From positions 4,121 to 68,120 of the forward strand of contig JAZUDT010000002.1 of assembly GCA_045639785.1 (NCBI GenBank): 64,000 nt of DNA, in the 5' to 3' direction. Both the position numbers and the translations under genes were made by a program. The notes below the pieces were generated by a model. That model was not told the DNA's origin, ran no database searches, and saw only the letters and a program-made list of their open reading frames with translations. Source of the stretch: Acutalibacteraceae bacterium (GTDB taxonomy: Bacteria; Bacillota; Clostridia; Oscillospirales; Acutalibacteraceae). This document shows positions 1-64,000 of the stretch, piece by piece. The number at the start of each line of letters is the position of its first letter. Within the stretch, counting starts at the first letter, position 1.

Positions 1-242
1 TAAACACCATTCTCCGCACAGACGTCACAATAAAGGGCTATGAAGCCGTTTACAGTCAGAAGCTTCCTCTTCTCGTAATATGGGGCACGGACGACAAAAC
101 CATGCCTTACTATCAGAAAAAGAGAATGGAGGAGGTCTGCCCCCACGCAAAAATCATCACCTATGAGGGCTCGGGGCATATTTTCGTCTATGACGAGGGC
201 GAAAGAACAATGAGCGACATTTTGCCGTTCATAAGCGAATAA
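1..242 (+). CDS. alpha/beta-fold hydrolase, C-terminal fragment (5' end outside window)
   Basis: Frame 3 is open from the window edge to TAA at 240-242. The translation ...LPLLVIWGTDDKTMPYYQ...YEGSGHIFVYDEG... has the C-terminal Asp (GTDD) and His (GSGH) blocks typical of alpha/beta hydrolases. Confidence 0.5.
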   Translation, partial: NTILRTDVTIKGYEAVYSQKLPLLVIWGTDDKTMPYYQKKRMEEVCPHAKIITYEGSGHIFVYDEGERTMSDILPFISE

Positions 243-260
243 CACCTGAGGTATATTCTT

Positions 261-1757
261 ATGAAAAGAAGCAGCGGAATACTTATGCCGATATTTTCCC
301 TCCCCTCCCCTCACGGTATAGGGACACTCGGAAAAGCGGCATACGACTTTATTGATTTTCTGAAAGATGCCGGTCAGTCCTGGTGGCAGATTCTGCCCGT
401 CGGGCCGACAAGCTACGGCGATTCGCCCTATCAGAGCTTTTCAACCTATGCAGGAAACCCCTATTTCATTGATTTGGATATGCTTGCTGACGACTCTCTT
501 CTGACAAAGGAGGAGGTCGCCTTATGCGATAACATCTCCGATGAAGAGCGTGTTGACTACGGTGAAATTTATCTCACCCGTTTTTCGGTGCTCGAAAAAG
601 CAAAGAAGCGTGGCTTTGAGCGTGACCGTGAGAAAATTGAGGCTTTTCGCAGTGAAAACAGCGCATGGCTCGACGACTACGCTCTCTTTATGGCTCTCAA
701 ACGCTTCTTTTCAATGAAGATGTGGCCTGAGTGGGAGGACAGAGAAATCCGGCTTCATAAAAAAGAGGCTGTTGAAAAATATACTGTGCTTCTGAGGGAC
801 GACATTGAGCTTTTCATATATATTCAGTACCTTTTCTTCTCTCAGTGGAAAAAACTGCGTGCATACGCAAAGGAAAACGGAATAGGCATTATCGGAGATA
901 TGCCGATATATGTTGCGCTCGACTCCGCCGACGTCTGGTCAAGCCCCGAAAGCTTCATGCTTGACGAGGACAACGTACCCGTTGAAGTGGCGGGAGTTCC
1001 GCCCGATTATTTCAGTGAGGATGGTCAGCTCTGGGGCAATCCCCTATATAACTGGGACAAAATGCGTGAGAACGGCTACGGCTGGTGGATAAGAAGAATC
1101 GGCGGTGCTTCAAAGCTGTATGACGTGGTACGCATTGACCATTTCAGAGGTCTTGAAAGCTACTGGGCAGTACCCTACGGCGAAAAGACGGCAAAACACG
1201 GACGGTGGATTAAAGGCCCGGGAATATATTTTGTGAAGATGATAACCGGCTGGTTCTCCGGTATTCAGTTTATTGCGGAAAATCTCGGTCTGCTGACTGA
1301 GGAGGTTCACGAGCTTCTCGAAGAATCCGGTCTGCCCGGAATGAAAGTGCTCGAATTTGCCTTTGACGCAAAAAAGCCGAGCACATACCTGCCGCATACC
1401 TACAGCGGCAACTGTATATGCTACGCCGGCACGCACGACAACAACACTCTTTTAGGCTGGACAAAAGAAGAAAAAGCCGAAAATCTGAAATTTGCCGAAG
1501 AGTATCTCGGTCTGAGCAATATCACAGACCTGCCGAAAGGAATAATACGTGCGGGAATGTCGAGCGTTGCCGATGTTTTTATCGCTCAGCTTCAGGACTA
1601 TCTCAGCCTCGGCTCAGAGGCGAGAATAAACACTCCGGGGGTTGCGAGCGGCAACTGGCAGTGGCGAATGAAGAAAGACGCTCTGACACAGACGCTTGCC
1701 CGTGAAATTTTCAATATGACAAAAATGTACTCAAGAACAGACAATGAAGAGATTTAA
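261..1757 (+). CDS. malQ: 4-alpha-glucanotransferase (amylomaltase, GH77)
   Basis: 498-aa ORF. SGILMPIFSLPSPHGIGTLG, WQILPVGPT, GDSPYQSFS, AGNPYFIDLD and RIDHFRG are characteristic MalQ/GH77 blocks. Confidence 0.9.
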   Translation: MKRSSGILMPIFSLPSPHGIGTLGKAAYDFIDFLKDAGQSWWQILPVGPTSYGDSPYQSFSTYAGNPYFIDLDMLADDSLLTKEEVALCDNISDEERVDYGEIYLTRFSVLEKAKKRGFERDREKIEAFRSENSAWLDDYALFMALKRFFSMKMWPEWEDREIRLHKKEAVEKYTVLLRDDIELFIYIQYLFFSQWKKLRAYAKENGIGIIGDMPIYVALDSADVWSSPESFMLDEDNVPVEVAGVPPDYFSEDGQLWGNPLYNWDKMRENGYGWWIRRIGGASKLYDVVRIDHFRGLESYWAVPYGEKTAKHGRWIKGPGIYFVKMITGWFSGIQFIAENLGLLTEEVHELLEESGLPGMKVLEFAFDAKKPSTYLPHTYSGNCICYAGTHDNNTLLGWTKEEKAENLKFAEEYLGLSNITDLPKGIIRAGMSSVADVFIAQLQDYLSLGSEARINTPGVASGNWQWRMKKDALTQTLAREIFNMTKMYSRTDNEEI

Positions 1758-2334
1758 TAATTCGGAAAAGCTGACGGATATGATTGATTATCTGCTCAGC
1801 GTGAAAGAATACGTCACCGTTGCGATAGACGGTCCGTGCACTTCGGGCAAAACCACTCTTGCCTCTCTTTTGGCGGAAAAATATGGCGCAACTGTTTTTC
1901 ACGCCGACGACTTTTTTCTGCGCAGGGAGCAGAGAACGCCTGAGAGACTTTCACAGGTCGGCGGAACTCTTGACCGTGAGAGGTTTTTCTGCGAGGTCAT
2001 CGCTCCGCTCACGGAAAAGCGGGATATTTCCTATTCGCCTTTTTCCTGCCGCACGCAGACGCTCGGTGAAAAAATCAGCGTAAAAATTAAAGCCCTCAAC
2101 ATAGTCGAAGGCTCTTATTGCCACCACCCGTATTTCGGTGAGGCTTATGACTTGAGAGTATTTATTGACATTGACGAAAACGAGCAGAGAAAACGTATTC
2201 TTATGAGAAATCCCGATAAGGCAGAACGGTTTTTCAGCGAATGGACAGTTAAGGAAAATGAGTATTTTGAAAAATTCAAAATAAAAGAAAAGGCAGATAT
2301 TGTATTAAATGATACAAAAAGCGGCGAAGCTTAA
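1744..2334 (+). CDS. uridine-kinase-like P-loop nucleoside/nucleotide kinase
   Basis: 196-aa ORF overlapping the malQ stop by 14 nt. It has Walker A GPCTSGKTT and an overall uridine kinase family layout. The substrate cannot be inferred. Confidence 0.55.
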   Translation: MKRFNNSEKLTDMIDYLLSVKEYVTVAIDGPCTSGKTTLASLLAEKYGATVFHADDFFLRREQRTPERLSQVGGTLDRERFFCEVIAPLTEKRDISYSPFSCRTQTLGEKISVKIKALNIVEGSYCHHPYFGEAYDLRVFIDIDENEQRKRILMRNPDKAERFFSEWTVKENEYFEKFKIKEKADIVLNDTKSGEA

Positions 2335-2356
2335 CAGCTTCGCCGTCTGTTTTTTA
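2323..2356 (+). terminator. rho-independent terminator
   Basis: The stem ggcgaagc (2323-2330) pairs with gcttcgcc (2337-2344) around a 6-nt loop. It is followed by gtctgtttttt and overlaps the stop of the kinase-like gene. Confidence 0.7.
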
Positions 2357-3772
2357 TACATTGACTGTATCTTTTTCGTCTTTTCTTTCTTCAATTCGCC
2401 TGACTATTTCTTCATCACAGTTATCCGCCATTGAGCCCACCGTGTTCCAAAGTGCGTCTGCGTGCTTCACCCATTCCTCAAAGCCCTCCGGCGTTTCGGG
2501 GAAGCTTTCATAATGTGAAGCGACGTTCATTCCGTTGATAAAGGCTTTTGTTACGCTCGCAAGAAATGATATTCTTAATTTTCCGAGAGTTACACCGAGA
2601 TTGACATAATGGAGCATTTTTGCAATATCCGCCGGCGAAAGAGAAATGCCGCCCGTGATATTCTGAAACATTTTTTCGCTGAAAATAATATCGTGCTTGA
2701 AAAAGTATTCATTTTCCTGTGCATTGAGTCCCGCCGCACCGGTGAGCATGGCAAGATTTGACGCAAACGCCTTTCCCTGAACGTCGATATAGCGTTTGTT
2801 TATACTCCAGAGCCTTTCCCTTGTCAGATAGCCGCCTTCTCTGAGTGCCTTTGAAATAACCTCGGCGGCAATATCCGCCTGATAGATTGAAGAGGTACAG
2901 CCCTCGCCGTTATTGGGCTTTGTCAGGCAGGCAGCATCGCCCATTGCGATAAATCCGTCCGCAACAAAGGAATAAGGCGGTCTGCGATACGGTGTTGCTC
3001 CCCTCTCCTCTTTTAAAAGCTCATAGGGCGGAAGAGGAACATTCTTTGAAAACACCTTGAACATTTCCTCCGCATATTCAAAGCTGAGATTTGCACCCAC
3101 GCCGAGTATTCCGCCGTTTTCATCAGCCGACGGAGCAGACCAGCATTTATACTGAAGAAATGAGTCGGTGTGGATAATCTTCTCATGGGTTTCGGGGTAC
3201 CTGACATAGTATATTATCACGTAGAACATATCTCTCGGCGTTATTTCAAAGTTCTCAACGCCGTAGCCGTCGGGCAGTTTTCTTCTCGCCGCCGACGGAA
3301 TACCCGTGCAGTCGGCAACTATTTTTGCGTATGCCTCGTGCTCACCCGTCTCTGTAAGATATTTTGCGCCGATTATTTTTCCGTCTTCGTTATATATAAA
3401 ATCGGAGAAAGCGGCTTCGTATATCAGCTCTGCGCCCGCTTTAACGGCGTTGTCATTAAGGCGCAGTATGTATTCGTGCTTATGCATACCGACAGTTTCG
3501 GTGTGCGTTTTTTTCGGATAATTTCCGTATGCCGAATAGGCCGCACCGCCGACAAATTCAAAAGCATAGTCAATATCGCCCTCAACCGGAACCGGATAAC
3601 CGAATTTTTCCATTTCTCCCTTTGCCATGTGGAAAACGTCATAGTTCCTTGAGATGCCGTCTCTGCTGTTTTTTTCGAGCATGAGCACCTTAAAGCCCTG
3701 ACTTGCCATTTTTTCGGCGAACCAGCTGCCCGTTGTCGAAGCACCGGCAACGATAATATCATATTCTTTCAT
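2354..3772 (-). CDS. FAD-dependent oxidoreductase (geranylgeranyl-reductase-like family)
   Basis: 472-aa ORF. The N-terminal dinucleotide-binding motif is YDIIVAGASTTGSWFAEKMASQGFKVLMLEK. The specific function is unknown. Confidence 0.6.
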   Translation of the reverse strand: MKEYDIIVAGASTTGSWFAEKMASQGFKVLMLEKNSRDGISRNYDVFHMAKGEMEKFGYPVPVEGDIDYAFEFVGGAAYSAYGNYPKKTHTETVGMHKHEYILRLNDNAVKAGAELIYEAAFSDFIYNEDGKIIGAKYLTETGEHEAYAKIVADCTGIPSAARRKLPDGYGVENFEITPRDMFYVIIYYVRYPETHEKIIHTDSFLQYKCWSAPSADENGGILGVGANLSFEYAEEMFKVFSKNVPLPPYELLKEERGATPYRRPPYSFVADGFIAMGDAACLTKPNNGEGCTSSIYQADIAAEVISKALREGGYLTRERLWSINKRYIDVQGKAFASNLAMLTGAAGLNAQENEYFFKHDIIFSEKMFQNITGGISLSPADIAKMLHYVNLGVTLGKLRISFLASVTKAFINGMNVASHYESFPETPEGFEEWVKHADALWNTVGSMADNCDEEIVRRIEERKDEKDTVNV

Positions 3773-3854
3773 TATTGCGCCTCCGTATGAACTGAAATTT
3801 GTTTAAATACAATTTATATATTATCACCGTTTTTCCGATAAATCAATTAAAATG

Positions 3855-3882
3855 AATAAAAACCGCAGGTCAGTGCGGTTTC
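3855..3882 (-). terminator. rho-independent terminator of the metal-efflux operon
   Basis: On the minus strand, aaaccgca / tgcggttt form a hairpin followed by TTTTTATT, directly after the EamA gene stop at 3896. Confidence 0.65.
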
Positions 3883-3895
3883 ACATAAAGAAAAA

Positions 3896-4783
3896 TCAGG
3901 TGGTTACTTTATTCTTAAAATCAAGCTCACCCGAAACGGTTGAGCCGAGAATGAGCACCGCCCCGATTATCTGGGGTACTCCCATGCTTTCACGGAGAAT
4001 GAGGGCTGAGAGAAGAAGAGCCACAACGGGGTCGATATAGCTCAAAAGAGCAATGCTCTGTGCGCTCATATTGTCCATCGAGCCGAAATAGACGGCATAA
4101 GAAATACCTGTGTGGACTATGCCGACGGCAAGGAGAACGGCGACGGTTTTAAGGTTAATATCGGCGGTGTTCACCCTTTCGGCTATGAGCGTATACGGCA
4201 GAATAACAGCCGAAGCCGCCGCAAGCTGGACTATCGTTTTATCGTATGCACCGATGTCGTGAATTTTTCGGTTGAGCATTATTACACCGGCATAGAGCAC
4301 CGCCGCACCGAGCCCGAGAAGTATTCCTTTGACAGATGTGCTTTCACCTCTCCCCTGACTTGTAACGCCCGACACAAGGAGCATACCGATAAGCGAAGTG
4401 AAAACGCATATTCCGTTTTTCAGCGTGAGCTTTTCTCTGAGCACAAAGGGCGAAAGTATGAGCACAATAATCGGTGCCATATAATAACAGAGCGTCGCCG
4501 TCGCAACGGTGGTATAGTTATAAGCCTCAAACAGAAGAATCCAGTTCGCGCCGATGAATGCGCCCGAGAGACAAAGGAAAAGCGCATTTTTTCTAAGAGC
4601 CTCTCTGTCTCTTTTCTGCTTTTTCAGAAGCATAAGCACAAGAAGAAACAGTGCGCCGGTTATACCTCTGAAAAACGCTATTGTTCCCGACGGAAACGGC
4701 AGGTATCTTCTGAAAATACCGATAGTACCGAAAACAAACATTGAGCCGGAAAAGCACAGCTTTGATTTTAACTTCTCATTCAT
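3896..4783 (-). CDS. EamA/DMT-family transporter
   Basis: Polytopic membrane protein with two EamA-like halves. I place the start at ATG 4781-4783 (MNEKLKSKL...), which overlaps the upstream ATPase TAA by 1 nt (TAATG). The longer ORF-track start at 4855 would lie inside the ATPase gene. Confidence 0.7.
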   Translation of the reverse strand: MNEKLKSKLCFSGSMFVFGTIGIFRRYLPFPSGTIAFFRGITGALFLLVLMLLKKQKRDREALRKNALFLCLSGAFIGANWILLFEAYNYTTVATATLCYYMAPIIVLILSPFVLREKLTLKNGICVFTSLIGMLLVSGVTSQGRGESTSVKGILLGLGAAVLYAGVIMLNRKIHDIGAYDKTIVQLAAASAVILPYTLIAERVNTADINLKTVAVLLAVGIVHTGISYAVYFGSMDNMSAQSIALLSYIDPVVALLLSALILRESMGVPQIIGAVLILGSTVSGELDFKNKVTT

Positions 4784-6603
4784 TATCTTTGTCCCCTCAG
4801 AGCGTTTAATACGGCTATTACGCTGACTCCGACATCGGCGAAAACGGCAAGCCACATATTTGCAATCCCGAGTGTGCCGAGCACCATGACCGCAAGCTTG
4901 ACGGAAAGAGCAAAAATGACATTCTCTCTGACAATGCGCATTGTCTTTCTGCCTATTCTGACGGCTTCGGGAATTTTCTTTATATCGTCGTTCATAATTA
5001 CAATATCCGCTTCTTCTATTGCGGCGGCACTGCCCGATTTTCCCATAGCAATACCTACATCAGCCGCCGCAATAACGGGTGCGTCGTTAAGACCGTCGCC
5101 CGTATAGACGGTGAGCGACTTTTGTTTTATCTTTTCGATAATTCTCACTTTATCCTGCGGCAGAAGCCTTGCTTCAACTGTGTCAATTCCGGCTTTTTGG
5201 CTTACATAGCGTCCCGCTTCTGCACTGTCGCCCGTGAGCATAACCGTATTCCCGACACCGAGCGTTCTCAGCTCTCTTATCGCCTCATCTGCTCCGCTTT
5301 TCATTTCATCGGCAACGGTTATATAGCCTGCGTATTTTCCGTCAAGTGCCGCATAGATTACCGTCAGTGGTGTCTTTGCCTTTTCAAAGGCGACTCCGCT
5401 TTTTTCTATGAGCTTTTCGTTTCCGACTAAAACATCTCTGCCGCATACCCTGCACGAAACGCCGAAGCCCGTGAGCTGTTTTGCGTTTTCAATCTTATCC
5501 GTACCGGTTTTCTCACCGTATGCCTCTCTGATACAGCGGGCTATCGGGTGGTCAATATAGCTCTCGGCAAGAGCACATATTTCGAGAAGCTCATCTTTTG
5601 TCATGCCGTCAGGGCATATCTCTTCAACACGGAATTTTCCGCTTGTGAGAGTTCCCGTTTTGTCAAAAGCAAAGCTCTGCGCCTTTGACACAGCCTCAAG
5701 AAAGTTACTGCCCTTAACGAGTATTCCGCTTTTTGACGCTCTGCCGATACCGCAGAAGAAGCTCAACGGCACGCTTATCACAAGCGCGCACGGGCAGGAC
5801 ACAACAAGAAACAGCAGTGCCCTCGACACCCATTTTGACACTTCTCCCGTCACGAGGGAGCCCGACACTGCAAGGAGCACTGCAAAAGCAACCACCGCAG
5901 GGGTATAATATTTCGCAAAGCGGGTGATAAAGCTTTCTGCTTCGGATTTATTATCCGTCGCCTCCTCGATAAGATACATAATGCGGCTGACTGTTGAATT
6001 TTCAAATTCCTTTTCAGCCCTGACCTTTATTGCGGCGGATATATTTATACTGCCGCTGAGTATTTCGTCGCCGGCACTCACTTCAAGGGGAACGCTCTCC
6101 CCTGTCAGCGCAGACGTATCCAAAAGCGTTTCGCCCTCTGTCACTTTTGCGTCAACTGGCACTTTTTCGCCCGGCTTTATAACAAGCACCTCACCCGTTT
6201 CCACTTCCTCGGGGAGCACACGGCATATTTCGCCGTTTCTTATCACATTAGCATATTCGGGCGCAAGGTCTATAAGTGCGCTCACCGAATCCCTCGACCT
6301 GCCGACGGCTATGCTTTCAAAAAGCTCTCCAATCTGATAAAAGAGCATAACTGCCGCCGCCTCGGCATATTCACCGAGAGCGAGTGCTCCGGCGCAGGCA
6401 ACCGTCATGAGAAAATTCTCGTCAAACACCTGACCGTGAAATATGTTTTTCGCCGCCTTGATAATCACGCTGTAGCCCACAGCGGCAAAAGAGAGAATAA
6501 GCACCAATGCTCTGTATTTTTCTTCTCTGATTAAGAGACAAAAAGCAAAAAGCACGGCGGAGGATATTATTCTTATCAGCAGCTTTTTCTGTTTTTTCGT
6601 CAT
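4783..6603 (-). CDS. cadA: heavy-metal translocating P1B-type ATPase (Cd/Zn-type), no fused metal-binding domain
   Basis: 606-aa ORF with the transmembrane CPC motif (VVSCPCALVISVP), phosphorylation site DKTGTLT and GDGLNDAP hinge. The operon context is ArsR plus an HMA protein. Confidence 0.85.
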   Translation of the reverse strand: MTKKQKKLLIRIISSAVLFAFCLLIREEKYRALVLILSFAAVGYSVIIKAAKNIFHGQVFDENFLMTVACAGALALGEYAEAAAVMLFYQIGELFESIAVGRSRDSVSALIDLAPEYANVIRNGEICRVLPEEVETGEVLVIKPGEKVPVDAKVTEGETLLDTSALTGESVPLEVSAGDEILSGSINISAAIKVRAEKEFENSTVSRIMYLIEEATDNKSEAESFITRFAKYYTPAVVAFAVLLAVSGSLVTGEVSKWVSRALLFLVVSCPCALVISVPLSFFCGIGRASKSGILVKGSNFLEAVSKAQSFAFDKTGTLTSGKFRVEEICPDGMTKDELLEICALAESYIDHPIARCIREAYGEKTGTDKIENAKQLTGFGVSCRVCGRDVLVGNEKLIEKSGVAFEKAKTPLTVIYAALDGKYAGYITVADEMKSGADEAIRELRTLGVGNTVMLTGDSAEAGRYVSQKAGIDTVEARLLPQDKVRIIEKIKQKSLTVYTGDGLNDAPVIAAADVGIAMGKSGSAAAIEEADIVIMNDDIKKIPEAVRIGRKTMRIVRENVIFALSVKLAVMVLGTLGIANMWLAVFADVGVSVIAVLNALRGQR

Positions 6604-6616
6604 TTCATCACCGGCT

Positions 6617-6835
6617 TCATCTTATTATGCGGCAATCCGGCTCAATACGGCTTATCGCTTTCTGCGCCTCGTCGATTATGCGTTCAAAATCGCTCTCGTC
6701 GGCGGTGACGGTAAGCTTTTTCATCATAAAATTCACCGTTGCCTTTTCAACTCCGTTTATCTTGTTTATTGCATTTTCCATTTTCGCCGCACAGTTTGCG
6801 CAGTCAATATCCTCAAGTCTGAACACTTTTTTCAT
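6617..6835 (-). CDS. heavy-metal-associated (HMA) domain metallochaperone
   Basis: MKKVFRLEDIDCANCAAKMENAINKINGVEKATVNF carries the CxxC HMA motif. The start at 6835 is preceded by GGAGG with 8-nt spacing. Confidence 0.8.
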   Translation of the reverse strand: MKKVFRLEDIDCANCAAKMENAINKINGVEKATVNFMMKKLTVTADESDFERIIDEAQKAISRIEPDCRIIR

Positions 6836-6862
6836 AAAACAAACCTCCGCATACATGAAATA

Positions 6863-7222
6863 TCATTCTTCGATGTGCTCTATCCCCATATCTATTATCG
6901 TTCTCACGTGGTCGTCCGAAAGCGAATAAAAAATCGTCTTGCCGTCACGTCTGAATTTAATGAGGCGGGCGTTTTTCAGCACCCGAAGCTGATGCGAAAT
7001 CGCCGACTGACTCATCTCAAGAAGCTGTGCAATATCGCACACGCACATTTCGCTCTCAAAAAGCACATAGAGTATTTTTATTCTCGTGCTGTCGCCGAAT
7101 ATTTTGTAAAGCTCCGACAGCTCAAACAGTTTTTCCTCGCCGGGTATTGTGTCTCTGACCTTTCTCACAATATCGTCGTGAGCGTGTATATAGTCGCACG
7201 AGGGTACATATTCATTTTCCAT
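6863..7222 (-). CDS. ArsR/SmtB-family metal-sensing repressor (CadC-like)
   Basis: The winged-HTH block is LFELSELYKIFGDSTRIKILYVLFESEMCVCDIAQLLEMSQSAISHQLRVLK. The start MENEYVP at 7222 is preceded by AGGAG. The longer ORF-track start at 7330 would run through the promoter. Confidence 0.85.
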   Translation of the reverse strand: MENEYVPSCDYIHAHDDIVRKVRDTIPGEEKLFELSELYKIFGDSTRIKILYVLFESEMCVCDIAQLLEMSQSAISHQLRVLKNARLIKFRRDGKTIFYSLSDDHVRTIIDMGIEHIEE

Positions 7223-7243
7223 TTTTTGTCTCCTTGTTTTATA

Positions 7244-7261
7244 TATGAACATCTGTTCATA
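7244..7261 (-). promoter_or_regulatory. ArsR/SmtB-type palindromic operator (TGAACA-N2-TGTTCA core)
   Basis: The perfect palindrome tatgaaca-tc-tgttcata lies between the predicted -10 and the ArsR RBS. It matches the 12-2-12 operator class of SmtB/ArsR repressors. Confidence 0.7.
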
Positions 7262-7265
7262 CGTT

Positions 7266-7294
7266 ATTATATTCCGCATTTTGCAATTTGTCAA
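7266..7294 (-). promoter_or_regulatory. sigma-A-type promoter of the ArsR-HMA-ATPase-EamA operon
   Basis: The minus strand reads TTGACA-17 nt-TATAAT (tgtcaa at 7289-7294, attata at 7266-7271). Confidence 0.7.
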
Positions 7295-7433
7295 CAAATA
7301 TTTTCGTATGCGGCGGGTGCGCTTTCTCATACTCAGACTTATTTACAGAATATCAGCCTTTATTTCCCGAAGAAACCCTGTTTATTATAACTGCATAACA
7401 TCAGCGGCGGAGGTCACCCTCCGCCGCTTTGCT

Positions 7434-8264
7434 TCACATTTTTCTGCAATAATTAAGATTGACCCAGCCCGACGGTGTTTTTGCCCACTCGCCTTTTATT
7501 TGGCTCGCTGTGAACTCAACGCCTCTGACATAGCCGTCTTTTTTTCTGCCGTAAAGCCTGATAATCTGATTCTGCGCCGATTTTGTCATGCTGTCAAAGC
7601 GCACAAAATCGTAATTTGTGCCCGGTCCCTTTCTCACGTTCAGCACAGAAGCGGTCACAATATAGTTTTGCGTTTTCTTTTCTTCTTTTTCCTCCGGCAG
7701 ATACTTGAACGAGAGTCCGCCGTCCTTTTTGATTTTTGTGAAGCTCTTATCAACATAAAAAAGCTTTTCGGGCTTTTCTGCTTTCCCCGTGACAGAGAGC
7801 ACCCATTTTCCGCTTGAATTTTTCGTCCAGCCTGACGAGCCCATCTTACCCTTTCCGGCTGAAAAGTGGAAATGATTGCCCGTTGCGTTACCGTCTCTGC
7901 CCTCACGGCAGATTTTGTCTCCCCTCTTGAAAACCTGCCCCTGCCTGAGCTTTCTGAGGTCGTCGTCGCCCGGGTGAGTCACCATAATCGTAACAAAGCC
8001 GCTTGAGCCGTCGGCGAAAACTACCTCCTGCACGGACTGGAGCCAGATTGTATTCGTGCCGGAGTTGCCCACGCCGTATATTCTTCTGACGAGCATTTCA
8101 TCGCATGGGCAGTACATATATTCCCTCTGCGTGTCCGCCCCCGCCTCATCAATGGGATAATCCGCAGGCGTTCCCAAGGTATGCGGAAGATGTGACGCTG
8201 AGCCGGAATAGGTCTGCGTTATATTCATATTCTTAACCGGATAAACAAGATAATTTTTTTCCAT
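7434..8264 (-). CDS. M23-family metallopeptidase with C-terminal SH3-like domain (cell-wall hydrolase)
   Basis: HPGDD (HxxxD) and HFHF (HxH) motifs, with a C-terminal YIVTASVLNVRKGPGTNYDFV SH3b-like segment. There is no obvious signal peptide. Confidence 0.6.
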   Translation of the reverse strand: MEKNYLVYPVKNMNITQTYSGSASHLPHTLGTPADYPIDEAGADTQREYMYCPCDEMLVRRIYGVGNSGTNTIWLQSVQEVVFADGSSGFVTIMVTHPGDDDLRKLRQGQVFKRGDKICREGRDGNATGNHFHFSAGKGKMGSSGWTKNSSGKWVLSVTGKAEKPEKLFYVDKSFTKIKKDGGLSFKYLPEEKEEKKTQNYIVTASVLNVRKGPGTNYDFVRFDSMTKSAQNQIIRLYGRKKDGYVRGVEFTASQIKGEWAKTPSGWVNLNYCRKM

Positions 8265-8434
8265 AATAACCCTTCTTTCTTTTTTATCATATTACATCAA
8301 GGGGTTTCATTATCCGTGTCCCTCCTCACGAAAAAGGAAATTATTCTTTGATACATAATATGATTGCACAAAAATAAAAAACCGTGAGAGAATAATCTCC
8401 CACAGCTAAATTATAGAACGTTTGTTCGCTTTTG

Positions 8435-9190
8435 TCAAGAATGAAGTGCATCGTTTCTCAGGCACAGCATAGCTTTTGCCTCCTTGTAGTAGCCCCACAC
8501 ATAAAATGCCGGAAGCACGGGCAGGCACAGAAGAAACCAGGGCAGAAACGAAATGCGGAAAAAAGAAATTCTGCCGTATGCGCCGTGTGTAATCTCCATA
8601 CTTTTTTCAAAAGCTTCATTGGGCTTTATTGTTTCGTTTGAGACATATACACTGTAATATGCAAAATATCTTGCTGAATAAATAAAATAAAAAACAAGTC
8701 CGCTGAGAAAAAGAACGGCGGCGAAAGCGAAAACGGCATACGAAACATAGGCTGAAATTTCGCCCTCACCAAGAGAAAAATAAAGCACGCCGAAAAGACA
8801 GGCGGACGGAAAAACAAAAAGAAGAAATGCCGCCGTTTTTTTCACGGCACAGAAGAGTACCGCCCTTATGCTCACGATAATTCTTCGTGGCGAAAAATAA
8901 TAAAACAGCTCAGTGACAGGGGCTTTTTCCCCTTTGCCGACAAAGAGAAACCACCTCTCCGTTCCGAGCCTCAGCGGTGCATAAACGGTGAGAAAAATTA
9001 TTATTCCGGCAGCGGACAGAAGCGCATACACGGCGTTTTCCGTCACGTAATCCGAAAATGAAACGCCTGCCGCTCTCATTGCTTCAAAGGCGAGAAATGA
9101 AAAATTGCCGAGAATGACGGTTATCAGAAGTCCGAGCGAAAAAGCAAAAAACAGCTTTGACGTTTCTCCGACAAGACGGTACTTTGCCAT
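8435..9190 (-). CDS. integral membrane protein, unknown function
   Basis: Multiple hydrophobic helices. I prefer the internal start MAKYRLVGE at 9190, because the long ORF start at 9262 overlaps the upstream gene by 41 nt. The RBS is weak, so the start is uncertain. Confidence 0.45.
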   Translation of the reverse strand: MAKYRLVGETSKLFFAFSLGLLITVILGNFSFLAFEAMRAAGVSFSDYVTENAVYALLSAAGIIIFLTVYAPLRLGTERWFLFVGKGEKAPVTELFYYFSPRRIIVSIRAVLFCAVKKTAAFLLFVFPSACLFGVLYFSLGEGEISAYVSYAVFAFAAVLFLSGLVFYFIYSARYFAYYSVYVSNETIKPNEAFEKSMEITHGAYGRISFFRISFLPWFLLCLPVLPAFYVWGYYKEAKAMLCLRNDALHS

Positions 9191-9221
9191 GATTTTTATT
9201 TTGCCCACTTGCCTGCCTCCT

Positions 9222-9914
9222 TTAAAAGCGTTTCTTTTTACTCTTCTTTTCTTTTTCCGCAATATACTTTACACCTTTTTTGTCTGCGGCAAGAATGAGC
9301 ACGTCCTTTCTTTCGAGTCTTCTGCTTTTCAGAATTTCATCAAGCTTTTTTTCGTCAAGAGCACAGCCGGAAAAGCTCTCGCTTATTATTCTTCCGTCAC
9401 TGACTATGACAAACGGGATTCCGTTATTTTCGGTTTTAATGCCGATGTCTTCCGCTTTCGGCGGACTTTTTTCGTCCTTGAGCTTGACACTGAGCTGTCC
9501 GTTTGTCTCAACATAAGCGTATTCCACCTCGCTTATGTCAAACGCTCCGTTAATTCTCAGCCCTTCCGTCAGGTCATCGACAGTCAGTCTTGTTTTTTTC
9601 AGTATTTTTTCGTCAATTTTTCCGTCATTTATCACAAGCAGAGAATTGCCCTGAATAAGGTGCCTGAATTTCGGAAGCTTCAATGTGACAAACGACATAA
9701 GTATTTCAAGCACCACCAGAAAGACTATTATAGCCAGCGACTGAACAAACGGAATATCTCTGTTTTCAATCGGCATAACGGCTATCTCCGATATGAGTAT
9801 TGTGATTACAAGGTCTGCCGGCTGAAGCTGACCTATCTCTCTTTTGCCCATGAGACGCACGCTGATTATCAAAAGAAAATACACTACCGAGCTTCTCAGA
9901 AGAAGATTGAGCAT
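9222..9914 (-). CDS. YetF/DUF421-family membrane protein
   Basis: MLNLLLRSSVVYFLLIISVRLMGKREIGQLQPADLVITILISEIA is the typical DUF421 N-terminus. The start at 9914 is preceded by GGAGGG. Confidence 0.7.
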   Translation of the reverse strand: MLNLLLRSSVVYFLLIISVRLMGKREIGQLQPADLVITILISEIAVMPIENRDIPFVQSLAIIVFLVVLEILMSFVTLKLPKFRHLIQGNSLLVINDGKIDEKILKKTRLTVDDLTEGLRINGAFDISEVEYAYVETNGQLSVKLKDEKSPPKAEDIGIKTENNGIPFVIVSDGRIISESFSGCALDEKKLDEILKSRRLERKDVLILAADKKGVKYIAEKEKKSKKKRF

Positions 9915-9987
9915 AAATATCCCTCCCGTAAGATTATTGAAAGCTTTTCGTGTTATATGCAGTGAAAAATTTACCTTACGCATACCG

Positions 9988-10015
9988 CATATTTAACGCC
10001 GTTTTCTCATAGTAT
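9988..10015 (+). promoter_or_regulatory. candidate sigma-E (mother-cell) promoter of spoIIID
   Basis: CATATT (9988-9993), a 14-nt spacer, then CATAGTAT (10008-10015). This resembles the Bacillus sigma-E consensus (ATATT-14-CATACAnT) and lies 29 nt upstream of the spoIIID ATG. Confidence 0.5.
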
Positions 10016-10043
10016 TGAGTGTAAAATACTTTGGAGGAAAATT

Positions 10044-10307
10044 ATGAAAGCCGATAATGAAGACAGAGCCGTGCGCCTTGCCCGCTACATAATAAAAAAT
10101 AACGCCACCGTCAGACAAACGGCGGCCTGGTCGGGGGTGTCAAAATCAACCGTGCACTCCGACGTAACAAAAAAGCTGTCGCAAAAGGACGGTGTGCTCT
10201 ATGAAAAGGTCAGAGCCGTTCTCGACGAAAACAAGGCGGAAAGACACATGAGGGGCGGACTTGCCACAAAGGAAAAATGGAAAAATAAATATACGGAAGA
10301 GGAATAA
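10044..10307 (+). CDS. spoIIID: sporulation transcriptional regulator SpoIIID
   Basis: 87 aa. RAVRLARYIIKNNATVRQTAAWSGVSKSTVHSDVTKKL...KAERHMRGGLATKEKW closely matches the conserved SpoIIID HTH and C-terminal basic region. Confidence 0.92.
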   Translation: MKADNEDRAVRLARYIIKNNATVRQTAAWSGVSKSTVHSDVTKKLSQKDGVLYEKVRAVLDENKAERHMRGGLATKEKWKNKYTEEE

Positions 10308-10337
10308 TAACGTATAAGTTGTGCTGTTTAAGACAGA

Positions 10338-10378
10338 AAGAACGGTTTTAAGGCTCTCTCAGCCTTAAAACCGTTCTT
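10338..10378. terminator. bidirectional terminator between spoIIID and iolG
   Basis: An 18-bp perfect stem, aagaacggttttaaggct / agccttaaaaccgttctt, with a 5-nt loop between the convergent genes. Confidence 0.7.
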
Positions 10379-10393
10379 GTATTATTAAGATAA

Positions 10394-11404
10394 TCAGATT
10401 TCAGAGAGAAGCACCGGTCTGTGCTCTTTCACCGACTTTTTAGCCGCAAGTCCGATTTTCACGCTCTGCATACCTGCGTGAATACCGACGGGGACTTCCT
10501 CATCGTTTTCACAGGCGTTGACGAACTGACGCATTTCCTCAGAGAAGGATTCCATGTATCTCTCAAGGAAGAAGAAGAGGGGCTTTTCACCCGTTACTCC
10601 GTCAGCGTTTGAGATAACTGCCGATGAAAGGGTGTCGTTCGATGTAGCAACCATTCCCTTTGAACCGAAAAGCTCCGCTCTCTGGTCATAGCCGTATGCC
10701 GCTCTTCTGGAGTTGTCAATGACCGCAAGTGCGCCGTTTGACATTTTCATTGTGATAATGGCTGTATCGACATCGCCCTGCTCGCCGATAGCGGGGTCAA
10801 CAAGCACTGCCGAATTGACATAGATTTCTTCGACGTCGCTGTTTGTCAAAAAGCACGCCATATCAAAATCATGGATTGTCATATCGAGGAATATGCCGCC
10901 CGAAACGGCAATGTATTTCGGATTGGGAGGCTCAGGGTCTCTCGAGGTTATTTTGAGAATATGGGCTTCGCCGATTTTGCCCTCGTCGTATGCCTTACGC
11001 ACAGCCGCAAAGTTATGGTCAAAGCGGCGGTTGAAGCCAACCTGGAATTTAATGCCCGGGTGAGCAGCAAGAGCATCTGCGACAGCCTGTATTTTCTCAA
11101 CGGAATGGTCAACGGGCTTTTCACAGAAAACGTGCTTGCCGGCGTTTATCGCTTCAATCGAAATCTGAGCGTGTGTATCGGTTGAGGAACAGACTAAGAC
11201 TGCGTCGATTGTTTCGTCCGATAAAATTTCTTTATAGTCCTTGCAGATTTTCTCAACGCCGAAGCTTTTAATGAATTTCTCCGTCTCTTCGCTGAGATAC
11301 GGCTCGGCAACAGCCTTGACCGTTGCATTTTTGACGTGGTAGGAAATTGACTCAAGATGAACCTTGCCGATTCTTCCTGCGCCGATAATACCGATGTTTA
11401 ACAT
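10394..11404 (-). CDS. iolG: inositol 2-dehydrogenase (Gfo/Idh/MocA family)
   Basis: MLNIGIIGAGRIGKVHLESI Rossmann N-terminus, 336 aa, last gene of an iol operon. Confidence 0.8.
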   Translation of the reverse strand: MLNIGIIGAGRIGKVHLESISYHVKNATVKAVAEPYLSEETEKFIKSFGVEKICKDYKEILSDETIDAVLVCSSTDTHAQISIEAINAGKHVFCEKPVDHSVEKIQAVADALAAHPGIKFQVGFNRRFDHNFAAVRKAYDEGKIGEAHILKITSRDPEPPNPKYIAVSGGIFLDMTIHDFDMACFLTNSDVEEIYVNSAVLVDPAIGEQGDVDTAIITMKMSNGALAVIDNSRRAAYGYDQRAELFGSKGMVATSNDTLSSAVISNADGVTGEKPLFFFLERYMESFSEEMRQFVNACENDEEVPVGIHAGMQSVKIGLAAKKSVKEHRPVLLSEI

Positions 11405-11437
11405 AATTTATCTCCCTTTCAGATATTCTTTTCAAAA

Positions 11438-12943
11438 TCAGATTGTGCCGTCCCATGTGCTGACGTTTGTTGAGGTTTTTTCCTCCTCGTCGAACCAGCG
11501 TGTTGTCACGCACTTTGACTCGGTGTAGAAGCGGTAGCCGTCCTTGCCCAGACAGTGCTGGTCACCGAAGAATGAAAGCTTGTGCCCTGAGAACGGGAAG
11601 AAACCGATGGGTACGGGGATACCGACGTTTACGCCGACCATACCGCCGTCGGTGTGACGGGTGAATTCTCTTGCGAAATATCCGTTCTGCGTGAAAATGA
11701 CCGAGCCGTTTGCATACGGATTGCCGTTCATCTTTGCAAGACCGTCACTGAAGTCCTTGCATCTCTTTATGCAGAGAACGGGTCCGAACACTTCGTCTCT
11801 GCCGATTGTCATGTCGTCTTCAACACGGTCAAATATTGTCGGTCCGACATAGTAGCCGTTTTCATAGCCCTCAACAACGCAGTTTCTGCCGTCGAGGACA
11901 AGCTCTGCGCCCTCTCTGACGCCTTTTTCTATATCGGCGATAACCTCGTCATAATGCTTTTTGTATGTAATGGGACCGAGCTTTGACGTTTTGTCGTATG
12001 CGGGTCCGACCTTTATCTGTGATGCCTGCTTTTTAAGCTCCTCAACAAATTCGTCGGCAATGCTCTCTTCGACGACACAGCATGAGAGAGCCATACATCT
12101 CTGACCGGCACAGCCGAAAGCTGAGTTTATAACTCCGGCAACAGTTCTCTGAATGGGAGTGTCGCTCATGACAAGGGCATGATTCTTTGCCTGCGTGAGA
12201 CACTGAACACGCTTGCCGTTCTTTGCCGCTTTTTCATATATAAGTCTGCCGACCGGTGTTGAGCCGACAAAAGTGATTCCCTTTATATCGGGATGCTCAA
12301 GAAGAACATCAATTTCGTTTCTTGAACAGGTAACAATATTCACAACGCCGTCCGGCATACCCGCCTCTTTATAGAGAGCGGCTATTCTCAGAGCTGTTCT
12401 CGGTGTGAGTGACGCCGCCTTGAGAACAATGGTATTGCCGCAGGCAACGCATACGGGAGTCATCCAGCCGAAGGGAATCATTGCGGGGAAATTGACCGGC
12501 ACTATTCCGGCAAAAACGCCGAGCGGCTCACGGTAGAGCACTGTGTCATACCCTTTTGATGCGTCCATTGTGCTCTCGCCCATCATGAGCGACGGCACCT
12601 GACAGGCAAGCTCCGTGCCCTCCTTGGCCTTAAGCACGTCGCCCTCCGCCTCAGACCAGCACTTGCCGTTTTCCTCGGCGACAAGGTGAGTCAGCTCCTC
12701 CATGTGCTCAATGAGAAGGTCTCTGACCTTATAGAGAATCTGTGAGCGTTTAATCGCCGGTGTTGCGCTCCATGAGGGGAATGCGGCTTTTGCCGCCGCA
12801 ACGGCCTCGTTGACCTCCTCTGACGTACAGCAGGGGGCATAGCCCGTGACCTCGCCCGTTGAGGGATTATGCAGGTCATAGTATTTGTCGGTTTTCGATT
12901 CGACAAACTGACCGTTTACAAAATATTTTAATTTTTCAGGCAT
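11438..12943 (-). CDS. iolA: methylmalonate-semialdehyde dehydrogenase (CoA-acylating)
   Basis: 501-aa aldehyde dehydrogenase with a catalytic Cys region (FGCAGQRCMA) and an MmsA/IolA-like N-terminus (KYFVNGQFVESKTDKYYDLHNPSTGEV). It lies in iol operon context. Confidence 0.85.
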   Translation of the reverse strand: MPEKLKYFVNGQFVESKTDKYYDLHNPSTGEVTGYAPCCTSEEVNEAVAAAKAAFPSWSATPAIKRSQILYKVRDLLIEHMEELTHLVAEENGKCWSEAEGDVLKAKEGTELACQVPSLMMGESTMDASKGYDTVLYREPLGVFAGIVPVNFPAMIPFGWMTPVCVACGNTIVLKAASLTPRTALRIAALYKEAGMPDGVVNIVTCSRNEIDVLLEHPDIKGITFVGSTPVGRLIYEKAAKNGKRVQCLTQAKNHALVMSDTPIQRTVAGVINSAFGCAGQRCMALSCCVVEESIADEFVEELKKQASQIKVGPAYDKTSKLGPITYKKHYDEVIADIEKGVREGAELVLDGRNCVVEGYENGYYVGPTIFDRVEDDMTIGRDEVFGPVLCIKRCKDFSDGLAKMNGNPYANGSVIFTQNGYFAREFTRHTDGGMVGVNVGIPVPIGFFPFSGHKLSFFGDQHCLGKDGYRFYTESKCVTTRWFDEEEKTSTNVSTWDGTI

Positions 12944-12967
12944 TTCAAATTCTTCCTTTCGTGAAAA

Positions 12968-13864
12968 TTAAAGTCCTGTTTTTTCCGCTATGTATTTTCT
13001 CGCCTTAACCGCATACTCAAAGGGATTGGCTATTGCGGGGTCCTGCTCTGCTTCAACAAGAAGCCAGCCCTCGTAGCCCGCCTCGTCGAGAATATCGAAA
13101 ACGGGTTTGAAGTCGATTGCGCCGTCACCGGGCACTGTGAATGCACCCATTCTCACGCCCTGCAAAAATGACTTATGACCGTCCTTAACCTGTCTGACGA
13201 TTTCGGGACGCACGTCCTTGAGATGAACGTGCTTTATCCTCTTTGCGTACTTTTTAAGAACGTTAAGATAATCCTCGCCGCAGTAGGCAAGATGACCTGT
13301 ATCAAAGAGAAGATAGACAGCCTCGCTGTCGCACATTTCCATCATGCGGTCGATTTCCTCTGCCGTCTGAACAACAGTACCCATGTGATGATGATAGACG
13401 AGAGTTATGCCGTATTCCTTTGCGATGTTGCCGAGGCGTGAAAGACCGTCGGTAAATCTCTTCCACTCGCTGTCATTCATGACGTATTTCTTTTCAAATA
13501 CGGGAGTGTCCATCTGCCCCTGAATGCTGTAGCTCTGCTCCGAAGCACCTATGCGCTTTGCGCCGCAGGCTCTGAGAAATTCGCAGTTTTCTCTGAAATC
13601 CTTTTCTACCTCTTCAAAGGGCTTTGTGAGAATGAATGAAGAGAACCAGCGGTTTGCTATTTCAAGACCTCTTATGTCGAGGTATCTGTGCATTTCTTCC
13701 GCTGTCTTGGGGTACTTGTTGCCGATTTCACAGCCCTTGTAGCCGGCAAGAGCCATTTCGGAAACGCACTGTTCAAACGTGTTCTCACTGCCGAGGTCGG
13801 GCATATCGTCATTTGTCCAGCCTATCGGGGCAATACCGAGTTTAACTTTATTCTTATCAAGCAT
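12968..13864 (-). CDS. iolE: myo-inosose-2 dehydratase
   Basis: Xylose-isomerase-like TIM barrel. [25 protein letters not shown] is the typical IolE N-terminus. The ATG at 13862-13864 overlaps the iolD TAA by 1 nt. Confidence 0.85.
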   Translation of the reverse strand: MLDKNKVKLGIAPIGWTNDDMPDLGSENTFEQCVSEMALAGYKGCEIGNKYPKTAEEMHRYLDIRGLEIANRWFSSFILTKPFEEVEKDFRENCEFLRACGAKRIGASEQSYSIQGQMDTPVFEKKYVMNDSEWKRFTDGLSRLGNIAKEYGITLVYHHHMGTVVQTAEEIDRMMEMCDSEAVYLLFDTGHLAYCGEDYLNVLKKYAKRIKHVHLKDVRPEIVRQVKDGHKSFLQGVRMGAFTVPGDGAIDFKPVFDILDEAGYEGWLLVEAEQDPAIANPFEYAVKARKYIAEKTGL

Positions 13865-15780
13865 TAATATTTCCTCGCTTTGCTTAAATTTTCTTCTTTT
13901 TGTTCGTATGCGCTTCTGACGCCGGACATCTCGCTCGTCGAGGCTATGCCGACGTGCCACCATGCACCGTAGCCATCCGTCATTGATTTGGGCAGTACCT
14001 TTATATCAATGAGGGTTGAAACGCTCTGCTTTTTTGCGTCCTCAAGGGCAAATCTCAGCTCGTCAAGAGTTCTTGCGGTGTAGGTCTTTGCGCCGTAGCC
14101 CCTTGCGCTCATGGCATAGTCGATTTTCATAATATCGCCCAGAAGTCTGCCGTTTTCGTCTCTCTTTCTGAACTCGGTGGCAAGATTGCCGATTCCGTTG
14201 CCCATCTGGAGATTATTGATACAGCCGAAGCCTGCATTATCGAAGATGAGAACATTTATCTTTTTGCCCTCCTGAATGGAGGTGACAAGCTCGGAGTGAA
14301 GCATGAGATAGCTTCCGTCACCGGCAAAGGCATAAACCTGTTTTGTGTCGTCGGCAAGCTTTGCGCCGAATGCTCCGGCAATTTCATAGCCCATGCAGGA
14401 ATAGCCGTATTCCATATTGTATGAATACCGTGCGTCCGTTGTCCACATTCTCTGCATATCGCCCGGAAGTGACCCCGCCGCCGCAACCGCAACGGCATCG
14501 CTTTCGATATTTTCTCTTATGAATGCAAGTGCCTGAGTCTGTGTGAGCGCGCTGCCGTAAAGCTCAACAAATTCAGGTATGGTCTTTTCGTATCTCGCTT
14601 TGATGAGAGGCTCAAAGTCCTTATCATATTTGTATTCGGAGAGGAACTTCATCTCCTTTGCCCACTCGCTCTTGGCTTTTTCTATTTCATCGCCGTAGGA
14701 AGCCTTGTAGCCCTTTTTCTCAAGAGCGTTTTCAAGCTTCTCTATCGCTATCTTTGCGTCGGCAACACATTTGACTGCGTCAAGCTTATATGCGTCAAAG
14801 CGGTCGGTGTTGATTGTGACTACCTTTGCATTTGCGAAAAGGGATTTTGAAGCCGTCGTGAAATCGGAAAAGCGTGTGCCCACACCGATTATCACATCTG
14901 CGTCCTTTGCAATTACGTTAGCCGAATAATTGCCCGTCACGCCCACGCCGCCGAGATTGTATGCGTGAGAGGAAAGCACTGCGCTTTTGCCCGACTGCGT
15001 TTCGGCAAACGGAATATTGAATTTTTCACAGAATTTTTCGACCGACTCGCCCGCTTCGGAGTATCTCACTCCGCCGCCGGCTATCAGAAGCGGCTTTTTC
15101 GCAGAGGCTATTACTGCGGCTATATCTTCAATTTCTTCATCTGCGGGATTGATTCTTGTTATTCTGTGCACTCTCTTTTCAAAAAAGCTTTCGGGGAAGT
15201 CGTAGCTTTCACCCTCAACGTCCTGACAAAGTGCGATGCATACCGCTCCGGCATTTGAGGTGTCGGTCAGACAGCGCATTGCATTTATCATTGCACTCAT
15301 CAGGTGCTCGGGTCTTGCTATTCTGTCAAAATAACGGCAAACCGCTCTGTATGCGTCATTCGTCGTCACCGTCAGAGAATAGCTCTGCTCAAACTGCTGC
15401 AAAACGGGGTCGGGCTGACGTGTGGAAAACGTGTCCGCCGGAAAAAGAAGAAGCGGAATATTATTCACCGTTGCCGTTGCGGCGGCAGTGACCATGTTTG
15501 CCGCTCCGGGGCCTATTGATGATGAACAGGCGATTATCTTTCTGCGGTTGTTCTGCTTTGCAAAAGCTGTTGCCGCATGAGCCATTCCCTGCTCATTCTT
15601 GCCCTGAAACACCTTTAGTGAGCCGGGATTTTCGTCAAGTGCCTGACCTAAGCCGCATACGATTCCGTGACCGAATACGGTGAAAATGCCCTCAACGAAT
15701 TTTGTCTCTTTTCCGTCAAAGGAAACATACTGATTATCAAGAAATTTTACGAGTGCCTGTGCTGTTGTCATTTTCGGCAT
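13864..15780 (-). CDS. iolD: 3D-(3,5/4)-trihydroxycyclohexane-1,2-dione acylhydrolase (TPP-dependent)
   Basis: 638-aa TPP enzyme with a GDGSYLM thiamine-diphosphate motif and an [17 protein letters not shown]-terminus typical of IolD. Confidence 0.88.
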
Positions 15781-15797
15781 ATAGCGTCAGCCTCCTT

Positions 15798-16568
15798 TTA
15801 TAAATTTACGAGCCATTCATGCTCCGGACTTACGAATCTTGTTGTTTTGAACCAGGGGTCGCCCTCAAGGTGCCTTATGAGCCAGACGTAATACATCTCA
15901 TAGCCGGGTGCCGCCGCCTGCTGGTGGTCGTTTCCGCTCGTTATATAACAGACCGAGCCGTCCTTTGTCTTGAAAACGTCCTCGCCGTTGAAGCAGGCAC
16001 CGAAGCCCTGCGGCTTATCGAACTCATAGTAATACACCTCCGGCTGAGGGTGGTGGTGCGGCGGATAGCTTGACCATTTTCCCGCCTTTGTGAATACCTC
16101 GCCGAGAACCATATTTGAATAAGGTGCATTGTCATAGTCAAACAGGGTGGAGACAACTCTGTGCCCTGCCCCGCCCCACTGACCTTTTCCGAATTCCTGA
16201 TAGAGGCAGTTCTCGGGGGTATAGAAATGAGCGGAGAATATTTTTTCGTTATCCGTCTGCTCAATAATCACTCTGCTCTCGCAAAGTGCCTCGACCGTGA
16301 ACTCTGTCTCACGGCAAACGTGAAGCGCATAGGGCTTAAGGTCAAACGGATTTTTTCTTTCACATTCCCGGCTCTCCGCTCCCCAGAGAAACCTGATTTT
16401 TCCCGAAAGGAGCATAACAGCCGTCTCGTTATTCTTATCGCAGAGAGTGAATTTTTCGCCCGCTTTAAGCTTTCGCACATATATATTCATCAGCATTTCG
16501 GAGTGCACGCCGTTCATTTCGCACAGCGTTTTCACTCCGTTTTCATCAAACTGAGGATATTCCAGCAT
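15798..16568 (-). CDS. iolB: 5-deoxy-glucuronate isomerase
   Basis: 256-aa cupin-like protein placed between iolC and iolD. It carries the SSYPPHHH motif of IolB. Confidence 0.8.
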   Translation of the reverse strand: MLEYPQFDENGVKTLCEMNGVHSEMLMNIYVRKLKAGEKFTLCDKNNETAVMLLSGKIRFLWGAESRECERKNPFDLKPYALHVCRETEFTVEALCESRVIIEQTDNEKIFSAHFYTPENCLYQEFGKGQWGGAGHRVVSTLFDYDNAPYSNMVLGEVFTKAGKWSSYPPHHHPQPEVYYYEFDKPQGFGACFNGEDVFKTKDGSVCYITSGNDHQQAAAPGYEMYYVWLIRHLEGDPWFKTTRFVSPEHEWLVNL

Positions 16569-16581
16569 TTTTACGCCTCCG

Positions 16582-17598
16582 TTACGCCCTTGCGACCATT
16601 TCTCCGTATTCGGCTTTTTCTTTTGCTATGAACTCTCTGACCTGTTCGACATTCGGCATATCCTGCGAGCAGGCGTGGGAAGCGACAAGCATTGCCGCCG
16701 AAGCCGAGCCGAATTCAAGGCAGTCGATTATTTCTTTCTCCTCAAAGAGGCTGTAAAGAAATGCGGAGGTATATCCGTCGCCGCCGCCGAATGATTTGAG
16801 AAGCTTGACGGGGAACGGCTTTATCGAAAAGCTCTGACCGTCGTTTGTGTATGCGGTTGAGCCGTCCTTTCCGTGCGTGACGATAACGATTTTTGCGCCC
16901 TTTCCGTGCCAATATGCGGCTGAGGCTTTATCTGTACCGTCAAGTCCTATAAGTCCCTCACAAAGGTCATATTCCTCTCTTGAACCGATTATCATATCCG
17001 CATTTGAAGCAACAAGCGAATAATAGACGGCTATCTCGTCCTTGTTCTTCCAGTTGTACGCTCTGTAGTCAAGAACGAAGATGACGGGGATATTGTTCTT
17101 CTTCGCAAGAAGCATAGCCTTGAGAGAGGCCTCTCTCGACGGGCTTTCCGCAAGCGCAACACCCGAAATAAGCACAGCCGCACCCTGCTTTATATATTCC
17201 TCGTCAATATCTTCACACTCAAGCTTGAGGTCAGCCGCTTCGTTTCTGTACATAACGATACTCGACTCTGTCTCTGACTTGATTTCGGTAAATGTGAGAC
17301 CTGTTTTTTCGCCGTTTTTACAGCGGACTATTCTTGAGGTGTCAATCCCCTCTTTTTTGAAAAAGTCAGTAACGAATGTGCCGAACTGGTCATCGGACAC
17401 TCTTGCGAAAAATCCGCATTTTTTACCCAGTCTTGCAAGACCGACGGCAATATTTGCGGGTGAGCCACCGAGGTAGCGTTTAAAAGTCGTGCTCTCGTTT
17501 AAGGGGCAGTAATAGTCAACGGGGTTGAAATCAACCGCAACTCTGCCCACGAGAATTAAATCGTACTTTTTGCTTTTGTCAAATTCAATGTACTTCAT
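16582..17598 (-). CDS. iolC: 5-dehydro-2-deoxygluconokinase (PfkB family)
   Basis: PfkB ribokinase-like sequence (GGSPANIAVGLARLG; GGGDGYTSAF). I prefer the start MKYIEFDK at 17598, preceded by GGAG at 7 nt. The ORF-track start at 17631 would overlap iolJ. Confidence 0.85.
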   Translation of the reverse strand: MKYIEFDKSKKYDLILVGRVAVDFNPVDYYCPLNESTTFKRYLGGSPANIAVGLARLGKKCGFFARVSDDQFGTFVTDFFKKEGIDTSRIVRCKNGEKTGLTFTEIKSETESSIVMYRNEAADLKLECEDIDEEYIKQGAAVLISGVALAESPSREASLKAMLLAKKNNIPVIFVLDYRAYNWKNKDEIAVYYSLVASNADMIIGSREEYDLCEGLIGLDGTDKASAAYWHGKGAKIVIVTHGKDGSTAYTNDGQSFSIKPFPVKLLKSFGGGDGYTSAFLYSLFEEKEIIDCLEFGSASAAMLVASHACSQDMPNVEQVREFIAKEKAEYGEMVARA

Positions 17599-17608
17599 CT
17601 CAATCTCC

Positions 17609-18445
17609 TTATCTGTTATTGAATATTTCAATATGCTTTTTCACATTTTCATACACGCCCTCGCTCATTTGAGATGAGAGAGCGAAATAATCCGGAGTCG
17701 CTGAACTGCCGCAATATGCTTTTGCAGAGCGTGCAAGGCTGTCAAATGAAGCCGTAGCGATATTGATTTTGCGTATTCCGAGATTTATTGAACGGGTGAA
17801 CATTTCCGCCGTTATCCCCGTTCCGCCGTGAAGAACAAGGGGAACAGAAACCGCCTTGTTGATTTTTTCGAGAATATCAAAGCGAAGAGACGGCAAAACG
17901 GGATAATTGCCGTGAGCGTTGCCTATTGCAACGGCAAGACAGTTGATTTTTGTTTCTTCACAGAAGCGTTTTGCCACCTCGGGGTCGGTGCAGGTTATGA
18001 CGTGTTCCTGAGTGTCGCCCTCATTTCCGCCGACAACACCGAGCTCCGCTTCAACGGTTGCGCCCGTTTCTGCGGCAAGCGCAACGACCTCCTTCGTCCT
18101 TTTTATATTCTCCTCAAGTGGCAGAAGTGAAAGGTCAAGCATAACCGACGTGAAGCCGAAATCAAGTGCTTTTCGTATGCATTCGGGCGTCAGTCCGTGA
18201 TCAAGGTGAACGGCTATATCCACACTCGAATTTCTCGCCGCCGAAATCATCATCGGAGCCATCAGCTCAAGGGGCGAATTGAGAAGCCTTTTTTCCGCTA
18301 TCTGGAGAATAATCGGCGTGTTAGTCTCTTCGGCCGCTCTGACTGCGCCCATGACCATTTCCATATTGCCGACGCTGAATGCGCCGACAGCTTTGTTTTC
18401 TTTTTCCGCTCTTTCAAGAAGAGCTTTCATTTTTACCAGAGGCAT
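17609..18445 (-). CDS. iolJ: class II aldolase, 6-phospho-5-dehydro-2-deoxy-D-gluconate aldolase
   Basis: 278-aa class II FBP-aldolase family protein (GAFSVGNMEMV, HLDHG, LVLHGGTG). It is the first gene of the iol cluster. Confidence 0.75.
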   Translation of the reverse strand: MPLVKMKALLERAEKENKAVGAFSVGNMEMVMGAVRAAEETNTPIILQIAEKRLLNSPLELMAPMMISAARNSSVDIAVHLDHGLTPECIRKALDFGFTSVMLDLSLLPLEENIKRTKEVVALAAETGATVEAELGVVGGNEGDTQEHVITCTDPEVAKRFCEETKINCLAVAIGNAHGNYPVLPSLRFDILEKINKAVSVPLVLHGGTGITAEMFTRSINLGIRKINIATASFDSLARSAKAYCGSSATPDYFALSSQMSEGVYENVKKHIEIFNNR

Positions 18446-18458
18446 ACGCTTTCACCTC

Positions 18459-19928
18459 TTATTTTGCCGAAGCAAGCTTAATGTATTTTTTGAAGAATGT
18501 CAGAGAGCTTTCGATACATTCAACCGGCAGTCTCTCGTTTGTTGAGTGCGTCGTAAGAAGCAGGTCAACCCCCGCCTTGAACGGTGCGAAACGGTAGATG
18601 TTTTCGCATACGGGCTGATAATAGCAGGCGTCTGTGCCGCCCATGACAAGAAACGGCGCAACGATAACTCTCGGGTCACTGCTCTCTGTCAGCTCCTTGA
18701 TTATGTTGTAACAGCGGGAATCCGTCGGCGAAAAAGCCGAGGGCTCCTTGCCCTGAATAAGCTCAACGTCAATGTTTTTGTTTCTGACGACCTTGCGGAT
18801 ATGATTTTCCACGTCCTTTACGCTCGTGCCGGGCATCATGCGGAAATTGACCGTGACTGACGCCGCCTGCGGAAGCACGTTTGCGGCAGGGCTTCCCTCT
18901 GCCATAGTGATACCCGTTGTGGTGCGTATGAACGATGCCGCAGGGGGAATCTGCTTCATAATCTCTTTCATAACGGGCTTGAGGAATTTAAGGTTGCAGG
19001 TGACAAGTCTCACCGGATAGGTGCAGTTTTTGCCGATAGACGAAAACAGCTCAAACGTATCCTTTGAAATATGCGAGGGGAACTGATGGTTCTCTATATC
19101 CTTTATCACATCGGCGAGCTTTCCGACGGCGGTATGCTTGGGCGACTGTGAGGAGTGACCGCCCTTTGAGTGCACCGTCACCTTATAGTCGGCATATCCC
19201 TTTTCGGCAATGCCGATACCGGCGAGGTATTTATCGTTGAGCACGCCCTTGATGTTGACGGGGAGCATGGCTCCGCCCTCGTCGATTATGCTGTCAAGGT
19301 GAACTCCCTTGTCTTGCAGATAATGCATTATTGCCGTTGCACCGCTGTCGTCTGAGGCGACAACCTCTTCATTTTCACCGAAGAGAAGATATACGTCTCT
19401 CTCGGGCTCAAAGCCCTCCTCAAGCAGGGTTTCCACCGATTCCATAACCGCCATGAGGTGATTTTTCATATCGAGAGCACCTCTGCCCCAGATAAATTCG
19501 CCGTCATCGTATCCCTCAAATGCGGGGTGAACCCAGTCACCGTCCGTGCCCTCTTCAACGGGCACAACGTCCTGATGGCTGAGAAGTGCAATGGGGTCAA
19601 GGGAGGAATCTTTGCCTTTCCAGAGAAAAACAAGGTTTGCTCTGCCGACAACGGTAAGCTCAAGCTTCTCTTTGATGAGCGGGTGCGTTTCAAGAAGAAA
19701 CTCTCTGAACTCGTCGAATTTTGACCAGTCGGTGTCCTCGGGATTATTGTGTGATATTGTCTGTATGGAGATAGCCCGACTTAGATTTTTGCGGTATCTT
19801 TCAACATTCACATTCTCTTTTTCAAAAGGAGGATAATCCTTTTTTTCGGGAACAAATTTTGCCGCACGCACGGCATTTATTGCCACCGCCGCACCGGCAA
19901 CGGACAAAACAGCATATCTTTTTTTCAT
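18459..19928 (-). CDS. M20/M25/M40-family metallopeptidase with N-terminal signal/anchor
   Basis: LLSHQDVVPV and GRGALDMK motifs. The start MKKRYAVLSVAGAAV at 19928 is preceded by GAGG. Its stop is only 13 nt upstream of iolJ. Confidence 0.7.
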   Translation of the reverse strand: MKKRYAVLSVAGAAVAINAVRAAKFVPEKKDYPPFEKENVNVERYRKNLSRAISIQTISHNNPEDTDWSKFDEFREFLLETHPLIKEKLELTVVGRANLVFLWKGKDSSLDPIALLSHQDVVPVEEGTDGDWVHPAFEGYDDGEFIWGRGALDMKNHLMAVMESVETLLEEGFEPERDVYLLFGENEEVVASDDSGATAIMHYLQDKGVHLDSIIDEGGAMLPVNIKGVLNDKYLAGIGIAEKGYADYKVTVHSKGGHSSQSPKHTAVGKLADVIKDIENHQFPSHISKDTFELFSSIGKNCTYPVRLVTCNLKFLKPVMKEIMKQIPPAASFIRTTTGITMAEGSPAANVLPQAASVTVNFRMMPGTSVKDVENHIRKVVRNKNIDVELIQGKEPSAFSPTDSRCYNIIKELTESSDPRVIVAPFLVMGGTDACYYQPVCENIYRFAPFKAGVDLLLTTHSTNERLPVECIESSLTFFKKYIKLASAK

Positions 19929-20082
19929 GAAATCTTCCTCTCTGAAATTATTGCTCCTATTATACAGGAAAAAACTGAGAAATACAATACAACACATATT
20001 AAAAATGTATTATAAATACTACAAAACAGGTGCAAAACCAGCCTCTAATCGTGACTGATTCTGCACCCGCAGGTTTATAGCT

Positions 20083-20880
20083 TTACCGAGTCAGGTCAAG
20101 TGTACATTTTTCAGAGAAAATGAACGGAGAAAACGGCTCCTGCATATCGGTCGAAACAGCGACCTTAAAGGAAAGTGTTTTCGCCTTTTCTTCTCCTTTC
20201 AGAGAAACGGGAACGGAAAATCCGATTTCGCTTGTGCCCTGAACTGCGAAAATGTCGGAGTCGTTTTTCTTGTTTGAGTCAACGGATATTTCCGTCAGTC
20301 TGACCGCAACGAGGCTGTCTCTGCCGTTGATAACATCAATGCCTATGAAATAACTGCCGTCTTCGTCCCGATAGCCGTTATCCGTCAGTGCTATTTTAAC
20401 GCCCTGCGCATCAATGATATTGTCATAATCAGTCCTTGCCGCCTCGTTCCGACAAGCCTCCTCCCCGAGAACAGAGAAGATTTCGCCGGAGTTTTTCAGC
20501 TTGTAGAAGCAGGTCTGAGAGCCGGAGGTGACTGACACGTATTTCTGCGAAAATGAGAGCGTTTCTTTTTTGTCGAGAGAGAAAAGCTCAACTGTATATT
20601 CGGCGTCGAAGCTGTCGGGGCTAACCTGCCTGCCGACAGTAACGCTGTCGATTTCACCGCATATTTTTCCGATGAAATCCGAATCGGCCAAGTCATAAAT
20701 CTCTGCCGACACCTCCGGTGTGTTCACAATGACGTTCACCTTGTCCGGCAATGCACCGTCCTCATGGCAGAGGGTATCTGTGCAGAGTGAAGAGAGCTTT
20801 TTCCCGCTCTGTGGGGTGCAGGCGCACAGTGAAAATATCACAACCGCACAAAGCAGTAAAAGCGCAACTGTTTTTTTCAT
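20083..20880 (-). CDS. lipoprotein, unknown function
   Basis: MKKTVALLLLCAVVIFSLCAC is a signal peptide with a lipobox Cys. No recognisable domain. Confidence 0.5.
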   Translation of the reverse strand: MKKTVALLLLCAVVIFSLCACTPQSGKKLSSLCTDTLCHEDGALPDKVNVIVNTPEVSAEIYDLADSDFIGKICGEIDSVTVGRQVSPDSFDAEYTVELFSLDKKETLSFSQKYVSVTSGSQTCFYKLKNSGEIFSVLGEEACRNEAARTDYDNIIDAQGVKIALTDNGYRDEDGSYFIGIDVINGRDSLVAVRLTEISVDSNKKNDSDIFAVQGTSEIGFSVPVSLKGEEKAKTLSFKVAVSTDMQEPFSPFIFSEKCTLDLTR

Positions 20881-20911
20881 CTTCCATGCCTCCCGTTACA
20901 AGCGGTATGCG

Positions 20912-22876
20912 TCACTTGATTTTCACTTTGCCGACCGCTGAAAATTTACCGTATAATTTTTTCCCGTCACAGGTTTTATATGCTCTGACCTTGAAATAAT
21001 ATGTTTTCCCGCTTTTAAGCTTTGAATATGTGTAAGGCGTTTTTGTCACCGCTTTAAGCTTTGAAAAACCGGACGTTTTTTTCGTGCTGTAATAAATCTC
21101 ATATCCGCTTGAGCCGCTGAGCTTTGAAAACGAAATTTTGACGCTCTTTTTCGCCTTAGAGGAAAGGGAAAGCCCTTTGACCTGCGCCGGAGAAATCGTA
21201 TATGTGAGCGTTTTTTGCCCGCTGTATTTACCCTTGAGAGTGATAACAACGGTGTATTTTCCCGGATTTTTGCTCTTTGAATTTGAATATTTCACGGTGT
21301 AATCCACCGAATTTTTCAGCTTGTTACCCTTTGAATCCACAACCGTAACTGACGGCTTCTGAGCTTTTCCGTTAGCGGTAAACGAGGTTTTTGAAAGCTT
21401 TGCCGACGACACCTTGTAAATCTTATTCTGTGCGGTTATCGTCTTTCCGCATACCTTGCAATGCGAGCCGGAGGTTTTTCCGTCGGAGGAAAATGTAGCC
21501 TTGACCGCTTTATCCGTAACTGAGGTATGCGCCGCTTTTTCGGTGTAATTCCCTCTGTAGCTGTAGCCGCACAGACAGATAAAATCGGTGTAGCCCTTTT
21601 CGGTGCAGGTCGGCTTTGTGACAAGACGGCTGAACGAATGAATGTGCTCCAGATTTTTCAGTGCCGCAGTGTAAACCTCTGTGTCGGATTTATTCGGGCT
21701 CTTCTTCAGATGATACTTTACCCCCGAGGAATCCGCACTCATATCGTATATGCGCCCCTTTGCGTTTTCCTCAGCCGAAAGAATATATACGAGCTTGTCG
21801 TCTGTTCCGTCGGTTTTCATGCTTCTGACGGTGTCGTGGGTGTTGTAGAATATTCTGTCGTTTAAAATGACGGCATCGGAATACCCCAGCACGTAATAGT
21901 ACATTTCGTCGTCCCAGAGGAACCATTTGTCATCAACGGTTTTCAGCAGCTTTTCACTTAAATCGGCAGTTGAGCCGACGCATATATCGGTACCGTCGGA
22001 ATAATACCATTTTCCGCCGGAATATGACATCGAAAACATTGCTTTTGAGAAAAAGGCATCGTCATATTTTCTGCTTGTGCATTTTCCCATGCAGGATTCC
22101 GCTCTGTTGATAACCCAGTCCCTCGTTGAGTTAAGATGACCGGTTTCAACCAATTTGTATTCACTGCACAGCACGTTATCGTGAACTGCCAGAGTGTCAT
22201 CCCACGTCACGTCAACAAAATAATAGCTGCCGCCTATCTTTACGATATTCCACGCGTGCTGATTTTCGTCACTGCTGACATATTTGCACTCGATTCCGGC
22301 TCTGTTCATAAGAAGCATAAATGTCTTGGCATAGCCCTCGCATACGCAGGAGCCGCCGACAAGACAGTCATATATAGTCCGCTTGGTCTGCGAAATGTCA
22401 AATTCCGTGTTTTCGGTCAGATACTCATGAAGAAAGACAACCTTGTCAATATCGCTTTTAAAGGTCGAAAGAATGTTCAGCACCTTATGAATTTCAGCAT
22501 TGAGTGCCGCAGTCTGCGCCTCGGTGCACTGCTCATATACGAATGTTATGCTTTTAATCAGCTTGCCCGTGTATGAAAAAGCAAAATTCGACGTGAGATA
22601 ATAACAGTCGAGATTATCGAAAAACGCTCTGTTGAATGCACTCTCAACCTGCGATATTTCAATGCCGTACTTTGAAACATCTATCGTCTTTTCGTGATTC
22701 TTCCACGCCGCAGCACATGCCTTTTCAAAGCCGGCAAAATCGGCATCTGCCGCCTGCGTATAAAAACACACAGTTGACGCCGAAATCGTCAGTACAAGTA
22801 TAAATGCAACAATTCTGCTGATGAAATTTGTCTTTTTCAATAGGAACATCCTTTCGCTACTGGTGTATGTTTCCAT
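20912..22876 (-). CDS. secreted transglutaminase-like cysteine protease-fold protein with C-terminal Ig/Fn3-like repeats
   Basis: It has a signal/anchor (ISRIVAFILVLTISASTVCFYTQAADA). The transglutaminase-core triad context is CVCEGYAKTFMLLMNRAGIECKYV...HAWNIVKIGGSYYFVDVTWDD. The C-terminus has repeated K/S/T-rich beta-sandwich-like segments. Confidence 0.65.
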   Translation of the reverse strand: METYTSSERMFLLKKTNFISRIVAFILVLTISASTVCFYTQAADADFAGFEKACAAAWKNHEKTIDVSKYGIEISQVESAFNRAFFDNLDCYYLTSNFAFSYTGKLIKSITFVYEQCTEAQTAALNAEIHKVLNILSTFKSDIDKVVFLHEYLTENTEFDISQTKRTIYDCLVGGSCVCEGYAKTFMLLMNRAGIECKYVSSDENQHAWNIVKIGGSYYFVDVTWDDTLAVHDNVLCSEYKLVETGHLNSTRDWVINRAESCMGKCTSRKYDDAFFSKAMFSMSYSGGKWYYSDGTDICVGSTADLSEKLLKTVDDKWFLWDDEMYYYVLGYSDAVILNDRIFYNTHDTVRSMKTDGTDDKLVYILSAEENAKGRIYDMSADSSGVKYHLKKSPNKSDTEVYTAALKNLEHIHSFSRLVTKPTCTEKGYTDFICLCGYSYRGNYTEKAAHTSVTDKAVKATFSSDGKTSGSHCKVCGKTITAQNKIYKVSSAKLSKTSFTANGKAQKPSVTVVDSKGNKLKNSVDYTVKYSNSKSKNPGKYTVVITLKGKYSGQKTLTYTISPAQVKGLSLSSKAKKSVKISFSKLSGSSGYEIYYSTKKTSGFSKLKAVTKTPYTYSKLKSGKTYYFKVRAYKTCDGKKLYGKFSAVGKVKIK

Positions 22877-22911
22877 TGTATCACAAAAAATTCGATTTGT
22901 CTAATAATATT

Positions 22912-22950
22912 TGAAAATACCGCCGTCGATTTTCCGAGGCGGTATTTTCA
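22912..22950 (-). terminator. terminator downstream of nhaC
   Basis: A 13-bp perfect stem, tgaaaataccgcc / ggcggtattttca, with a 13-nt loop immediately after the NhaC stop. The tail is A/T-rich but not a clean U-run. Confidence 0.5.
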
Positions 22951-22955
22951 ATCAT

Positions 22956-24575
22956 TTACCCGTCTATTTTCAAGGGTATTTTTTTATCTTTTCTTTTGAT
23001 AACCGCCTTTATCACGAACAGAACAGTCACAAGTAAAGCAAAGCCTATCGGCAGACACACAAGCGCACTCTTTGTCAGTCCCGCAACAAAATATACGGCA
23101 AATGAAATTGCAAGCGGAACAGCCGCATAGGGAAGCTGTGTCGCATTATGGGCAAGATGGTCACATCTTGCCGCAGTTGACGACATTATGTTGGTGTCCG
23201 AAATCGGTGAGCAATGGTCGCCGCAAACCGCACCCGCAAGGCACGCCGAAACAGAAATGACCATCATCTGTTCCTCAAGGCCTATTCCGGCGACTATCGG
23301 CAGAAGAATTCCCATAGTGCCCCACGACGAGCCGGTCGCAAACGCAAGACCGACTGAAACGGCAAACACAATCGCCGGAAGAAGAAAATGAAGCTGTGAC
23401 GCACCGCCGGCAAAAATGCCCGCAACATAATCATTGACGCCGAGAAGAAGCGTTATTTCGCTCAGACTCCACGCAAAAATAAGAATGAGCATTGCCGGGA
23501 CCATTGACTTGAAGCCGGTGGCAATAGAGTCCATGAGCTCTTTAAATTCCATGAGCCCTCTGAGAAAATAATAGACTATCGTCAGACCGAGTGTAACAAG
23601 AGAACCCATGCAGAGACCGAGAGCGGCATCGCAGTCGGCAAACGCTTCTATAAGCCCCTTGCCCGAGAAAAATCCGCCGGTGTATATCATGTAGATAACG
23701 CAGGTCAGAATAAGAATAATAACGGGCAGAACAAGGTCGATAACACGTCCCTTTCCGTTTATGTCCTCTTCTTCGGTTTCAAGATTGGGATTTTCCACCG
23801 TGAAAAGGTCGCCGTGAAGGGCATTATTCTCGTGCACACGCATTGCACCGTAATCGAACTGCATAACCGATATGAGCACAACCATACCGAGAGTGAGAAG
23901 AGAATAAAAATTGAAAGGTATTGCTTTCAGAAAAAGCTCAACGCCGTTGACGCCCTCAATATTGCTTGAGACAGCCGCCGCCCATGAAGAAATGGGCATT
24001 ATCATACACATCGGTGCCGCAGTTGCATCTATTATGTATGCGAGCTTCGCACGTGAAATTTTATTTTCGTCGGTTATCGGGCGCATTACGTTTCCGACGG
24101 TGAGGGTGTTGAAATAGTCGTCAACGCTGAGCACAACGCCGAGCGCAAAGGTGGAGAGCATGGCGACACGCCTTGAGTGGATATGCCTGCTTGCCCATCT
24201 GCCGTATGCCGCCGTGCCTCCGCTTCTGCCCAGAAGCACAACGAGAATACCGAGCGTGGTCAGAAATGTCAGAATACCGAGATTGCCTGAATTTTCACCG
24301 GACAGAGCACCGATTATTCCGTTTGTAAAAACAGCCTCAAGCGTGTCGAGAGTATTGAATTTTGAATAAAGAAGCGCACCGGCGACAAGTCCGAGAAAGA
24401 GAGAGGAATAAACCTCCTTTGTGATAAGCGCAAGCACTATTGCAATAACAGGCGGAAGAACAGACCAAGCTGTGCCGATGAAATTAATCCGGCTGAGAAC
24501 TCCGCTGTAAAAGACACAGCATATACCGATGATGCAAAGCACCAGTCCGGCGGCAAAAATAACTCTTTTTTTCAT
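22956..24575 (-). CDS. nhaC: Na+/H+ antiporter NhaC-family transporter
   Basis: 539-aa polytopic membrane protein with NhaC-family sequence character. It is preceded by a lysine riboswitch. Confidence 0.75.
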   Translation of the reverse strand: MKKRVIFAAGLVLCIIGICCVFYSGVLSRINFIGTAWSVLPPVIAIVLALITKEVYSSLFLGLVAGALLYSKFNTLDTLEAVFTNGIIGALSGENSGNLGILTFLTTLGILVVLLGRSGGTAAYGRWASRHIHSRRVAMLSTFALGVVLSVDDYFNTLTVGNVMRPITDENKISRAKLAYIIDATAAPMCMIMPISSWAAAVSSNIEGVNGVELFLKAIPFNFYSLLTLGMVVLISVMQFDYGAMRVHENNALHGDLFTVENPNLETEEEDINGKGRVIDLVLPVIILILTCVIYMIYTGGFFSGKGLIEAFADCDAALGLCMGSLVTLGLTIVYYFLRGLMEFKELMDSIATGFKSMVPAMLILIFAWSLSEITLLLGVNDYVAGIFAGGASQLHFLLPAIVFAVSVGLAFATGSSWGTMGILLPIVAGIGLEEQMMVISVSACLAGAVCGDHCSPISDTNIMSSTAARCDHLAHNATQLPYAAVPLAISFAVYFVAGLTKSALVCLPIGFALLVTVLFVIKAVIKRKDKKIPLKIDG

Positions 24576-24589
24576 TGCTTTACCTCCAT

Positions 24590-24626
24590 AAAAAAACAGA
24601 ACAAAGGCTCGCCGAGTCTTTGTTCC
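24590..24626 (-). terminator. riboswitch expression-platform terminator (attenuator)
   Basis: The minus strand has GAACAAAGACTCGGCGAGCCTTTGTTC followed by TGTTTTTTT, 14 nt upstream of the nhaC RBS. Confidence 0.75.
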
Positions 24627-24680
24627 CGATAAAACAAAAACGGAGCAGCCAAATTTTCTTTGGCAGTACTCCGTAATAAG

Positions 24681-24820
24681 CTACGACAGTGAAGCGCATA
24701 TTCTGCGAAACACCAGCATATTCGCCCGTACCGGCGAAATACACTTCGGCGGCGTCTCTCTTTTGTTCCCCCGCAGTACGGCGTTCAAGGGAGAAAAGGT
24801 AGAAACCGCACCTCTGTCAA
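24681..24820 (-). promoter_or_regulatory. lysine riboswitch (L-box) aptamer
   Basis: The minus strand reads AGAGGTGCG...GGGGGAAC...GAGACGCCGCCGAAG...TGCTGG...CACTGTCG. This parallels the B. subtilis lysC L-box blocks AGAGGUGCG / GCGUCGCCGAAG / GCUGG / CUGUCA. An extended -10 (TGgTAAAAT) lies just upstream at about 24828-24836. Confidence 0.7.
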
Positions 24821-24866
24821 CAGCCCATATTTTACCACAGAAAAGCTTGCGTTGTCAAGGGAAAAC

Positions 24867-26060
24867 TTACTTATTTGCGGTGAAATCCGGAAAATCAACC
24901 CACACCGAGCCCTGTTCAATGCTCTGCTTCGACAAAGCCGTCACGCTCATCCATGCGGCGGCGTCATAAACGTCTATTGTCGGGGGCGTTTTGTTTACAA
25001 AGCTCTCGACCATGTTGCGAAGCATGAGATAATCCATGCCGCCGTGACCGGCTTTTTCTTTCGCCCTTGTGATTTTTTTCCACATCTTCGGCGCATACTT
25101 TTTCTCGTATTTTTTAGCATTGCAGTAGAGACGCTCCGGCTCAAATTCCGCCTTCTCGCCGTATTTTTTCACCGTCTCACCGTCAATGAAAAGAACGTCG
25201 CCGTCCTCCTGATAGAGTGCCTTTGTGCCGTGAATCGTGAAGCCTCTCGAATAAAATCTCGGAAGCGTTGTGTCAAGGGTGAGCCTTATCGTTTCACCGT
25301 TTTCACACTCGATAACGGTGGTAATGATATCCGCCTGACTGAACTTTATATCTCTGAGACGCTCGTCGTCCTTTTTCTTCTCGTTCACGTATTCGTGAAG
25401 CCCGTATGAGCCGGAGGCAAGAGAAATGAGACGCTTCATTCTGTTGCCGTTATTTATGCCGATGATTTTCGCTATCGGTCCGAGCTCGTGGGTAGGATAG
25501 TTGTCACAGTTATTTGCGATATAGTGCTCAAGACGGTAGTGTCTGTTTTCCTTTCCGAATGCGACCTCGTTTCTCAGGTCGTGTGAATAGGAGCCGTCGC
25601 ACTGCACTATTTTGCCGAAAACGCCGTCTTTTGCCATATTGAGACACATGAGCTCCCTCCTGCCGAAACAACAGTTTTCAAGAAACATGAACGGAGTTTT
25701 TGTCTCTTCATAAGCTTCGATGAGTTTGAAGCAATTTTCGATTTCATAAGTGCCGCCGACCTCAAGAGCCGTATATTTTCCGCTTTTCATAGCGTCGCAG
25801 GCAAGCTGTGTATGCGCCTGCCATGAAGCCGAGATGAGAACTATATCAACATCGTCTCTCTTAAGAAGCTCAGTATAATCCGACGTGCCGAAAGGCTTTG
25901 TGTACTTTCTGAGCTTCACCTTTTTTTGTGCACTTTCCACTCTGTCGGAATACAAATCGCATACCGCAGTAACGGTGACGTCTTTCATTGAAAGCATATT
26001 GTCCATAAGCCCCATGCCTCTGCCGCCGAGACCGATAACACCAATTCTGACCTGATTCAT
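24867..26060 (-). CDS. Gfo/Idh/MocA-family NAD-dependent oxidoreductase (GH109-like architecture)
   Basis: MNQVRIGVIGLGGRGMGLMDNM Rossmann N-terminus, 397 aa. It is divergent from a GPH sugar transporter. Confidence 0.65.
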   Translation of the reverse strand: MNQVRIGVIGLGGRGMGLMDNMLSMKDVTVTAVCDLYSDRVESAQKKVKLRKYTKPFGTSDYTELLKRDDVDIVLISASWQAHTQLACDAMKSGKYTALEVGGTYEIENCFKLIEAYEETKTPFMFLENCCFGRRELMCLNMAKDGVFGKIVQCDGSYSHDLRNEVAFGKENRHYRLEHYIANNCDNYPTHELGPIAKIIGINNGNRMKRLISLASGSYGLHEYVNEKKKDDERLRDIKFSQADIITTVIECENGETIRLTLDTTLPRFYSRGFTIHGTKALYQEDGDVLFIDGETVKKYGEKAEFEPERLYCNAKKYEKKYAPKMWKKITRAKEKAGHGGMDYLMLRNMVESFVNKTPPTIDVYDAAAWMSVTALSKQSIEQGSVWVDFPDFTANK

Positions 26061-26209
26061 ACAAATCCCTCCGTCTGAAATATGTCACATTATAACACAT
26101 CTGTTATTTGCTGGCAATAACTTTTGCTCAAATACCGCCGCCGAATTTGATTGACACTTCATTCATTGTGTGTTAAAATCCGATTATAAAAGGATTGGAG
26201 GAAACAGCT

Positions 26210-27664
26210 TTGAAAGAAATCAGCACCGAAAAAAGCTACGTCGGGCTTAAGGAAACCGTGCTCTACGGCGTTGCAAACGGCGGGCAGTGCCTTGGTTATA
26301 ACCTTTTGCGCTCCCAGCTTACGTTTTTCCTTGTCACTGTGTGCCGCATACCCGCTGAAGCGGTCGCCACTATGGTTCTCATAATGGGCACATGGGACAC
26401 GATTAATGACCCCATCATGGGCTCGATTGTTGACAGAACAAGAACAAGATTCGGAAAGCTTCGCCCTTATCTTATCTTCGTGCCGCTTCCGCTGTCGGTC
26501 GTGACAATACTGTTTTTCAGCGGCGGCGAGCTTCTCAGGGACGTAAAGTCAACCGCAGTCAAAATAGCATTCATGTACATCTCATATTTTCTGTGGGAGT
26601 TTTTCTACACAATAGGCGATATTCCGTTCTGGGGGCTTTCGGCGGCTATTTCTCCGAGCCCGAAGGACCGTTCAAGAGCCATAATGAGCGCACGATTTAT
26701 TTCCGGCATCATCGGCGGTCTTGTCGGAATAGCAATGCCCATTTTTATTGACCTGAGCACAAAGAATGTAATAAATCTTTCGCTTGAAAAAGTCTTTCTG
26801 ATTATGGGCATTTTCGCCGGCACTGTCGGCACTGCTCTCTTCTCTCTTGCGGGTCTTTGCACGAAAGAAAGAGTTGTTCAGTCAACAAAGGAAGACGGCT
26901 TTTTCACCATCGTCAAATGCCTCAAAAACAATAAACCCCTTATTCTTCTCGTCATTTCAAGCGTTATCAGCACGGTCGGCGCAATAGGCGGAACACTCAC
27001 TCAGTACTACTACCTTTTCTCGCTCGGCTTTGCTTCGCTTTCGCTCCTTGCCGGAGTGCCGGGTACAATAATGTCGTTTCTTACATTCCTGCTCATACCT
27101 AAAATCGAACAGAGACTTTCGTCAAAGCGCATTGTTATCTACTGCGGTTTTCTCAATGCCATTGTCGGCACAGTCGTATTCCTTGCCGGAAGCAGATTTT
27201 ACACAAACCCGAAGGTTATTGTTCCTCTTCTTGCCGTCTCGGGTATTTTTACGTCATTCACAGCCTGCATAGCCGGAGTTATACCGACCAAGATGATAGG
27301 CGACACGGTGGACTATATGGAGTGGAAAACGGGCGAAAGAAACGAGGGCATATCATTTTCATTCCTCACCTTTATCAGCAAGCTCACCGGCTCATTTTCG
27401 ACAGCTATCGCAACTGCGATTATGCCGATTATCGGTCTTCAGAATATCAACAATGAATGGCAGCTTATTGACAGCGGCGTAAACACAAAATTCTGGCTGT
27501 GGGCTCTTATCACCGTGATACCGCCCGTTCTCAATCTTCTTTCACTCATTCCGTATTTCTTCTATGACCTTGAGGGTGAAAAATTACAGAAAATACAGGA
27601 CGAGATGGGACAGCACAGAAAAGAGCGTGCAAATCTTGTTTCGGGAGGTAACGAAAATGGATAA
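26210..27664 (+). CDS. glycoside-pentoside-hexuronide (GPH):cation symporter, MFS superfamily
   Basis: 12-TM MelB/GPH-like sequence (DRTRTRFGKLRPYL motif). I prefer the TTG at 26210, which lies 7 nt after GGAGGA, over the ORF-track TTG at 26195. Confidence 0.75.
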   Translation: MKEISTEKSYVGLKETVLYGVANGGQCLGYNLLRSQLTFFLVTVCRIPAEAVATMVLIMGTWDTINDPIMGSIVDRTRTRFGKLRPYLIFVPLPLSVVTILFFSGGELLRDVKSTAVKIAFMYISYFLWEFFYTIGDIPFWGLSAAISPSPKDRSRAIMSARFISGIIGGLVGIAMPIFIDLSTKNVINLSLEKVFLIMGIFAGTVGTALFSLAGLCTKERVVQSTKEDGFFTIVKCLKNNKPLILLVISSVISTVGAIGGTLTQYYYLFSLGFASLSLLAGVPGTIMSFLTFLLIPKIEQRLSSKRIVIYCGFLNAIVGTVVFLAGSRFYTNPKVIVPLLAVSGIFTSFTACIAGVIPTKMIGDTVDYMEWKTGERNEGISFSFLTFISKLTGSFSTAIATAIMPIIGLQNINNEWQLIDSGVNTKFWLWALITVIPPVLNLLSLIPYFFYDLEGEKLQKIQDEMGQHRKERANLVSGGNENG

Positions 27665-27914
27665 CAGATGCCCGAAATGCGGCGAAAAGCTCAGCATATT
27701 CTACATTAAGGAAAACTGCCCCAAGTGCGGCGCAAACATACTCTACTACAATATGGAGGAGCGTCTTGAGGAGGATGCGGTAAAAGCGCAGGCGGAATAT
27801 GAAAAGGCGCAGGCTCTGGTTGATAAAATCACGCCGAAATTTGTTAAAAAGATACTGGATAAAAAGAAAAACGCCGGAGAAGAAACGGCGCAGAAAGAAG
27901 AAACAAACGAATAA
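27657..27914 (+). CDS. small zinc-ribbon protein
   Basis: MDNRCPKCGEKLSIFYIKENCPKCGANILYY has two CPKCG knuckles. The ATG at 27657 is preceded by GGGAGG and overlaps the transporter stop by 8 nt. Confidence 0.55.
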   Translation: MDNRCPKCGEKLSIFYIKENCPKCGANILYYNMEERLEEDAVKAQAEYEKAQALVDKITPKFVKKILDKKKNAGEETAQKEETNE

Positions 27915-27918
27915 AAGA

Positions 27919-27958
27919 ACTGCCGAACAGGGTTTAACGCTCTGCCGGCAGTGTTTTT
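27919..27958 (+). terminator. candidate terminator
   Basis: The actgccg / cggcagt stem is followed by gttttta, between convergent genes. Confidence 0.45.
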
Positions 27959-28523
27959 ATGCTGTTTTATCAGGGGGCGAAAAGCTTATTTTCATATTCT
28001 GCGTCAAAATTTCGATGTATTCGTCATAATCGGTTTTTCCGTCTTTTTCGACGAGCTTTCTCAGCTCGATTTCGCCAAGCGAAAGATAATACGTATAAAA
28101 CCTTGTCATATCGACGCTGCTTAGCCCCACTCCCTTTTCGGTGCTTCGGCTTTTATTATACTCTGCGGCCTTATTCTCGAAATATTCCCACGAAACACCG
28201 TCATAAATGCCGTATTTTTGCATTTCGATAAATTTCACCTTTGCCTGAGCCGCATTTTCAAGTGCTCTTTTTTCAAGAGCCTGCTGAGGTGTTATGCCGC
28301 CGTATTCGGTGCTCCAGAAGTCGGAGAAATCAGAAATATTGTATTCCTGCGAAAATTCACGCATAATATCCGCTCTGCTTCTGGAGAGGAAGAAGTCAAA
28401 TTCTTTCTGTGTTATCTCCTGAGAATTAACGTATGCATACACACTGTTTTCAGCCGTTTTTTCCGAGCACGAGCACAGAAAAAGCAATGCCGCCGCAATG
28501 AGAAACAAGCTGATTTTTTTCAT
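27957..28523 (-). CDS. lipoprotein, unknown function
   Basis: MKKISLFLIAAALLFLCSCS has a lipobox. Its start lies 2 nt from the upstream gene stop, so the two are an operon partner pair. Confidence 0.5.
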   Translation of the reverse strand: MKKISLFLIAAALLFLCSCSEKTAENSVYAYVNSQEITQKEFDFFLSRSRADIMREFSQEYNISDFSDFWSTEYGGITPQQALEKRALENAAQAKVKFIEMQKYGIYDGVSWEYFENKAAEYNKSRSTEKGVGLSSVDMTRFYTYYLSLGEIELRKLVEKDGKTDYDEYIEILTQNMKISFSPPDKTA

Positions 28524-28524
28524 G

Positions 28525-30396
28525 TTATCTTATGAAAAGGCTTCTGAAAAAGTCAATTATCGCTCTGATTATCGGGAAGTATCTGAGCGTTCTGACTGAT
28601 TTTTCGGTCTCGCCCGCGCCCTCATAGCAACCTATGTTGTGCGTATCGGTGAGTGCATTGCCGAAGAAATCGTGCTCACCCATGTTATCCTCAACCCTTA
28701 TTCCCTTTCCGATAAGGCGGGAATCCTTTGCAAGCATGAAGCTGTTTTTGTCGCCCGTGTCAGAGCCGGCAAAGCCGGGGTCGCAGACGTAATTGCCCAC
28801 TGCTCCGACGGGAACGGGCATATAGTAAAAGCAGTTGTTTCTGAATTTGTTGTTTACTCCGAGAATGAGAGAAAGAGACGAAATATACTCGTTGCCGACA
28901 AAAATATTGTTTTCAACCGTTGCGCCGCTTATAATGCCGAACACGGTGGGAGCGCAGTTGATAACGGTATTGTTATAAAACTTCAGTCCCTTCATTGACC
29001 ACGCATGGTCGCTGAAATCATATTTTTTCGACATATTGACAAAGGACATCATATTAAAGGTTCTGTTGTCGTTGACGGAGAGACAGTAGCGAACGGTGTT
29101 GCCGCTGTTGCTTGTAGTTTTATCAAACGTATTACTCTTGATAAAGCAGGAGTTATCGTGCGAATAGATATACTGATAGGTTGAATTCGTTGTCCAGCCG
29201 TCAAAATCGACAGTCATACCGTCGTAGGTGTTCTGCGTGCCGGCAATTTCACAGTTTTCAACCGTAACGTCATCGCACCAGTGCATCCAGATAGGAGCGG
29301 TGTAGCCGTCATTATGTATGCAGGTATTAATCGCCGAGCAGTTTCTGACAAGACAGCCCTTGACTGCTCCTATAATGAGTGCATCATAGCCAATATCGGT
29401 GAAGCTGATATTTTCAAAAAGAAAATCACGGTTATACGATTTTTCGGGGCTGATGAAAAACTCTTTTCTCTCTTCAATATTGTTGCCCTTTACCTGAATT
29501 CCGAGGGCGCAGTTATACATTTCAACATTCTGAACCTTTACGTTCACGAACTTCGTGCCCTGACCGCTCGTGTTGAAGAACATCGGGCGGTACGTGCTCG
29601 AATAAATCACATCGGCATCACGGTTATTGTTGAGGTCGTGGAAAACAAGATTTCTGAATGTGAGATTTTCACAGATAAGCTCTTCGGGAAGAGATGGGTC
29701 AAACAAGGGCTCGCACGGCTCCTCGTCGATATAGTCGAGCAGGTCTTCGACTGTGCCCTTTATTCCCTCAAGAGTGCCCTTGATGCTGTCGGGTATGGAC
29801 TCGATGGTTTCTCTGACTTTTTCAAGAAAGCCCTTTTCTTCTCCCGGTTCTTCGGGGATTTCCGGCTCTTCCGGCTGATTGAGAAGATAGTCGCCGAAAA
29901 GGTGGTCGGCTTTTCTTGAAGCGATATAATTTTCGATATCTTCCTCTTTTGCGTTGATTGCCATAGCGTAAATACCGCCGCCGTATTCAGCGGTAAACTC
30001 AAGATTTTCCACAATCCAGTTGCTCGCATTTACAAAAACAATGTCATGCTCTGTCGTGCCGGTGGTGAGAACCGGTCTGCCGTCGGACTCAATATCACCG
30101 TAGGACGAAAGAGTAATCGGATTTTCATCAGTTCCGCATGCCTTTGTGACAAAAAGTCCCTCATACATTCCGCCCGCCTTGAGCAGAATTTTATCTCCAG
30201 GCATAAATTCAAAATCGCTGTGCGCCGAGAGCGACTTCCAGGCAGCTTGAGCCGATGTGCCGGCGTTTGCGTCGTCACCGGAGACGCTGTCAATGTAATA
30301 GGTTGTACCCGTTTTTGCTTCAGCCGTAATACCGGCAGGGGCAAAGAGACAAAGTACAAGCGTAAGAGTGATAAACAATGAAATAATTTTCTTCAT
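28525..30396 (-). CDS. secreted right-handed parallel beta-helix repeat protein (pectate-lyase-fold)
   Basis: It has a signal peptide (MKKIISLFITLTLVLCLFAPAGITAEA). Repeated N/G/V-rich approximately 22-aa turns (NCAPTVFGIISGATVENNIFVGN, VRNCSAINTCIH...) are typical of beta-helix proteins. Confidence 0.6.
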   Translation of the reverse strand: MKKIISLFITLTLVLCLFAPAGITAEAKTGTTYYIDSVSGDDANAGTSAQAAWKSLSAHSDFEFMPGDKILLKAGGMYEGLFVTKACGTDENPITLSSYGDIESDGRPVLTTGTTEHDIVFVNASNWIVENLEFTAEYGGGIYAMAINAKEEDIENYIASRKADHLFGDYLLNQPEEPEIPEEPGEEKGFLEKVRETIESIPDSIKGTLEGIKGTVEDLLDYIDEEPCEPLFDPSLPEELICENLTFRNLVFHDLNNNRDADVIYSSTYRPMFFNTSGQGTKFVNVKVQNVEMYNCALGIQVKGNNIEERKEFFISPEKSYNRDFLFENISFTDIGYDALIIGAVKGCLVRNCSAINTCIHNDGYTAPIWMHWCDDVTVENCEIAGTQNTYDGMTVDFDGWTTNSTYQYIYSHDNSCFIKSNTFDKTTSNSGNTVRYCLSVNDNRTFNMMSFVNMSKKYDFSDHAWSMKGLKFYNNTVINCAPTVFGIISGATVENNIFVGNEYISSLSLILGVNNKFRNNCFYYMPVPVGAVGNYVCDPGFAGSDTGDKNSFMLAKDSRLIGKGIRVEDNMGEHDFFGNALTDTHNIGCYEGAGETEKSVRTLRYFPIIRAIIDFFRSLFIR

Positions 30397-30469
30397 ATCC
30401 GTTCGCCTTTCTGAAATATATTTATTTCATTGTAATACAAATTTTACCTTTTTGCAAGTATTGCATTTT

Positions 30470-31201
30470 TTATTTTTCATTAACGTAAGTTTCTATCGCC
30501 CGTGAAACAAAGTCAGCTGTTCCCGGGGAGGAAAAGCGGTCAATGTTCTCTCTGAAGCGTTCATCGCCCGAATACATCTGACCGAGCGACGAAAGTATTT
30601 CATCGGTGCATTCATAGAAATTATCGCTGATAAAGGCTTTGAGACGCACAACCTGTTTTTTCACTTCCTCGCAGTCTGCATTTCTGTCCCTCATTTCGCC
30701 AAACTCCCTGAAAATTATCATAAGTCCCTCAGAAATAAGGTCTTCTTCTGCTTCACTGCGATTTTCCGCTTTTTCAGCATATTCGCCGTATGCCTTTGTT
30801 TTTCCCCATTTTTGTTTTGCTTCCTCTCTGTAAAGCGTTTCTTCCTTTTCGTCAAATGCCGAAAAATCCATAATATCATCTCCGTTTTCACATATTTTTT
30901 CCGCAAGCTCAATAACGGCATCGAGACGTTTTCTTTTTGCCTTGAGCATCTGAAGCTGCTCTTTGATAAGGGCATCAATGTCGTTTCTTTCGCTGTGCAT
31001 TACTGTTTTAATCTCTTCGAGTGTGAAGCCGAGCTCCTTGAAAATCAAAATCGTTCTCAGACTTTTAAGCGACTCATCGTCATAGAGACGGTAGCCCGAT
31101 TCGGTTATCTCCGCAGGTCTGAGCAGTCCTTTTTTATCATAGTATCTCAGCGTTCTTACGCTCACCGACGAAATTTTGCTTATTTCTCCGACAGTTTTCA
31201 T
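30470..31201 (-). CDS. MerR-family transcriptional regulator with TipAS-like C-terminal domain
   Basis: MKTVGEISKISSVSVRTLRYYDKKGLLRP HTH and an LYDDESL coiled-coil linker. The 243-aa length is consistent with the TipA/Mta class. Confidence 0.8.
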   Translation of the reverse strand: MKTVGEISKISSVSVRTLRYYDKKGLLRPAEITESGYRLYDDESLKSLRTILIFKELGFTLEEIKTVMHSERNDIDALIKEQLQMLKAKRKRLDAVIELAEKICENGDDIMDFSAFDEKEETLYREEAKQKWGKTKAYGEYAEKAENRSEAEEDLISEGLMIIFREFGEMRDRNADCEEVKKQVVRLKAFISDNFYECTDEILSSLGQMYSGDERFRENIDRFSSPGTADFVSRAIETYVNEK

Positions 31202-31403
31202 TTTTTCACCTCCTCTGTGTTAAATATAAACCGTGACGTAACGTCAGTGTCAATGATTTGATGAAGATATTTTCAAAAAATGCGAATTTGTGCATAATCA
31301 TACTAATATGCGGCAGTATTGTGCTATTTCAGAGGCGAGTGCAAAAGGTATAATTAGTAAAACAATATAATATGGATTTTTATGTCGTATATCGGAGGAA
31401 AAC

Positions 31404-32510
31404 ATGAAGAAAAAGAAAGTACTTATCATCATTGCCGTCACGCTTGCTGTTTTAATCGTCGGCGGCGCAGTAACGGCTTATTCGCTTCTCTCACACCCGC
31501 TCAGCTGTGATATTGACACCATAGAGAGCATCGGCTCTGATGTTGAAATTGTCAGTGAGGGCGACGACTTTGTGTCGGTCAGAAAAAAGTCCGGCGGCGA
31601 TTTCAGGGTACTGATGTTCACCGATTTGCACCTTGACGAAAAAATTGACACCTCGAATATGACCGTCACAAACCTTATCTCAAACATACAGAAAGAAAAA
31701 CCCGACCTTGTTCTTCTCGGCGGTGACAATATCACGTCTTATTTCAACAAAAAAAGGTCGGCTCAGCTTGCGATGATATTTGAAAAGCTCGGAGTTTACT
31801 GGGCGGGAGTTCTCGGCAATCACGAGGGCGACAATCCTCTCTCTGTCAGCAGAAGCAAAATGATTGATATTTTCTCCTCTTATGAGCACTGCCTCATGCG
31901 CAAGGGAAAAAGCGGTGTTGACGGAAACGGAAATTATGTGCTGAGCATTCTTCGCTCCGACAGCTCAATTCAGGAAAGCTTTTTCTTCATGGACACTATG
32001 GACGAAATGTCAAAAAAGCAGAAAAAGCAATACGGTATTCCCGTGAGCGAAAGCAAATATGACGGCGTTAAAGAGTCGCAGGTGTGCTGGTACTCCGAAA
32101 CTCTCGAAAGCATGAAAAAGGAGAGCGGAGATTTCAGCTCCGTCGTTATTATTCATATTCCCCTGCCGCAGTATAAAACAGCGGCGGAAAAAGGAAACAC
32201 TTTCGTCTACGGTGATATGCGTGAGACAATATGCTCTTCCGGCTTTGACAGCGGACTTTTTTCCGCTATAAAGAAAGGCGGCTCGACAAAAGCGGTGTTC
32301 TGCGGTCACGACCACGTCAACAATTTCGGCGTTATGTATGACGACATTCTTCTCAGCTATATTCAGCCCTCCGGCTACGGCTCATACACGGCGGCAAGTA
32401 AGCTCGGCTATGAAGAAAAGGACTGGCTTCAGGGCTACACGGCTCTCACTGTTCACGACAACGGCTCTTTAACTCAGACACAGTACAGAAACAGCGAGAA
32501 TATTAAATGA
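31404..32510 (+). CDS. membrane-anchored metallophosphoesterase
   Basis: N-terminal TM helix, then calcineurin-like motifs DLH, GGDN, GNHEGD and GHDH. Confidence 0.75.
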   Translation: MKKKKVLIIIAVTLAVLIVGGAVTAYSLLSHPLSCDIDTIESIGSDVEIVSEGDDFVSVRKKSGGDFRVLMFTDLHLDEKIDTSNMTVTNLISNIQKEKPDLVLLGGDNITSYFNKKRSAQLAMIFEKLGVYWAGVLGNHEGDNPLSVSRSKMIDIFSSYEHCLMRKGKSGVDGNGNYVLSILRSDSSIQESFFFMDTMDEMSKKQKKQYGIPVSESKYDGVKESQVCWYSETLESMKKESGDFSSVVIIHIPLPQYKTAAEKGNTFVYGDMRETICSSGFDSGLFSAIKKGGSTKAVFCGHDHVNNFGVMYDDILLSYIQPSGYGSYTAASKLGYEEKDWLQGYTALTVHDNGSLTQTQYRNSENIK

Positions 32511-32550
32511 AAACACATCTCATAAAAACTCAGCTTAAGGAGGATGCACA

Positions 32551-34026
32551 ATGGCAGGCATTTCCACGCTGAAAGAAAAATTCAGCGCATACGTCAGGGA
32601 ATCCGAATTCACGCCAAAGGAGCAGTTCGGCTATTCGGCGGCTACCTTCGGCAACGCAATGGCTCAGGACTCGGTTGAAACCTATTCCGAGATGTTTATC
32701 ATCGACGATATGGGACTGGGCGCAAACGCACCGAAATACACCCTCACTCTCAAGGCGATAACAAAGGGGCTCAACATCATCACCGCCCCCGTTGTCGGTT
32801 ACCTTTTAGACCAAAGCAAGCCCGGTCAGAACAGAAGTCTCAAACTCATGATTTATTCTTCTATCCCTATGGCTATCTCGTCCGTGCTCGTTTTCGTTGT
32901 TCCCCCCGCCTCGGTGACTTTCAAGATAATCTGGGTGTTTTTGCTCTATCTTCTCTTCAATGTTTTTGACACATTTTTTGATATTTCATTACTTGCCCTG
33001 TCGACAAGGCTCTCCGGCGGAGAAAAATCAAGGAGTGCTCTTTTCACTATTTCAAACTTCGCTTCTTCACTCGGCTCAATGCTCCCCGGATTTGTCTTTC
33101 CACTGATAATAGGCAACCGCAAAGGCGATATTGACGCCGAAAGAAAAGCATATTTTCTGATTGCTCTGATTTTCGGCATTCTCGGTCTTATTTCAATGCT
33201 GATACCGAGTCTCGGACTTAAGGAGAAGAACATTCTGTTTTCCGGCACGAGAAAAAAGAAAGCGTCGATAGATTTCAAGCTCATTCTTCTCAACCGTCCG
33301 CTTCTTCTCCTCTGTCTCTCGCAGACGATTGATTCCATCCGTCAGGTCTGCTACGGTGCACTGCCGTATTTCTATAAATACACTCTCGGCAAATTCACTC
33401 TCAAGCCCTTTGTTGAAATGTGCAGCGGCACTCTGTCATATCTCGGACTTGCCTCACTTCCATTTGTCAGCAAAAAAATCAGCCCGAGAAGCGTGGTTGC
33501 ATACGGATATCTTTACACGGGAATTATCTATATTCTTCTCGGACTGCTCGGATATAAGAATCAGTACATTGTCGCCGTTCTAATTGCGATAGGCGGTATG
33601 CCCAACTATGCTATGGGCGCGGCGAGAAAGATAATTCTTGCCGATTCTGTGGATTACATGGAGTGGAAAACATATAAAAAATACGGCGTTTCAATGAGAA
33701 ACGAGGGTATGATTTTTGCATTCAATATTCTCTGTTCAAGAATAGCAACGCTGTGGAAAGACCTGCTTTTCACCGCCGGCCTCATTCTTATCGGCTACAA
33801 GGGCGCGGAAACAATCGGCACGGAGACTGCCGCCGCAGTTCAGACACCCGAAACGCTGAAAGGAATTTTCTGGCTTGTGGTAATACCCGGAATAATCGGA
33901 AATATAATACCCGGATTAATAATGCTTTTTGATAATTTCACGGGCGAAAGACGTGAATCAATTATGAGCGAGCTCAAGGAAATAAGAGCTATAACCGTTC
34001 AACAGGCTGAGGAGGAAAATATATGA
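32551..34026 (+). CDS. GPH/MFS-family transporter
   Basis: 491-aa polytopic protein related in layout to the 26210 transporter. Both contain the motif DSVDYMEWKT / DTVDYMEWKT. Confidence 0.7.
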   Translation: MAGISTLKEKFSAYVRESEFTPKEQFGYSAATFGNAMAQDSVETYSEMFIIDDMGLGANAPKYTLTLKAITKGLNIITAPVVGYLLDQSKPGQNRSLKLMIYSSIPMAISSVLVFVVPPASVTFKIIWVFLLYLLFNVFDTFFDISLLALSTRLSGGEKSRSALFTISNFASSLGSMLPGFVFPLIIGNRKGDIDAERKAYFLIALIFGILGLISMLIPSLGLKEKNILFSGTRKKKASIDFKLILLNRPLLLLCLSQTIDSIRQVCYGALPYFYKYTLGKFTLKPFVEMCSGTLSYLGLASLPFVSKKISPRSVVAYGYLYTGIIYILLGLLGYKNQYIVAVLIAIGGMPNYAMGAARKIILADSVDYMEWKTYKKYGVSMRNEGMIFAFNILCSRIATLWKDLLFTAGLILIGYKGAETIGTETAAAVQTPETLKGIFWLVVIPGIIGNIIPGLIMLFDNFTGERRESIMSELKEIRAITVQQAEEENI

Positions 34027-34982
34027 AAGCTAAAGGTATTGCAATGACAGCATTCGCAGGAGCGGCGGCACACATCGGCTTTTCGTTTTACACATTCTAT
34101 GAGGTGTTCGGAAGAAATGCAAAGCTCCCCGGAATGGTTGACAGAAGCATAAAAGAAAAAAAGAACGCCGGTGCAAACAAGCAAACGGATTTACGCTCCG
34201 AGTGGATGCACGAACAGACGTTTACGGAATACACAATCAAAAACGACAGAGGCGAGGCTCTTCGGGGATATTATCTCAAGGCTGAAAAAGAAAGCCGAAA
34301 CTTTGTTCTCTGCTCTCACGGCTACCGAAGCAGAGGAAAGGGCGAATTTCGTTTCATAGCGAAATTTTATCACGACAACGGCTACAATGTTTTTCTCGTT
34401 GACCACACCGCCGCCGGTGAGAGTGAGGGAGAGTTCATAAGCTTCGGTCACTATGAAAGCGCAGACCTGCTTCTGTGGGCTGAATTTCTCAACAAGACCT
34501 TCGGTGACGACATCAATATCATTCTTCACGGCGTTTCAATGGGCTGTGCAACGGTTCTGCTTCTTGCCGGAAAAGAAGAGCTGCCCGAAAACGTCAGATT
34601 CGTTATTTCCGACTGCGGATACACAAGTGCTCTTGCGCAGTTCAAGAGTGTGCTTGACAAAAATCATGTTCCGTCATACCTTTTGATTAAAACGGTTGAC
34701 ATGATAAACAAAGTGAAATGCGGATTTTCTTTCGCCGAGGTCGTACCTGTTGAAGCGGTGAAAAAAATAAAGATTCCCGTGCTCTTCATACACGGGGATA
34801 AGGATTCGCTTGTGCCGACCTATATGGCAAAGGAAATGTATGATGCGTGCAACAGCGAAAAGGAGCTTTTCATCGTCGAGGGAGCGGACCACGCAGAAAG
34901 CTACCGCATAAACAGCGCGGGATATGAGGAAAAGATACTTTCATTCACTGAAAAATATATAACCGCAAAAGAAAATAAATAA
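34023..34982 (+). CDS. alpha/beta hydrolase (serine hydrolase)
   Basis: Nucleophile elbow HGVSMGCAT (GxSxG), with C-terminal HGDKDSLV and GADH blocks. It overlaps the transporter stop by 4 nt. Confidence 0.75.
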   Translation: MKAKGIAMTAFAGAAAHIGFSFYTFYEVFGRNAKLPGMVDRSIKEKKNAGANKQTDLRSEWMHEQTFTEYTIKNDRGEALRGYYLKAEKESRNFVLCSHGYRSRGKGEFRFIAKFYHDNGYNVFLVDHTAAGESEGEFISFGHYESADLLLWAEFLNKTFGDDINIILHGVSMGCATVLLLAGKEELPENVRFVISDCGYTSALAQFKSVLDKNHVPSYLLIKTVDMINKVKCGFSFAEVVPVEAVKKIKIPVLFIHGDKDSLVPTYMAKEMYDACNSEKELFIVEGADHAESYRINSAGYEEKILSFTEKYITAKENK

Positions 34983-35002
34983 GCTCAGCGGCACAGAATA
35001 TA

Positions 35003-35047
35003 AAGCCGGACAACACACTTTTTTGTATGCTGTCCGGTTTATTTTGA
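35003..35047. terminator. terminator between convergent genes
   Basis: The aagccggaca / tgtccggttt stem is followed by attttg. Confidence 0.6.
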
Positions 35048-35051
35048 TGCT

Positions 35052-35759
35052 TCAAAACTCGGGGTGCCCCTCCCCGTTTCTGTAAGCCTGCATAATATCT
35101 CTGAAAATCTCTCCGTTTGCCGGCGGTGTCCACGATATTGCATTAGCTCCGGCGTCTATCGTCTCGGCTATGCTCTCGTCGGTGGGACCTCCCGTTGCGA
35201 GAATGGGCACCTGCGGAAACTTATTTCGTATTTTTCTCACTATTTCGGGCGTATTCGCTCCGCCGGAAACATTGAGAATCTGCGCCCCCGCTTCGAGCCT
35301 CTCGCCCACGTTACAGTTTTCAGATACCACCGTCACAATCACGGGAATATCTATTGAGCGGCTGAGCTGACTTATAACCTCGTTCTGCGTCGGGGCATTG
35401 ACGACAACACCGAGTGCTCCCTGATGCTCTGCATGCATACCGAGTTCAATAACTCTCGCCCCCTGCGTCAGACCTCCGCCGACACCGACAAACACGGGCG
35501 ATTCCGCCGCAAGCATTATCGACTGTGTAATAACCGGCTGAGGCGTGAACGGATAGACGGCTATGACTGCGTCTGCGTTTACATTTCTGATGATACAGAC
35601 GTCCGTCGAAAACACCACCGATTTTATACGTCTGCCCAGCACAATAATTCCGCTCGCCCTTTCTATTTCGGCGGGTACGCTCAACCGGAATTTTCTCAGT
35701 GTGCCCTGAATTTCGGGTATAAACTGTTCTGCCATAATTTTCAACTCCTTTATTTTCAT
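35052..35759 (-). CDS. conserved hypothetical, probable phosphate-binding TIM-barrel protein
   Basis: 235 aa with alternating beta/alpha character and glycine-rich loops (VGVGGGLTQG, ILATGGPTD). I do not recognise the family precisely. Confidence 0.3.
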   Translation of the reverse strand: MKIKELKIMAEQFIPEIQGTLRKFRLSVPAEIERASGIIVLGRRIKSVVFSTDVCIIRNVNADAVIAVYPFTPQPVITQSIMLAAESPVFVGVGGGLTQGARVIELGMHAEHQGALGVVVNAPTQNEVISQLSRSIDIPVIVTVVSENCNVGERLEAGAQILNVSGGANTPEIVRKIRNKFPQVPILATGGPTDESIAETIDAGANAISWTPPANGEIFRDIMQAYRNGEGHPEF

Positions 35760-35858
35760 TCATTTTATCACAAACTATGGTAAAAATTTGTTGTTATCAG
35801 GTAAATTTTTACTGAATAAGTGATATAATATTATTAAAATAAATTTGGGAGGATTAAA

Positions 35859-36362
35859 ATGTTTCGTGAAATCAGAATAAAAGAGCTTAAAGAAAGCCCT
35901 GTCGAGCTTTTTGACTCACGCTGGGGGCTTCTTTCGGCGGGCACAGAAGAAAAATACAACATGATGACAATATCGTGGGGTATGCTCGGAGAGCTGTGGG
36001 GGAAGGAGGTCTGCACCGTCTTTGTCAGACCTCAGCGATACACCTATAAATTCACTGAAAACGGCAGTCACTTTACGGTCAGTTTCTTTCCGAAAAGTAT
36101 GAAAAAGGCACTCTCACTGTGCGGGACAAAAAGCGGAAGAAACATCGACAAGGCAAAAGAAGCCGGACTTTCGCCGCATTTTTGCGGAAAGTATCTCGTT
36201 TATGACGAAGCCGAAATCGTCATCTGCTGTAAAAAGCTGTACGCTCAGAAAATCGACGCAGAGTGCTTCACCGAAAAAGATATTGACAAAGAAATATATT
36301 CTCAGAAGGATTATCACACCGTTTATGTGTGCGAAATCGAAAAGGTGCTGATGAATAACTGA
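35859..36362 (+). CDS. flavin reductase-like domain protein
   Basis: The N-terminal pattern LFDSRWGLLSAGTEEKYNMMTISWGMLGELWGKEVCTVFVRPQRYT is typical of the flavin-reductase-like (FMN-binding split barrel) family. Confidence 0.6.
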   Translation: MFREIRIKELKESPVELFDSRWGLLSAGTEEKYNMMTISWGMLGELWGKEVCTVFVRPQRYTYKFTENGSHFTVSFFPKSMKKALSLCGTKSGRNIDKAKEAGLSPHFCGKYLVYDEAEIVICCKKLYAQKIDAECFTEKDIDKEIYSQKDYHTVYVCEIEKVLMNN

Positions 36363-36372
36363 ATGACAAAAA

Positions 36373-36399
36373 ACAGCAGAGACGAAACATCTCTGCTGT
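36373..36399. terminator. bidirectional terminator
   Basis: The acagcagag / ctctgctgt stem lies between the convergent flavin reductase and rpsR genes, with an A/T-rich tail. Confidence 0.6.
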
Positions 36400-36415
36400 A
36401 ATTTATTATTGATTA

Positions 36416-36670
36416 TTATTCTGCAACATAAGGCAGTAATGCAACATTTCTTGCACGCTTGATAGCAACTGTGAGCTCTCTCTGATGCTTTGCGCAAGTG
36501 CCTGTTACACGGCGGGGAAGGATTTTAGCTCTGTCAGAAGTGAACTTTCTGAGCTTAGCAATATCCTTGTAGTCGATTTCTTCGACCTTGTCAACGCAAA
36601 ATGCGCAAACCTTCTTGTGGGGCTTTCTTGCACCCTGGCGAACCGGTCTGTCGCTCTTTTCGTATGCCAT
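36416..36670 (-). CDS. rpsR: 30S ribosomal protein S18
   Basis: The [63 protein letters not shown] signature. Confidence 0.95.
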
Positions 36671-36702
36671 GAGAATATCCTCCTTGTAAATTTCAGTTTG
36701 AA

Positions 36703-37125
36703 TCAGAACGGTAAATCTTCCTCATCGGGTATTTCTTCAAAATCAGAGGCGTTAGCCGTCTGGTATGCGGGAGCTGTTGCGCCCGCCGAAGCGGTACCCG
36801 TTTCGGATTTTGAGCCGCAGAAGCTTGCTCTGTCAGCGACTACCTCAGTGGTATAGACTCTGTTGCCGTTCTTGTCATCGTATGAGCCGGTCTGGATTGA
36901 GCCGGTGATGGCAATCATGGAGCCCTTTTTGAAGTAGCGGCAGATAAATTCAGCCTGCTGTCTCCAGGCGAGGATTCTGATAAAATCAGCCTGTCTTTCT
37001 TCTCCGTTCCTGACGTAGGCACGGTCAACCGCTATTGTGAAGCGGGTCGTGCTGATGCCCGAAGTCGTTGTTCTGAGTTCGGGGTCGGCGGTAAGTCTGC
37101 CCATTAAAACGACATTGTTAATCAT
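36703..37125 (-). CDS. ssb: single-stranded DNA-binding protein
   Basis: OB-fold N-terminus [18 protein letters not shown] and an acidic C-terminal tip DEEDLPF, located between rpsF and rpsR. Confidence 0.95.
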
Positions 37126-37139
37126 TGAAACGAACCTCC

Positions 37140-37421
37140 TTATGCCTTCTTGACTGTCTGTAAGCGAAGTACGCCTTCTGTGATGTTTGCCACACGGTCA
37201 AGCTCTGCCGGGAATGTGGCTTCGCTCTCGAATGTGATGACAACATAGTAGCCGTCCGGCTCATAGTTGATGGGATATGCGAGCTTGCGCTTGCCCCAGT
37301 CATCGACATTGGCAATAGTGCCGTTTGCCTCGATAAGAGCCTTGAACTTCTCGACCAGAGCCTGTGTCTTTTCTTCGCCTTCTGCAACTGAAATAACGAT
37401 CATGGTCTCATAGTTTGTCAT
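37140..37421 (-). CDS. rpsF: 30S ribosomal protein S6
   Basis: MTNYETMIVISV...WGKRKLAYPI... signature. First gene of rpsF-ssb-rpsR. Confidence 0.95.
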   Translation of the reverse strand: MTNYETMIVISVAEGEEKTQALVEKFKALIEANGTIANVDDWGKRKLAYPINYEPDGYYVVITFESEATFPAELDRVANITEGVLRLQTVKKA

Positions 37422-37503
37422 AATTTAAGCACCTCCTTCTGGACTTTGGCCCCGCCAGCTTTTGCGGAGCAAGGTTGCTGTACAGATATTTACAGCGGTA
37501 CAA

Positions 37504-37532
37504 ATTATAACAACTGTAAGACATTTTGTCAA
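37504..37532 (-). promoter_or_regulatory. sigma-A promoter of rpsF-ssb-rpsR
   Basis: The minus strand reads TTGACA-17 nt-TATAAT (tgtcaa at 37527-37532, attata at 37504-37509). The roughly 80-nt leader could hold the S6:S18 autoregulatory structure, but I did not verify this. Confidence 0.75.
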
Positions 37533-37631
37533 GGATTTTTTTCAAAAGAGTAAAAAACGCTAAAAAATAAATTCCCAAGTAAATCCCGCACCGAAAAAAA
37601 GCGTGAATTACATTGGGAATTTAAAGGTTTC

Positions 37632-38042
37632 TCAGCTCAGAATCACAAACTGAATACTGCACGGCAGATATACGGAATTTGTGTTTGAGTCGGATTTTAT
37701 TTCACCGCATACCGCCTCATCGGGTTTATAGTAAGTACTGTCGTCGAGGGCGGATAAAATAACCGAAAAAAGCTCAAGAAGCTTTGACGGATTGCCGCTC
37801 TCGGAGCAGTGAATATTTATTCCCACCTTATAGGTCGTCTGCTTCGTGTAGCTTGTGTAATCGTCTCGGTAGGGAATAACGCTGACCTTTATGGGGTTGA
37901 GCAGAACATAGGTCTTGACCAGGGGGTTCGGTATTGCGTTTTTCTGATACGAAAGCCTGACCTCGGTAAAGGTATGGTCAATGCCCTCATAGGTATCGAT
38001 GAGCTCTTTTATCGCTTCAATAATGCTTTCAATAACAACCAT
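37632..38042 (-). CDS. phage hypothetical protein (position of a head-tail joining/neck protein)
   Basis: 136-aa ORF whose start overlaps the upstream stop by 1 nt. It is the last gene of the module. No recognisable motif. Confidence 0.4.
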   Translation of the reverse strand: MVVIESIIEAIKELIDTYEGIDHTFTEVRLSYQKNAIPNPLVKTYVLLNPIKVSVIPYRDDYTSYTKQTTYKVGINIHCSESGNPSKLLELFSVILSALDDSTYYKPDEAVCGEIKSDSNTNSVYLPCSIQFVILS

Positions 38043-38434
38043 TAACCGACCGCACCTCCTCCGGGTTCATTCCCCTCGTCATTGTCTTCGCCGAGAGTTA
38101 CCGGTCTTATTATCGCCCACACGTATATATCTTTTCCGCCGACATTGTGTTTTTCAGCTCTGTAAACAAGATAGGATTCCTCGCCTATGTACAGAATAGT
38201 GAACACCCCGTCCACACCCGATATATCAATATCCGGCGGACCTATGTAGAGATAATAGTCCTCCCTGTTTTTTCCTATTTCGGTATATTTCCCCCTGAGA
38301 TAGAGCTTGTTTTTGTATCTGAGAGGCTGAATAAACGCCTTAAAATTGTATATTGTCGATTCTTCCCCTATTATTTTAAGCTTTGCTTTCTGCCCGTATT
38401 TTTCAAAAAGCTTTTCCGTTTTCATATACTCCAC
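38042..38434 (-). CDS. phage head-closure / head-tail adaptor-like protein
   Basis: 130 aa, with size, position after the connector and beta-rich sequence like SPP1 gp16/HK97-type head-closure proteins. The assignment rests mainly on synteny. Confidence 0.45.
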   Translation of the reverse strand: MEYMKTEKLFEKYGQKAKLKIIGEESTIYNFKAFIQPLRYKNKLYLRGKYTEIGKNREDYYLYIGPPDIDISGVDGVFTILYIGEESYLVYRAEKHNVGGKDIYVWAIIRPVTLGEDNDEGNEPGGGAVG

Positions 38435-38787
38435 ACCCCGAACGAATTGTCACTGACAAGCTCCCGGACAGCCTGAGCTCCGTCATTTTTTATCTTTTCG
38501 GCAATATCAAGCGTTTCCTTCAGCCGTCTTTTGACGGTTAAGTCGCCCGCCTTGAAATCCGCATTTTCCTCAACGTCAGCCATGAGCGACAGCGCATACG
38601 AATAATATGCGTCGCAGGCGGCGGCATAGGGAATGCGAGGGTCGGAAAGGTCAGCGTCGCTTCTGAGCGTTTTCAGAAGCTTATCGAGCGAGGAACAGCA
38701 AAGGGACAGTATTCTCTCTGTCCCTTTTACGCTGTCGGGTGAAATGAGTGTGAGAAAAATGTTATAAACATCATCTGCGCTTATCAT
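38422..38787 (-). CDS. phage head-tail connector (gp6-like) protein
   Basis: 121-aa helical protein directly downstream of the capsid gene. The assignment is synteny-based. Confidence 0.45.
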   Translation of the reverse strand: MISADDVYNIFLTLISPDSVKGTERILSLCCSSLDKLLKTLRSDADLSDPRIPYAAACDAYYSYALSLMADVEENADFKAGDLTVKRRLKETLDIAEKIKNDGAQAVRELVSDNSFGVWSI

Positions 38788-38803
38788 AATTTCACCCTTT
38801 CAT

Positions 38804-39811
38804 TTACTGTGCGAGAACCTTTGAAGCATCGGAATAAATCTTGGCAAAGCCCGCTATTGAGGTGACGGCGGCTCTTTCAAGCTGGCGGTCAATGAGTTTG
38901 TCAAAGTCGGTGATTACGTCGCCCGCCTGCACCTTTTCGAGAGCACAGCTTCTGTCAAGGGCAATCATCTTGCCCGCCGGCACTGCATCACAGCGGATAA
39001 TCTCTGCGCCGAGAGGAGTAATGCACTTGCCGGTGCCGTGAAATGTGAGACCTGCGCTTGCGTCCTTGAACTCGCTCATGCTGAGAAGCTGAGTCATGAC
39101 ATCGGGCGGAACAATAACGGTTGTCATCTCATAGGGGTCAAATTTGTTCCAGAGCTTGACAAGGTCGTTATAGGTCAAAACGCCGGATGTGCCGGTTGAA
39201 ATAACCTCAGCGGAGTTGTTGTTGCCGTCGCCGTTTATGAGAACGTCAACTGCGTCCTTGAGCTGTGAGCGTGCGATGTATGCGCCAATCTGTCTGAGAG
39301 TGACGGTAAAAAGGTCGAGACGCTGGAATTTTACCGCCTCGTATGAAGCAACAAGCATTCTGCCTCTCTTGTTGAGCTTAACGAGATTTTCCTGCGTCTT
39401 AATTGTTGTCGAGGGGATAATCGCACCCTCGTTGACCGAATAGAGCTCCTTGCTGTCGTCGTCCGAAACGGAGGTTATCGAGCGGTAATCGAGAGAATTG
39501 ACCTTTGTCGTGGTGGCGATTATTCTGTCGAGCTTATCCGCTTTTTCCATACCCTGACGCACCGCACGGTTTACATACTCGGGGAAAAGAGCGGCGGAAT
39601 CTGAGGTTTTGAAGAATTTTTCCACCGTGTCGCTGGTTCTTCCGTTGACGTGGATACCGAAACGCTTGAGCTGTCTCTGGTATGCGTCAAGACCTTCGAG
39701 CGGCGAGCCCTTGTAGTTTTCCGACGGGTCAAGCTCCTCAAGAAGCTGTGAAAAGCTTTTTGAAGACGTGTAGAAGCTCTTGTCAAGCTTTAAATTCATA
39801 TATTCTGACAT
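38804..39811 (-). CDS. phage major capsid protein (HK97-fold class)
   Basis: 335 aa, positioned after the protease and the DUF2190-like gene. The sequence (ASYEAVKFQRLDLFTVTLRQIG...) resembles major capsid proteins as I recall them. Confidence 0.7.
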   Translation of the reverse strand: MSEYMNLKLDKSFYTSSKSFSQLLEELDPSENYKGSPLEGLDAYQRQLKRFGIHVNGRTSDTVEKFFKTSDSAALFPEYVNRAVRQGMEKADKLDRIIATTTKVNSLDYRSITSVSDDDSKELYSVNEGAIIPSTTIKTQENLVKLNKRGRMLVASYEAVKFQRLDLFTVTLRQIGAYIARSQLKDAVDVLINGDGNNNSAEVISTGTSGVLTYNDLVKLWNKFDPYEMTTVIVPPDVMTQLLSMSEFKDASAGLTFHGTGKCITPLGAEIIRCDAVPAGKMIALDRSCALEKVQAGDVITDFDKLIDRQLERAAVTSIAGFAKIYSDASKVLAQ

Positions 39812-39826
39812 TTTTCTTCCTCCTGA

Positions 39827-40177
39827 TTATAAAATAAAACCGACGACTGCGTTTTCAGCGTCGATGTCCGTGACGAGAATGCTTGAAGCAGTTGAAAGAA
39901 TCTTTGCTTTTCCGTCTGCGTCAAGTCCGAGATTACATTTTCCGAGAGTGATTGTCTCGCCGGAAAGAATCGGCGCAGTCATGTAGCCTTTGACCTGAAC
40001 TGTAACAAGGTCGCCGCATACATCGGCGCATTTTCCGACTATTTCGCCTGCCGCAACCGCCGAGACGGTGGCATTTGCGCTTATTGAGACAAAGTCGCCC
40101 TTTTCGATTTCGGCACTTGCCGCTTTTTTGAAGGTGAGGTATTCTGCTCCGGCACCCTCGAATGATACTTTTTTCAT
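39827..40177 (-). CDS. DUF2190-like small capsid-associated protein
   Basis: 116-aa beta-rich protein between the protease and the capsid gene, the canonical position and size for the DUF2190 family. Confidence 0.5.
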   Translation of the reverse strand: MKKVSFEGAGAEYLTFKKAASAEIEKGDFVSISANATVSAVAAGEIVGKCADVCGDLVTVQVKGYMTAPILSGETITLGKCNLGLDADGKAKILSTASSILVTDIDAENAVVGFIL

Positions 40178-40190
40178 TTTAGTCCTCCTG

Positions 40191-41105
40191 TTAAATCATG
40201 TAGTCGCTGTCCGGCTGACTTACTGTGTTTTCGTTTTTCTTTGCCGTCTGCGGAGCGCAGGGAAAAATTGCGCTCTTCTTTTTTTCAAGACTTTTTCTGA
40301 GCTGTCTGAGCGAGGCTGTGTCAAGTCCGGCACAAAGCTCCTGGGCGATGCCTTTTGATATTTCCGGCACCGTTAAGGAAAAAAGCTTTGTCACCTCAGA
40401 CAAAAGCTCGCTGCGGTATTCTCTTGCCTGAGAGGCTTCCTTTTCAAGCTCGCCGATATAGTCGCAGAGCTTCTTTTTTTCATCTTCGCCGCAGGCAAAT
40501 TCTTTGATAATATCTGTGGGATTTTCCGTTTTAACCGTCTCCTTTTTTCTGTACGATTTTGTGACGCCCGCCTCTCTCTGTGCGGGTACGGCAACGAATG
40601 ACCATTCATAAGCGTCTGTCGCCTTATCAAGCACCGTGCAGCAGATTTTTCCGCCATACGTCTTTCCCCTGATATGATTACAGTGCTCCATGCCGCATAT
40701 TGAGCAGGTATGCTTTGAGACACAGCAGCCGACGCTGACCTCTTTCTTTATACCTGCGTCAATTTCTTTGATAACGTCTTCGTTTTTCTTTGTTCTGACC
40801 ATGTAGGCTTTTGCTTTGAGCGCAGTGTAGGTTTCGCCTCTGCGAGTTGTTCTTCCGGGCGTTTCCTCAACCCATGTGCTGAATATTCTTGCCGACTGGT
40901 CGCCGCTTCTCATGCTGTGGTCGCTTATTCCCGTCTTTCCGATAAACAGCGTTTTAAGCTCGCTCAGAGCTTCGACGGTGAAGGCTTCATAATCCCTGTC
41001 AATTTCATTATCGCATAATGTGACGGGGAAAATATACACGTCCTCCTCCGACAGCTTCTTTCGTGAAAGCCCGTTGATAAGCTCCATATCTTTCTTACTT
41101 TCCAT
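40191..41105 (-). CDS. prohead protease / scaffold-like protein
   Basis: 304 aa between portal and capsid. The N-terminal half is protease-like (GKTGISDHSM) and the C-terminal half is charged coiled-coil, like a scaffold. A Cys cluster (CCVSKHTCSICGMEHCNH) is unusual. Confidence 0.5.
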   Translation of the reverse strand: MESKKDMELINGLSRKKLSEEDVYIFPVTLCDNEIDRDYEAFTVEALSELKTLFIGKTGISDHSMRSGDQSARIFSTWVEETPGRTTRRGETYTALKAKAYMVRTKKNEDVIKEIDAGIKKEVSVGCCVSKHTCSICGMEHCNHIRGKTYGGKICCTVLDKATDAYEWSFVAVPAQREAGVTKSYRKKETVKTENPTDIIKEFACGEDEKKKLCDYIGELEKEASQAREYRSELLSEVTKLFSLTVPEISKGIAQELCAGLDTASLRQLRKSLEKKKSAIFPCAPQTAKKNENTVSQPDSDYMI

Positions 41106-42339
41106 CTTTTTCCTCCGTTATGAGCTTTTGCGCCTGAGCGTTATAGTAGTTTGTCTGTGCAAGCTGTAATGAATCCTGAAGAGTAACGTCATTCCACTCA
41201 AGACTGAAGTTGGTGTCAATGCCGTTGAGTGAAAACCAGAATGAGCATATTTTTCTCAGTGCGGGATTGAGAATTTCACGGTAAAATTCTATTTCACTGG
41301 TGAGAATATCAGCCTGCTGAGCCGACATTCTTTCGGTCGATGACCAGTTGAGACCGAGAAGAAACGGCGGAACACCGAGCTTTGCCACAATCTGCTCAAG
41401 AAGCTGTCTGACGGGTATCTCACTGTCGGGTATCTGGCTGTCTGCGCCGATAACCTTGATGTCAACGTCACCGACGGCGACAAAGTCTCTCACGGGACCT
41501 GAGCTTTCCATCGTCTTGCTCCACTGCTCAGCGACCTGCTTTGCTCTCTGCTTTGCAAATGCCTTATCGGAGGAATCGTTCTGCGGCTTATACGTTACCG
41601 CATACCTGATATTCCCCGTTCTCTCCCAGTTTGTGCCGATAGTGTTGTAGATTTTGAGAAGAATATCGGCGACAAACGGCAGTCCCTTGAGAATCGAAGT
41701 GCCGTAGGGCGTGACGGGATTTTGTCCTATCGTGCTGATGAAAACAAGCTCCGGATACCTTATCGGCACAAACGAGCCGCTCCCGTCCTCAACCGAAACA
41801 ACGGTGCTGAGTCTGTCGGCGGAAAACGAAAGCTCTATATCGGAAATATCCGCATTGTATAAAGCCCCGAAGCTGTTTCCGTCGGTGACGATTTCACCGA
41901 CAGCCGTGCCGTAGGTGAGAAGAGAAGCAAAGTATTCACTGATAAAGCTGTTTATTCCCGCTGATGATGCGCCGACCTTGACACTGCAAAGAAAGCGGTT
42001 TATTTCCTCTTCGGCAAACTTGTCGGTGCATACCACTCTGAATGTGCCGAGAAGCCGTGTGAGCTTTTCTATTGCGGCACCGATGACGGGCACTGCGTCC
42101 TTCAGCTCGCCATACAGCTTCATTTCGCTTTTCTGTGACGGAAAATAATCCGAGAGGTGTGAATAGGGATGCTCATGCTTTTTTGTCTGAACTGCATTCT
42201 CGCACCCTGCGTCACTCTGATTTTTTCTCTGTTTTCCGAAAATCAAATCATTCTCCTTTCTCCGTATTTCATACGGAATTTCTTTCTGCCGCCACGACGA
42301 AGAAATCGTCCTCTTTTTTAAATAAAACCGTTGAAACAA
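41095..42339 (-). CDS. phage portal protein
   Basis: Approximately 400-aa ORF immediately after terL. The start is uncertain: the ORF-track start overlaps terL by 71 nt, and the internal Met (MKLYGELKD) is at 42123. Confidence 0.65.
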   Translation of the reverse strand: MFQRFYLKKRTISSSWRQKEIPYEIRRKENDLIFGKQRKNQSDAGCENAVQTKKHEHPYSHLSDYFPSQKSEMKLYGELKDAVPVIGAAIEKLTRLLGTFRVVCTDKFAEEEINRFLCSVKVGASSAGINSFISEYFASLLTYGTAVGEIVTDGNSFGALYNADISDIELSFSADRLSTVVSVEDGSGSFVPIRYPELVFISTIGQNPVTPYGTSILKGLPFVADILLKIYNTIGTNWERTGNIRYAVTYKPQNDSSDKAFAKQRAKQVAEQWSKTMESSGPVRDFVAVGDVDIKVIGADSQIPDSEIPVRQLLEQIVAKLGVPPFLLGLNWSSTERMSAQQADILTSEIEFYREILNPALRKICSFWFSLNGIDTNFSLEWNDVTLQDSLQLAQTNYYNAQAQKLITEEKDGK

Positions 42340-43546
42340 AATACCTTATATCGTCCATGGCGTGGTCATTTTCCTTTACGGGCGCATCTTTGCCGTGAGA
42401 TGAGTCCCAGCGGTAGAGCGAAAATTCTCTCAGTGCGTCCCTGCAGGAGGGTGAAATGCGTATAAGTGAGCTTCTCAGTGCGTCTGAGACTTTTCTTATT
42501 CCGTCAATTACGTCATTATCCGCCTTGATAACACGGTATTTTCCGTGTCTGCGTATGCATTCGATAAATGACGATGCCGACGGGTCAACGATAACTCCCG
42601 AAATATCATTTTCGGCGCAGAGAGAGCAAAGGTCGGCGTAATATTCCTCGTCGGTCTTCTGATAGCCCTCTCTTCTTGAAGAAAAGTAATGTTCCCTTTC
42701 CCTGTACCATACGCCGTCGCCGTGTAGTCCCCACAAACCCATTGAAGTCGGGTTGACTGTTCCGTAGTCACACGAGACAAAATGGGACGCCGCTTCATTG
42801 TCGGGAGGGGCAAGGGTATATTTTCCGTTTGCCGCATCGGGGTAAACAAGTCCGTCCGCCGCAACCCATTTTCCGAGCACGAAGCGTTCATAAAACGCTC
42901 CGCTGTAAAGGTTTTCGTACCGGCTTATCACTTTTTTTGAAAGGGAGGGATTGTCTTTCATTGTAAAGTGAAGATACAGTGCGTTTTTTTCTTCGCTTTT
43001 CTGTATCCATTCCTTATAAAACCAGTGCTGAGGATTTTCGGGATTGCAGTTGAACCAGAATCTTGCGCCGTCGAGCGAGCAACGTGCGAGAGCCTGCTCC
43101 ACGAATGAACGGGGCATAAGTGCGACTTCATCGAGCAGTACACCGCCCAATGTTACGCCCTGAATAAGTGAAGCGGAGCTTTCGTCCTTTCCGCCGAAGA
43201 GATAGTATCTGTTCTTTCTGCCTGACTGTGATATTTCGATAAAATTACGGGTGATGGTCTCCTTGCACTCAAAGCCGAGCCTTTTAAGCACCGGTATAAG
43301 CGGAGTGACGACATTTCTCCTCAGTGAGGACACCGTCTTTCCGCACAGCGCAAAATCGGCAGAGCTGAAAGAAGAAAAGCTCCAGGCGATGAAGCCTATC
43401 GACATACAGGTTGTTTTTCCGCTTCTCACCGCTCCGTCACAGATTATTGCGTCTTTTTCGCAATAGGGGGAATTTTTATTCCACCAGCTCAGAGCGGTGA
43501 GCTGTTTTTCACTGAAAGCGGTGAAATCTTTTTTACCTGTTTTCAT
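42269..43546 (-). CDS. phage terminase large subunit (PBSX-family-like)
   Basis: Walker A CDGAVRSGKTT, Walker B-like GVLLDE, and a C-terminal nuclease-domain acidic motif (HAMDDIRY). 425 aa. Confidence 0.85.
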   Translation of the reverse strand: MKTGKKDFTAFSEKQLTALSWWNKNSPYCEKDAIICDGAVRSGKTTCMSIGFIAWSFSSFSSADFALCGKTVSSLRRNVVTPLIPVLKRLGFECKETITRNFIEISQSGRKNRYYLFGGKDESSASLIQGVTLGGVLLDEVALMPRSFVEQALARCSLDGARFWFNCNPENPQHWFYKEWIQKSEEKNALYLHFTMKDNPSLSKKVISRYENLYSGAFYERFVLGKWVAADGLVYPDAANGKYTLAPPDNEAASHFVSCDYGTVNPTSMGLWGLHGDGVWYREREHYFSSRREGYQKTDEEYYADLCSLCAENDISGVIVDPSASSFIECIRRHGKYRVIKADNDVIDGIRKVSDALRSSLIRISPSCRDALREFSLYRWDSSHGKDAPVKENDHAMDDIRYFVSTVLFKKEDDFFVVAAERNSV

Positions 43547-44024
43547 CGTATCCTTTCCTCAGGGCGTCGGCACCGTCCTCGATGGCTTTGAAAAAGCTGT
43601 CGGTCGGATTTTCGTCATTGACGGCGGCAAGCTGAGAGAGCTTTTCAAGAGCCTTTATTCTGTCGAAAAACTTGATTTCGACTCCCTTTCCCTTGCTGAC
43701 CTTGATTTCCGAAATTCCAAACAAATCCATGTTTTTCACTTCCTCAGCGTCAAAATCCTCCGAAAGAGCAATTTTGACGGCGTCGCTGACACAGCCGAAG
43801 GCTATTCTTCTCAGCCCCGCCTCAACCTCGTTCGGGCAGGCACGGTTTTCCTTTGAAAGGGCGGCTATTTTTGCTTTAACGTTCTCTCTTCTGAGGAGCT
43901 TCACCGCAGTTCTCTCGGGCATAATGCCGTAGCCCGCCTTGATTGCCGCCTCAGTGGCATTTCTCCCCACGCTGTAATAAGTGCAAAACAGTTTTTCTTT
44001 TTCTGTGAGTGCTTTGTCTTTCAT
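43533..44024 (-). CDS. phage terminase small subunit
   Basis: LTEKEKLFCTYYSVGRNATEAAIKAGYG is the HTH signature of Terminase_2-type small subunits. It overlaps the terL start by 14 nt. Confidence 0.8.
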   Translation of the reverse strand: MKDKALTEKEKLFCTYYSVGRNATEAAIKAGYGIMPERTAVKLLRRENVKAKIAALSKENRACPNEVEAGLRRIAFGCVSDAVKIALSEDFDAEEVKNMDLFGISEIKVSKGKGVEIKFFDRIKALEKLSQLAAVNDENPTDSFFKAIEDGADALRKGYDENR

Positions 44025-44307
44025 TTTTCACCATTCCTTATACGCATTTTTCGTGCAGTGCAATATCCGAAGTCGTATGCGACTGCACATTTGCCCTCCG
44101 TAAATACCCTTAACAGCCCGATTTCCGTCGCAAAAAGTGACTGAAAACAAAGAGGACTTCACTTGTTAATAAAAAATTCATAAATTCCCCATGTTTTTAC
44201 CCTTTTTTATCAACTTTTTATAATTCATTTCCGATTTGGTCTTGATATTGAGCGAAAAAAATAGTTTAATATAAGGCGTACATATAAAATTACCGGAGGT
44301 AACAGAA

Positions 44308-45330
44308 ATGAATGTATTTATGATTGGCGGAACAGGTCTTCTCGGCTGTGAAGCCGCAAAACAGCTCATCAGTCACGGTCATAAGGTCACGAGCGTGGCT
44401 CTTCCCCCTCTTCCGCAGGGTGCACCCATTCCGGAGGAAATGGAAATTGTTTTCGGCGATATCAACAAGAGAAGCGACGACGAAATAAGAGATATGCTCA
44501 AGGGGCAGGACGTTTTCGTCTTTGCGGCGGGTGTCGATGAAAGAGTTGAGTTCCCCGCACCGGTTATGGATTACTACTACAAGTTCAACATCGCTCCTTT
44601 AAAGAGAATATTCCCCCTCTGCAAGGAGGCTGGAGTTAAAAGAGCAGTCGTGCTCGGCTCGTATTTTGCATACCTTTCAAAGCTCAAGCCCGAAAAGAAG
44701 TATGACGAGCAGAATCCCTATTTCAAGTCAAGACTTATACAGGAAAAGGTCTGCGAGGAGGCTTGTGATGAAAGCTTCAGCGTAAAGGTTCTTGAGCTTC
44801 CGTACATTTTCGGCACACAGCCCGGAAGAAAGCCCGTCTGGACAATACTCATTGACCAGATAGCAATGATGGATAAGCTTCCGTTCACCATGTATCCGAA
44901 GGGCGGTACTGCAATGCTCACCTGCCGTCAGGTCGGCGAGGTTATATGCGGTGCGGCGGAGAGAGAGAAGCCCGGCTTCGAGGCGTTCCCGATTGCAATG
45001 TACAATATGAAATGGGACGAATTTCTCTCCTACGTTTACGACGCAAGAGGAATGGGCAAGGACAGAAAGATTATCGGCGTAGCACCCTGGATGATGAAGC
45101 TGGGTATGATAAAGATTGCGCTTGACTATAAAAAGAGAAATATTGATTCGGGTATGGACCCGTTCGGACTTCCCGACATTATGGACTATGACCTCTTCAT
45201 TGACAATTCATATTCCATTGAGCTCGGTGCAACACCCGATGACATTGTCGCCGCCATTACCGATTCTATAAAGGTTTCCGTCGCCGCTTATAACGGAACG
45301 GTGAAGCTTCTCGAAATGAAAGGCGAATAA
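44308..45330 (+). CDS. NAD(P)-dependent oxidoreductase (SDR/epimerase-dehydratase fold)
   Basis: MNVFMIGGTGLLGCEAAKQLISHGHKV Rossmann motif, 340 aa. Confidence 0.7.
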   Translation: MNVFMIGGTGLLGCEAAKQLISHGHKVTSVALPPLPQGAPIPEEMEIVFGDINKRSDDEIRDMLKGQDVFVFAAGVDERVEFPAPVMDYYYKFNIAPLKRIFPLCKEAGVKRAVVLGSYFAYLSKLKPEKKYDEQNPYFKSRLIQEKVCEEACDESFSVKVLELPYIFGTQPGRKPVWTILIDQIAMMDKLPFTMYPKGGTAMLTCRQVGEVICGAAEREKPGFEAFPIAMYNMKWDEFLSYVYDARGMGKDRKIIGVAPWMMKLGMIKIALDYKKRNIDSGMDPFGLPDIMDYDLFIDNSYSIELGATPDDIVAAITDSIKVSVAAYNGTVKLLEMKGE

Positions 45331-45343
45331 TTAAAGAAAAATA

Positions 45344-45386
45344 AAAGTGCGTTCACCGGAAATAACCGTATGAACGCACTTTTTTC
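45344..45386 (+). terminator. rho-independent terminator
   Basis: The aaagtgcgttca / tgaacgcacttt stem is followed by ttttt. Confidence 0.75.
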
Positions 45387-45534
45387 TGCCGCTTTTAAAG
45401 CGGTTTAAATTAAGCAGAATGAAGCTGAATTTAAGGAGGCTGTTTTTTTGCGAAGCTGCATAAATATATCATTAACAAATAAATATCACTGTTTCAGCCG
45501 ATGCGTTTCCTCTTCGATTTTTTCACTCAAGCTA

Positions 45535-45563
45535 TTGTGCATACCTGTATCATTTGATATAAT
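45535..45563 (+). promoter_or_regulatory. sigma-A-type promoter (extended -10) of the peptide-export operon
   Basis: TTGTGC (45535-45540), a 17-nt spacer, then TGaTATAAT (TG at 45555-45556, TATAAT at 45558-45563). Confidence 0.6.
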
Positions 45564-45598
45564 AAATCAGTAAATAATTCAGTGGGAGAAACGTGCAG

Positions 45599-46018
45599 AT
45601 GAAAGATGAAATATTCAGAAAGAAAAGTCTTGATAAGGTGAAATCCCCCGAAAGCCTCGATGATTATATCCGCCTCTCCAATCCGGGAGTGTGGCTCCTG
45701 CTCGTCAGCGTCATAGTACTTTTAGCCGGTGCATGCGTCTGGGGCATATTCGGTCACATAGACAGAACCGTTGATACAAATATTTTTTCTCATGACGGAA
45801 CAGCGGTTTGCTATGTATCTGAAAAAGATATATCCGCCGTAAAACCCGATATGACCGTAAAGGGCGAAAACTATGAGGCTGTAATTGACAGTATCGGAGG
45901 AAAAACCGAATGGGGATATGTATGCCTTCTTCATTCCGACCAAAAGCTACCGGACGGACTTTATGACGGGGAGATAATCACAAACAAAATAAGACCGTTA
46001 TCATTTATTTTAAGCTGA
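45599..46018 (+). CDS. truncated HlyD-like (NHLP-type bacteriocin secretion adaptor N-terminal region) membrane protein
   Basis: FRKKSLDKVKSPESLDDYIRLSNPGVWLLLVSVIVLLAG is the conserved N-terminus plus TM helix of HlyD-family bacteriocin secretion proteins. The ORF is only about 139 aa, against roughly 400 aa for full adaptors. Confidence 0.6.
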   Translation: MKDEIFRKKSLDKVKSPESLDDYIRLSNPGVWLLLVSVIVLLAGACVWGIFGHIDRTVDTNIFSHDGTAVCYVSEKDISAVKPDMTVKGENYEAVIDSIGGKTEWGYVCLLHSDQKLPDGLYDGEIITNKIRPLSFILS

Positions 46019-46028
46019 GGTCGTTCTT

Positions 46029-48200
46029 ATGGCAGAAAAAGCAAAAAAACCTATATCAAAAGGCGTAGCCAAGGTGCCTGTCGTAATGCAGCTCGAAGCA
46101 CTGGAATGCGGTGCGGCAAGCCTTTGTATGATTTTAGCCTACTACAATAAATGGATACCTCTTGAACAGGTCCGTGAGGATTGCGGTGTATCCCGTGACG
46201 GCTCAAACGCAATGAATATGCTGAAAGCGGCAAGGGCATACGGGCTTAATGCAAGAGGATATCGCTATGAGCCGGAAAGTCTTAAAGAAAACGGCTCTTT
46301 CCCGTGTATTATACATTGGAATTTCAATCATTTTGTTGTGCTTGACGGCTTCAGAGGCGGAAAAGCCTTTTTGAATGACCCGGCTAAAGGCGCATACAGC
46401 GTTTCTATGGAGGCTTTCGACGAATCCTTCACCGGAATATGCCTTCAGTTTGAGCCGTCGGATTCCTTCGCCCCCTCGGGAAAGCCGAAAAGTATGCTTT
46501 CCTTTGCCGCAAAAAGGCTTAAAGGGAGCAGCGTTGCGATTATATTTACAGTCCTGACGGGCGTTATAGCCGCCACAATGGGCTTTGTTCAGCCTGCTTT
46601 TTCACGGGTATTTCTTGATTATCTGCTCAGCGGTGAGGAAAGAGACTGGGCTGTTCCGTTTCTTATTTTCCTCGGAGCTTTTAATTTAATTCAGATAATT
46701 ATGTCGGCATTAGAGGCTGTTTATTCCCTTCGTATAAACGGCAAAATGGCGGCAGTCGGAAACGCCTCCTATATGTGGAAGGTGCTCAAAATGCCGATGA
46801 AGTTTTTTTCACAGCGTATGGCGGGAGATATTCAGGGGCGGCAGAGTTCCCACGCTTCCATTGCCAATACACTGATAGGCACATTTGCCCCTCTTCTGCT
46901 CAATGCGATCATGATGATATTCTATCTTGCGGTAATGCTGAAATACAGTGTCGTGCTGACCGTTATCGGTCTTTTGTCACTTAGTATAAACGCTTTTGTT
47001 TCGGGTTACATATCAAAAAAGCGTGTCAATATCACAAGAGTTTCTATGCGTGACAGTGCAAAGCTTGCCGCCTCCACCGTTTCCGGAATTGAAATGATAG
47101 AAACAATTAAAGCATCCGGTGCGGAAGACGGGTATTTTAAAAAGTGGTCAGGCTATCAGGCAAGTGTGAATACACAGCAGGTGAAGTTTTTGAAGCTTGA
47201 CAGGTATCTCGGTATGATACCGCAGTTTGTTTCCGTCCTTGCAGATGACCTCGTACTGTTTATCGGTGTGTGGCTGACCATGCGGGGAGATTTCACCGTT
47301 GGTATGATTATGGCGTTTCAGGGATTTCTTGCCTCATTTATGGCTCCTGCTTTGACAATGGTTTCCGCCGGACAGACTATTCAGGAAATGCGTACACAGA
47401 TGGAACGTGTGGACGATGTTATGGAGTACCCCGATGATATCGTTTTAGCTGAAAGTCAATCCGACGGTAAAATAGAAAAGCTGTCAGGAAAAATGGAACT
47501 CAAGCATATCGTTTTCGGCTATTCTCCGCTTTCTGAGCCGCTTATACATGACTTTAATCTGACGGTGACACCGGGCAAAAGTGTCGCCGTTGTCGGTGCC
47601 TCAGGGTGCGGAAAATCAACCGTGTCAAAGCTTATTTCCGGACTGTATAAGCCTTGGAGCGGTGAAATACTTTTTGACGGAAAACCGATGAATGAAATTC
47701 CGAAGAATGTTTTTCGCTCTTCGCTTGCCGTTGTTGACCAGGATATAATTCTATTTGAGGATACTATCGCAAACAATATAAAAATGTGGGATGACAGCAT
47801 TGAAGACTTTGAAATGATTATTGCCGCCCACGACGCACAGCTTCACGAGGATATTATGCAGAGACCCAAGGGCTATCAGCATAAGCTCATTGAAGGCGGA
47901 AACGGTTTTTCCGGCGGGCAGAAACAGCGTATGGAAATTGCCCGTGCTCTTGCACAGGATCCGACAATCATTATTCTTGATGAGGCAACAAGTGCTCTTG
48001 ATGCCAAGACGGAATATGAGGTCGTAAAGGCGATACGCAACCGTAATATTACCTGCATAGTTATCGCACACCGACTCTCGACCATTCGTTCCTGTGATGA
48101 AATAATCGTTATGGAAAACGGCGAAATAAAGGACAGAGGAACACATAAAGAGCTTTTAGAGACAAGCGAAATTTACCGCGAACTCATCACTGCGGAATAA
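46029..48200 (+). CDS. bacteriocin-type ABC exporter with N-terminal C39 peptidase domain (NHLP-system peptidase/permease/ATPase)
   Basis: The C39 catalytic Cys context is QLEALECGAASLCMILAYYNKW, with HFVVLDG downstream. It has 6 TM helices, Walker A GASGCGKST, signature FSGGQKQR and Walker B IIILDEATSALD. Confidence 0.9.
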   Translation: MAEKAKKPISKGVAKVPVVMQLEALECGAASLCMILAYYNKWIPLEQVREDCGVSRDGSNAMNMLKAARAYGLNARGYRYEPESLKENGSFPCIIHWNFNHFVVLDGFRGGKAFLNDPAKGAYSVSMEAFDESFTGICLQFEPSDSFAPSGKPKSMLSFAAKRLKGSSVAIIFTVLTGVIAATMGFVQPAFSRVFLDYLLSGEERDWAVPFLIFLGAFNLIQIIMSALEAVYSLRINGKMAAVGNASYMWKVLKMPMKFFSQRMAGDIQGRQSSHASIANTLIGTFAPLLLNAIMMIFYLAVMLKYSVVLTVIGLLSLSINAFVSGYISKKRVNITRVSMRDSAKLAASTVSGIEMIETIKASGAEDGYFKKWSGYQASVNTQQVKFLKLDRYLGMIPQFVSVLADDLVLFIGVWLTMRGDFTVGMIMAFQGFLASFMAPALTMVSAGQTIQEMRTQMERVDDVMEYPDDIVLAESQSDGKIEKLSGKMELKHIVFGYSPLSEPLIHDFNLTVTPGKSVAVVGASGCGKSTVSKLISGLYKPWSGEILFDGKPMNEIPKNVFRSSLAVVDQDIILFEDTIANNIKMWDDSIEDFEMIIAAHDAQLHEDIMQRPKGYQHKLIEGGNGFSGGQKQRMEIARALAQDPTIIILDEATSALDAKTEYEVVKAIRNRNITCIVIAHRLSTIRSCDEIIVMENGEIKDRGTHKELLETSEIYRELITAE

Positions 48201-48214
48201 AGGGGGTGTCATAA

Positions 48215-50401
48215 ATGGGATGGTTTGAAGAACAGCTTAAATATCGGGAAGAAACTGACAATGCCGACTTTGCTGATGCTATAGATTCCATTGCCGGTGC
48301 GGTTATGGGAAGACATTTGCAGGATGCCCTGAGCCAGAATGAGATTGCCGATTCCGCCATTGATGAAATACTGAAATTCTATCACTGCAAGACAAGGACG
48401 GAAGAAATTCCGCCGCAGATAAAAACACCAGAAGAAAAAATCAAATACCGTATGCGTCCGTTCGGTATTAAGAGCCGCACGGTAACGCTCGACAGGGGCT
48501 GGTACCGCCATGCGGTGGGTGCAATGCTCGGCACGCTAAAAGAGGACGGCTCCGCCACCGCTCTGATACCGGGCAAGTTTTCCGGCTATCATCTCATAAA
48601 CTTCAAAACGGGTGAACGGGTAAAACTCAACCGAAAAAACGAAAACCTCATTAATAAGGAAGCATTATGCTTTTACGAGCCGCTTCCTCAAAAGGCTCTT
48701 TCGGTGAGCGACCTTCTGAAATTTATGTTTCAGCATCTCAGTTTTTCGGATATTTTTCTGTATCTGCTTCTTATGGCACTTTCGTCCGCCTTGGGGCTTC
48801 TTTCCCCTCTTTTCACAAGGTGGCTTTTCAGCGACGTTCTCGAAAGCGGTAATTTGCAGATTTTAGTTTCCCTTGCAATATTTATGATATGCTTTTCAGT
48901 AAGCAGTCTTTGCTTCGGCACATTTCAGACGCTTATCAATTCACGCATTTCGATAAAGCAGAATATTGCCGTGCAGGCGGCGGTTATGAACCGCATTATA
49001 AGTCTGCCGCCGTCATTCTTCAAAAACTATTCCGCCGGTGAGCTTTCACAGCGTGCCTCTTATGTTCAGTCACTGTGCTCCACCATGTTCAACACAATAG
49101 GTATGACGGGACTGACTTCTCTCTTTTCACTTATATATATCGGGCAGATTTTTGTCTTTGCTCCGTCACTTGTCGTGCCCGCTCTTCTCATCACTGTTTT
49201 AACGGTTGTTCTTTCCCTTATAACTACGTTTATGCAGATAAGAATTACACGTGAAACAATGGAAATTTCCGCAAAGACAAGCGGTCTTACATATTCAACA
49301 ATTACGGGCATACAAAAAATCAAACTTGCCGGAGCGGAAAAAAGGATGTTTTCACGATGGGCAAGACAATATGCAAGAGAAGCACAGCTCAGCTACAATC
49401 CGCCTCTCTTTCTTAAGTTGAGCACGACAATGAGCCTTGCACTTTCACTTATCGGAACAATGGTGCTTTATGCCGTTGCGATAAAAAATCAAGTCGGTGT
49501 TGCCGATTACTATGCTTTCAACACCGCATACGGTATGGTTTCATCGGCGTTTATGTCTGCTGTATCCATTGCCGTGACCGCCGCAAACATAAAGCCGACG
49601 CTTGAAATGGCAAAGCCCATTATGGAAGCTGAGCCGGAGGTGCACGACGGAAAAGAAAATATTGCCGAGCTTCATGGTGCTATTGAGCTGTCGCACGTTT
49701 CTTTTCGCTATGAGGAGTCAATGCCGAATATAATCGACGATTTGTCACTGAAAATAACACCGGGTGAATATCTTGCCGTTGTCGGTCCCACAGGATGCGG
49801 AAAAAGTACACTTCTGCGTCTGCTTTTAGGCTTTGAAACGCCGCAAAGGGGAAATATTTTATTTGATAAAAAGGATATTGTTTCAATAGACCTCGAATCA
49901 CTTCGCAGAAAAATCGGCGTTGTGATGCAGGACGGAAAGCTGTTTTTAGGTGATATATATTCCAACATAGTCATTACCGCCCCCGAGCTCACCTTGGATG
50001 AAGCGTGGGAAGCGGCTGAAACAGCATCTATAGCAGATGATATTCGCAATATGCCGATGGGCATGAGCACTGTGATTTGCGAGGGACAGGGCGGCATTTC
50101 CGGCGGACAGAAGCAGCGTCTTATGATAGCCAGAGCCATCGCCCCTAAGCCGAAAATACTGATGTTTGACGAAGCGACAAGTGCACTTGATAATATTACG
50201 CAAAAGAAAGTGTCCGATGCGATAGACTCTCTCAAATGCACAAGAATTGTTATAGCTCACCGTCTTTCCACCATTCAGCACGCAGACCGTATCATTTATC
50301 TTGAAAACGGCAGGATAGTTGAAGACGGAACATATAAAGAGCTTATCGAAAAGAACGGATGCTTTGCAAAGCTTATTGAGCGTCAGAGGCTTGATATTTG
50401 A
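48215..50401 (+). CDS. second ABC exporter subunit (NHLP-system permease/ATPase, no peptidase Cys)
   Basis: 728 aa. The N-terminal approximately 150-aa non-C39 domain is followed by a TMD and an NBD (GPTGCGKST, ISGGQKQR, ILMFDEATSALD). This matches the partner ABC of NHLP/NHLM export systems. Confidence 0.85.
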   Translation: MGWFEEQLKYREETDNADFADAIDSIAGAVMGRHLQDALSQNEIADSAIDEILKFYHCKTRTEEIPPQIKTPEEKIKYRMRPFGIKSRTVTLDRGWYRHAVGAMLGTLKEDGSATALIPGKFSGYHLINFKTGERVKLNRKNENLINKEALCFYEPLPQKALSVSDLLKFMFQHLSFSDIFLYLLLMALSSALGLLSPLFTRWLFSDVLESGNLQILVSLAIFMICFSVSSLCFGTFQTLINSRISIKQNIAVQAAVMNRIISLPPSFFKNYSAGELSQRASYVQSLCSTMFNTIGMTGLTSLFSLIYIGQIFVFAPSLVVPALLITVLTVVLSLITTFMQIRITRETMEISAKTSGLTYSTITGIQKIKLAGAEKRMFSRWARQYAREAQLSYNPPLFLKLSTTMSLALSLIGTMVLYAVAIKNQVGVADYYAFNTAYGMVSSAFMSAVSIAVTAANIKPTLEMAKPIMEAEPEVHDGKENIAELHGAIELSHVSFRYEESMPNIIDDLSLKITPGEYLAVVGPTGCGKSTLLRLLLGFETPQRGNILFDKKDIVSIDLESLRRKIGVVMQDGKLFLGDIYSNIVITAPELTLDEAWEAAETASIADDIRNMPMGMSTVICEGQGGISGGQKQRLMIARAIAPKPKILMFDEATSALDNITQKKVSDAIDSLKCTRIVIAHRLSTIQHADRIIYLENGRIVEDGTYKELIEKNGCFAKLIERQRLDI

Positions 50402-50527
50402 GAGTTAGAAATTAGGAGAGAGGAGTGAGGAGTTATCCGAGCAAGAATATATTTCCATAAAAAGTGATTGCGAAGAAATAAAAAAGATGCTGTCATCTTC
50501 CACAAAAACATTAAAGGACGAATTGAA

Positions 50528-51040
50528 ATGAAAACTTCTTACTTCTCCAACCTCACTCCTAACGCTCTGAAAGAGCAAATCTACCGTGATTTTTACGGCA
50601 AGGTCTACGGTTACATACTGTCGAAAATTCAGAATGTGCAGAATGCGGAGGACCTGACGTCGAATGTTTTTCTCAAGGTATATGAAAAGCTCGACACGTT
50701 TGACGACAGCAAGGCCTCTCTTTCCACATGGATTTACACCATAACAAGAAACACGCTGACGGATTTTTACCGCACGAGAAAGGTTTTTGACGAAATACCC
50801 GAAAACCAGGAGAGCGGCTTTTCTCTTGAAGATGAGGTATGCAATGCTCAGACGCTTGAAATGCTGGCACAGGCACTTGAAACGCTTGACGAGCGGGAAC
50901 GGGATATTGTTATTTTCCGCTACTACTCGGGCAAAACGCTCAGGGATATTTCGGAGCAGATGAATATTTCGTATGCATACGTTAAGGTGCTTCAGAATAA
51001 AGCGTTGGCAAAATTGAGAAAATTTTTGGAAAATCAGTAG
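50528..51040 (+). CDS. ECF-like sigma-70 family RNA polymerase sigma factor
   Basis: Region 2 is AEDLTSNVFLKVYEKLDTFDDSKASLSTWIYTITRNTLTDFYR and region 4 is ERERDIVIFRYYSGKTLRDISEQMNISYAYVKVLQNKALAKLR. The start MKTSYF at 50528 follows AAGGA. Confidence 0.85.
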   Translation: MKTSYFSNLTPNALKEQIYRDFYGKVYGYILSKIQNVQNAEDLTSNVFLKVYEKLDTFDDSKASLSTWIYTITRNTLTDFYRTRKVFDEIPENQESGFSLEDEVCNAQTLEMLAQALETLDERERDIVIFRYYSGKTLRDISEQMNISYAYVKVLQNKALAKLRKFLENQ

Positions 51041-51066
51041 CCGCTTTTTAAATTTCATCGTATAAA
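51028..51066 (+). promoter_or_regulatory. conserved promoter/5'UTR module, copy 1 (overlaps sigma gene stop)
   Basis: ggaaaatcagtagccgctttttaaatttcatcgtataaa. It shares GAAAAATCAGTAGCC-N-CTTTT-N-AAA-N3-CATCGTATAAA with copies 2 and 3. An RBS and ATG of peptide gene a follow about 30 nt downstream. Confidence 0.55.
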
Positions 51067-51095
51067 CAGATGAAAGGGGCAAGGAGGTAACAAAA

Positions 51096-51275
51096 ATGGA
51101 AAAGAAATTTGAACTTAATGATAAAGAGCTTGAAAAAGTCAGCGGCGGACCCGAAGAACGCACGGTGCTCGGCTTGAAGGCTTCATCGGATTGCAGAAAA
51201 TGCGAATGCGGGCAGATTATTGAAGATGACGGCCTTGCGTTCTGCCCGTTTTGCGGAAGCAAAATAAGCGATTGA
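51096..51275 (+). CDS. double-glycine-leader peptide a (zinc-ribbon-like core)
   Basis: Not in the ORF track because it is only 59 aa. The sequence is MEKKFELNDKELEKVSGG / PEERTVLGLKASSDCRKCECGQIIEDDGLAFCPFCGSKISD. The RBS AAGGAGG lies 8 nt upstream. Confidence 0.7.
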   Translation: MEKKFELNDKELEKVSGGPEERTVLGLKASSDCRKCECGQIIEDDGLAFCPFCGSKISD

Positions 51276-51283
51276 TAAAAACA

Positions 51284-51323
51284 GAAAAATCAGTAGCCAC
51301 TTTTTAAAAAGCATCGTATAAAT
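51284..51323 (+). promoter_or_regulatory. conserved promoter/5'UTR module, copy 2
   Basis: gaaaaatcagtagccactttttaaaaagcatcgtataaa, followed by AAGGAGG and ATG 51353. Confidence 0.55.
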
Positions 51324-51352
51324 ATATGCAACGAGGTAAGGAGGCAATAAAA

Positions 51353-51610
51353 ATGGAAAGAAAACTTAATGCAATTTTTGATTATCAGAATTTTGAAAAA
51401 AATCCCCGTCTTGAAAAGCTTATTTCGGAAACCGAGAACCGGTATGCGAGGGAGCTTTCAGATGACGATCTCACTTTTGTCAATGCGGCTGGCGATTTCA
51501 ACATGAGCGGCGGACTTATAAGCGAAAATGAAATTTCTGAAAAAAACAGCACTCCGACATCGTCCGCTGTATTTGGTAAATCAGTCAATGTCAATGAAGT
51601 GCTTACCTAA
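51353..51610 (+). CDS. small hydrophilic protein b (possible long-leader peptide or regulator)
   Basis: 85 aa: MERKLNAIFDYQNFEKNPRLEKLISETENRYARELSDDDLTFVNAAGDFNMSGG / LISENEISEKNSTPTSSAVFGKSVNVNEVLT. The RBS AAGGAGG lies 7 nt upstream. It has no TM segment. Confidence 0.55.
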   Translation: MERKLNAIFDYQNFEKNPRLEKLISETENRYARELSDDDLTFVNAAGDFNMSGGLISENEISEKNSTPTSSAVFGKSVNVNEVLT

Positions 51611-51660
51611 GCCTGAAAATTGAATGAATAATAATTAAACTGAAAGAGGTGGATTCTGAA

Positions 51661-51900
51661 ATGAAAACAAAAGAAGAACTGAATGAGCTCAAAAAAGAAT
51701 ACGAAAACGTAAAAAGCAAGCTTTCCGAGCTTAGTGAATACGAGCTTAAAGAGGTCACGGGCGGCTATCATTGCGGGATCAATGCGAACTCCGGCACAAT
51801 GATTCATGCACCGACCTTCGGAGCGGTTGCAGATACGGCTCCATACATTGATACAGGATTATCTTCAGATGTTAACAATAAAGAAATAAAGGTCGATTAA
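51661..51900 (+). CDS. double-glycine-leader peptide c
   Basis: 79 aa: MKTKEELNELKKEYENVKSKLSELSEYELKEVTGG / YHCGINANSGTMIHAPTFGAVADTAPYIDTGLSSDVNNKEIKVD. RBS AGAGGTGG. Confidence 0.75.
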   Translation: MKTKEELNELKKEYENVKSKLSELSEYELKEVTGGYHCGINANSGTMIHAPTFGAVADTAPYIDTGLSSDVNNKEIKVD

Positions 51901-51926
51901 ATTATATTATAGGAGGAGATTTAACC

Positions 51927-52097
51927 ATGAAAACTAAAGAAGAACTGAACGAACTCAAAAAAGAATACGAAAACGTAAAAAGCAAGCTTTCCGAGCTTAG
52001 CGAAGACGAGCTTAAAGAAGTCGTCGGCGGAGTCGGAGGCGATCCGATTGACATCGAAGTATATACCAACTGGGAAATTCTACCCACAATACAGTAA
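51927..52097 (+). CDS. double-glycine-leader peptide d
   Basis: Not in the ORF track (56 aa). The sequence is MKTKEELNELKKEYENVKSKLSELSEDELKEVVGG / VGGDPIDIEVYTNWEILPTIQ. RBS AGGAGGAG. The leader is 33/35 identical to peptide c. Confidence 0.75.
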   Translation: MKTKEELNELKKEYENVKSKLSELSEDELKEVVGGVGGDPIDIEVYTNWEILPTIQ

Positions 52098-52135
52098 CGG
52101 ATTTGACAGTAAAAACTAAAAAGGAGGAATTTCTC

Positions 52136-52318
52136 ATGGAAAACGAAAAGAATAAAAAATCAATATCCGATGAAGAGCTTGGAGATGTCACCGGCGGCGG
52201 TATCCTCGACAAGCTCACGACAGGAACGCAAGTTAATTCCTCTAAAGATGACCCCGACGGTTATCAGATAAGCGAAAGACTGCGTGTTCTGATTAGACCG
52301 GGTGATACTGCTGAATAG
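52136..52318 (+). CDS. double-glycine-leader peptide e
   Basis: 60 aa: MENEKNKKSISDEELGDVTGG / GILDKLTTGTQVNSSKDDPDGYQISERLRVLIRPGDTAE. The RBS AAGGAGGA lies 7 nt upstream. Confidence 0.75.
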   Translation: MENEKNKKSISDEELGDVTGGGILDKLTTGTQVNSSKDDPDGYQISERLRVLIRPGDTAE

Positions 52319-52380
52319 CTTGCTGATAAATACTCAGAAAAAATTTGGAATAAGAGTAATAAAAAATGCCAACGATATCC

Positions 52381-52420
52381 GGAAAAATCAGTAGCCCTTT
52401 TGAAAAAAGCATCGTATAAA
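52381..52420 (+). promoter_or_regulatory. conserved promoter/5'UTR module, copy 3
   Basis: ggaaaaatcagtagcccttttgaaaaaagcatcgtataaa, followed by AAGGAG and ATG 52452. Confidence 0.55.
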
Positions 52421-52451
52421 ATAATGAAAGAAAACAAAAGGAGCAATCATT

Positions 52452-52616
52452 ATGAAACTTGATGAAAACGAAAGCAAGAAGCAAGCAGAAATTAACGGAG
52501 ATGTACTTACGGAAGTCACGGGCGGTAAGGAAGATTTAACAATCAAGCCCAATGACGGAGAATTCTGGCATTCGTGGAATCCGGCATTTATCATTTCAGA
52601 CGAATCCATCAAATGA
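52452..52616 (+). CDS. double-glycine-leader peptide f
   Basis: Not in the ORF track (54 aa). The sequence is MKLDENESKKQAEINGDVLTEVTGG / KEDLTIKPNDGEFWHSWNPAFIISDESIK. RBS AAGGAG. Confidence 0.7.
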   Translation: MKLDENESKKQAEINGDVLTEVTGGKEDLTIKPNDGEFWHSWNPAFIISDESIK

Positions 52617-52684
52617 ATCAAGATAATATTTAACAAAAAATCAACCGATAACAGGTATGCAAAACACAGAAAGGAAAAATCAGA

Positions 52685-52879
52685 ATGGAAAACGAAAAGA
52701 ATATTAAAGCAATATCCGAAGAAGATCTTAAAAATGTCACCGGCGGCAAAGAAAATATCAATTCTGAGGAACTTTGGTTTGAGGGTACAGATGTTGACAG
52801 GATTGCCATGCTAAATTCCGGTCCCGCAAACGGAGTCACTCCGATAATTTTTACCGCCACAGTGAATGGGGATAAGTAA
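52685..52879 (+). CDS. double-glycine-leader peptide g
   Basis: 64 aa: MENEKNIKAISEEDLKNVTGG / KENINSEELWFEGTDVDRIAMLNSGPANGVTPIIFTATVNGDK. The leader is paralogous to peptide e. Confidence 0.7.
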   Translation: MENEKNIKAISEEDLKNVTGGKENINSEELWFEGTDVDRIAMLNSGPANGVTPIIFTATVNGDK

Positions 52880-52915
52880 ATTATCGTTTTGTTTTGAAAA
52901 GCAAGTAAAAATCAG

Positions 52916-52952
52916 AAAAACGCTTGAAACCTTTGCGTTTCAAGCGTTTTTT
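52916..52952. terminator. bidirectional terminator shared by the peptide operon and the recombinase gene
   Basis: aaaaacgcttgaaac / gtttcaagcgttttt form an 11-bp core stem extended by A/T tracts. The recombinase stop codon (52940-52942) lies in the right arm. Confidence 0.75.
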
Positions 52953-54427
52953 GATTTTGGTGCACCGAAATCGGTGAAATCCGAACCTTTTTCTGCCGCT
53001 TCAATTTCGGCAAAGGTTATTGTTTTTGAACCGTCTTTGAAATTAAAAGTGATTACCATTTTGTCATCGTCAAGATAAATTGCGTTGATAAATGTATCAA
53101 TCAGCTTGCGGCGATGTTCAAGTTTCTCTATGTTAAGCTTTCTCAATCTGTGGAACCAAAACAGTATCTGTTCTCTTGTAAGAACCGGTTTTGACATTTC
53201 TTCTTTCATTATCTGAACCGAAAGTTCGCCTTTTTGCTGTTCAAGTTCTTCAAGTCTTTGTTTGGTTGACGGTGTAATTATGCCTTGCTCTATTGCGTTC
53301 AGCATATTATTTATAGCTTTTTCAGTCTCTGAATACCGTTTTTGAAGTATCGGTAAAACCTTGTTTTCAGAACCTAATTTTTCTAAAGCCATATCGGCAA
53401 GGCGTTCAATCAGATCATCATCAAGAATGATTTTTTGTATCTGTTCAAGGACTAAATTCTCTATCCAATCCTTTTTTACGGTCTTTTTATTACATCCACG
53501 GTGTTCTTTTACGCTGACACATTTATAGTATCTGTGAACCTCACCTGTATGACTTGTACCGCTTTCGCCAACCATAAAGCATTTACATTTTGCACAGTAA
53601 AGTTTAGTTGTCAACAGATATTCATCTTCGGCTTTATGTTTAGCCGGAGCTTTTTTATTTAATGCCATTCGCTCCTGTACTCTGTCAAACATTTCTTGGG
53701 TTACAATAGCGGGAATACCTCCGGGGATAACAACATCCTTGTATTTATATTCGCCTATGTACTTACGGTTATGAAGCATACTTGTAACATTATCCGTATC
53801 AAGCTTGCCGTTATGCCGCTGTGTTCTGACACCTCTGATATTCAATTCATCGGCTATCTGCTGCATACCCATTCCGTTTGCATACATCTCAAAAGCGTCC
53901 GCAACGGCAGGCGAAGTTATGGGATCAAGCTGATAATGTTTATCGCTGTCAATTACATATCCGATAGGGAGCGTACCGCCGTTATACTTGCATTTAAGGG
54001 CATTTTCTTTCATTCCACGGTTTACTTTTTCGGCAAGTTCAACGGAATAATATTCTGCCATACCCTCAAGCATTGTTTCAAGAAGCACGCCTTCTGAGCC
54101 TTTTGAAATGGCTTCGGTTGCAGAAACAACCTTAACGCCGTTCTTTTTTAATGCCGCTTTATAGTGTGCAGAATCAAAACGATTACGAGCAAATCTGTCA
54201 AGCTTCCAAACTATAACAACATCGAAATTTTTTCTGCTGCTGTCTTTAATCATCCTTTGAAAATCAGGTCTTTTATCGGTTTTTGCAGAAAATGCACGGT
54301 CGATATATATATCAACTATATTGATGCAGTTCCGTTCGGCAAATTCCTTGCACTCACGAATCTGACCTTCAATAGATTCTTCACGCTGACTGTCCGAAGA
54401 ATATCTTGCATAAATTACACCGTTCAT
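52940..54427 (-). CDS. large serine recombinase (resolvase/invertase catalytic domain + recombinase + zinc-ribbon domains)
   Basis: MNGVIYARYSSDSQREESIEGQ carries the catalytic Ser motif. Also present are VIVWKLDRFARN and the Cys-rich CAKCKCFMVG...YYKCVSVKEHRGC zinc ribbon. The start at 54427 is the first Met before the conserved N-terminus. Confidence 0.9.
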   Translation of the reverse strand: MNGVIYARYSSDSQREESIEGQIRECKEFAERNCINIVDIYIDRAFSAKTDKRPDFQRMIKDSSRKNFDVVIVWKLDRFARNRFDSAHYKAALKKNGVKVVSATEAISKGSEGVLLETMLEGMAEYYSVELAEKVNRGMKENALKCKYNGGTLPIGYVIDSDKHYQLDPITSPAVADAFEMYANGMGMQQIADELNIRGVRTQRHNGKLDTDNVTSMLHNRKYIGEYKYKDVVIPGGIPAIVTQEMFDRVQERMALNKKAPAKHKAEDEYLLTTKLYCAKCKCFMVGESGTSHTGEVHRYYKCVSVKEHRGCNKKTVKKDWIENLVLEQIQKIILDDDLIERLADMALEKLGSENKVLPILQKRYSETEKAINNMLNAIEQGIITPSTKQRLEELEQQKGELSVQIMKEEMSKPVLTREQILFWFHRLRKLNIEKLEHRRKLIDTFINAIYLDDDKMVITFNFKDGSKTITFAEIEAAEKGSDFTDFGAPKSKNA

Positions 54428-54532
54428 TTTCTCACTGTCCTTTCTGCCGGGTTTCAGGGCTGTCCCTGACAAGTGCCGTGCATATGCAACGGCGATGCTT
54501 GATAAGACAATGTCCATTGGATTTCAAGCATC

Positions 54533-54573
54533 CAAGCGAATTTGTGCTATCACAATTCATTGCTTGATAAGAC
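54533..54573 (+). repeat. inverted repeat, left copy (caagcgaatt-N11-aattcattgcttgataagac)
   Basis: The reverse complement occurs at 62035-62074 (20/20 and 10/10 matches around a 10-11 nt non-conserved spacer). The local partner gttgtcttgaaagcaatg (54581-54597) can also pair with it. Confidence 0.8.
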
Positions 54574-54613
54574 AACCCCGTTGTCTTGAAAGCAATGTAA
54601 AATTGGGAGGACA

Positions 54614-54639
54614 AATTCATTGCTTGATGATACGATACC
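54614..54639 (+). repeat. third copy of the repeat core (aattcattgcttgat-gatacgatacc)
   Basis: It is a direct repeat of 54554-54568. Its 3' part (gatacgatacc) resembles the extension of the right copy (aagacgatacc). A shorter partial copy, gatgcttgataagacaa, is at 54494-54510. Confidence 0.7.
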
Positions 54640-54795
54640 GCTTACAAATGGAGTATATCATATCCTAAAAGAAAAGTCTATAATAAAATCTATATTTTCA
54701 AAATAAAATTGATTTTTTCAATTTTATTGTTGCTTATTTATTAAGCTTGTGATATACTTAAAACTGTTGAATTATATCCATAGGAGGGCTGCGCT

Positions 54796-55005
54796 TTGGC
54801 TCGCTCATACAATAAACTTTGGAAACTGATGATTGATAAAAAGATGAATAAAACACAACTCCGTGAAGCCTCAAAAATCACTACTAATGCAATGGCTAAA
54901 CTTGCAAAAGATGAATCAGTACCCCTTGAAACTCTTGAAAAGATTTGTGCCGTTTTGCATTGCAATATTGAGGATATTGTAGAAGTTACTTATGAAGAAA
55001 ACTAA
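54796..55005 (+). CDS. XRE-family HTH regulator (possible R-M controller protein)
   Basis: 69 aa with a TTG start 7 nt after TAGGAGGG. The HTH is MNKTQLREASKITTNAMAKLAKDESVPLETLEKICAVLHCNIEDIVEV. It is the first gene of the co-directional cassette. Confidence 0.75.
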   Translation: MARSYNKLWKLMIDKKMNKTQLREASKITTNAMAKLAKDESVPLETLEKICAVLHCNIEDIVEVTYEEN

Positions 55006-55107
55006 AACTTATCTTCATTATATTGAAAGAAATGTCCGTTAATATGGACTTTATATTTGTTATAATAGTCGATAGATGTACTGCTGTCTTTAGAGAGGTT
55101 CATGTTT

Positions 55108-56121
55108 ATGCCTTATCAAATTTGGAACAGAAGATATACAGGAAGCAAATATAAAATTGCTGAATGGATACACGGTTTAATATCTGAAAATTGTATTGGA
55201 ACATCTTTTTGTGATATTTTTGCCGGTACTGCAATTATCAGTAAACATGCATTAGATAATTATGAAGAAGTATATATAAATGATTTTCTCTATTCAAACG
55301 AAATAATATATAAAGCGTTTTTTGAACAAAATTATTATGATATAGAGAAACTAAATAAATTATGCAAGCAATTCAATTCAGTAGATTGTTCAAATATTCC
55401 TGATAACTATATATCTCTTAATTTCGGAAACAAATATTTTTCCTACTCAGATGCTCTTTTAATCGGTTATATTCGTGATCGAATCGAAAAAGAAGAACTA
55501 ACCGAAAAAGAAAAAAATATTCTGCTTGCTTCATTACTTTATTCGGCAGATAAATCTGCAAATACAGTCGGTCACTATGATGCCTATATTAAAGGAAAAG
55601 CAATCCCCGATACTTTTAAATTTGATTTAATTGTACCTTATAAATACAAAAACAAAAAGATACATATAACACGTAAAGATGCCAATGAATTAGCAAAGGA
55701 AATTCAAACAGATATTGTATATATCGATCCACCATACAATTCAAGACAATACAGTAGATTTTATCATGTGCTCGAAAACATAGCTTGTTGGAATAAGCCC
55801 GATTTGTTTGGCGAGGCTTGTAAGCCTATTCCCGAAAACATGAGTGAGTATTGTCGAAATGCAGCAACAGCAGTGTTTGAAGATCTTATAAATTCACTCA
55901 AATGCAAGTATATTGTTGTTTCGTATAATAACACATACAATTCAAAAAGCAGTTCATCTAAAAATAAAATAACATTAGAAGATATTGAAAGAATACTTGC
56001 AAAAAGAGGGAAAGTTTCAATTTATGAAAAACCGTTTCAATACTTTAATGCAGGAAAAACAGATTTGAAAGATCATAAGGAACTAATATTTATAGTGGAA
56101 GTTGGTAAAGAAAATGATTGA
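55108..56121 (+). CDS. D12-class N6-adenine DNA methyltransferase (M1)
   Basis: RRYTGSKYKIAEWI N-terminus, motif I-like FCDIFAGTAIIS, catalytic DPPYNSRQY. An alternative ATG is at 55102. Confidence 0.8.
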   Translation: MPYQIWNRRYTGSKYKIAEWIHGLISENCIGTSFCDIFAGTAIISKHALDNYEEVYINDFLYSNEIIYKAFFEQNYYDIEKLNKLCKQFNSVDCSNIPDNYISLNFGNKYFSYSDALLIGYIRDRIEKEELTEKEKNILLASLLYSADKSANTVGHYDAYIKGKAIPDTFKFDLIVPYKYKNKKIHITRKDANELAKEIQTDIVYIDPPYNSRQYSRFYHVLENIACWNKPDLFGEACKPIPENMSEYCRNAATAVFEDLINSLKCKYIVVSYNNTYNSKSSSSKNKITLEDIERILAKRGKVSIYEKPFQYFNAGKTDLKDHKELIFIVEVGKEND

Positions 56122-57022
56122 AAGAAGTGAATGCAGACGTTCTCCATTCTTTTATGTTGGAGATAAATTCAAGCTCGTTCCTCAACTAAAAGAAAATTTT
56201 CCGAAAGATATTGACCGCTTTATTGAACCCTTTTGTGGTGGCGGAAGCGTTTTTTTGAATACTGAAGCAAACCAATATTTGCTGAACGATATTGATTCAT
56301 ATATGATCAAGCTGCATCAGTTTTTAATCTCTGCAAGCGAGAACACAGAGCAGTTTTGGAGTGAACTGAAGTTTGATATAGATAAGTATAGGCTTTCTGC
56401 AACATTTCTCGGAAAAGATGTTCCCTCGGAATACAGAAAAGAATTTGTGAAGACATATTTTGCCAAATACAATAAAGAATCATATATGAAAATGAGAGCA
56501 GATTTCAACGATGGTAAAGATGATATGATGCTTCTTTATATGCTTTTAATCTATGGCTTCAACAGAATGTTAAGATTTAATCGTAAAGGAGACTTTAATC
56601 TTCCGGTAGGAAATGTTGACTTCAATCAGAATGTTGTTGATGCACTGAATTCATATTTTGATTATGTGAATGATAGAGATATTGAATTGTTCAATATGGA
56701 TTTTCAGGACTTCATCGAGAAAGTTCAGCCGACTCCCAATGATATGGTTTATTTAGATCCGCCGTATTTAATTACTTTCAGCGAATATAACAAATTGTGG
56801 AATGAAGATAGTGAAATGCGACTAATTGACTATTTGGATGAGCTTGATGCTCGTGGTGTTCGATTTGCCGTTTCGAATGTTTTATGGCACAGAAAGAGAT
56901 ATAACGGCACATTTAATGCATGGGCACAAAAATATAATATTGTGCGCATACAGAGCAATTACATAAGCTATCATGACAACTCAGAAAAAGACTCATACGA
57001 AGTATTGGTGAAAAACTATTAA
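56114..57022 (+). CDS. D12-class (Dam-like) N6-adenine DNA methyltransferase (M2)
   Basis: FFYVGDKFKLVPQL, EPFCGGGSVFLN (motif I) and DPPYLITFSEYN (motif IV). The ATG at 56114 overlaps the M1 stop (ATGATTGA). Confidence 0.85.
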   Translation: MIERSECRRSPFFYVGDKFKLVPQLKENFPKDIDRFIEPFCGGGSVFLNTEANQYLLNDIDSYMIKLHQFLISASENTEQFWSELKFDIDKYRLSATFLGKDVPSEYRKEFVKTYFAKYNKESYMKMRADFNDGKDDMMLLYMLLIYGFNRMLRFNRKGDFNLPVGNVDFNQNVVDALNSYFDYVNDRDIELFNMDFQDFIEKVQPTPNDMVYLDPPYLITFSEYNKLWNEDSEMRLIDYLDELDARGVRFAVSNVLWHRKRYNGTFNAWAQKYNIVRIQSNYISYHDNSEKDSYEVLVKNY

Positions 57023-57035
57023 GGATGTGAGATTT

Positions 57036-58610
57036 ATGCCAAGAGAAAGAGCTGCTGAATATAAGCCATTATCATTTTCAACAACAATGAGAAATCCTGC
57101 AAGAATAGCAGGGTTCCTGAACTGCATTATTCCTTTTGAAGGACAGCTATTAACCAATGATATTATTATGAACGTTGCAAAAACGCTTATAAAGAAAAAA
57201 TTATATATCCCGATGTATGTAACTCGGATTCCTAATTTGAAAGCGGTATTAAATGATGAAAGAGAATTTACTGATTCGGAAGTAATCGAAATAATTGACC
57301 ATAGCCCGCAAAATCATAAAGAAGCAGGATTTGAAAAAGGTTGGCCTTCAAGATTTGACACTTGGTATAAATTGGCTATGGAATTTGGTTTTGTATTTTA
57401 TCAAATAGATTCTCCGATTGTTATTTCAACAACGGGGCATATGTTAGTTGATGCATTTAATGAAAATCCTATTAATGATGAGAAAATAAAAAATGTTTTC
57501 CTTAATGCATTAATGAAATATCAAACCAACAATCCGTTTAGAAAAAATGCCAACGCCAATTCACCTTTGGTTCTTTTATTAAAAGTGATAAAACTATTAA
57601 AAAATGATCCCGAAGAGAATGATGCAGGTGTTTTCAGAAATGAGCTGTCTTTATTGATTTGTTGGAGAGATAATGATGCGGATGCTCTGTATCATAAAAT
57701 TAAAGAACTGCGTCAACTTCATCAATTTACATACGGTGATGAGGTTATTTATGAAATCTGTCTTGATCTTCTTGGAGCTGCCGAAGAACAAAAGAACAGG
57801 TTTAAAATCAATCAAATTACCGGCGAGGCGGTTGATGAATTCATCAGAAAAATGCGTATAACAGGTATTGTTTCTTTAAGAGGAAATGGCCGTTTTATAG
57901 ATTTTAACTCCTTTGAATCCGATAAAATACAGTATATTTTAGATAACTATTCGGATTATGAAACATACGATGATAAAAACGCTTATTTCCAATATATGGG
58001 TACTATTGACACAGACATTGTATCAATGGTTCAGCCTATAAATGAGGAAGCGGTTAATGATGCCCGAATTTCAACACTAAATCAATGGGCAAATGAATAC
58101 TCAAAAGAAGATATAATAAACGAATTGAATATTGTTTGCAGAAACAGAGAAAGTAGAAATCCTGTTTTAAGAATTATTGATAAACCTACTCGTTTGGAAT
58201 TTTTAACGAGTATAGCATTAAAACAGCATTTTGACACTTTAGTTGTAAAACCCAATTATCATGTTGACGATGAAGGTTTGCCAACTTTTACCGCATCAGG
58301 TGGTATGGCGGACATTGAGTGCTTTGATACAGATTGCAATCCGCTTGTAGAAGTTACTCTTATGTGTGCGAGGAATCAGGCAACAAATGAAATGCCCGCT
58401 ATTACCCGACATTTGCAGGAAGCAATCGAAAAATATCCGACAGTAACGGTATTCTCTATCCTTGTGGCACCGTCTATTCATGCAGATACAAAATATATGG
58501 CTGAGTTCTCTAAATTCAGATATAATGTTGATGTTTTGACTTTTACAAACGAAGAATTTATTGAACAAATAAGTTGTAAAGATAGGATTATTGAAATGTT
58601 AAATTACTGA
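57036..58610 (+). CDS. type II restriction endonuclease, AlwI-family-like (probably type IIS)
   Basis: 525 aa immediately after two methyltransferases. The N-terminal LSFSTTMRNPARIAGFL resembles what I recall of the RE_AlwI family N-terminus. A C-terminal PD-(D/E)xK-like block is present (ADIECFD...VEVTLM). Confidence 0.55.
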   Translation: MPRERAAEYKPLSFSTTMRNPARIAGFLNCIIPFEGQLLTNDIIMNVAKTLIKKKLYIPMYVTRIPNLKAVLNDEREFTDSEVIEIIDHSPQNHKEAGFEKGWPSRFDTWYKLAMEFGFVFYQIDSPIVISTTGHMLVDAFNENPINDEKIKNVFLNALMKYQTNNPFRKNANANSPLVLLLKVIKLLKNDPEENDAGVFRNELSLLICWRDNDADALYHKIKELRQLHQFTYGDEVIYEICLDLLGAAEEQKNRFKINQITGEAVDEFIRKMRITGIVSLRGNGRFIDFNSFESDKIQYILDNYSDYETYDDKNAYFQYMGTIDTDIVSMVQPINEEAVNDARISTLNQWANEYSKEDIINELNIVCRNRESRNPVLRIIDKPTRLEFLTSIALKQHFDTLVVKPNYHVDDEGLPTFTASGGMADIECFDTDCNPLVEVTLMCARNQATNEMPAITRHLQEAIEKYPTVTVFSILVAPSIHADTKYMAEFSKFRYNVDVLTFTNEEFIEQISCKDRIIEMLNY

Positions 58611-58690
58611 TTAACTGTATGTAAAATATGGCCTAATCTGAATGAATTGTCCTTTATCGAATCCACAATAAAACCGATGGAGTGATGAAA

Positions 58691-60043
58691 ATGAATAATA
58701 ATTTGTACGGAAAATTAGAATACAATAATGAAAAATACCCTTTCTATTTAGAGGATAGAATAGTTCGTATTATTGGAGAACCTTTTCAATACAATAACGA
58801 TTTCAAAAATGCGGATGAGATTGAAATAATAAGGGGTATCACCTCTGGGAATAAAGATATTATATTTTTGCGTTGCAAATTCATAAAAAAGAGTTTTAAA
58901 TTTATCGAATTTTCTATTGAAGGTTACGCAATTTCCAAAAGTGATATGGGAGTCCCTTGCGATTTTACATATACCAGTAGTTCGTTTGAATCGGATGCAA
59001 TAGACACGTTTTTTTCACCGCAAAAAGCCGTCAACTTCGATGAGGGCATAAATGATGAAACAGGAGAAATTTCAATTAAAATATCTCCGTTTAAAGCTAC
59101 TTCTATTGGGTTTGATTATTTAGATTCAAAATGTCAGTTTAGTATTTCTCGTTATGTACGAATTCATAGAGATCCCACAAGTATCGGACAAGTAAAATCA
59201 GTATTTACATTTGAACATTCACAAGTTCAATCCATAACAAAAGTAATTGATGATTATTGTGCTATATATGATTTTTTGTCATTTGTAAACTATAGTACAA
59301 ATATTCCATTCAAAAAAATAATTATCGGTAAAAAGAATGATGATGGATGTTTTGAAAATACTGCCATAGTGCACTTTTTTATTGATAAATCAGAGTATGA
59401 AAATACGGATTTTAATACGATTACCATAGATGATATACCTCAAGAAAAGCTTTGTGATATTTTTTCATGCATTGCATCGCTTAGAAATAAAGATAAACGG
59501 TTGCGATTTTACTTTCCTGAAAACAATCAAGAAAGGCGATATATTGATCCGGGTAAATGGCTTATTGCAGCATTAAATTTCGAAGGATTGTTTACAGAAA
59601 CATATCCTGGTTTTAAATGCAATATGACACCTTCATTTAATAATGCAAAACAGCTTGCTTTAGAGAGAATAGACAATACATCAGACGGTAAATCCTTATC
59701 AAAAAATGAGCAAAAGCATTATCAAAATTGTCGAAGGCAAATTGAACGTTACGAAGGACAATTAGAAGAAAAATTCAATTATGTCCTCAAGAATAACAAA
59801 GATGTTGTAGCACAAATTTTACAATATAATGAAAAACATCTTAGTACAAAGTTATCAGAGAATTATGGAAAAATATTTGCCGATTACCGTAATAAAATTG
59901 CACACGGCTCTGTCGAACCAATAGCAGATAAACAAGTGGCAGCATATCGTCTTTTGCGTCCATTCATTTATCTTTTGATTTTATCGAAAATAGATTTAAC
60001 ACCTAATGAAAAGAAAAAAGTCATTGCAAAATTATTTGAGTAA
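58691..60043 (+). CDS. ApeA-like abortive-infection candidate with C-terminal HEPN domain
   Basis: The C-terminal FADYRNKIAHGS contains the HEPN R-x4-H motif. The N-terminal YGKLEYNNEKYPFYLEDRIVRIIG resembles ApeA N-terminal domains. The start at 58691 lies 8 nt after GGAG. Confidence 0.5.
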   Translation: MNNNLYGKLEYNNEKYPFYLEDRIVRIIGEPFQYNNDFKNADEIEIIRGITSGNKDIIFLRCKFIKKSFKFIEFSIEGYAISKSDMGVPCDFTYTSSSFESDAIDTFFSPQKAVNFDEGINDETGEISIKISPFKATSIGFDYLDSKCQFSISRYVRIHRDPTSIGQVKSVFTFEHSQVQSITKVIDDYCAIYDFLSFVNYSTNIPFKKIIIGKKNDDGCFENTAIVHFFIDKSEYENTDFNTITIDDIPQEKLCDIFSCIASLRNKDKRLRFYFPENNQERRYIDPGKWLIAALNFEGLFTETYPGFKCNMTPSFNNAKQLALERIDNTSDGKSLSKNEQKHYQNCRRQIERYEGQLEEKFNYVLKNNKDVVAQILQYNEKHLSTKLSENYGKIFADYRNKIAHGSVEPIADKQVAAYRLLRPFIYLLILSKIDLTPNEKKKVIAKLFE

Positions 60044-60156
60044 AATTATGGCATAACAACCGATAGGATGATTAATGCACGAGCATATAAGATTTTATGA
60101 CTCGTCTAAGGATGAAATTGCTCTTGTTGTAAAATCGATTAAGTAAAGGAGAAGAA

Positions 60157-61248
60157 ATGAGCAAGCCTAAGAAAATACAAATCCCTGGCAAAAACTATTT
60201 TGCTTGGAAATACGAAGAACAAACAAAGGTAAAGCATAAAGTTTTAGGTTCTTATGCTAAGATTTGGATATCAAAACTTGGTTATAAATGCAATACTCTA
60301 TTTTTTGATTGCCACGGCGGATGTGGCGCGTATATTGATGAGGAAGCCTCGGTTTCATATGGCTCATCAATATTAGTAAAGCAATTAGCCGATAAAATCA
60401 GCGAAAAGCGTTCGACAAAGACAGGAGTATATTACTGCGAAAAAGATAAAGGTACTTATGATAACTTTATTAACATAAAAAATGAATTGAACAACATAAA
60501 AATCAATACATATAACGATTCGTTTGAAAATATAATTGCAAAACCTGATGTTTCAAAGTACTACAATAAATATCCAACCCTTTTTCTTGTTGATCCTTTT
60601 GGTTACAATTTTGATATTAACGAATTATCTGTAATGATGAAGGGTTTCGGAAATGAAGTAATAGTAAATTTCATGTTTGATTTTATAACTCGTTTCATTT
60701 CAAAAAATGAGCTTAAAGATTCTTTAAATCGTTTCTTCGGATCTAACGAATGGGAAAATGCTATTAATTTAACAGGAAGAGAACGAGAAACATTCTTAGT
60801 AAATATTTTCAAAAACAAAATCAAAGAGGTAACAGGTGCAAAATTTGTTTTTCCATATCGGTTATGCTATCCCGATAAGGATCAAACATATTATTATTTG
60901 ATACACGCAACTAATCATATTGACGGAATTACTTTGATGAAAGATGCATTTGCAAGCATTAATAATGGCAGGGTACAGTATTTAGGTAGGCATAATAACG
61001 ATATTTCTATCTTTGATATGGACTGTATTAAAGCGGATGATATATACAACTCGTATATGAAAAATAGAAAAGGCGAAAGTTTTTCAGTTGATGATTTTTG
61101 GGTTGGCATTGTTGAAGAAACCGCCTATACAAGAAAAGATTTAAGCAGTATATTAAATGAATTAGTAAACACTGGGAAAATAGTGATTGATAGAATTTCA
61201 TCAAAACGTGGTTCATATCGGGAAAAAGATATAATCACGATTATATAG
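60157..61248 (+). CDS. three-Cys-motif partner protein TcmP-like
   Basis: WKYEEQTKVKHKVLGSYAKIW...LFFDCHGGCGAYIDE...YGSSILV matches my recollection of the TcmP family N-terminal signature (W..HT..K...L..Y; D.FAG.G.Y; GS). It is adjacent to a three-Cys protein. Confidence 0.6.
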   Translation: MSKPKKIQIPGKNYFAWKYEEQTKVKHKVLGSYAKIWISKLGYKCNTLFFDCHGGCGAYIDEEASVSYGSSILVKQLADKISEKRSTKTGVYYCEKDKGTYDNFINIKNELNNIKINTYNDSFENIIAKPDVSKYYNKYPTLFLVDPFGYNFDINELSVMMKGFGNEVIVNFMFDFITRFISKNELKDSLNRFFGSNEWENAINLTGRERETFLVNIFKNKIKEVTGAKFVFPYRLCYPDKDQTYYYLIHATNHIDGITLMKDAFASINNGRVQYLGRHNNDISIFDMDCIKADDIYNSYMKNRKGESFSVDDFWVGIVEETAYTRKDLSSILNELVNTGKIVIDRISSKRGSYREKDIITII

Positions 61249-61258
61249 AGGGCGTAAT

Positions 61259-62017
61259 ATGAAAACAATCAACAGGCAATCTATGCTTTATAAAACCGGT
61301 GTAGAGTATGGAGATTATACGTTAAACCATGTGCAAGGTTGTGCACACGGTTGCAAATATCCTTGCTATGCTATGCAGATGGCAAAACGTTTTGGAAAAG
61401 TCAAAACATACGAAGAATGGTGTGAACCGAAACTTGCCGAAAACACATTAGAAATACTTGATAAAGAACTCCCGAAACTTAAAAATAAGATTGAATCGGT
61501 GCATCTTTGTTTTACTACTGATCCGTTTATGTATGGATATGATGAAGTTAAAAAAATGAGTATCGAGATTCTAAAAAAGATTAATTCGTATGATATAAAA
61601 TGCACGGTTCTGACAAAAGGCATATTACCTTTTGAGCTTGCCAGCTTAACAAAAGAAAACGAATATGGGATTACTTTGGTATCTTTGGATGAAGATTTTC
61701 ACATAAAATATGAGCCAAATACAGCTCCTATGAATGATAGAATTGAAGCTTTAAAAGCTCTGCATAATGCAGGGTGCAAAACATGGGTAAGCATAGAACC
61801 ATATCCCACACCGAATATTATTGAGCAAGATCTTAAAGCAATTTTAGACTCTATCAGTTTTGTTGATAAAATCATTTTCGGACGGATGCACTATAATAAG
61901 TTAATCAGTGAATACAAAGAGCATAAATCTTTTTTCAACAAATGTGCCGATTCAGTTATTAAGTATTGTACTGAAAATGGAATCGCATATCACATAAAAA
62001 ATGGTACAATGACTTGA
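61259..62017 (+). CDS. radical-SAM-like three-Cys-motif (C-x3-C-x3-C) protein, related to COG1533/SPL-like DNA-acting enzymes
   Basis: YTLNHVQGCAHGCKYPCYAM lies near the N-terminus. At 252 aa it is compatible with a partial TIM barrel. The gap after the TcmP-like gene is 10 nt. Confidence 0.6.
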   Translation: MKTINRQSMLYKTGVEYGDYTLNHVQGCAHGCKYPCYAMQMAKRFGKVKTYEEWCEPKLAENTLEILDKELPKLKNKIESVHLCFTTDPFMYGYDEVKKMSIEILKKINSYDIKCTVLTKGILPFELASLTKENEYGITLVSLDEDFHIKYEPNTAPMNDRIEALKALHNAGCKTWVSIEPYPTPNIIEQDLKAILDSISFVDKIIFGRMHYNKLISEYKEHKSFFNKCADSVIKYCTENGIAYHIKNGTMT

Positions 62018-62034
62018 TACATTAGCATGGTATC

Positions 62035-62074
62035 GTCTTATCAAGCAATGAATTAGGTGTACCTAATTCGCTTG
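62035..62074 (-). repeat. inverted repeat, right copy
   Basis: gtcttatcaagcaatgaatt-N10-aattcgcttg is the reverse complement of the left copy at 54533-54573. It lies 18 nt after the stop of the three-Cys gene. Confidence 0.8.
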
Positions 62075-62170
62075 TTAGGTCGCAGGTCTCCGGTGGAGAC
62101 CTCTGCCGAAGGCAGAAGCGATGTCTGAGGCGGCAGCCGAGTATTCTAAAACCCGTCCCAAAGGAGTGAT
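62075..62170. other. GC-rich structured segment of unknown function
   Basis: It contains perfect hairpins aggtctcc-ggtg-ggagacct and ctgcc-gaa-ggcag (UUCG loop when read on the minus strand). It is embedded in AT-rich DNA, and no convincing ORF spans it. Confidence 0.4.
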
Positions 62171-62178
62171 GTGTAAAA

Positions 62179-62574
62179 ATGAAAAGTTCAATATTAAAAG
62201 AGCGAGCTGCTTTTGCTTTAAATATGATTTTGTCAGCAGACAAAGTTGATTATCGTTCTTTAGAGCGTTCCCGTTTGTGCTTTTACATACAGGATTATCA
62301 TAACGATATTGAAAAAGAAGTTGCACTTGCTCTTGTTTCAGAATGGGAAGAAATCAAAAATTATGATAAGTTATCTTTTTTCAAAAGGCTTCTTGTCCGT
62401 TTACGATTTACTTGGAAAAACACAAAAGCGGAATTGGTCTTATCCGATGAAATAGTCGAGTCAATAGTTGATTTAATGCTGCCGGATATTATCTCATTCT
62501 TTGAATCAGAAGAAGGTAAGAAAGAGTTTGAGGAGTGGAAAGCGGAGAGGAAAAAGCATTCTGAGAAAATGTAA
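62179..62574 (+). CDS. hypothetical protein
   Basis: 131-aa ORF with RBS AAAGGAG. Its C-terminal EGKKEFEEWKAERKK tail recurs as a remnant at 63636-63698. Confidence 0.5.
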   Translation: MKSSILKERAAFALNMILSADKVDYRSLERSRLCFYIQDYHNDIEKEVALALVSEWEEIKNYDKLSFFKRLLVRLRFTWKNTKAELVLSDEIVESIVDLMLPDIISFFESEEGKKEFEEWKAERKKHSEKM

Positions 62575-62595
62575 AAAATGATTTAAGGAGGAACT

Positions 62596-63051
62596 ATGGG
62601 ATTATTAAATTTGGCAAGTAGTGCCTCTGCTTGGCGAGGGTATGATTATTATAAAAAAGGGGCGGTAATAACAAAACTCAAAATATCGGATACTGAGTAT
62701 TCGGGATGTGTTAATGGGAATAGCCATGCATCTTATGATGTGTTTATTGATTTAGAGCATCCGAGAAAGTCACATTGCAACTGTCCGTATGCAAACGGAA
62801 AAAGAATCATTTGCAAGCATCAAATTGCCTTGTTCTTTTCGGCATTCCCGGATGAAGCCGAAAAGTATTACAAAGAAGTGTTGGAATATGAAGAACAAGC
62901 AGAGAGGGAAGCGGAAGAACTATACGACAAAGTTGCGGATTACATATTTAAGATGAAAAAATCAGAAGCACAGCAGGTTCTATATGAGATCTTGTTTGAT
63001 GGTCCGGAATGGCAATTTGACAGGTTTGTCAGCGAACATTGGATCGAATGA
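62596..63051 (+). CDS. SWIM zinc-finger protein
   Basis: HCNCPYANGKRIICKHQIALFF fits the SWIM C-x-C-xn-C-x-H signature. RBS AAGGAGG. Confidence 0.7.
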   Translation: MGLLNLASSASAWRGYDYYKKGAVITKLKISDTEYSGCVNGNSHASYDVFIDLEHPRKSHCNCPYANGKRIICKHQIALFFSAFPDEAEKYYKEVLEYEEQAEREAEELYDKVADYIFKMKKSEAQQVLYEILFDGPEWQFDRFVSEHWIE

Positions 63052-63153
63052 TTTGTATGATTGAATTATTTTGCTGCGTTGAAGTTTGTAATTGAAAAGG
63101 AATATTAATATTTTTTGGATGCTCAGACGAAATATTAAAAGGAATAGATAAAA

Positions 63154-63630
63154 ATGGAAAATAAATATAGTATTTTAAAAAATATAATTGAACAGGCAAT
63201 AGAATCATTTAACGAAAAAGAAGAATATCTTATAAAAAACGATCTCAGCGAACGATGTATATGTTCAAGATTTGCTACATATATTACCACAGCATTGCAA
63301 GTTACTGAATTCCATGATTATGTTGCTGATGTGGAATATAATCGTGGAGCTATGGGTAAGGAAAATGGAATAAAGAAAATGGATAATAACCCAATTACGG
63401 TTGATCTAATTGTTCATAAAAGAGGATATGATATTTGGAGCGGATTCATAAATCTGATATGTATTGAAATGAAAAAATCTACAGATAGACGTGGTTGTGC
63501 TGATGATGAAGAACGATTGCGAAAAATGTGTAGTTATGAATATAAATTTTCCTATTCAGCAGGTTTTATGATTTTAATAAATAAAAAAGAAAATCGATTA
63601 GAAATAAAGAGAGAGTTTTGTTTGAGTTAA
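63154..63630 (+). CDS. hypothetical protein, possible PD-(D/E)xK nuclease fold
   Basis: VDLIVHKRG...NLICIEMKK gives a D ... E-x-K arrangement with about 20-aa spacing. Support is weak and motif-level only. Confidence 0.3.
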   Translation: MENKYSILKNIIEQAIESFNEKEEYLIKNDLSERCICSRFATYITTALQVTEFHDYVADVEYNRGAMGKENGIKKMDNNPITVDLIVHKRGYDIWSGFINLICIEMKKSTDRRGCADDEERLRKMCSYEYKFSYSAGFMILINKKENRLEIKREFCLS

Positions 63631-63635
63631 TAATA

Positions 63636-63698
63636 GGCAAAAAGGAATTTGAGGAGTGGAAAGAGAAACAAGCCGAAAAACAAAATGTGGATGTTTAA
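63636..63698 (+). pseudogene. 3' remnant of a paralogue of the 62179-62574 gene
   Basis: It reads GKKEFEEWKEKQAEKQNVDV*. The first 28 nt match 62515-62542 at 24/28 positions. No upstream ORF continues the frame. Confidence 0.5.
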
Positions 63699-63832
63699 AG
63701 CAGGTGCAATTATTGATTATTACGGCTTATTTAAACTAAAAAGTGATAGGTTAGTATACTTTAATTACTTTAAAATTTAAAACGCATACAACGCAAAAAA
63801 GTACCGAAATCAGCACCATATTTATACAGCAC

Positions 63833-63868
63833 AGCAGACCGAAGAGCTTTTCCTCGGTCTGCTTTTTT
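63833..63868. terminator. terminator between convergent genes
   Basis: The agcagaccga / tcggtctgct stem is followed by tttttt, directly abutting the TnpV stop. Confidence 0.7.
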
Positions 63869-63871
63869 AGG

Positions 63872-64000
63872 TTAATTATAAATCAGTTCAGCGTTAACGA
63901 TTTCCGTTGCACGGTTGCGGATATTATTCATCTTCTGCACCCACAGCATCTGATTTTCAGCTTTGAGTTGTTCGGTTATACCCTCGGATTTTGCCATATC
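63872..64000 (-). CDS. tnpV: TnpV-like transposon protein, C-terminal fragment (5' end outside window)
   Basis: The minus-strand frame reads ...MAKSEGITEQLKAENQMLWVQKMNNIRNRATEIVNAELIYN*. This resembles the conserved C-terminus of TnpV proteins of Tn4451-type clostridial elements. Confidence 0.6.
   Translation of the reverse strand, partial: DMAKSEGITEQLKAENQMLWVQKMNNIRNRATEIVNAELIYN

What the first reader, a model, noticed from the sequence alone, without database searches (positions are those of the whole stretch)
37632..44024. Intact head-and-packaging-only phage module wedged beside rpsF-ssb-rpsR
**Seen in sequence.**
- Nine uninterrupted, translationally coupled genes run terS, terL, portal, protease/scaffold, DUF2190-like, major capsid, connector, head closure, plus one unknown.
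- The last stop is only about 100 nt from the rpsF promoter, and terS begins about 280 nt from an unrelated oxidoreductase gene.
- There is no integrase, repressor, replication, tail, tape-measure, holin or endolysin gene on either side within this window.
- The composition looks host-like.

**Established knowledge.** Capsid-forming phage-inducible chromosomal islands, described in 2023, encode their own heads and packaging machinery and hijack helper tails. Those islands, however, also carry integrase and replication modules. Gene transfer agents are another class of domesticated head-containing elements.

**Inference.** With all frames intact and overlapping, this is more likely a maintained (domesticated or satellite-derived) capsid module than random prophage decay.
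Basis: partly seen in the sequence, partly recalled or inferred. Interest (0 to 1): 0.65.

Follow-up and report, generated by a model that had tools for sequence, protein, structure and literature searches.

The report
Host-kept tail-less phage head operon
A gut Clostridia chromosome carries an intact nine-gene phage operon that builds a DNA-filled capsid and neck but no tail; the host lineage has inherited it under selection across a whole genus, so it looks like a domesticated, gene-transfer-agent-like capsid maker and not a dead prophage.

Summary
No tail, lysis, integrase or replication gene lies nearby.

It is not prophage decay.
- The capsid gene is single-copy and intact in 24 of 25 sampled congeners, and terS-terL-portal-g4 is collinear in 39 of 41.
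- dN/dS is 0.02-0.24 for all genes, and dS matches the flanking host genes.
- Codon usage is host-like (r = 0.94, against 0.53 for a true prophage in the same genome).

Trees place it in one tail-less clade (Acutalibacteraceae). Its relatives carry head plus baseplate, or head plus short contractile tail plus holin. That fits a stepwise loss of the tail.

The cognate baseplate is absent from this genome and from 23 of 24 congeners.

Most likely it makes tail-less, DNA-filled capsids in a GTA-like way. Delivery may use borrowed tails, but this is unproven. The published FpGTA belongs to a different capsid lineage. The rpsF adjacency is species-level only. No expression or particle data could be obtained.

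The parts
43533..44024 (-). terS, small terminase with an N-terminal HTH-type DNA-binding region
   Evidence: PF03592 Terminase_2, E 9e-21, covering profile positions 1-132 of 141; phrog_51, E 1e-22. dN/dS 0.09-0.14.
42269..43546 (-). terL, PBSX-family large terminase
   Evidence: TIGR01547, 184.7 bits against a cut-off of 105. PF03237 and PF04466. phrog_2, E 4e-45.
41095..42246 (-). Portal protein. The ORF runs from the TTG at 42339; the likely start is the TTG at 42246.
   Evidence: phrog_30703, E 4e-126; PF04860. Start candidate with an AAGGAG ribosome-binding site.
40191..41105 (-). g4: probable prohead protease (N-terminal half, with an inserted Cys/His cluster) fused to a coiled-coil scaffold (C-terminal half)
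   Evidence: phrog_16951, E 9e-95, function unknown. Invariant residues include H62, S123, C133, C136, C141, H143, C154 and the stretch D163-A-Y-E, S168-F-V-A, P173, Q175. Only 1 of 45 homologues touches PF14550 (XkdF protease), at E 0.004. The function is inferred.
39827..40177 (-). g5: small head protein, possibly decoration or cement; dispensable in one subclade
   Evidence: phrog_4588 virion structural protein, E 2e-13; PF09956 below its cut-off. Absent in a Fimenecus subgroup.
38804..39811 (-). Major capsid protein, HK97 fold
   Evidence: PF25209, E 2e-19; phrog_3922, E 5e-105; TIGR01554, weak. dN/dS 0.02-0.11.
38422..38787 (-). g7: presumed head-tail adaptor
   Evidence: Assigned by position only. 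The family is conserved (48 members, invariant G80 inside a conserved FKAGDVT-like stretch of the consensus). No Pfam, PHROG or PDB sequence hit.
38042..38434 (-). g8: stopper / head-closure protein
   Evidence: AlphaFold2 model, pLDDT 75. Foldseek top hits are lambda gpFII (8k37_M), SPP1 gp16 (7z4w) and the T1 stopper (9l0e_A), at E about 0.02 with probability 0.99-1.0.
37632..38042 (-). g9: tail terminator protein, the fastest-evolving gene of the module
   Evidence: AlphaFold2 model, pLDDT 92. Foldseek hits at E from about 1e-6 to 2e-4: lambda gpU 3fz2, T5 p142 8bcu, SaPI1 neck 9mu3_D, pyocin R2 collar 6u5f, monocin cap 9j1j. hhalign links it to the ninth gene of the other forms at 95-97% probability. 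48% amino-acid identity to L033, against 88% for the MCP.
44163..44181 (-). Leader box 1, ATGAATTTTTTATTAACAA, conserved in short-form loci (consensus RTGAAY-N4-5-TGTWAAYA)
   Evidence: Comparison of 36 terS upstream regions; sequence read. By my own letter count, the spacing to box 2 is 53-54 nt in four loci. Function unknown.
44094..44109 (-). Leader box 2, GGGTATTTACGGAGGG, conserved in both short and long forms. It may be the -10/start region of a promoter that is not sigma-70 consensus.
   Evidence: No sigma-70 match on this strand in 44025-44307. No Rfam family.
37504..37532 (-). rpsF promoter (TTGACA-17-TATAAT, with TG). It marks the downstream end of the module.
   Evidence: 12 of 12 matches. 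No terminator-like site between the g9 stop and rpsF.

Best explanation
This is a chromosomally fixed, vertically inherited phage-derived operon. It encodes everything needed to assemble a capsid, fill it with DNA and seal it: TerS/TerL, portal, protease-scaffold, capsid protein, adaptor, stopper and tail terminator. It encodes nothing for adsorption, injection, lysis, replication or integration.

It is the most reduced member of a family of PBSX-like, host-kept particle clusters in Oscillospirales:
- head + short contractile tail + holin, in Oscillospiraceae;
- head + Mu/P2-type baseplate without sheath or tape measure, in a 'Ruminococcus' clade;
- head + neck only, in one Acutalibacteraceae clade that includes this window.

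Shown here: gene identities, intactness, single-copy genus-wide presence, purifying selection, co-divergence with the flanking genes, host-like codon usage, absence of the cognate baseplate, and monophyly of the tail-less form.

Inferred: on an unknown signal the operon is transcribed from a promoter that lacks a sigma-70 consensus. The terminase, whose large subunit is of the PBSX family, loads DNA into small HK97-fold heads; a headful mode is assumed from that family, not tested. The neck closes them, and tail-less DNA-filled capsids leave the cell when it lyses by other means. This is GTA-like behaviour.

My preferred delivery route is docking of tails made by co-resident or neighbouring phages, that is, cf-PICI-style tail piracy. 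The fast-evolving terminator and stopper would be the interface. This last step is speculative.
For: Identity.

Conservation:
- MCP is single-copy and intact in 24 of 25 sampled congeners.
- terS-terL-portal-g4 is collinear in 39 of 41 congeners.
- MCP is present in 35 of 301 genomes of the order, always as one copy with no internal stop.

Selection and vertical descent:
- NG86 dN/dS is 0.02-0.24 for every module gene in the pairs of short-form loci where dS could be estimated. This is the same range as the flanking host genes.
- In the closer pairs, module dS is in the same range as flank dS: for example 0.18-0.38 against 0.22-0.42 in L042/L043, apart from the ninth gene (dS 1.06).
- RSCU correlation with the genome is 0.94. 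It is 0.53 for the siphovirus prophage on contig C43 and 0.27 for a low-GC island.

Phylogeny:
- In the MCP tree all 23 short forms fall in one clade of 35, with no long form among them (SH-aLRT 94).
- In the TerL+portal+MCP tree, long and short forms are separated by one branch (support 84).

Relatives carry tails:
- Baseplate_J, a sheath-initiator-like protein (PF10934, below its cut-off), a LysM protein and a Mu gp44-like hub.
- Sheath and holin in Pseudoflavonifractor capillosus ATCC 29799.

No partner locus:
- tblastn with all baseplate and tail proteins finds nothing in the own genome.
- PF04865 is absent from the own genome and from 23 of 24 congeners.
- PF10145 is absent from all 24 congeners.

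Neck genes diverge fastest: against L033, g7 is 73%, g8 63% and g9 48% identical, while MCP is 88%. cf-PICI adaptor and connector genes, which set tail specificity, behave the same way (10.1101/2025.02.11.637232).

Context: GTA-like packaging of 4.6-8.9 kb host DNA has been measured in gut Ruminococcaceae and Oscillospiraceae (PMC12946183).
Against: - There is no expression, particle or packaged-DNA evidence for this element.
- A tail-less capsid has no known way to deliver DNA.
- No lysis gene is linked.
- TerS keeps a canonical DNA-binding N-terminus, whereas the published FpGTA TerS lacks an obvious DNA-binding domain (PMC12946183). Packaging may therefore be site-directed, not random.
- The neck proteins of the only prophage in this genome show no similarity to g7-g9.
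- All the relatives checked for tail genes come from MAG-style draft assemblies; MAGs often miss prophages, so absence of tail genes there is weaker than it looks.
- Flanking synteny breaks down beyond close relatives. Deep vertical descent therefore rests on copy number, trees and dS.
- The direction of change (tail loss) depends on midpoint rooting.
Confidence: 0.6

Rival explanations
1. Split system: the module is only the head locus of a complete particle. The tail, receptor-binding and lysis genes lie elsewhere in the chromosome, as in FpGTA I/II, RcGTA or BaGTA.
For: FpGTA has a separate 5.5-kb baseplate/fibre/lysis operon 125 kb away from the head operon. The retained tail terminator implies some partner on the tail side. 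The genomes are draft MAGs.
Against: No homologue of any baseplate, sheath, tube or holin protein of the sister forms is found in the 98.8%-complete own genome. Baseplate_J is absent from 23 of 24 congeners and PhageMin_Tail from 24 of 24. The one tail cluster in the own genome belongs to an ordinary complete siphovirus prophage with its own head genes.
Confidence: 0.1
2. A capsid-forming satellite (cf-PICI-like), or one recently immobilised. It is still mobilised by helper phages and packages mainly itself.
For: The gene content of the packaging module matches cf-PICIs: terS, terL, portal, protease, capsid, adaptor, connector, with no tail and no lysis. TerS keeps its DNA-binding domain. A 2026 preprint describes similar head-only clusters as satellite-like.
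Against: No tyrosine integrase (PF00589) on this contig and no replication, regulation or att-like feature among the ORFs scanned. The module is 6.4 kb, against 10-18 kb for cf-PICIs. It is one copy in 39 of 41 congeners. dS equals that of host flanks, and codon usage is host-like. No near-identical copies occur across species (best 88% MCP identity).
Confidence: 0.07
3. A capsid maker kept for a purpose other than gene delivery. One option is anti-phage interference: it soaks up phage tails, or hijacks phage DNA packaging, so that infecting phages yield fewer infective particles. Another is a protective store or export vehicle for DNA.
For: The tail terminator and stopper are retained and evolve fast, as expected for an interface with changing foreign partners. 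Phage satellites are known to interfere with helpers by competing for virion parts (general knowledge; cf-PICI literature). No delivery apparatus exists.
Against: The cf-PICI preprint reports that tail-less capsids use excess free tails and do not reduce phage titre. Conservation of terS/terL argues that DNA packaging itself is the selected function. There is no direct evidence.
Confidence: 0.15
4. An ordinary decaying prophage remnant left by a recent deletion of the tail, lysis and lysogeny modules.
For: Head-only remnants are common in bacterial genomes. A few relatives show damaged genes: the L048 MCP is 243 aa, and L045 has odd ORF lengths.
Against: All nine frames are intact here and in nearly all of about 35 short-form loci. 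dN/dS is 0.02-0.24. The module is single-copy across the genus. The short clade is deep, with MCP identity down to about 60% within it. Codon usage is host-like.
Confidence: 0.03

Closest known systems
PBSX (xkd/xtm) phage-like element of Bacillus subtilis
   Same: The TerL is a PBSX-family terminase (TIGR01547 above its cut-off). In sister forms the baseplate genes follow a P2/PBSX-like order as I recall it from PBSX: LysM protein, hub, spike, gp25-like, J, I. It is chromosomally resident and lacks replication genes.
   Different: PBSX has a full contractile tail, a tape measure, a lysis cassette and its own regulators (Xre, Xpf). The window element has no tail, lysis or regulator genes. No other module protein was compared directly with its PBSX counterpart.
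FpGTA of Faecalibacterium prausnitzii (Borodovich et al., Nat Commun 2026, PMC12946183)
   Same: A host-fixed head/packaging operon in an Oscillospirales gut anaerobe, without integrase or replication genes. Its particles look tail-less by electron microscopy. It offers a setting for the measured GTA-like packaging.
   Different: FpGTA uses an N4-gp56-family capsid protein and a Prp protease, so it is a different capsid lineage. Its TerS lacks an obvious DNA-binding domain. It has a second operon with baseplate, fibre, receptor-binding protein, holin and endolysin. None of that is found here.
Capsid-forming PICIs (cf-PICIs) and their tail piracy
   Same: The packaging-module content is the same, and tail and lysis genes are absent. 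Tail-less DNA-filled capsids are the product. The neck genes are the most divergent part.
   Different: cf-PICIs are mobile 10-18 kb islands with integrase, alpA, replication and regulation modules, usually an HNH, and they package themselves. The window element is 6.4 kb, immobile and vertically inherited.
RcGTA-type gene transfer agents of Alphaproteobacteria
   Same: Phage-derived structural genes under purifying selection, inherited vertically, with no replication or integration genes.
   Different: RcGTA encodes a complete tail, head spikes and fibres, partly at other loci. No relation to RcGTA was found or looked for here; the taxon is different.
Head-only 12.7-kb cluster in Butyricicoccaceae QXXE01 (murine transductome preprint 10.64898/2026.07.08.737213)
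   Same: An Oscillospirales MAG cluster with terS, terL and capsid genes but no tail, proposed as a GTA candidate resembling capsid-forming satellites.
   Different: That cluster also carries a transcriptional activator, a holin and an endolysin. Its sequence relationship to this module was not tested.

Membership tests
Gene transfer agent (GTA) | Phage-like structural gene cluster in the host chromosome without replication, integration or lysogeny genes | tested here: met
Gene transfer agent (GTA) | Vertical inheritance with the host and purifying selection | tested here: met
Gene transfer agent (GTA) | Particles package more or less random host DNA in pieces too small to carry the whole cluster | not testable with these tools
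TerS keeps a DNA-binding domain, so random packaging is not assured.
Gene transfer agent (GTA) | A tail or adsorption apparatus that delivers DNA to recipient cells | tested here: not met
   No tail, baseplate or fibre genes are linked to the module, and none homologous to those of the sister forms occurs elsewhere in the genome.
cf-PICI (capsid-forming phage-inducible chromosomal island) | Integrase or recombinase plus replication and regulation modules; size 10-18 kb | tested here: not met
   No PF00589 hit on contig C2. The flanking genes are rpsF-ssb-rpsR and an oxidoreductase. The module is 6.4 kb.
cf-PICI (capsid-forming phage-inducible chromosomal island) | Its own packaging module (terS, terL, portal, protease, capsid, adaptor, connector) with no tail or lysis genes | tested here: met
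   No HNH endonuclease was found.
cf-PICI (capsid-forming phage-inducible chromosomal island) | Mobile: near-identical copies across strains or species, with a patchy distribution | tested here: not met
   One copy in 39 of 41 congeners, diverging in step with the host. The closest copy is 88% identical in the MCP.
FpGTA | N4-gp56-family capsid protein with a Prp protease in operon I | tested here: not met
   The MCP matches PF25209 and weakly TIGR01554 (HK97 type). NCBIfam listed no N4-gp56 capsid or Prp model for any module protein. FpGTA annotation is taken from the supplement.
FpGTA | A second operon with baseplate, fibre, receptor-binding protein, holin and endolysin | tested here: not met
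PBSX-like phage-like element | PBSX-family large terminase | tested here: met
   TIGR01547, 184.7 bits against a cut-off of 105.
PBSX-like phage-like element | Contractile tail (sheath, tube, tape measure) and lysis cassette | tested here: not met
   Absent from the window and from the genome's cognate set. Present in the relative L078: sheath phrog_279 at E 1e-49, and a holin.
Degraded prophage remnant | Frameshifts, truncations and relaxed selection | tested here: not met
   Frames are intact. dN/dS is 0.02-0.24.

The most novel reading that the evidence does not exclude
A whole clade of gut Acutalibacteraceae has kept, since before its species diverged (capsid identity within the clade falls to about 60%), an immobile capsid factory that lost its own tail. 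Its DNA-filled heads become infective only by docking onto tails made by unrelated phages. This would be a host-owned 'tail-pirating' gene transfer agent. The retained, fast-evolving tail terminator would cap and capture foreign tail tubes. If TerS recognises a site inside the operon, the element could also drive one-directional, lateral-transduction-like export of the neighbouring chromosome without ever excising.
Probability: 0.25. Interest if true: 0.85.

Novelty: new variant of a known kind. Interest (0 to 1): 0.62.

Why it matters
VLP sequencing has recently shown that gut Ruminococcaceae and Oscillospiraceae package large amounts of their own DNA into small capsids (PMC12946183). The genes responsible are known only for Faecalibacterium.

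This module belongs to a second, widespread and unrelated capsid lineage. In this sample it was found in about 12% of Oscillospirales species, and in nearly all species of this genus.

Its relatives form a natural reduction series, from a mini contractile particle to a bare head. A tail-less form kept under selection raises a sharp, testable question: what use is a DNA-filled capsid that cannot inject? The candidate answers are tail piracy by a host-owned element, uptake through competence, or anti-phage interference. Any of these would extend current ideas about gene transfer agents and about gene flow in the gut and rumen microbiome.

Tried and rejected
1. Megablast of the module against 50,697 phage records found nothing.
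   - By protein, the only close hits are five 'UNVERIFIED Bacteriophage sp.' faecal scaffolds. The one examined (MT835508.1) is a bacterial chromosome piece carrying the short form.
   - Isolated phages reach 25% MCP identity at most.

2. I asked whether those virome scaffolds show chromosomal DNA of this clade inside particles.
   - IleS of this genome matches MT835536 and MT835484 at 72% and 60%.
   - A Mexican children's faecal virome study, which I take (unverified) to be their source, removed Kraken-classified bacterial reads before assembly (PMC8361208).
   - Survival of DNA from uncultured lineages therefore says nothing about enrichment. Claim dropped.

3. Upstream synteny with Fimenecus loci (two ABC transporters) looked shared but is not orthologous.
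   - The ABC proteins are 28% identical.
   - The small neighbouring gene looks MarR-like (by eye) there and is unrelated here.

4. The rpsF adjacency is not conserved in the genus.

5. Profile searches of PDB sequences for g4, g5, g7, g8 and g9 gave nothing significant. Only the fold searches helped.

6. A Pfam scan of 45 g4 homologues gave one weak XkdF-protease hit.

7. The terminator-like hairpins seen in many relatives' leaders are absent in the window. No Rfam family matches the leader.

8. One search was my own error: I pasted an incorrect capsid sequence. It is void and was repeated correctly.

10. The two L102 ORFs with weak matches on own contig C37 have no Pfam hit. They were not followed further.

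Full report
**Observation.**

The nine ORFs are present on the minus strand exactly as described.

HMM searches identify six of them:
- TerS: PF03592, E 9e-21.
- TerL: TIGR01547 'PBSX family', 184.7 bits against a cut-off of 105.
- Portal: phrog_30703, E 4e-126.
- A small virion protein: phrog_4588.
- An HK97-type capsid protein: PF25209 and phrog_3922, E 5e-105.
- g4 belongs to phrog_16951, which has no assigned function.

The last three genes had no sequence-level hits, so I folded two of them using family alignments.
- g9 (pLDDT 92) has the tail-terminator fold. It matches lambda gpU, T5 p142, the SaPI1 neck, the pyocin R2 collar and the monocin cap, at E from about 1e-6 to 2e-4.
- g8 (pLDDT 75) best matches neck stoppers: lambda gpFII, SPP1 gp16 and the T1 stopper, at E about 0.02 with probability near 1.
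- g7 is called the adaptor by position only.

g4 has invariant His, Ser and Cys residues, a conserved ...AYEWSFVAVPAQ... stretch and a coiled-coil tail. This fits a protease-scaffold fusion, but only one of 45 homologues touches the XkdF protease model.

The portal probably starts at the TTG at 42246, behind an AAGGAG site.

- rpsF-ssb-rpsR lie downstream, behind a perfect sigma-70 promoter at 37532-37504.
- An NAD-dependent oxidoreductase gene lies 283 nt upstream, followed by a bacteriocin-type ABC exporter pair.
- The contig has no tyrosine integrase (PF00589) and the window has no tRNA.

**Who else has it.**

The genome is an Acutalibacteraceae MAG (Oscillospirales), judged from the titles of its closest matches.
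- The capsid gene is found once, uninterrupted, in 24 of 25 sampled genomes of the genus. The exception is only 60% complete.
- A concatenated query shows terS-terL-portal-g4 collinear in 39 of 41 congeners.
- Across the order it occurs in 35 of 301 sampled species, always as a single intact copy. That includes 11 of 18 genomes from other genera of the same family.
- No isolated phage has a close relative of the capsid protein; the best is 25% identity.
- The only close 'phage' records are unverified faecal virome scaffolds; the one examined is a bacterial chromosome piece carrying the same module.

**Three architectures, one family.**

I clustered the ORFs of 80 related loci and annotated them. 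This gives three forms.
- Oscillospiraceae, for example Pseudoflavonifractor capillosus ATCC 29799: head genes followed by a sheath (phrog_279, E 1e-49), a tube-sized protein, a baseplate hub, the rest of the baseplate, and a holin.
- A large clade labelled 'Ruminococcus': head genes followed directly by a terminator, a small protein, a LysM protein, a Mu gp44-like hub (PDB profile E 1e-10), a sheath-initiator-like protein (PF10934, below its cut-off), Baseplate_J, a Mu gp48-like protein and a small fibre-like protein. There is no sheath and no tape measure.
- One clade of Acutalibacteraceae / 'Fimenecus' loci that includes the window: only the nine head-and-neck genes, followed by host genes.

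The ninth gene is homologous across the forms (hhalign 95-99.8%).

Trees separate the forms cleanly.
- In the MCP tree all 23 verifiable short forms, and no long form, fall in one clade of 35 (SH-aLRT 94).
- In a TerL+portal+MCP tree a single branch divides long from short (support 84).
- With midpoint rooting this reads as stepwise loss: first the tail shaft, then the baseplate.

**Maintained, not decaying.**

- In ten pairs of short-form loci, wherever dS could be estimated, every module gene has NG86 dN/dS between 0.02 and 0.24, including terS, terL and the terminator.
- The flanking host genes give 0.03-0.16.
- In the closer pairs the synonymous divergence of the module is in the same range as that of the flanks.
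- ORF lengths are as expected in nearly all short-form loci. L048 and L045 are the exceptions, and g5 is missing in one subclade.
- The module's codon usage correlates 0.94 with the genome's long ORFs. Window host genes give 0.975, a genuine siphovirus prophage on contig C43 gives 0.53, and the low-GC island at 55-62 kb gives 0.27.

Two points weaken a simple 'fixed at one site' picture.
- The rpsF adjacency is shared only with the closest relative (L033). L034 shares the oxidoreductase flank only.
- The apparent ABC-transporter synteny with Fimenecus is not orthologous.

**Is there a hidden tail?**

- tblastn with every tail, baseplate, sheath and holin protein of the sister forms finds nothing in this 98.8%-complete genome.
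- Baseplate_J is absent here and in 23 of 24 congeners.
- PhageMin_Tail is absent from all 24 congeners.
- Its one hit in the own genome led to a complete-looking siphovirus prophage on contig C43, at about 56-86 kb. It has TerL, capsid, major tail, tape measure, Dit, Tal, holin and endolysin genes.
- That prophage has its own head genes, and its neck proteins show no similarity to g7-g9.
- It could supply tails and lysis in this strain. It cannot explain conservation across the genus.

**Regulation.**

- The 283-nt leader has no sigma-70 match on the coding strand and no Rfam family.
- Comparison of 36 leaders shows two conserved boxes. In the four short-form leaders I counted by hand they lie 53-54 nt apart.
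- Box 1 is at 44163-44181 and is specific to short forms.
- Box 2 is at 44094-44109, GGGTATTTACGGAGGG, and is shared with long forms. In the long-form leaders I read by eye it sits roughly 25-30 nt before terS.
- Many relatives have a terminator-like hairpin between the boxes. The window does not.
- I read box 2 as the -10/start region of an activator-dependent or alternative-sigma promoter. This is inference only.
- No terminator separates g9 from the rpsF promoter.

**Comparison with what is known.**

- Borodovich et al. (PMC12946183) measured GTA-like packaging of 4.6-8.9 kb host fragments in gut Ruminococcaceae and Oscillospiraceae, and characterised FpGTA.
- FpGTA has an N4-gp56-type capsid, a Prp protease and a second baseplate/lysis operon. 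It is therefore a different lineage and architecture.
- cf-PICIs make tail-less capsids that later dock onto foreign tails, and their adaptor and connector genes set tail specificity and diverge fastest. Here too the neck genes diverge fastest: against L033, g7 is 73%, g8 63% and g9 48% identical, while MCP is 88%.
- The element lacks every mobility feature of a satellite, however.
- A 2026 preprint flags a head-only cluster (with activator, holin and endolysin) in Butyricicoccaceae as a GTA candidate.
- Earlier notes of this scan on other genomes describe the same three architectures and reach similar readings. I reached mine independently. I re-tested the long forms and the contractile-tail form.

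**Verdict.**

The evolutionary statement is well supported: this is a host-fixed, selected, tail-less derivative of a PBSX-like particle cluster. I put it at about 0.85.

The functional statement is inference: that it makes DNA-filled tail-less capsids in a GTA-like way, with delivery by borrowed tails as my preferred route.

It is a new variant of a known kind. It would be worth a modest experimental effort, because it could identify a second, widespread source of capsid-borne host DNA in gut ecosystems.

Noticed in passing
own genome contig C43, about 56,100-86,000 (loci L114, L115): A complete-looking siphovirus prophage: TerL, portal, protease, HK97-type capsid, major tail, tape measure, Dit, Tal, holin and endolysin, plus a cytosine methyltransferase-like gene. 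An IS30-like transposase lies next to it. Codon usage is foreign (r = 0.53). It is a possible donor of tails and lysis for the head-only module, but its neck proteins are unrelated to g7-g9.
   Followed up: partly
window 44053-44181, minus strand: The terS leader holds two conserved boxes about 53 nt apart (44163-44181 and 44094-44109) and a 7-bp-stem hairpin (44053-44088). Box 2 is shared by long and short forms in many genera. Many relatives carry a terminator-like hairpin between the boxes (23 of 36 leaders, against 3.7 expected from shuffles). The mechanism is unknown.
   Followed up: partly
L078, L102 (Oscillospiraceae); L104, L111 ('Ruminococcus' clade): Sister elements form a reduction series. 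One form has head + short contractile tail + holin. The other has head + Mu/P2-type baseplate with no sheath and no tape measure. Both are single-copy, and no integrase was looked for or seen next to them. The baseplate-only form is an odd particle design in its own right.
   Followed up: partly
phage collection records MT835508.1, MT835952.1, MT835769.1, MT836604.1, MT838993.1, MT835536.1, MT835484.1: GenBank 'UNVERIFIED Bacteriophage sp.' scaffolds from human faecal samples in Mexico. MT835508.1 is a 46.7-kb bacterial chromosome piece carrying the short form, and two others carry IleS at 72% and 60% identity to this genome. Bacterial reads were filtered before assembly in the VLP study I take to be their source, so enrichment in particles cannot be claimed.
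   Followed up: partly
L110:4480-5571: In an unrelated long-form locus (uncultured Eubacteriales), rpsR-ssb-rpsF lies immediately upstream of the element on the opposite strand. This is a second, independent adjacency to the rpsF operon. It may be chance or a trace of an old site.
   Followed up: no
window 24656-24824, minus strand: Lysine riboswitch (RF00168, 65 bits, E 1e-14), upstream of the 539-aa ORF at 22956-24575.
   Followed up: no
window about 51,000-64,000: A low-GC island (GC 0.29-0.39 against 0.45 for the genome; codon-usage correlation 0.27), probably acquired horizontally. Earlier scan notes place a TcmP-like methyltransferase and radical-SAM pair at 60157-62017.
   Followed up: no
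window 45593-50401, plus strand: A 141-aa membrane-anchored protein followed by two ABC exporters, the first with a C39 peptidase domain. This looks like a bacteriocin-type export system, transcribed divergently from the module beyond the oxidoreductase gene.
   Followed up: no
G004:C70, G022:C7:66391-67602, G023:C39, G044:C168: Some congeners carry a second PBSX-family TerL (about 50% identity) on another contig. In G022 it lies next to an extra ssb-like gene. These are presumably ordinary prophages of a related lineage.
   Followed up: no

Follow-up and report, generated by a model that had tools for sequence, protein, structure and literature searches.

The window, which is the whole 64,000-nt stretch of DNA analysed here, carries on its plus strand an exporter operon that ends in a small sigma factor gene. 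Directly downstream lies an array of peptide genes, a to g. The exporter and sigma part contains the following features.

45535..45563, plus strand: sigma-A-type promoter of the exporter-sigma operon (TTGTGC, 17 nt, TG-extended TATAAT; exact string located).
45593..46018, plus strand: short HlyD-like adaptor, 141 aa (TIGR03794 match over the N-terminal 47 positions only).
46029..48200, plus strand: peptidase C39/ABC exporter subunit 1 (TIGR03796, 913 bits, cutoff 853; Pfam Peptidase_C39, ABC_membrane and ABC_tran).
48215..50401, plus strand: ABC exporter subunit 2 (TIGR03797, 713 bits, cutoff 709).
50528..51040, plus strand: ECF-type sigma factor, 170 aa (Pfam Sigma70_r2 and Sigma70_r4/r4_2; TIGR02937, 106 bits, cutoff 42.9).

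Compared with an NHLP/Nif11-type bacteriocin export cassette (TIGR03794/03796/03797), both ABC subunits exceed the curated cutoffs; the adaptor, well short of the full-length HlyD type, matched the first 47 of 421 positions of its model at 33.8 bits (cutoff 156), and homologues of 137-141 aa are kept in related clusters. The Pfam domains of the sigma factor were sigma-2 and sigma-4 only. Its closest solved structures were RpoE (2q1z) and SigW (5wuq), all top PDB matches were ECF sigmas, and the top-scoring named NCBIfam families were ECF ones (BldN, SigZ and the SigM family). We found at least 838 homologues at E ≤ 1e-10. No open reading frame for a classical anti-sigma factor (ASD/ZAS, usually membrane-bound) was found beside the sigma gene, here or in the clusters of relatives, in agreement with an earlier note on this DNA, which had seen no anti-sigma-like membrane protein there. 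The sigma gene is the last gene of the sigma-A-driven exporter operon. The separate sigma-A-like promoter that the note had placed before this operon is present exactly as given, and canonical TTGaca/TATAAT promoters occupy the equivalent position in five related clusters.

The peptide array and the repeated modules within it are laid out as follows.

51038..51066, plus strand: candidate promoter module copy 1 (pattern search; PWM 53.9 bits), with −35 TAGCC at 51038-51042, T-tract at 51045-51049 and −10 CGTATAAA at 51059-51066.
51070-51072, plus strand: conserved ATG after copy 1, likely start-site region.
51096..51275, plus strand: peptide a, ORF (GG leader, Cys-rich core).
51294..51322, plus strand: candidate promoter module copy 2 (PWM 51.2 bits), with TAGCC at 51294-51298 and CGTATAAA at 51315-51322.
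51353..51610, plus strand: peptide b, sigma-partner family (by alignment, 47 conserved N-terminal residues up to and including Ala-Ala-Gly, then a variable tail).
51661-51900, plus strand: peptide c, ORF with no promoter copy of its own.
51927-52097, plus strand: peptide d, ORF with no promoter copy of its own.
52136-52318, plus strand: peptide e, ORF with no promoter copy of its own.
52392..52420, plus strand: candidate promoter module copy 3 (PWM 42.7 bits), with TAGCC at 52392-52396 and CGTATAAA at 52413-52420.
52452-52616, plus strand: peptide f, ORF.
52685-52879, plus strand: peptide g, ORF, whose orthologue is the final peptide of L087, the closest relative cluster.
52908..52958, plus strand: intrinsic terminator, the only strong one in the peptide array (terminator scan; fold −28.5 kcal/mol, z −4.5).

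A search of the window with AAATCAGTAGCC-N12/13-CATCGTATAAA returned exactly three plus-strand matches, at 51031-51066, 51287-51322 and 52385-52420 (0, 0 and 1 mismatches). The same pattern gave no match in 100 dinucleotide-preserving shuffles, and the three copies of the module claimed previously are thus all accounted for. A repeat search recovered the same family (D1), stretching to 78 nt across the RBS and first codons; the leaders of c, d and e are also repeated (families D2, D3 and D5). The conserved core, to which the module coordinates above refer, is TAGCC-N16-CGTATAAA, or in fuller form TAGCC-n-TTTT-N11-CGTATAAA. Both blocks were 100% identical among the window copies, while the spacer and 5'UTR have diverged; overall, copy 3 is 60% identical to copy 1. 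CGTATAA is invariant in all three copies and nearly so in relatives. As had been described for a, b and f, an RBS and an ATG come after each copy; the start codon lies 37 nt (a, 51096), 38 nt (b, 51353) or 39 nt (f, 52452) beyond the C of CGTA. The motif had first been read as GTAGCC-16 nt-CGTATA. The 16-nt gap holds when counted from TAGCC, but the leading G proved dispensable in relatives.

Copy 1 overlaps the end of the sigma gene. GAA AAT CAG TAG at 51029-51040 encodes the final E-N-Q and stop of the sigma ORF, as claimed, and the TAG of TAGCC doubles as the stop codon. With four A's, copy 1 has GGAAAATCAG where copies 2 and 3, with five A's, have GAAAAATCAG and so keep the sigma codons in non-coding DNA, which supports the proposal that both duplicate the junction at the sigma 3' end. 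In four related clusters (L183, L185, L186 and L094) the motif follows a TAA or TGA stop, so its conservation is not a coding constraint.

We observed the core at the sigma/peptide junction of 11 related clusters. Twelve clusters of the window type contained 14 instances, all of the form TAGCC-N16-CGTA(T/C)AA, and the spacing was exactly 16 nt in 14/14, with a spacer that is variable save for the T-tract. This gap is also the spacing of sigma-W promoters. The closest relative cluster (L087), whose sigma factor is 90% identical, has one copy, nearly identical to window copy 2 and orthologous to it together with peptide b. The core of peptide a is homologous to the fourth peptide of the same cluster; the leaders differ. 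No motif was found in L179, which has the sigma gene and no peptide genes.

We then used a PWM built from junction sites only. Applied to 80 loci whose sigma homologues are 29-68% identical, it found the motif, always on the sigma strand. At about 24 of these loci the motif preceded an operon of a b-family peptide, the sigma factor and GG/Nif11 peptides, 26-30 nt away from its first gene. No motif was found at 80 control loci with unrelated ECF sigmas (mostly of Chloroflexota and other phyla, among the matches listed by a sigma-alignment search of contigs). The position before the sigma-containing operon in these distant relatives is that of typical predicted ECF autoregulation; in the window, no copy precedes the sigma gene or the exporter operon. 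The 50 distinct PWM sites shared one gap-free 44-nt register, and the start codon lay a median of 38 nt beyond the C of CGTA.

The earlier note had asked for a search of the rest of the genome, and the motif was near-absent outside the cluster. In the 2.08 Mb of its own genome we found four sites of at least 12 bits by PWM: the three cluster copies and one on another contig (C52:15890), before a surface-protein gene. In this genome strict patterns found only the three cluster copies, and TCAGTAGC-N11-17-ATCGTATAA, which demands a G before TAGCC, gave 0 matches in 400 family genomes. Since real sites can do without that G, the strict patterns missed extra sites, which were then recovered with the PWM and with a looser pattern. 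Among 301 family genomes, all three that have the sigma gene and peptide b carry the motif or a variant, and single matches in other family genomes had negative PWM scores, as for chance.

Motif sites were found in three further genomes. In G229, of another genus and with a sigma factor 63% identical, we observed six pattern matches vs none for the reversed control, and 4/6, scattered over four places, precede GG-leader-type peptide genes by 31-40 nt. G219, a 97% complete MAG, has at least five good motif sites before GG-peptide and surface-protein genes; no sigma homologue was detected in it, and no C39 exporter. We found three strong sites in G167, where the exporter variant has no sigma gene beside it and only a 29-residue remnant of that gene is left. 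Both genomes fit missing or decayed islands, and there may also be room for another factor that reads the motif. That G219 is without the exporter its GG peptides need argues for a missing island.

The modules resemble ECF promoters in several respects. B. subtilis sigma-W promoters read tGAAACnTTTt with a CGTA −10, and CGTA is the sigma-W-selective −10 (PMC5758882). The sites here have the consensus TAGCC-n-TTTT(T), with clear information content at the T positions of the PWM. The AAC motif typical of ECF −35 elements is absent from the −35 here, TAGCC. In relatives this element reads TTAGCC, CTGCC or GTTGCC, with GCC alone as the invariant part, and more distant sigma clades have altered boxes (CTGCC, GTTGCC, TTTGAAA). 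An ECF-like −10 with CGT and no good TTGACA/TATAAT pair had been proposed; the invariance of CGTATAA and a sigma-70 scan that flagged no site at the modules agree with it. Two other readings were rejected. If the true −35 were GAAAAT, located before TAGCC, the spacer would be 24 nt long, and sites outside the junctions lack GAAAAT. The conserved ATG that follows the −10 was considered as the start of a leaderless mini-ORF, but its frame differs from copy to copy, and in the closest relative cluster TAA comes directly after it.

Overall, these data suggest that the modules are most likely ECF (group 4) type promoters, read by the adjacent 170-aa sigma factor, that switch on the exported-peptide genes. 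We weighed this against reading by sigma-A or another host sigma, with the link to the sigma gene due to shared island ancestry only. TAGCCA-N17-TATAAA matches the sigma-A hexamers at 4/6 and 5/6 positions, so some weak reading by sigma-A may occur, and G219 and G167 keep motif sites with no detectable intact sigma gene of the clade. However, even the best sigma-A reading, TAGCC(A/G/C)-N17-TATAAA, has no −7 T in any copy, and an invariant CG before TATAAA together with an invariant final A is atypical of sigma-A. The exporter operons of the very same clusters use textbook sigma-A promoters, whereas the motif is placed for autoregulation in the roughly two dozen sigma operons, is missing at the control ECF loci and has different −35 boxes in the more distant sigma clades. 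Together with the lack of the needed exporter in G219, this makes reading by a host sigma improbable.

A non-sigma regulator could also be proposed, since an activator or repressor site might equally be a conserved motif whose distance to gene starts is fixed. Such an operator is very unlikely given the asymmetry of the motif, its two blocks 16 nt apart, its promoter-like distance to the RBS, its ECF-like −10 and its T-tract; moreover, neither the four-gene cassette nor the b-sigma operons contain another conserved regulator gene. We give still less credence to two further explanations. If the repeat acted in RNA, through structure in the 5'UTR or by steering the processing or stability of transcripts that read through it, the absence of a terminator between the sigma gene and a would let copy 1 be read through, and copy 1 does fold somewhat better than shuffles (z −2.8). 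Copies 2 and 3 do not (z −1.1 and −1.3), and folding found no convincing conserved RNA structure at the modules. By inspection, a small stem around the −10 showed no compensating changes in relatives, the conserved blocks are not mutually complementary, and the dispersed sites in G229 and G219 are intergenic, with no upstream operon to provide read-through. Equally hard to sustain is the notion that copies 2 and 3 are functionless scars of a duplicated sigma 3' end. Both do hold the last sigma codons in non-coding DNA, but their two blocks have stayed identical despite the diverged spacer and 5'UTR, and the core precedes peptide genes elsewhere with no such scar: functional-looking sites in other places lack GAAAAATCAG.

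If the modules are promoters of the adjacent sigma factor, their elements would be the −35 TAGCC, a −35-proximal T-tract, the invariant 16-nt gap and the −10 CGTATAAA. Transcription would start about 10-13 nt past the C of CGTA, near a conserved A/G-TG, and the resulting 5'UTR would be about 25 nt long with a strong RBS. The analysis establishes the motif together with its conservation, spacing, genomic distribution and tie to the sigma clade; from these we infer that this sigma factor recognises it, where transcripts begin and how strong the promoters are. The sigma factor would direct RNA polymerase to the three cluster sites and to the one before the surface-protein gene elsewhere in the genome, turning on the double-glycine-leader peptide genes, and the exporter would secrete the products. 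The earlier note had this sigma factor drive three transcription units (a; b-c-d-e; f-g). Sigma dependence is backed by the comparative data, but the division into separate units is less well matched: the terminator scan found no terminator after a, after e, or between the sigma gene and a. Because nothing terminates transcription after a or e, the three promoters probably give nested transcripts rather than three units. Transcripts from a to g, b to g and f to g would add up and end at the shared terminator at 52908-52958, and read-through from the exporter operon could add to them.

The comparison with the closest relative cluster suggests how the copies may have arisen. Copy 2 would be the ancestral junction promoter, and copies 1 and 3 would have arisen as peptide genes were inserted along with a duplicated junction segment. 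Copies 2 and 3 would carry the scar of the last sigma codons because the junction segment was duplicated at peptide insertion. Islands of this kind appear to grow by adding cassettes of promoter, leader and core.

The sole constant partner of the sigma factor is the peptide b family. It was found in 11/11 peptide-bearing related clusters, its gene was directly upstream of the sigma gene in 54/66 metagenome loci, and the two genes are translationally coupled in more distant relatives. Pfam, NCBIfam and PDB profile searches with the family returned no model and nothing meaningful, and a word-based search for peptide b gave 9 matches only. Peptide b may be an exported anti-sigma factor. Tentatively, and with considerably less confidence than in the promoter assignment, the modules could be the output of an export-coupled switch in which the b family acts as an anti-sigma factor that is cleaved at Ala-Ala-Gly, a signal of the double-glycine type, and exported by the C39 ABC exporter. 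The cargo promoters would then be active only while the exporter has capacity to spare, and copy 2, the promoter of b, would be subject to feedback from b itself. Such a switch, if true, would amount to a checkpoint of the FlgM kind built around a bacteriocin exporter, and the −35 element read by its sigma factor would overlap the stop codon of the sigma gene itself.

These results would assign a concrete promoter to a large clade of small sigma factors (at least 838 homologues) of gut and rumen Clostridia, which resides in secretion islands for double-glycine-leader peptides and small proteins. The predicted pairing of sigma factor and promoter recurs in many uncultured gut Clostridia, and the regulon, which would take in some surface proteins as well as 'orphan' peptide genes scattered about the genome, could be read straight from sequence. 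The pair is compact and may be orthogonal to host promoters, which could serve expression work in anaerobic Firmicutes. It also allows one to ask whether the ever-present partner peptide couples expression to export. In the searchable literature we found no description of this sigma factor, its promoter or its partner peptide, and likewise none of an ECF sigma linked to C39 exporters, NHLP/Nif11 peptides or PCATs; the ECF reclassification paper makes no mention of such a group.

The closest likeness in promoter form is to sigma-W and to sigma-V, sigma-X and sigma-M, whose promoters share the two blocks, the 16-nt gap, the CGTA core and a T-tract one base past the −35. Sigma-W operons are autoregulated, as appears to be the case here in relatives, and SigW is among the closest solved structures. 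Unlike sigma-W promoters, the −35 here is TAGCC (with invariant GCC) rather than GAAAC, and the −10 extends to CGTATAAA. The predicted regulon consists of exported double-glycine peptides instead of envelope-stress genes, and there is no RsiW-type membrane anti-sigma factor at the locus.

In biological setting, the locus can be compared with other sigma factors of peptide and toxin clusters. MibX/MibW and PspX/PspW are ECF sigma/anti-sigma pairs that control lantibiotic clusters in actinomycetes. MibX and PspX are likewise cluster-encoded ECF sigmas for the promoters of a ribosomal peptide gene cluster; these systems differ in having a classical membrane anti-sigma factor, another promoter consensus and modification enzymes, whereas the peptides here are mostly unmodified with GG leaders, the host belongs to the Clostridia and the sigma gene is inside the exporter operon. 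UviA, TcdR, BotR and TetR are group-5 clostridial sigmas with the promoter consensus TTTACA and an AT-rich −10. They too are dedicated small sigmas beside the bacteriocin or toxin genes they drive, but their consensus and subfamily are different, and the sigma factor here matches the ECF model TIGR02937.

ComX (SigX) of streptococci reads the cin-box TACGAATA. It resembles the present factor as a small alternative sigma without a classical anti-sigma factor, tied to GG-leader peptides and a C39 ABC exporter, with a promoter dominated by a CG-containing −10-like box. ComX has been mentioned as ECF-like (PMC7826278). It differs in its induction through a pheromone two-component or ComRS pathway and in promoters without a defined −35, and the two factors share no family at the sequence level. 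FlgM/sigma-28 and BtrA/BtrS involve secreted anti-sigma factors that use type III secretion. Under the export-coupled switch alone, the locus would be like them in that a small partner protein of the sigma factor would bear the signal for export by the very machine whose cargo genes that sigma factor turns on; unlike FlgM and BtrA, b would leave through a C39 peptidase ABC exporter, and its conserved part ends in Ala-Ala-Gly.

The DNA analyzed carries a single + strand gene cluster spanning 45.5-53.0 kb of the window, with the following features:

45535-45563, + strand: sigma-A-type promoter of the exporter operon
+ strand: truncated HlyD-like protein, 141 aa
+ strand: C39-peptidase ABC exporter (TIGR03796, 913 bits)
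+ strand: second ABC subunit (TIGR03797, 713 bits)
50528-51040, + strand: ECF-type sigma factor, 170 aa (Sigma70_r2 and r4; TIGR02937, 106 bits)
+ strand: seven small genes, a to g, with double-glycine (GG)-type leaders
52908-52958, + strand: one strong terminator (−28.5 kcal/mol, z −4.5)

The nearest solved relatives of the sigma factor are SigW (5wuq) and RpoE (2q1z), and at least 838 homologues were found at E ≤ 1e-10, mainly in gut and rumen metagenome assemblies. Close homologues were present in 5 of 301 genomes of the family and in neither of two same-genus genomes sampled, which suggests that the exporter-sigma island is mobile or patchily inherited. The cluster is flanked by a minus-strand gene for a phage-like small terminase (43533-44024) and a serine recombinase gene (52940-54517), the 3′ end of which overlaps the peptide operon terminator. 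The 127-nt gap between the second ABC gene and the sigma gene (50402-50527) is occupied in L087, the nearest relative cluster, by a GNAT acetyltransferase gene; it spans 3-100 nt in other relatives, except in L186, where the genes overlap.

We confirmed the three repeat copies described in the earlier note, with matches at 51031, 51287 and 52385 (0/100 shuffles matched). Copy 1 overlaps the end of the sigma gene as claimed, GAA AAT CAG TAG being the last three codons and stop, so that its −35 element overlaps the gene's own stop codon. The AAATCAGTAGCC and CATCGTATAAA blocks are identical in all three copies, and similarity runs on through the ribosome binding site (RBS) into the first codons of the downstream genes. 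The spacer and 5′UTR have diverged, and overall identity between copies 1 and 3 is only 60%.

We compared 12 clusters with sigma factors 59-90% identical, in which the usual gene order is short HlyD, ABC1, ABC2, sigma and peptides. Peptide genes lie 3′ of sigma in 11 of the 12, and the motif was found at the sigma/peptide junction in all 11; L179, with sigma and without peptide genes, lacks the motif. In 13 junction instances, TAGCC and CGTA(T/C)AA are separated by exactly 16 nt; in a fourteenth (L095), TGGCG replaces TAGCC. The spacer is unconstrained except for a T-tract directly 3′ of TAGCC. This conservation is not a by-product of coding, because in L183, L185, L186 and L094, where TAA or TGA terminates sigma, the motif still begins a few bases downstream.

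We assessed whether the modules could be read by sigma-A. The exporter operon does have its own sigma-A-like promoter at 45535-45563, as previously proposed, and five other clusters have the same kind (TTGaca, 17 nt, TATAAT, with a frequent TG extension). The modules failed a sigma-70 scan; their best sigma-A reading ends TATAAA, and the −7 T is missing in every copy. The modules are unlikely to be sigma-A promoters. Folding revealed no conserved RNA structure in them.

To link the motif to the sigma clade, we built a 44-nt position weight matrix (PWM; information, 44 bits) from junction sites only, on which window copies 1, 2 and 3 score 53.9, 51.2 and 42.7 bits. Among 80 metagenome loci with sigma homologues 29-68% identical, 31 had sites of at least 10 bits, all on the sigma strand, compared to none of 80 control loci with unrelated ECF sigmas. 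In ~24 loci, the first gene of an operon starts 26-30 nt downstream of the C of CGTA; the operon encodes a b-family peptide (a relative of peptide b) of 78 aa, sigma, and GG- or Nif11-leader peptides, with the sigma start overlapping the b-family stop as ATGA, and radical-SAM genes often follow. Such placement of the motif is the classical autoregulatory position for ECF promoters. Still more distant clades keep the same spacing with the −35 variants CTGCC, GTTGCC and TTTGAAA, the last with CGTAAAT.

Dispersed sites point to a regulon acting in trans. A search of the whole genome (2.08 Mb, both strands) returned only four sites of at least 12 bits, three of them in the cluster. The fourth (C52:15890, on another contig; 29.6 bits) ends 32 nt upstream of a gene for a 582-aa surface protein (C52:15890-17702; L187:2955-4703), which has a signal peptide and GGNGG repeats and is anchored in the membrane at its C-terminus. 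In G229, a genome of another genus with a 63% identical sigma, TRGCS-N16-CGTATAA gave six hits versus none for the reversed control; four of these sites, in four separate places, are followed 31-40 nt later by GG-leader-type peptide genes. We also scanned 301 family genomes with TAGCC-N16-CGTATAAA; genomes with multiple hits had high PWM scores, and single hits scored negatively, as expected by chance. All three genomes carrying both sigma and peptide b (this genome, G229 and G099) have the motif or a variant.

Fifty distinct sites were collected, with a median of 38 nt from CGTA to the start codon. As classified by reading the downstream proteins, 26/50 precede b-family genes, ~17 GG- or Nif11-leader genes and four signal-peptide proteins (one a lipoprotein, the other three surface proteins with membrane anchors); for one, the next gene is a radical-SAM gene 145 nt downstream, and two have no downstream gene. 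The sigma regulon seems to include modular surface proteins. A motif site in genome G167 precedes a 188-aa protein similar to the 582-aa protein in nothing but its signal peptide (81% over 27 aa) and anchor, and a 17.9-bit site in genome G219 precedes a protein of similar build; the loci for these comparisons are L226 and L229:7883-9010.

In a related cluster (L184:5542-5949), the promoter is followed first by a gene encoding an NlpC/P60 cell-wall hydrolase domain behind a GG leader. The core of peptide e (52136-52318) matches Pfam Flagellin_N (E 2.8e-4); in one relative a GG leader is fused to ~90 aa resembling a flagellin N-terminus, and in another to a segment resembling the C-terminus (L181:524-904; L185:3566-3841). 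Once secreted, such cargo may mimic flagellin and disturb the assembly of flagella or the sensing of flagellin.

Junction conservation, the autoregulatory position and the dispersed sites support the claim that the adjacent sigma reads the modules, and we consider it probable from these comparisons that they are promoters of this sigma clade. Two genomes keep this short of certainty. G219, a 97% complete metagenome-assembled genome, carries five or more good sites upstream of genes for GG peptides and surface proteins, and no C39 exporter or sigma factor of this clade was found in it. G167 has three strong sites and an exporter variant without an adjoining sigma gene; the gene persists only as a 29-residue remnant of its 3′ end, with an internal stop, beside one motif. 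The simplest reading is an island lost by decay or left out of the assembly, since export of GG peptides requires a C39 exporter, whose operon includes the sigma gene.

The suggestion that copies 2 and 3 duplicate the sigma junction was upheld: both retain GAAAAATCAG, the last codons of sigma, in non-coding DNA, the dispersed sites of other genomes lack these letters, and L087 (sigma 90% identical, seven peptides) has one promoter. That promoter and its first gene correspond almost letter for letter to copy 2 and peptide b. Peptide a has a core homologous to the fourth L087 peptide behind a new short leader, and copies 1 and 2 share the RBS and first codons. L087 has peptide g without peptide f and copy 3. 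Peptide genes would thus have been newly inserted, bringing a junction promoter copy with them. On G167 contig C43 (L231, L222, L211), a second motif copy 3.2 kb away also retains a GAAAATCAG scar; with the sigma remnant, this indicates that junction duplications recur in other lineages.

Of the three transcription units proposed earlier, the promoters are supported and separate units are less likely, as no terminator-like hairpin follows a or e. Because the sole strong terminator follows the whole peptide array, the three promoters most likely yield nested transcripts atop exporter-operon read-through.

The family of peptide b (51353-51610) has no match in Pfam, NCBIfam or PDB. The N-terminal 47 residues of peptide b are conserved (consensus ME.KLKKLFDYQRFEKN.RLEKLI.ETE.RYA.ELSDDDL..VNAAG), ending in an Ala-Ala-Gly form of the double-glycine signal before a variable tail, which in L099-L177 is short and charged (for example, TVPDEKRRRHEDSTV). 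The family occurs in 11/11 peptide-bearing clusters of the window type and directly upstream of sigma in 54 of 66 metagenome loci, six others having too little upstream sequence. In most more distant relatives, the ATGA overlap translationally couples b and sigma. The constant company of b and sigma, and the absence of any classical anti-sigma factor, as noted earlier, point to control of the sigma factor by peptide b, possibly as an anti-sigma factor that is cleared by export.

We found neither the sigma factor nor its promoter or partner peptide described in the literature searched. Judged by sequence, sigma and the motif probably make up a sigma/promoter pair of the ECF type with an unusual −35, apparently dedicated to double-glycine peptide secretion islands. 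Sigma-W promoters have a 16-nt spacing, TGAAAC-N16-CGTA. CGTA is the sigma-W-selective −10 in B. subtilis, where a −35-proximal T-tract is frequent in ECF promoters (tGAAACnTTTt; Gaballa et al., PMC5758882). The present motif, TAGCC-n-TTTT with CGTATAAA 16 nt after TAGCC, bears out the ECF-type −10 proposed earlier: it resembles sigma-W promoters in its CGTA core, T-tract position and 16-nt gap, and differs in the −35 letters alone. What is new within the known ECF scheme is this unusual −35, overlapping the sigma stop codon, and the apparent role in GG-peptide secretion islands.

What the first reader, a model, noticed from the sequence alone, without database searches (positions are those of the whole stretch)
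51096..52879. Seven tandem small genes, six with clear double-glycine leaders: leaders conserved in pairs, cores unrelated and net anionic, no maturase or immunity gene
**Seen in sequence.** Seven RBS-preceded small ORFs follow the sigma factor gene. Three of them are shorter than 60 aa and are therefore absent from the ORF track.
- Six have a clear leader ending in (V/L)-x-GG: VSGG, VTGG, VVGG, VTGG, VTGG and VTGG.
- The seventh (ORF b) has only an atypical internal MSGG and may not be a substrate.
- The leaders of c and d are 33/35 identical at protein level and nearly identical at DNA level, while their cores share nothing. The leaders of e and g (MENEKN.K.IS.E.L..VTGG) behave the same way.
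- By hand count, the six clear cores are net negative (about -2 to -4), hydrophilic and nearly Cys-free.
- I see no LanM/LanBC, cyclodehydratase, sactisynthase or small TM immunity ORF between 45.6 and 52.9 kb.

**Established knowledge.** GG leaders are cleaved by C39-domain ABC exporters such as the one encoded at 46029. Classical class II bacteriocins are cationic and amphipathic, and are usually paired with immunity genes.

**Inference.** These may be an undescribed family of unmodified secreted peptides, such as signals, anionic effectors or decoys, with a diversifying-core architecture rather than conventional bacteriocins.
Basis: partly seen in the sequence, partly recalled or inferred. 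Interest (0 to 1): 0.8.

Follow-up and report, generated by a model that had tools for sequence, protein, structure and literature searches.

The report
Sigma-controlled export island with swappable secreted peptides
Seven real small genes sit behind a two-part peptide-export pump and its own sigma factor in a gut or rumen Clostridia-type bacterium: six encode acidic, highly variable peptides on conserved export leaders, and the seventh is a previously unrecognised small protein that almost always travels with the sigma factor and may regulate it.

Summary
Seven Shine-Dalgarno-preceded small ORFs (a-g, 51096-52879) follow an ECF-type sigma gene. Orthologues in a 90%-related locus show purifying selection (dN/dS 0.12-0.40).

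**Known parts.**
- The exporter is a member of the NHLP/Nif11-class cassette (TIGR03796 plus TIGR03797, with a truncated HlyD).
- Conserved leaders with hypervariable cores were described for that system in 2010.

**What appears new.**
1. Three copies of an ECF-type promoter (AATCAGTAGCC-N17-CGTATAAA) drive the small genes. The same motif sits at the sigma 3' end in related loci.
2. The 35-aa leader of c/d belongs to at least 5,030 protein clusters. Their cores are mostly unrelated, acidic (median pI 5.0) and non-hydrophobic.
3. Some cores look like pieces of ordinary extracellular proteins. Core e matches the flagellin N-terminal (flg22) segment, c the NlpC/P60 His motif, and a is a zinc ribbon.
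4. ORF b is not a doubtful substrate. Its ~47-aa N-terminus ends in an invariant V-N-A-A-G. It defines a family of about 1,083 clusters and lies next to this sigma clade in 24 of about 30 loci. It may be a processing-coupled sigma regulator, which is untested.

No maturase or immunity gene is consistently linked. What the peptides do is unknown.

The parts
45555..45563 (+). Housekeeping-type extended -10 element (TGATATAAT) upstream of the transporter operon
   Evidence: Read directly from the sequence. The same TTGATATAAT sits upstream of the mini-HlyD gene in L005. This is inference only.
45599..46018 (+). 139-aa single-TM accessory protein, a truncated HlyD ('mini-HlyD')
   Evidence: It matches only positions 1-47 of TIGR03794 (E 1.6e-8, 33.9 bits against a cutoff of 156). 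It is conserved as the first gene of the cassette in L005, L007, L009, L012 and others.
46029..48200 (+). ABC1: peptidase-containing ABC transporter (C39 domain, permease, ATPase)
   Evidence: TIGR03796 scores 913 bits against a cutoff of 853. Pfam Peptidase_C39 gives E 2e-32. The catalytic QLEALECG and NHFVVL motifs are visible in the translation.
48215..50401 (+). ABC2: partner ABC permease/ATPase without a recognisable peptidase domain
   Evidence: TIGR03797 scores 712.9 bits against a cutoff of 709.4. The N-terminal 170 aa have no Pfam hit and no C39 motif.
50528..51040 (+). ECF-type sigma-70 family factor
   Evidence: Sigma70_r2 and r4 domains and TIGR02937 are matched. More than 838 homologues were found, many about 70% identical, and those whose context was fetched are from Clostridia-type MAGs or unassigned metagenome contigs.
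51033..51066 (+). Promoter copy 1 (ATCAGTAGCC-N17-CGTATAAA); it overlaps the sigma stop codon and precedes a
   Evidence: Three matches in the window against 0 expected. The same motif at the same place occurs in L005, L007 and L009.
51096..51275 (+). a: 18-aa GG leader plus a 41-aa zinc-ribbon core (pI 4.6)
   Evidence: TIGR01847 scores 17.0 against a cutoff of 15.7, with weak zinc-ribbon Pfam hits. The same core (76% id) sits on the 35-aa long leader in L005 11436-11678.
51289..51322 (+). Promoter copy 2, preceding b (and probably c, d and e)
   Evidence: It retains GAAAAATCAGTAGCC, so it is a duplicated module of the sigma 3' end plus promoter.
51353..51610 (+). b: conserved sigma-linked small protein; a 46-aa helical N-terminus ending VNAA|G plus a variable acidic tail
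   Evidence: The family has 1,083 clusters at E<=1e-3, and 135 of 150 carry the AA|G site. It lies next to this sigma clade in 24 of about 30 loci and is absent from about 50 unrelated ECF loci. The AF2 model has helices at 2-11, 18-31 and 37-40 and a disordered tail.
51661..51900 (+). c: 35-aa long leader plus a 44-aa core whose start resembles the NlpC/P60 His motif
   Evidence: The only three PDB hits are all NlpC/P60 proteins at the HxGIxxGxGxM[IV]HAP motif (E 0.07-0.22). The orthologue is L005 11691.
51927..52097 (+). d: 35-aa long leader plus a 21-aa core
   Evidence: TIGR01847 scores 17.3 against a cutoff of 15.7. The orthologue is L005 11961, with 91% aa identity over the aligned residues and dN/dS 0.19.
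52136..52318 (+). e: 21-aa short leader plus a 39-aa core that mimics the flagellin N-terminal (flg22) segment
   Evidence: Pfam Flagellin_N gives E 2.8e-4 (below GA) and NCBIfam flagellins reach 4.8e-5. 56 of 57 PDB hits are flagellins aligned at residues ~27-60, and the flg22 peptide itself scores E 0.011.
52387..52420 (+). Promoter copy 3, preceding f and g
52452..52616 (+). f: 25-aa GG leader plus a 29-aa core
   Evidence: A related core sits on the long leader in P0366. There is a weak TPR-like match only (E 0.086).
52685..52879 (+). g: 21-aa short leader plus a 43-aa core
   Evidence: The orthologue is L005 12165, with 77% id and dN/dS 0.40. No PDB relative was found.
52915..52952 (.). 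Strong bidirectional intrinsic terminator that closes the array
   Evidence: A 16-bp stem followed by a T run on both strands.

Best explanation
This is a self-contained peptide-secretion island of the NHLP/Nif11 export class, driven by its own sigma factor.

**Shown**
- A mini-HlyD, a C39-peptidase ABC transporter (ABC1), a peptidase-less partner (ABC2) and an ECF-type sigma factor are encoded in a row.
- They are followed by seven small genes and a strong terminator.
- Three copies of a motif resembling an ECF-type promoter precede a, b and f. The same motif sits at the sigma 3' end of related loci, and in L007 also in front of a leader-bearing gene about 5 kb from the cassette.
- Six products carry canonical double-glycine leaders. 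Their cores are acidic, hydrophilic, and unrelated to each other.
- Cores have been exchanged between leader types exactly at the GG junction.

**Inferred mechanism**
1. A housekeeping promoter makes the transporter and the sigma factor.
2. The sigma factor transcribes a, b-c-d-e and f-g.
3. The C39 domain binds each leader helix and cuts after GG.
4. The ABC1/ABC2 pair, with mini-HlyD, exports 21-44-residue acidic peptides, probably unmodified.

**Inferred role of the cargo**
The set varies between close strains and is hypervariable across thousands of homologues. I therefore read it as a polymorphic repertoire of extracellular interference or recognition peptides. That is bacteriocin-like in ecology but not in chemistry. 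Several cores appear to be recruited from pieces of extracellular proteins (flagellin, NlpC/P60).

**ORF b**
ORF b is a separate component. It is a conserved helical protein with an export-leader-like end (VNAA|G), genetically coupled to the sigma factor. I think it most likely links sigma activity to transporter activity.
For: **Exporter identity.** TIGR03796 scores 913 (cutoff 853) and TIGR03797 scores 712.9 (cutoff 709.4). The C39 catalytic motifs are present.

**Cassette conservation.** The gene order is conserved next to unrelated neighbouring genes in L005, L007 and L009 and in more than 15 species-level MAGs.

**Promoter.**
- Three matches in the window against 0 expected.
- The same motif occurs at the sigma 3' end in L005, L007 and L009, and upstream of a cargo gene about 5 kb from the cassette in L007.
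- A CGTAT -10-like element lies upstream of b in many loci where b precedes sigma.

**The small ORFs are real genes.** dN/dS is 0.12-0.40, and they are independently called as genes.

**Leader-core modularity.**
- Core a sits on a short leader here and on the long leader in L005.
- Core f occurs on the long leader in P0366.
- A b-family tail shares a module with long-leader cores at E 4e-9.

**Scale and chemistry.**
- 5,030 clusters share the long leader, and the best 117 hold 76 core groups.
- Median core pI is 5.0, and 1 of 117 is TM-like.

**Cargo in related cassettes.** It includes NlpC/P60 and LysM domains above Pfam cutoffs and true Nif11-leader precursors.

**b-sigma linkage.**
- b lies next to sigma in 24 of about 30 loci.
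- In L014 and L022 the b stop overlaps the sigma start by 4 nt.
- b is absent from about 50 unrelated ECF loci.
Against: - There is no expression, cleavage or secretion data.
- The promoter assignment rests on motif position and conservation only.
- 'Unmodified' is an argument from absence. Two related loci do carry an rSAM/SPASM maturase, L005 has a GNAT gene between ABC2 and sigma, and modifying enzymes can be encoded elsewhere (Haft 2010).
- No target, receptor or immunity determinant was identified, so the ecological role is a guess.
- The resemblances of c and f to known domains are statistically weak (E 0.07-0.2).
- The role of b is unsupported by any structural or sequence similarity to known anti-sigma domains. 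A complex prediction could not be run.
Confidence: 0.7

Rival explanations
1. This is an ordinary class II bacteriocin locus. The peptides kill related bacteria, and immunity is intrinsic or encoded elsewhere.
For: - The products have GG leaders and a dedicated PCAT. TIGR01847 'bacteriocin' hits are above cutoff for a and d.
- NCBI names homologues 'bacteriocin'.
- Multi-peptide, strain-variable arrays are typical of bacteriocin loci.
- The pneumococcal rtg GG peptides are likewise presumed to be bacteriocins without proof.
Against: - All seven mature parts are acidic (pI 4.05-4.86) and hydrophilic, with no amphipathic or hydrophobic stretch.
- No small TM immunity ORF lies in the array or in L005, L007 or L009.
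- Several cargos are fragments or inactive versions of ordinary domains.
Confidence: 0.15
2. These are RiPP precursors. The cores are post-translationally modified by enzymes encoded elsewhere in the genome before export.
For: - The export cassette was defined through RiPP precursors, and those are often encoded far from their maturases.
- rSAM/SPASM genes are linked in L020 and L022, next to Nif11-leader Cys-rich precursors.
- A GNAT gene is present in L005.
Against: - No maturase lies within 45.6-52.9 kb.
- The only radical SAM gene in the window (61259-62017) is of the 'mobile pair B'/PA0069 type without a SPASM domain. It lies beyond an integrase and an R-M system.
- Five of the six clear cores have 0-1 Cys and are not Ser/Thr/Cys-rich.
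- Most related loci lack any maturase.
Confidence: 0.1
3. These are signalling peptides. b (and perhaps others) are pheromone precursors of the ComC/BlpC type, and their mature tails act as pherotype-specific autoinducers of the island.
For: - b has a conserved leader and a short variable tail (median 21 aa) that falls into recurrent types.
- b is tied to the island's regulator.
- GG-leader pheromones exported by PCATs are well known (PMC7595303).
Against: - No histidine kinase, response regulator or RRNPP receptor lies in or next to any cassette examined.
- Seven or more different peptides per locus is unlike a signal.
- b tails share modules with ordinary cargo cores.
Confidence: 0.15
4. These are matrix or cell-surface small proteins. 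Like EbfG1-4 exported by PteB in Synechococcus, the peptides build or modify an extracellular matrix or the cell wall of the producer.
For: - There is precedent for non-antibiotic GG-motif small secreted proteins, including control by a sigma factor (PMC4997328, PMC11345509).
- LysM, SH3b-like and NlpC/P60-like cargos in related cassettes point to the cell wall.
Against: - Structural components would not be expected to be hypervariable or to differ between strains whose transporters are about 93% identical.
- The window's own cores carry no wall-binding domain.
Confidence: 0.12
5. Some of the small ORFs are decaying or non-functional by-products of recombination between leader modules.
For: - Cores look like gene fragments.
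- A read-through variant of e exists (P0134).
- The NlpC/P60 cargo in L009 lacks its catalytic Cys.
Against: - dN/dS is well below 1 for a, c, d and g.
- All seven keep start codons, SD sequences and intact leaders.
- Core families recur across many metagenomes.
Confidence: 0.05

Closest known systems
NHLP/Nif11-class peptide export cassette (TIGR03794/TIGR03796/TIGR03797; Haft, Basu & Mitchell 2010, PMC2887384)
   Same: - The two ABC subunits score above the equivalog cutoffs.
- GG-type leaders are conserved by the transporter.
- Cores are hypervariable and 'mix and match'.
- Precursors occur as multi-copy arrays.
- Related loci contain true Nif11-leader precursors.
   Different: - The HlyD component is cut down to 139 aa.
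- None of the window's seven precursors is an NHLP or N11P.
- No cyclodehydratase, LanM or rSAM gene is linked.
- A dedicated ECF sigma factor, its promoter modules and the b protein are not part of the published description.
Prochlorosin-type natural combinatorial libraries (one conserved leader, many cores)
   Same: A nearly invariant leader is attached to a very large number of unrelated cores, with several per genome (the concept is discussed).
   Different: Prochlorosin cores are Cys/Ser/Thr-rich and are made into lanthipeptides by one LanM. Here most cores lack Cys and no modifying enzyme is linked.
Pneumococcal rtg locus (RtgAB PCAT plus several co-regulated GG peptides; PMC7018657)
   Same: A dedicated PCAT exports a set of co-regulated GG peptides of undetermined function. 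The leader has features that give transporter selectivity.
   Different: rtg is controlled by an Rgg/SHP pheromone system, and most rtg peptide genes have immunity-like neighbours. Here control is by an ECF-type sigma factor and there are no immunity-like genes.
EbfG1-4 / PteB of Synechococcus elongatus (PMC4997328; sigma-factor control in PMC11345509)
   Same: These are GG-motif small secreted proteins with a non-antibiotic role, exported by a PCAT and under sigma-factor control.
   Different: EbfG proteins are a small conserved set with a matrix role. The cargo here is hypervariable and acidic, and its role is unknown.
Secreted anti-sigma factors: FlgM-FliA (established knowledge) and BtrA-BtrS of Bordetella (PMC10732220)
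   Same: This applies only if the b hypothesis is right. A small, largely helical or disordered protein is encoded with its sigma factor, and its removal by a secretion machine reports that the machine is working (for BtrA).
   Different: Those systems use type III secretion. No anti-sigma is known to be handled by a peptidase-containing ABC transporter, and binding of b to sigma has not been shown.
PCAT1 and its 90-residue substrate CtA of Clostridium thermocellum (PMC6959990, PMC8794836)
   Same: It is a Clostridia-class PCAT whose natural cargo is a small protein of unknown function with a GG leader. ABC2 aligns to PCAT1 over residues 183-721.
   Different: PCAT1 is a homodimer with two active peptidase domains. 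Here one subunit has the peptidase and the partner does not.

Membership tests
NHLP/Nif11-class export cassette | ABC transporter with an N-terminal C39 peptidase that scores as TIGR03796 | tested here: met
   913.2 bits against a cutoff of 853.3. Peptidase_C39 gives E 2e-32.
NHLP/Nif11-class export cassette | Second ABC permease/ATPase without a peptidase, scoring as TIGR03797 | tested here: met
   712.9 bits against a cutoff of 709.4. The N-terminal 170 aa have no C39 signature.
NHLP/Nif11-class export cassette | HlyD-like membrane fusion protein (TIGR03794, 421 positions) | tested here: not met
   Only positions 1-47 are matched, at 33.9 bits against a cutoff of 156.2. The protein is 139 aa and is conserved at that short length in related Clostridia loci.
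NHLP/Nif11-class export cassette | Adjacent NHLP (TIGR03793) or Nif11-type (TIGR03798) precursors | tested here: not met
   None of a-g hits either model. Related cassettes do: L012 scores 42.2 and 38.5 and L009 scores 32.7, against a cutoff of 32.3.
Class II (unmodified) bacteriocins | Double-glycine leader | tested here: met
   TIGR01847 scores 17.0 (a) and 17.3 (d) against a cutoff of 15.7. The [VL]xGG sites can be read directly.
Class II (unmodified) bacteriocins | Cationic, amphiphilic or hydrophobic mature peptide | tested here: not met
   pI is 4.05-4.86, and the maximum 15-residue hydropathy is at most 0.95.
Class II (unmodified) bacteriocins | Cognate small membrane immunity gene next to the structural gene | tested here: not met
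   No TM-containing small ORF with an SD lies in 51.0-52.9 kb, and none in L005, L007 or L009.
Class II (unmodified) bacteriocins | Antimicrobial activity | not testable with these tools
   This needs synthetic or secreted peptide assays.
RiPP precursor cluster | Co-located maturase (LanM/LanBC, YcaO, rSAM/SPASM and similar) | tested here: not met
   None lies in the cassette. The window's rSAM at 61259-62017 is not a SPASM type. An rSAM/SPASM gene is linked in only two related loci, L020 and L022.
ECF sigma / anti-sigma pair (b as anti-sigma) | Anti-sigma gene adjacent to and co-transcribed with the sigma gene | tested here: met
   b lies next to sigma in 24 of about 30 loci of this sigma clade. 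The b stop and sigma start overlap by 4 nt in L014 and L022.
ECF sigma / anti-sigma pair (b as anti-sigma) | Recognisable anti-sigma domain (ZAS/class I, or class II such as NepR/CnrY) | tested here: not met
   There is no Pfam or NCBIfam hit. A profile search of PDB sequences gives nothing below E 1. The model is a short helical protein only.
ECF sigma / anti-sigma pair (b as anti-sigma) | Physical binding to and inhibition of the sigma factor | not testable with these tools
GG-leader peptide pheromone (ComC/BlpC type) | Linked sensor (histidine kinase and response regulator, or a cytoplasmic receptor) | tested here: not met
   No such gene occurs in any cassette examined.
Flagellin (for core e) | Full Flagellin_N and Flagellin_C domains | tested here: not met
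   Only about 30 residues match Flagellin_N positions 25-54, at 21.4 bits against a GA of 26.6. Core e is a look-alike of one segment, not a flagellin.

The most novel reading that the evidence does not exclude
Two linked ideas remain open.

**(1) ORF b may be a new kind of sigma regulator handled by a peptidase-containing ABC transporter.**
- It would be a small helical protein that holds the ECF sigma factor.
- Through its export-leader-like end (VNAA|G instead of xGG), it would be captured, slowly cleaved or exported by the PCAT.
- Cargo transcription would then be matched to export capacity. This would be the FlgM principle transplanted to a type-I-like exporter.

**(2) The cargo may be a recombining library of fragments or inactive copies of extracellular proteins.**
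- Examples are the flagellin ND0-ND1 segment, the NlpC/P60 His motif, a Cys-less NlpC/P60, LysM domains and zinc ribbons.
- These would be secreted as mimics that interfere with the assembly or recognition of the corresponding proteins in neighbouring cells, phages or the host.
Probability: 0.25. Interest if true: 0.85.

Novelty: new variant of a known kind. Interest (0 to 1): 0.62.

Why it matters
**What the data define.** Peptidase-containing ABC exporters are usually read as bacteriocin pumps. In this case a very large, unannotated cargo family has been filed as 'bacteriocin' or not annotated at all. It comprises at least 5,000 clusters on one leader alone, found in gut, rumen and other metagenomes. 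Its chemistry is wrong for membrane-active bacteriocins, and it has no immunity genes.

The locus also provides a compact, testable regulatory unit. It consists of one sigma factor, one promoter motif and one conserved 60-90-residue partner protein. That unit could explain how such islands are switched on.

**If b couples sigma activity to export.** It would be the first secretion-checkpoint anti-sigma outside type III systems.

**If the cargo acts by mimicry.** Core e resembles the flagellin flg22 region. Mimicry by such cores would open a new class of interference molecules in anaerobic gut communities.

**Practical use.** The conserved leader plus the heterodimeric exporter is a ready-made secretion tag system for Clostridia.

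Tried and rejected
It was replaced by a full-length alignment.
- An exact look-up of c found no record. The NCBI source contig (68,127 bp) could not be named, so the organism is inferred only from relatives: Lachnospiraceae, Oscillospiraceae, Acutalibacteraceae and Clostridia MAGs.
- No paper in the held library contains the leader or b strings, or describes a sigma factor with this cassette.

**Searches that found no convincing relative**
- A profile of b against PDB sequences gave nothing better than E 1 (YmoA, judged to be chance).
- Cores g and f gave no convincing PDB relatives.
- The ABC2 N-terminus compared with the C39 domain of ABC1 gave only a 33-residue match at E 0.023. This is not enough to call it a C39-like domain.

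**Candidates considered and set aside**
- Antisense hydrophobic ORFs (51183-51347, 52293-52484, and 50405-51262 opposite sigma) were rejected as immunity genes. They lack SD sequences, and two are the reverse complement of the repeated promoter.
- The radical SAM gene at 61259-62017 was rejected as a maturase. It has no SPASM domain, lies 8 kb away beyond an integrase and an R-M system, and is absent from related loci.
- The MSGG of b was rejected as a cleavage site because it is not conserved.

Full report
**1. Observation**

| ORF | Coordinates | Length (aa) |
|---|---|---|
| a | 51096-51275 | 59 |
| b | 51353-51610 | 85 |
| c | 51661-51900 | 79 |
| d | 51927-52097 | 56 |
| e | 52136-52318 | 60 |
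| f | 52452-52616 | 54 |
| g | 52685-52879 | 64 |

- Each ORF has a Shine-Dalgarno sequence.
- The c and d leaders are 33/35 identical in protein and 95/105 in DNA, while their cores do not align. The e and g leaders are 15/21 and 55/63 identical.
- The six clear cores have net charges of -2 to -4, pI 4.05-4.86 and no hydrophobic stretch.
- Core a is not Cys-free. It has five Cys arranged as a zinc ribbon.
- The genes are real. An independent metagenome assembly calls all seven.
- Orthologues of a, b, c, d and g exist in a locus whose sigma factor is 90% identical (L005). They show dN/dS of 0.12-0.40, against 0.07-0.12 for the transporter and sigma genes.

**2. Surroundings**

Upstream lie four genes in a row.
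- A 139-aa single-TM protein matches only the first 47 positions of the HlyD-like model TIGR03794.
- An ABC transporter with a C39 peptidase domain scores as TIGR03796 (913 bits, cutoff 853).
- A second ABC subunit without a peptidase scores as TIGR03797 (712.9 bits, cutoff 709.4).
- An ECF-type sigma-70 family factor follows.

The catalytic Cys and His motifs of the C39 domain are intact. This is the export cassette that Haft and colleagues found by phylogenetic profiling of NHLP and Nif11-type precursors. They reported three things: the transporter, rather than the modifying enzymes, conserves the leader; leaders and cores are mixed and matched; and cores are hypervariable.

The array ends in a strong bidirectional terminator at 52915-52952. 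Beyond it lie a convergent phage-type large serine integrase, two D12 methyltransferases and an AlwI-type endonuclease. To the left are an epimerase gene and the packaging genes of a prophage.

**3. A dedicated promoter**

The motif ATCAGTAGCC-N17-CGTATAAA occurs three times in the window and nowhere else, against 0 expected. The copies sit immediately before a, b and f.
- The first copy overlaps the last codons and the stop codon of the sigma gene.
- The other two copies keep the same GAAAAATCAGTAGCC, so they are duplicated modules of the sigma 3' end plus promoter.
- The same motif lies at the sigma 3' end in L005, L007 and L009. In L007 it also lies in front of a leader-bearing gene about 5 kb from the cassette.
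- A CGTAT -10-like element lies upstream of b in many loci where b precedes sigma.
- The transporter operon has a housekeeping-type TGATATAAT instead.

I infer that the transporter and sigma are made from a general promoter, and that sigma drives three units: a, b-c-d-e and f-g.

**4. The cassette elsewhere**

The sigma factor has more than 838 homologues, many about 70% identical. The cassette order is mini-HlyD, ABC1, ABC2, sigma, then small genes. It recurs next to unrelated neighbouring genes in metagenome contigs. It also recurs in Lachnospiraceae, Oscillospiraceae, Acutalibacteraceae, Butyrivibrio and other Clostridia MAGs from rumen and gut.

The number of small genes ranges from one to about ten. 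Cargo in these cassettes includes:
- a GG-leader NlpC/P60 domain (34.4 bits, GA 23) whose catalytic Cys is replaced by Ala;
- LysM domains (39.7 bits, GA 20.9);
- an SH3b-like domain, below GA;
- zinc ribbons;
- true Nif11-leader precursors above the TIGR03798 cutoff.

Two loci (L020, L022) carry an rSAM/SPASM maturase-like gene next to Cys-rich Nif11-leader precursors. One locus (L005) has a GNAT gene. The rest have no candidate modifying enzyme and no immunity-like gene.

**5. Leaders and cores**

A profile that included the 35-aa leader of c and d found 5,030 protein clusters at E<=0.1. In the best 117:
- the leader is nearly invariant (MKTKEELNALKEEVETLNKKLAELTEEELAQVTGG);
- the cores fall into 76 unrelated groups, with a median length of 36 aa;
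- 77 cores are net negative, 18 neutral and 22 positive, and the median pI is 5.0;
- 71 have no Cys and 22 have four or more;
- one has a TM-like stretch.

Cores move between leader types at the GG junction.
- Core a sits on an 18-aa leader here and on the 35-aa leader in L005 (76% core identity).
- A relative of core f sits on the long leader in P0366.

Some cores resemble pieces of ordinary proteins.
- **Core e.** It aligns with the flagellin N-terminal segment that contains flg22. 56 of 57 PDB hits at E<=10 are flagellins, always at residues about 27-60. The best E is 1.3e-3, with 16/27 identity to a P. aeruginosa B-type flagellin, and the flg22 peptide itself scores E 0.011.
- **Core c.** The start of its family matches the catalytic-His motif of NlpC/P60. 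The only three PDB hits are all NlpC/P60 proteins at that motif, at E 0.07-0.22, so this is suggestive only.
- **Cores f and g.** Neither gave anything convincing.

**6. ORF b**

That tetrapeptide is not conserved. What is conserved is the N-terminal ~47 residues: ME.KLK.LFDYQ.FE.N.RL..LI.ETE.RY..ELSDDDL..VNAAG.
- In an alignment of 102 members, A45 and G47 are invariant and A46 is nearly so.
- The segment fits the double-glycine leader register, with L at -12, L at -7 and V at -4, but it has Ala-Ala where cargo leaders have Gly-Gly.
- A profile search of 1.84 billion representative proteins found 1,083 members at E<=1e-3 and 404 at E<=1e-10. They are 59-150 aa long and always matched over the N-terminus.
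- 135 of the best 150 have the AA|G site. The tails have a median length of 21 aa, and 70% are net negative. They fall into recurrent types. At least one type (QYEIHIY...FKPxF) is shared with cores on the long leader, at E 4e-9.
- No Pfam or NCBIfam model covers b.
- The AlphaFold model (102 sequences, mean pLDDT 67) has helices at 2-11, 18-31 (pLDDT about 89) and 37-40, and a disordered tail.

The linkage to sigma is tight. An HMM of b finds a copy next to the sigma gene in 24 of about 30 loci whose sigma is at least 40% identical to the window's. It finds none in about 50 loci with unrelated ECF sigma factors.
- b lies just downstream of sigma in the window, L005, L007, L009, L011 and L013, and just upstream in the others.
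- In L014 and L022 the b stop overlaps the sigma start by 4 nt.
- The b-sigma pair also occurs without a transporter within 10 kb (L011, L013, L014, L019, L023).
- In L007 and L008, b is the only small gene beside the cassette.

**7. Interpretation**

What is shown:
- the gene content, its conservation, the promoter motif and its placement;
- the leader-core modularity and the physico-chemistry of the cores;
- the b-sigma linkage.

What is inferred:
- sigma recognises the motif;
- the C39 domain cuts after GG and the ABC1/ABC2 pair exports the cores;
- the cores are not modified in this locus.

For the cargo, three things argue against signals or structural proteins: hypervariability, several genes per locus, and presence/absence differences between very close loci. 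The window has e and f where L005 has two other peptides. These features favour a repertoire used in interactions with other cells. The acidity, hydrophilicity and lack of immunity genes argue against classical pore-forming bacteriocins.

I put about 45% on competitive interference of some non-membrane kind, 20% on recognition or signalling, 15% on decoy or mimic functions towards phages or the host, and the rest on other roles.

For b, I put about 30% on a regulator that couples sigma activity to transporter activity, either as an anti-sigma or as a transporter-titrated partner. I put 25% on a pheromone precursor with an unknown sensor, and 30% on a founder cargo that is merely co-inherited with sigma.

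**8. Comparison and novelty**

The locus is a member of the NHLP/Nif11 export class by its two ABC subunits. It fails two tests: the full-length HlyD, and in this window the NHLP/N11P precursor.
- It works like a bacteriocin export locus but fails two of the three testable class II features, charge and immunity.
- It resembles the pneumococcal rtg locus and the cyanobacterial EbfG/PteB system in exporting GG peptides whose role is not killing, or is unknown.
- The secreted anti-sigma factors FlgM and BtrA are the nearest analogues for the b hypothesis, but they use type III secretion.
- I found no paper that describes the sigma factor, its promoter, the b family or the long leader.

I therefore rate it as a new variant of a known kind. 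The finding is of moderate to high interest, mainly because of the b-sigma pair and the nature of the cargo.

Noticed in passing
window 52136-52318 (core residues 22-60 of e): The mature part of e is a look-alike of the flagellin N-terminal segment that contains the flg22 epitope. It is 16/27 identical to P. aeruginosa B-type flagellin residues 29-55, and 56 of 57 PDB hits are flagellins.
   Followed up: partly
window 51766-51822 (start of core c) and homologues P0286, P0290, P0293, P0296: The core c family begins with H-x-G-I-x-A-x-x-G-x-M-[IV]-H-A-P, the catalytic-His motif of NlpC/P60 hydrolases, but it lacks the Cys-bearing half of the domain. The statistical support is weak (E 0.07-0.22).
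   Followed up: partly
L009 5542-5949: A 135-aa GG-leader cargo is a complete NlpC/P60 domain in which the catalytic Cys is replaced by Ala (VDASGL against FDCSGL in solved structures). It is probably an inactive, binding-only protein.
   Followed up: partly
window 51033-51066, 51289-51322, 52387-52420: The -35 part of the repeated promoter overlaps the sigma stop codon (GAAAATCAGTAG = E N Q stop). The two downstream copies keep these sigma 3' codons, so new cargo units appear to be added by duplicating the sigma 3' end together with the promoter.
   Followed up: yes
L020 4953-9797 and L022 10504-11316: Related cassettes carry an rSAM/SPASM maturase-like gene. In L020 it is accompanied by at least eight tandem Nif11-leader precursors with Cys-rich 60-90-aa cores. 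The same sigma/b/exporter chassis therefore also serves true RiPP pathways.
   Followed up: partly
L005 9449-9973: A GNAT acetyltransferase gene is inserted between ABC2 and sigma in the closest relative of the window's cassette. It is absent from the window.
   Followed up: no
window 37632-44024 (- strand): Prophage packaging and head genes (small and large terminase, portal) lie immediately left of the epimerase gene and the cassette. The same junction is present in an independent metagenome contig (L001).
   Followed up: partly
window 52940-58610: A phage-type large serine integrase lies convergent to the array. It is followed by two D12-class adenine methyltransferases and an AlwI-family restriction endonuclease. 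The cassette thus sits between two mobile-looking regions.
   Followed up: partly
window 61259-62017: A radical SAM protein of the 'mobile pair B'/PA0069/DUF5131 type, without a SPASM domain. It is unlikely to act on the peptides.
   Followed up: partly
P0134 (cluster of e) and P0168 (b family): P0134 is a variant of e that reads through its stop codon into the next promoter (108 aa). P0168 is a 126-aa chimera that joins the N-terminal third of the sigma factor to a b protein. Either may be an assembly artefact or a recombination product.
   Followed up: no
window 51183-51347 and 52293-52484 (- strand): Two hydrophobic antisense ORFs share the string YTMLF[KS]K[WG]LLIF. This is because they are the reverse complement of the repeated promoter module. 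They could be mistaken for small membrane immunity genes.
   Followed up: yes
L007 203-394 and 1-90 (- strand): Long-leader cargo genes lie about 5 kb from the cassette and are preceded by the sigma-type promoter motif. The regulon is therefore not confined to the array beside the sigma gene.
   Followed up: partly
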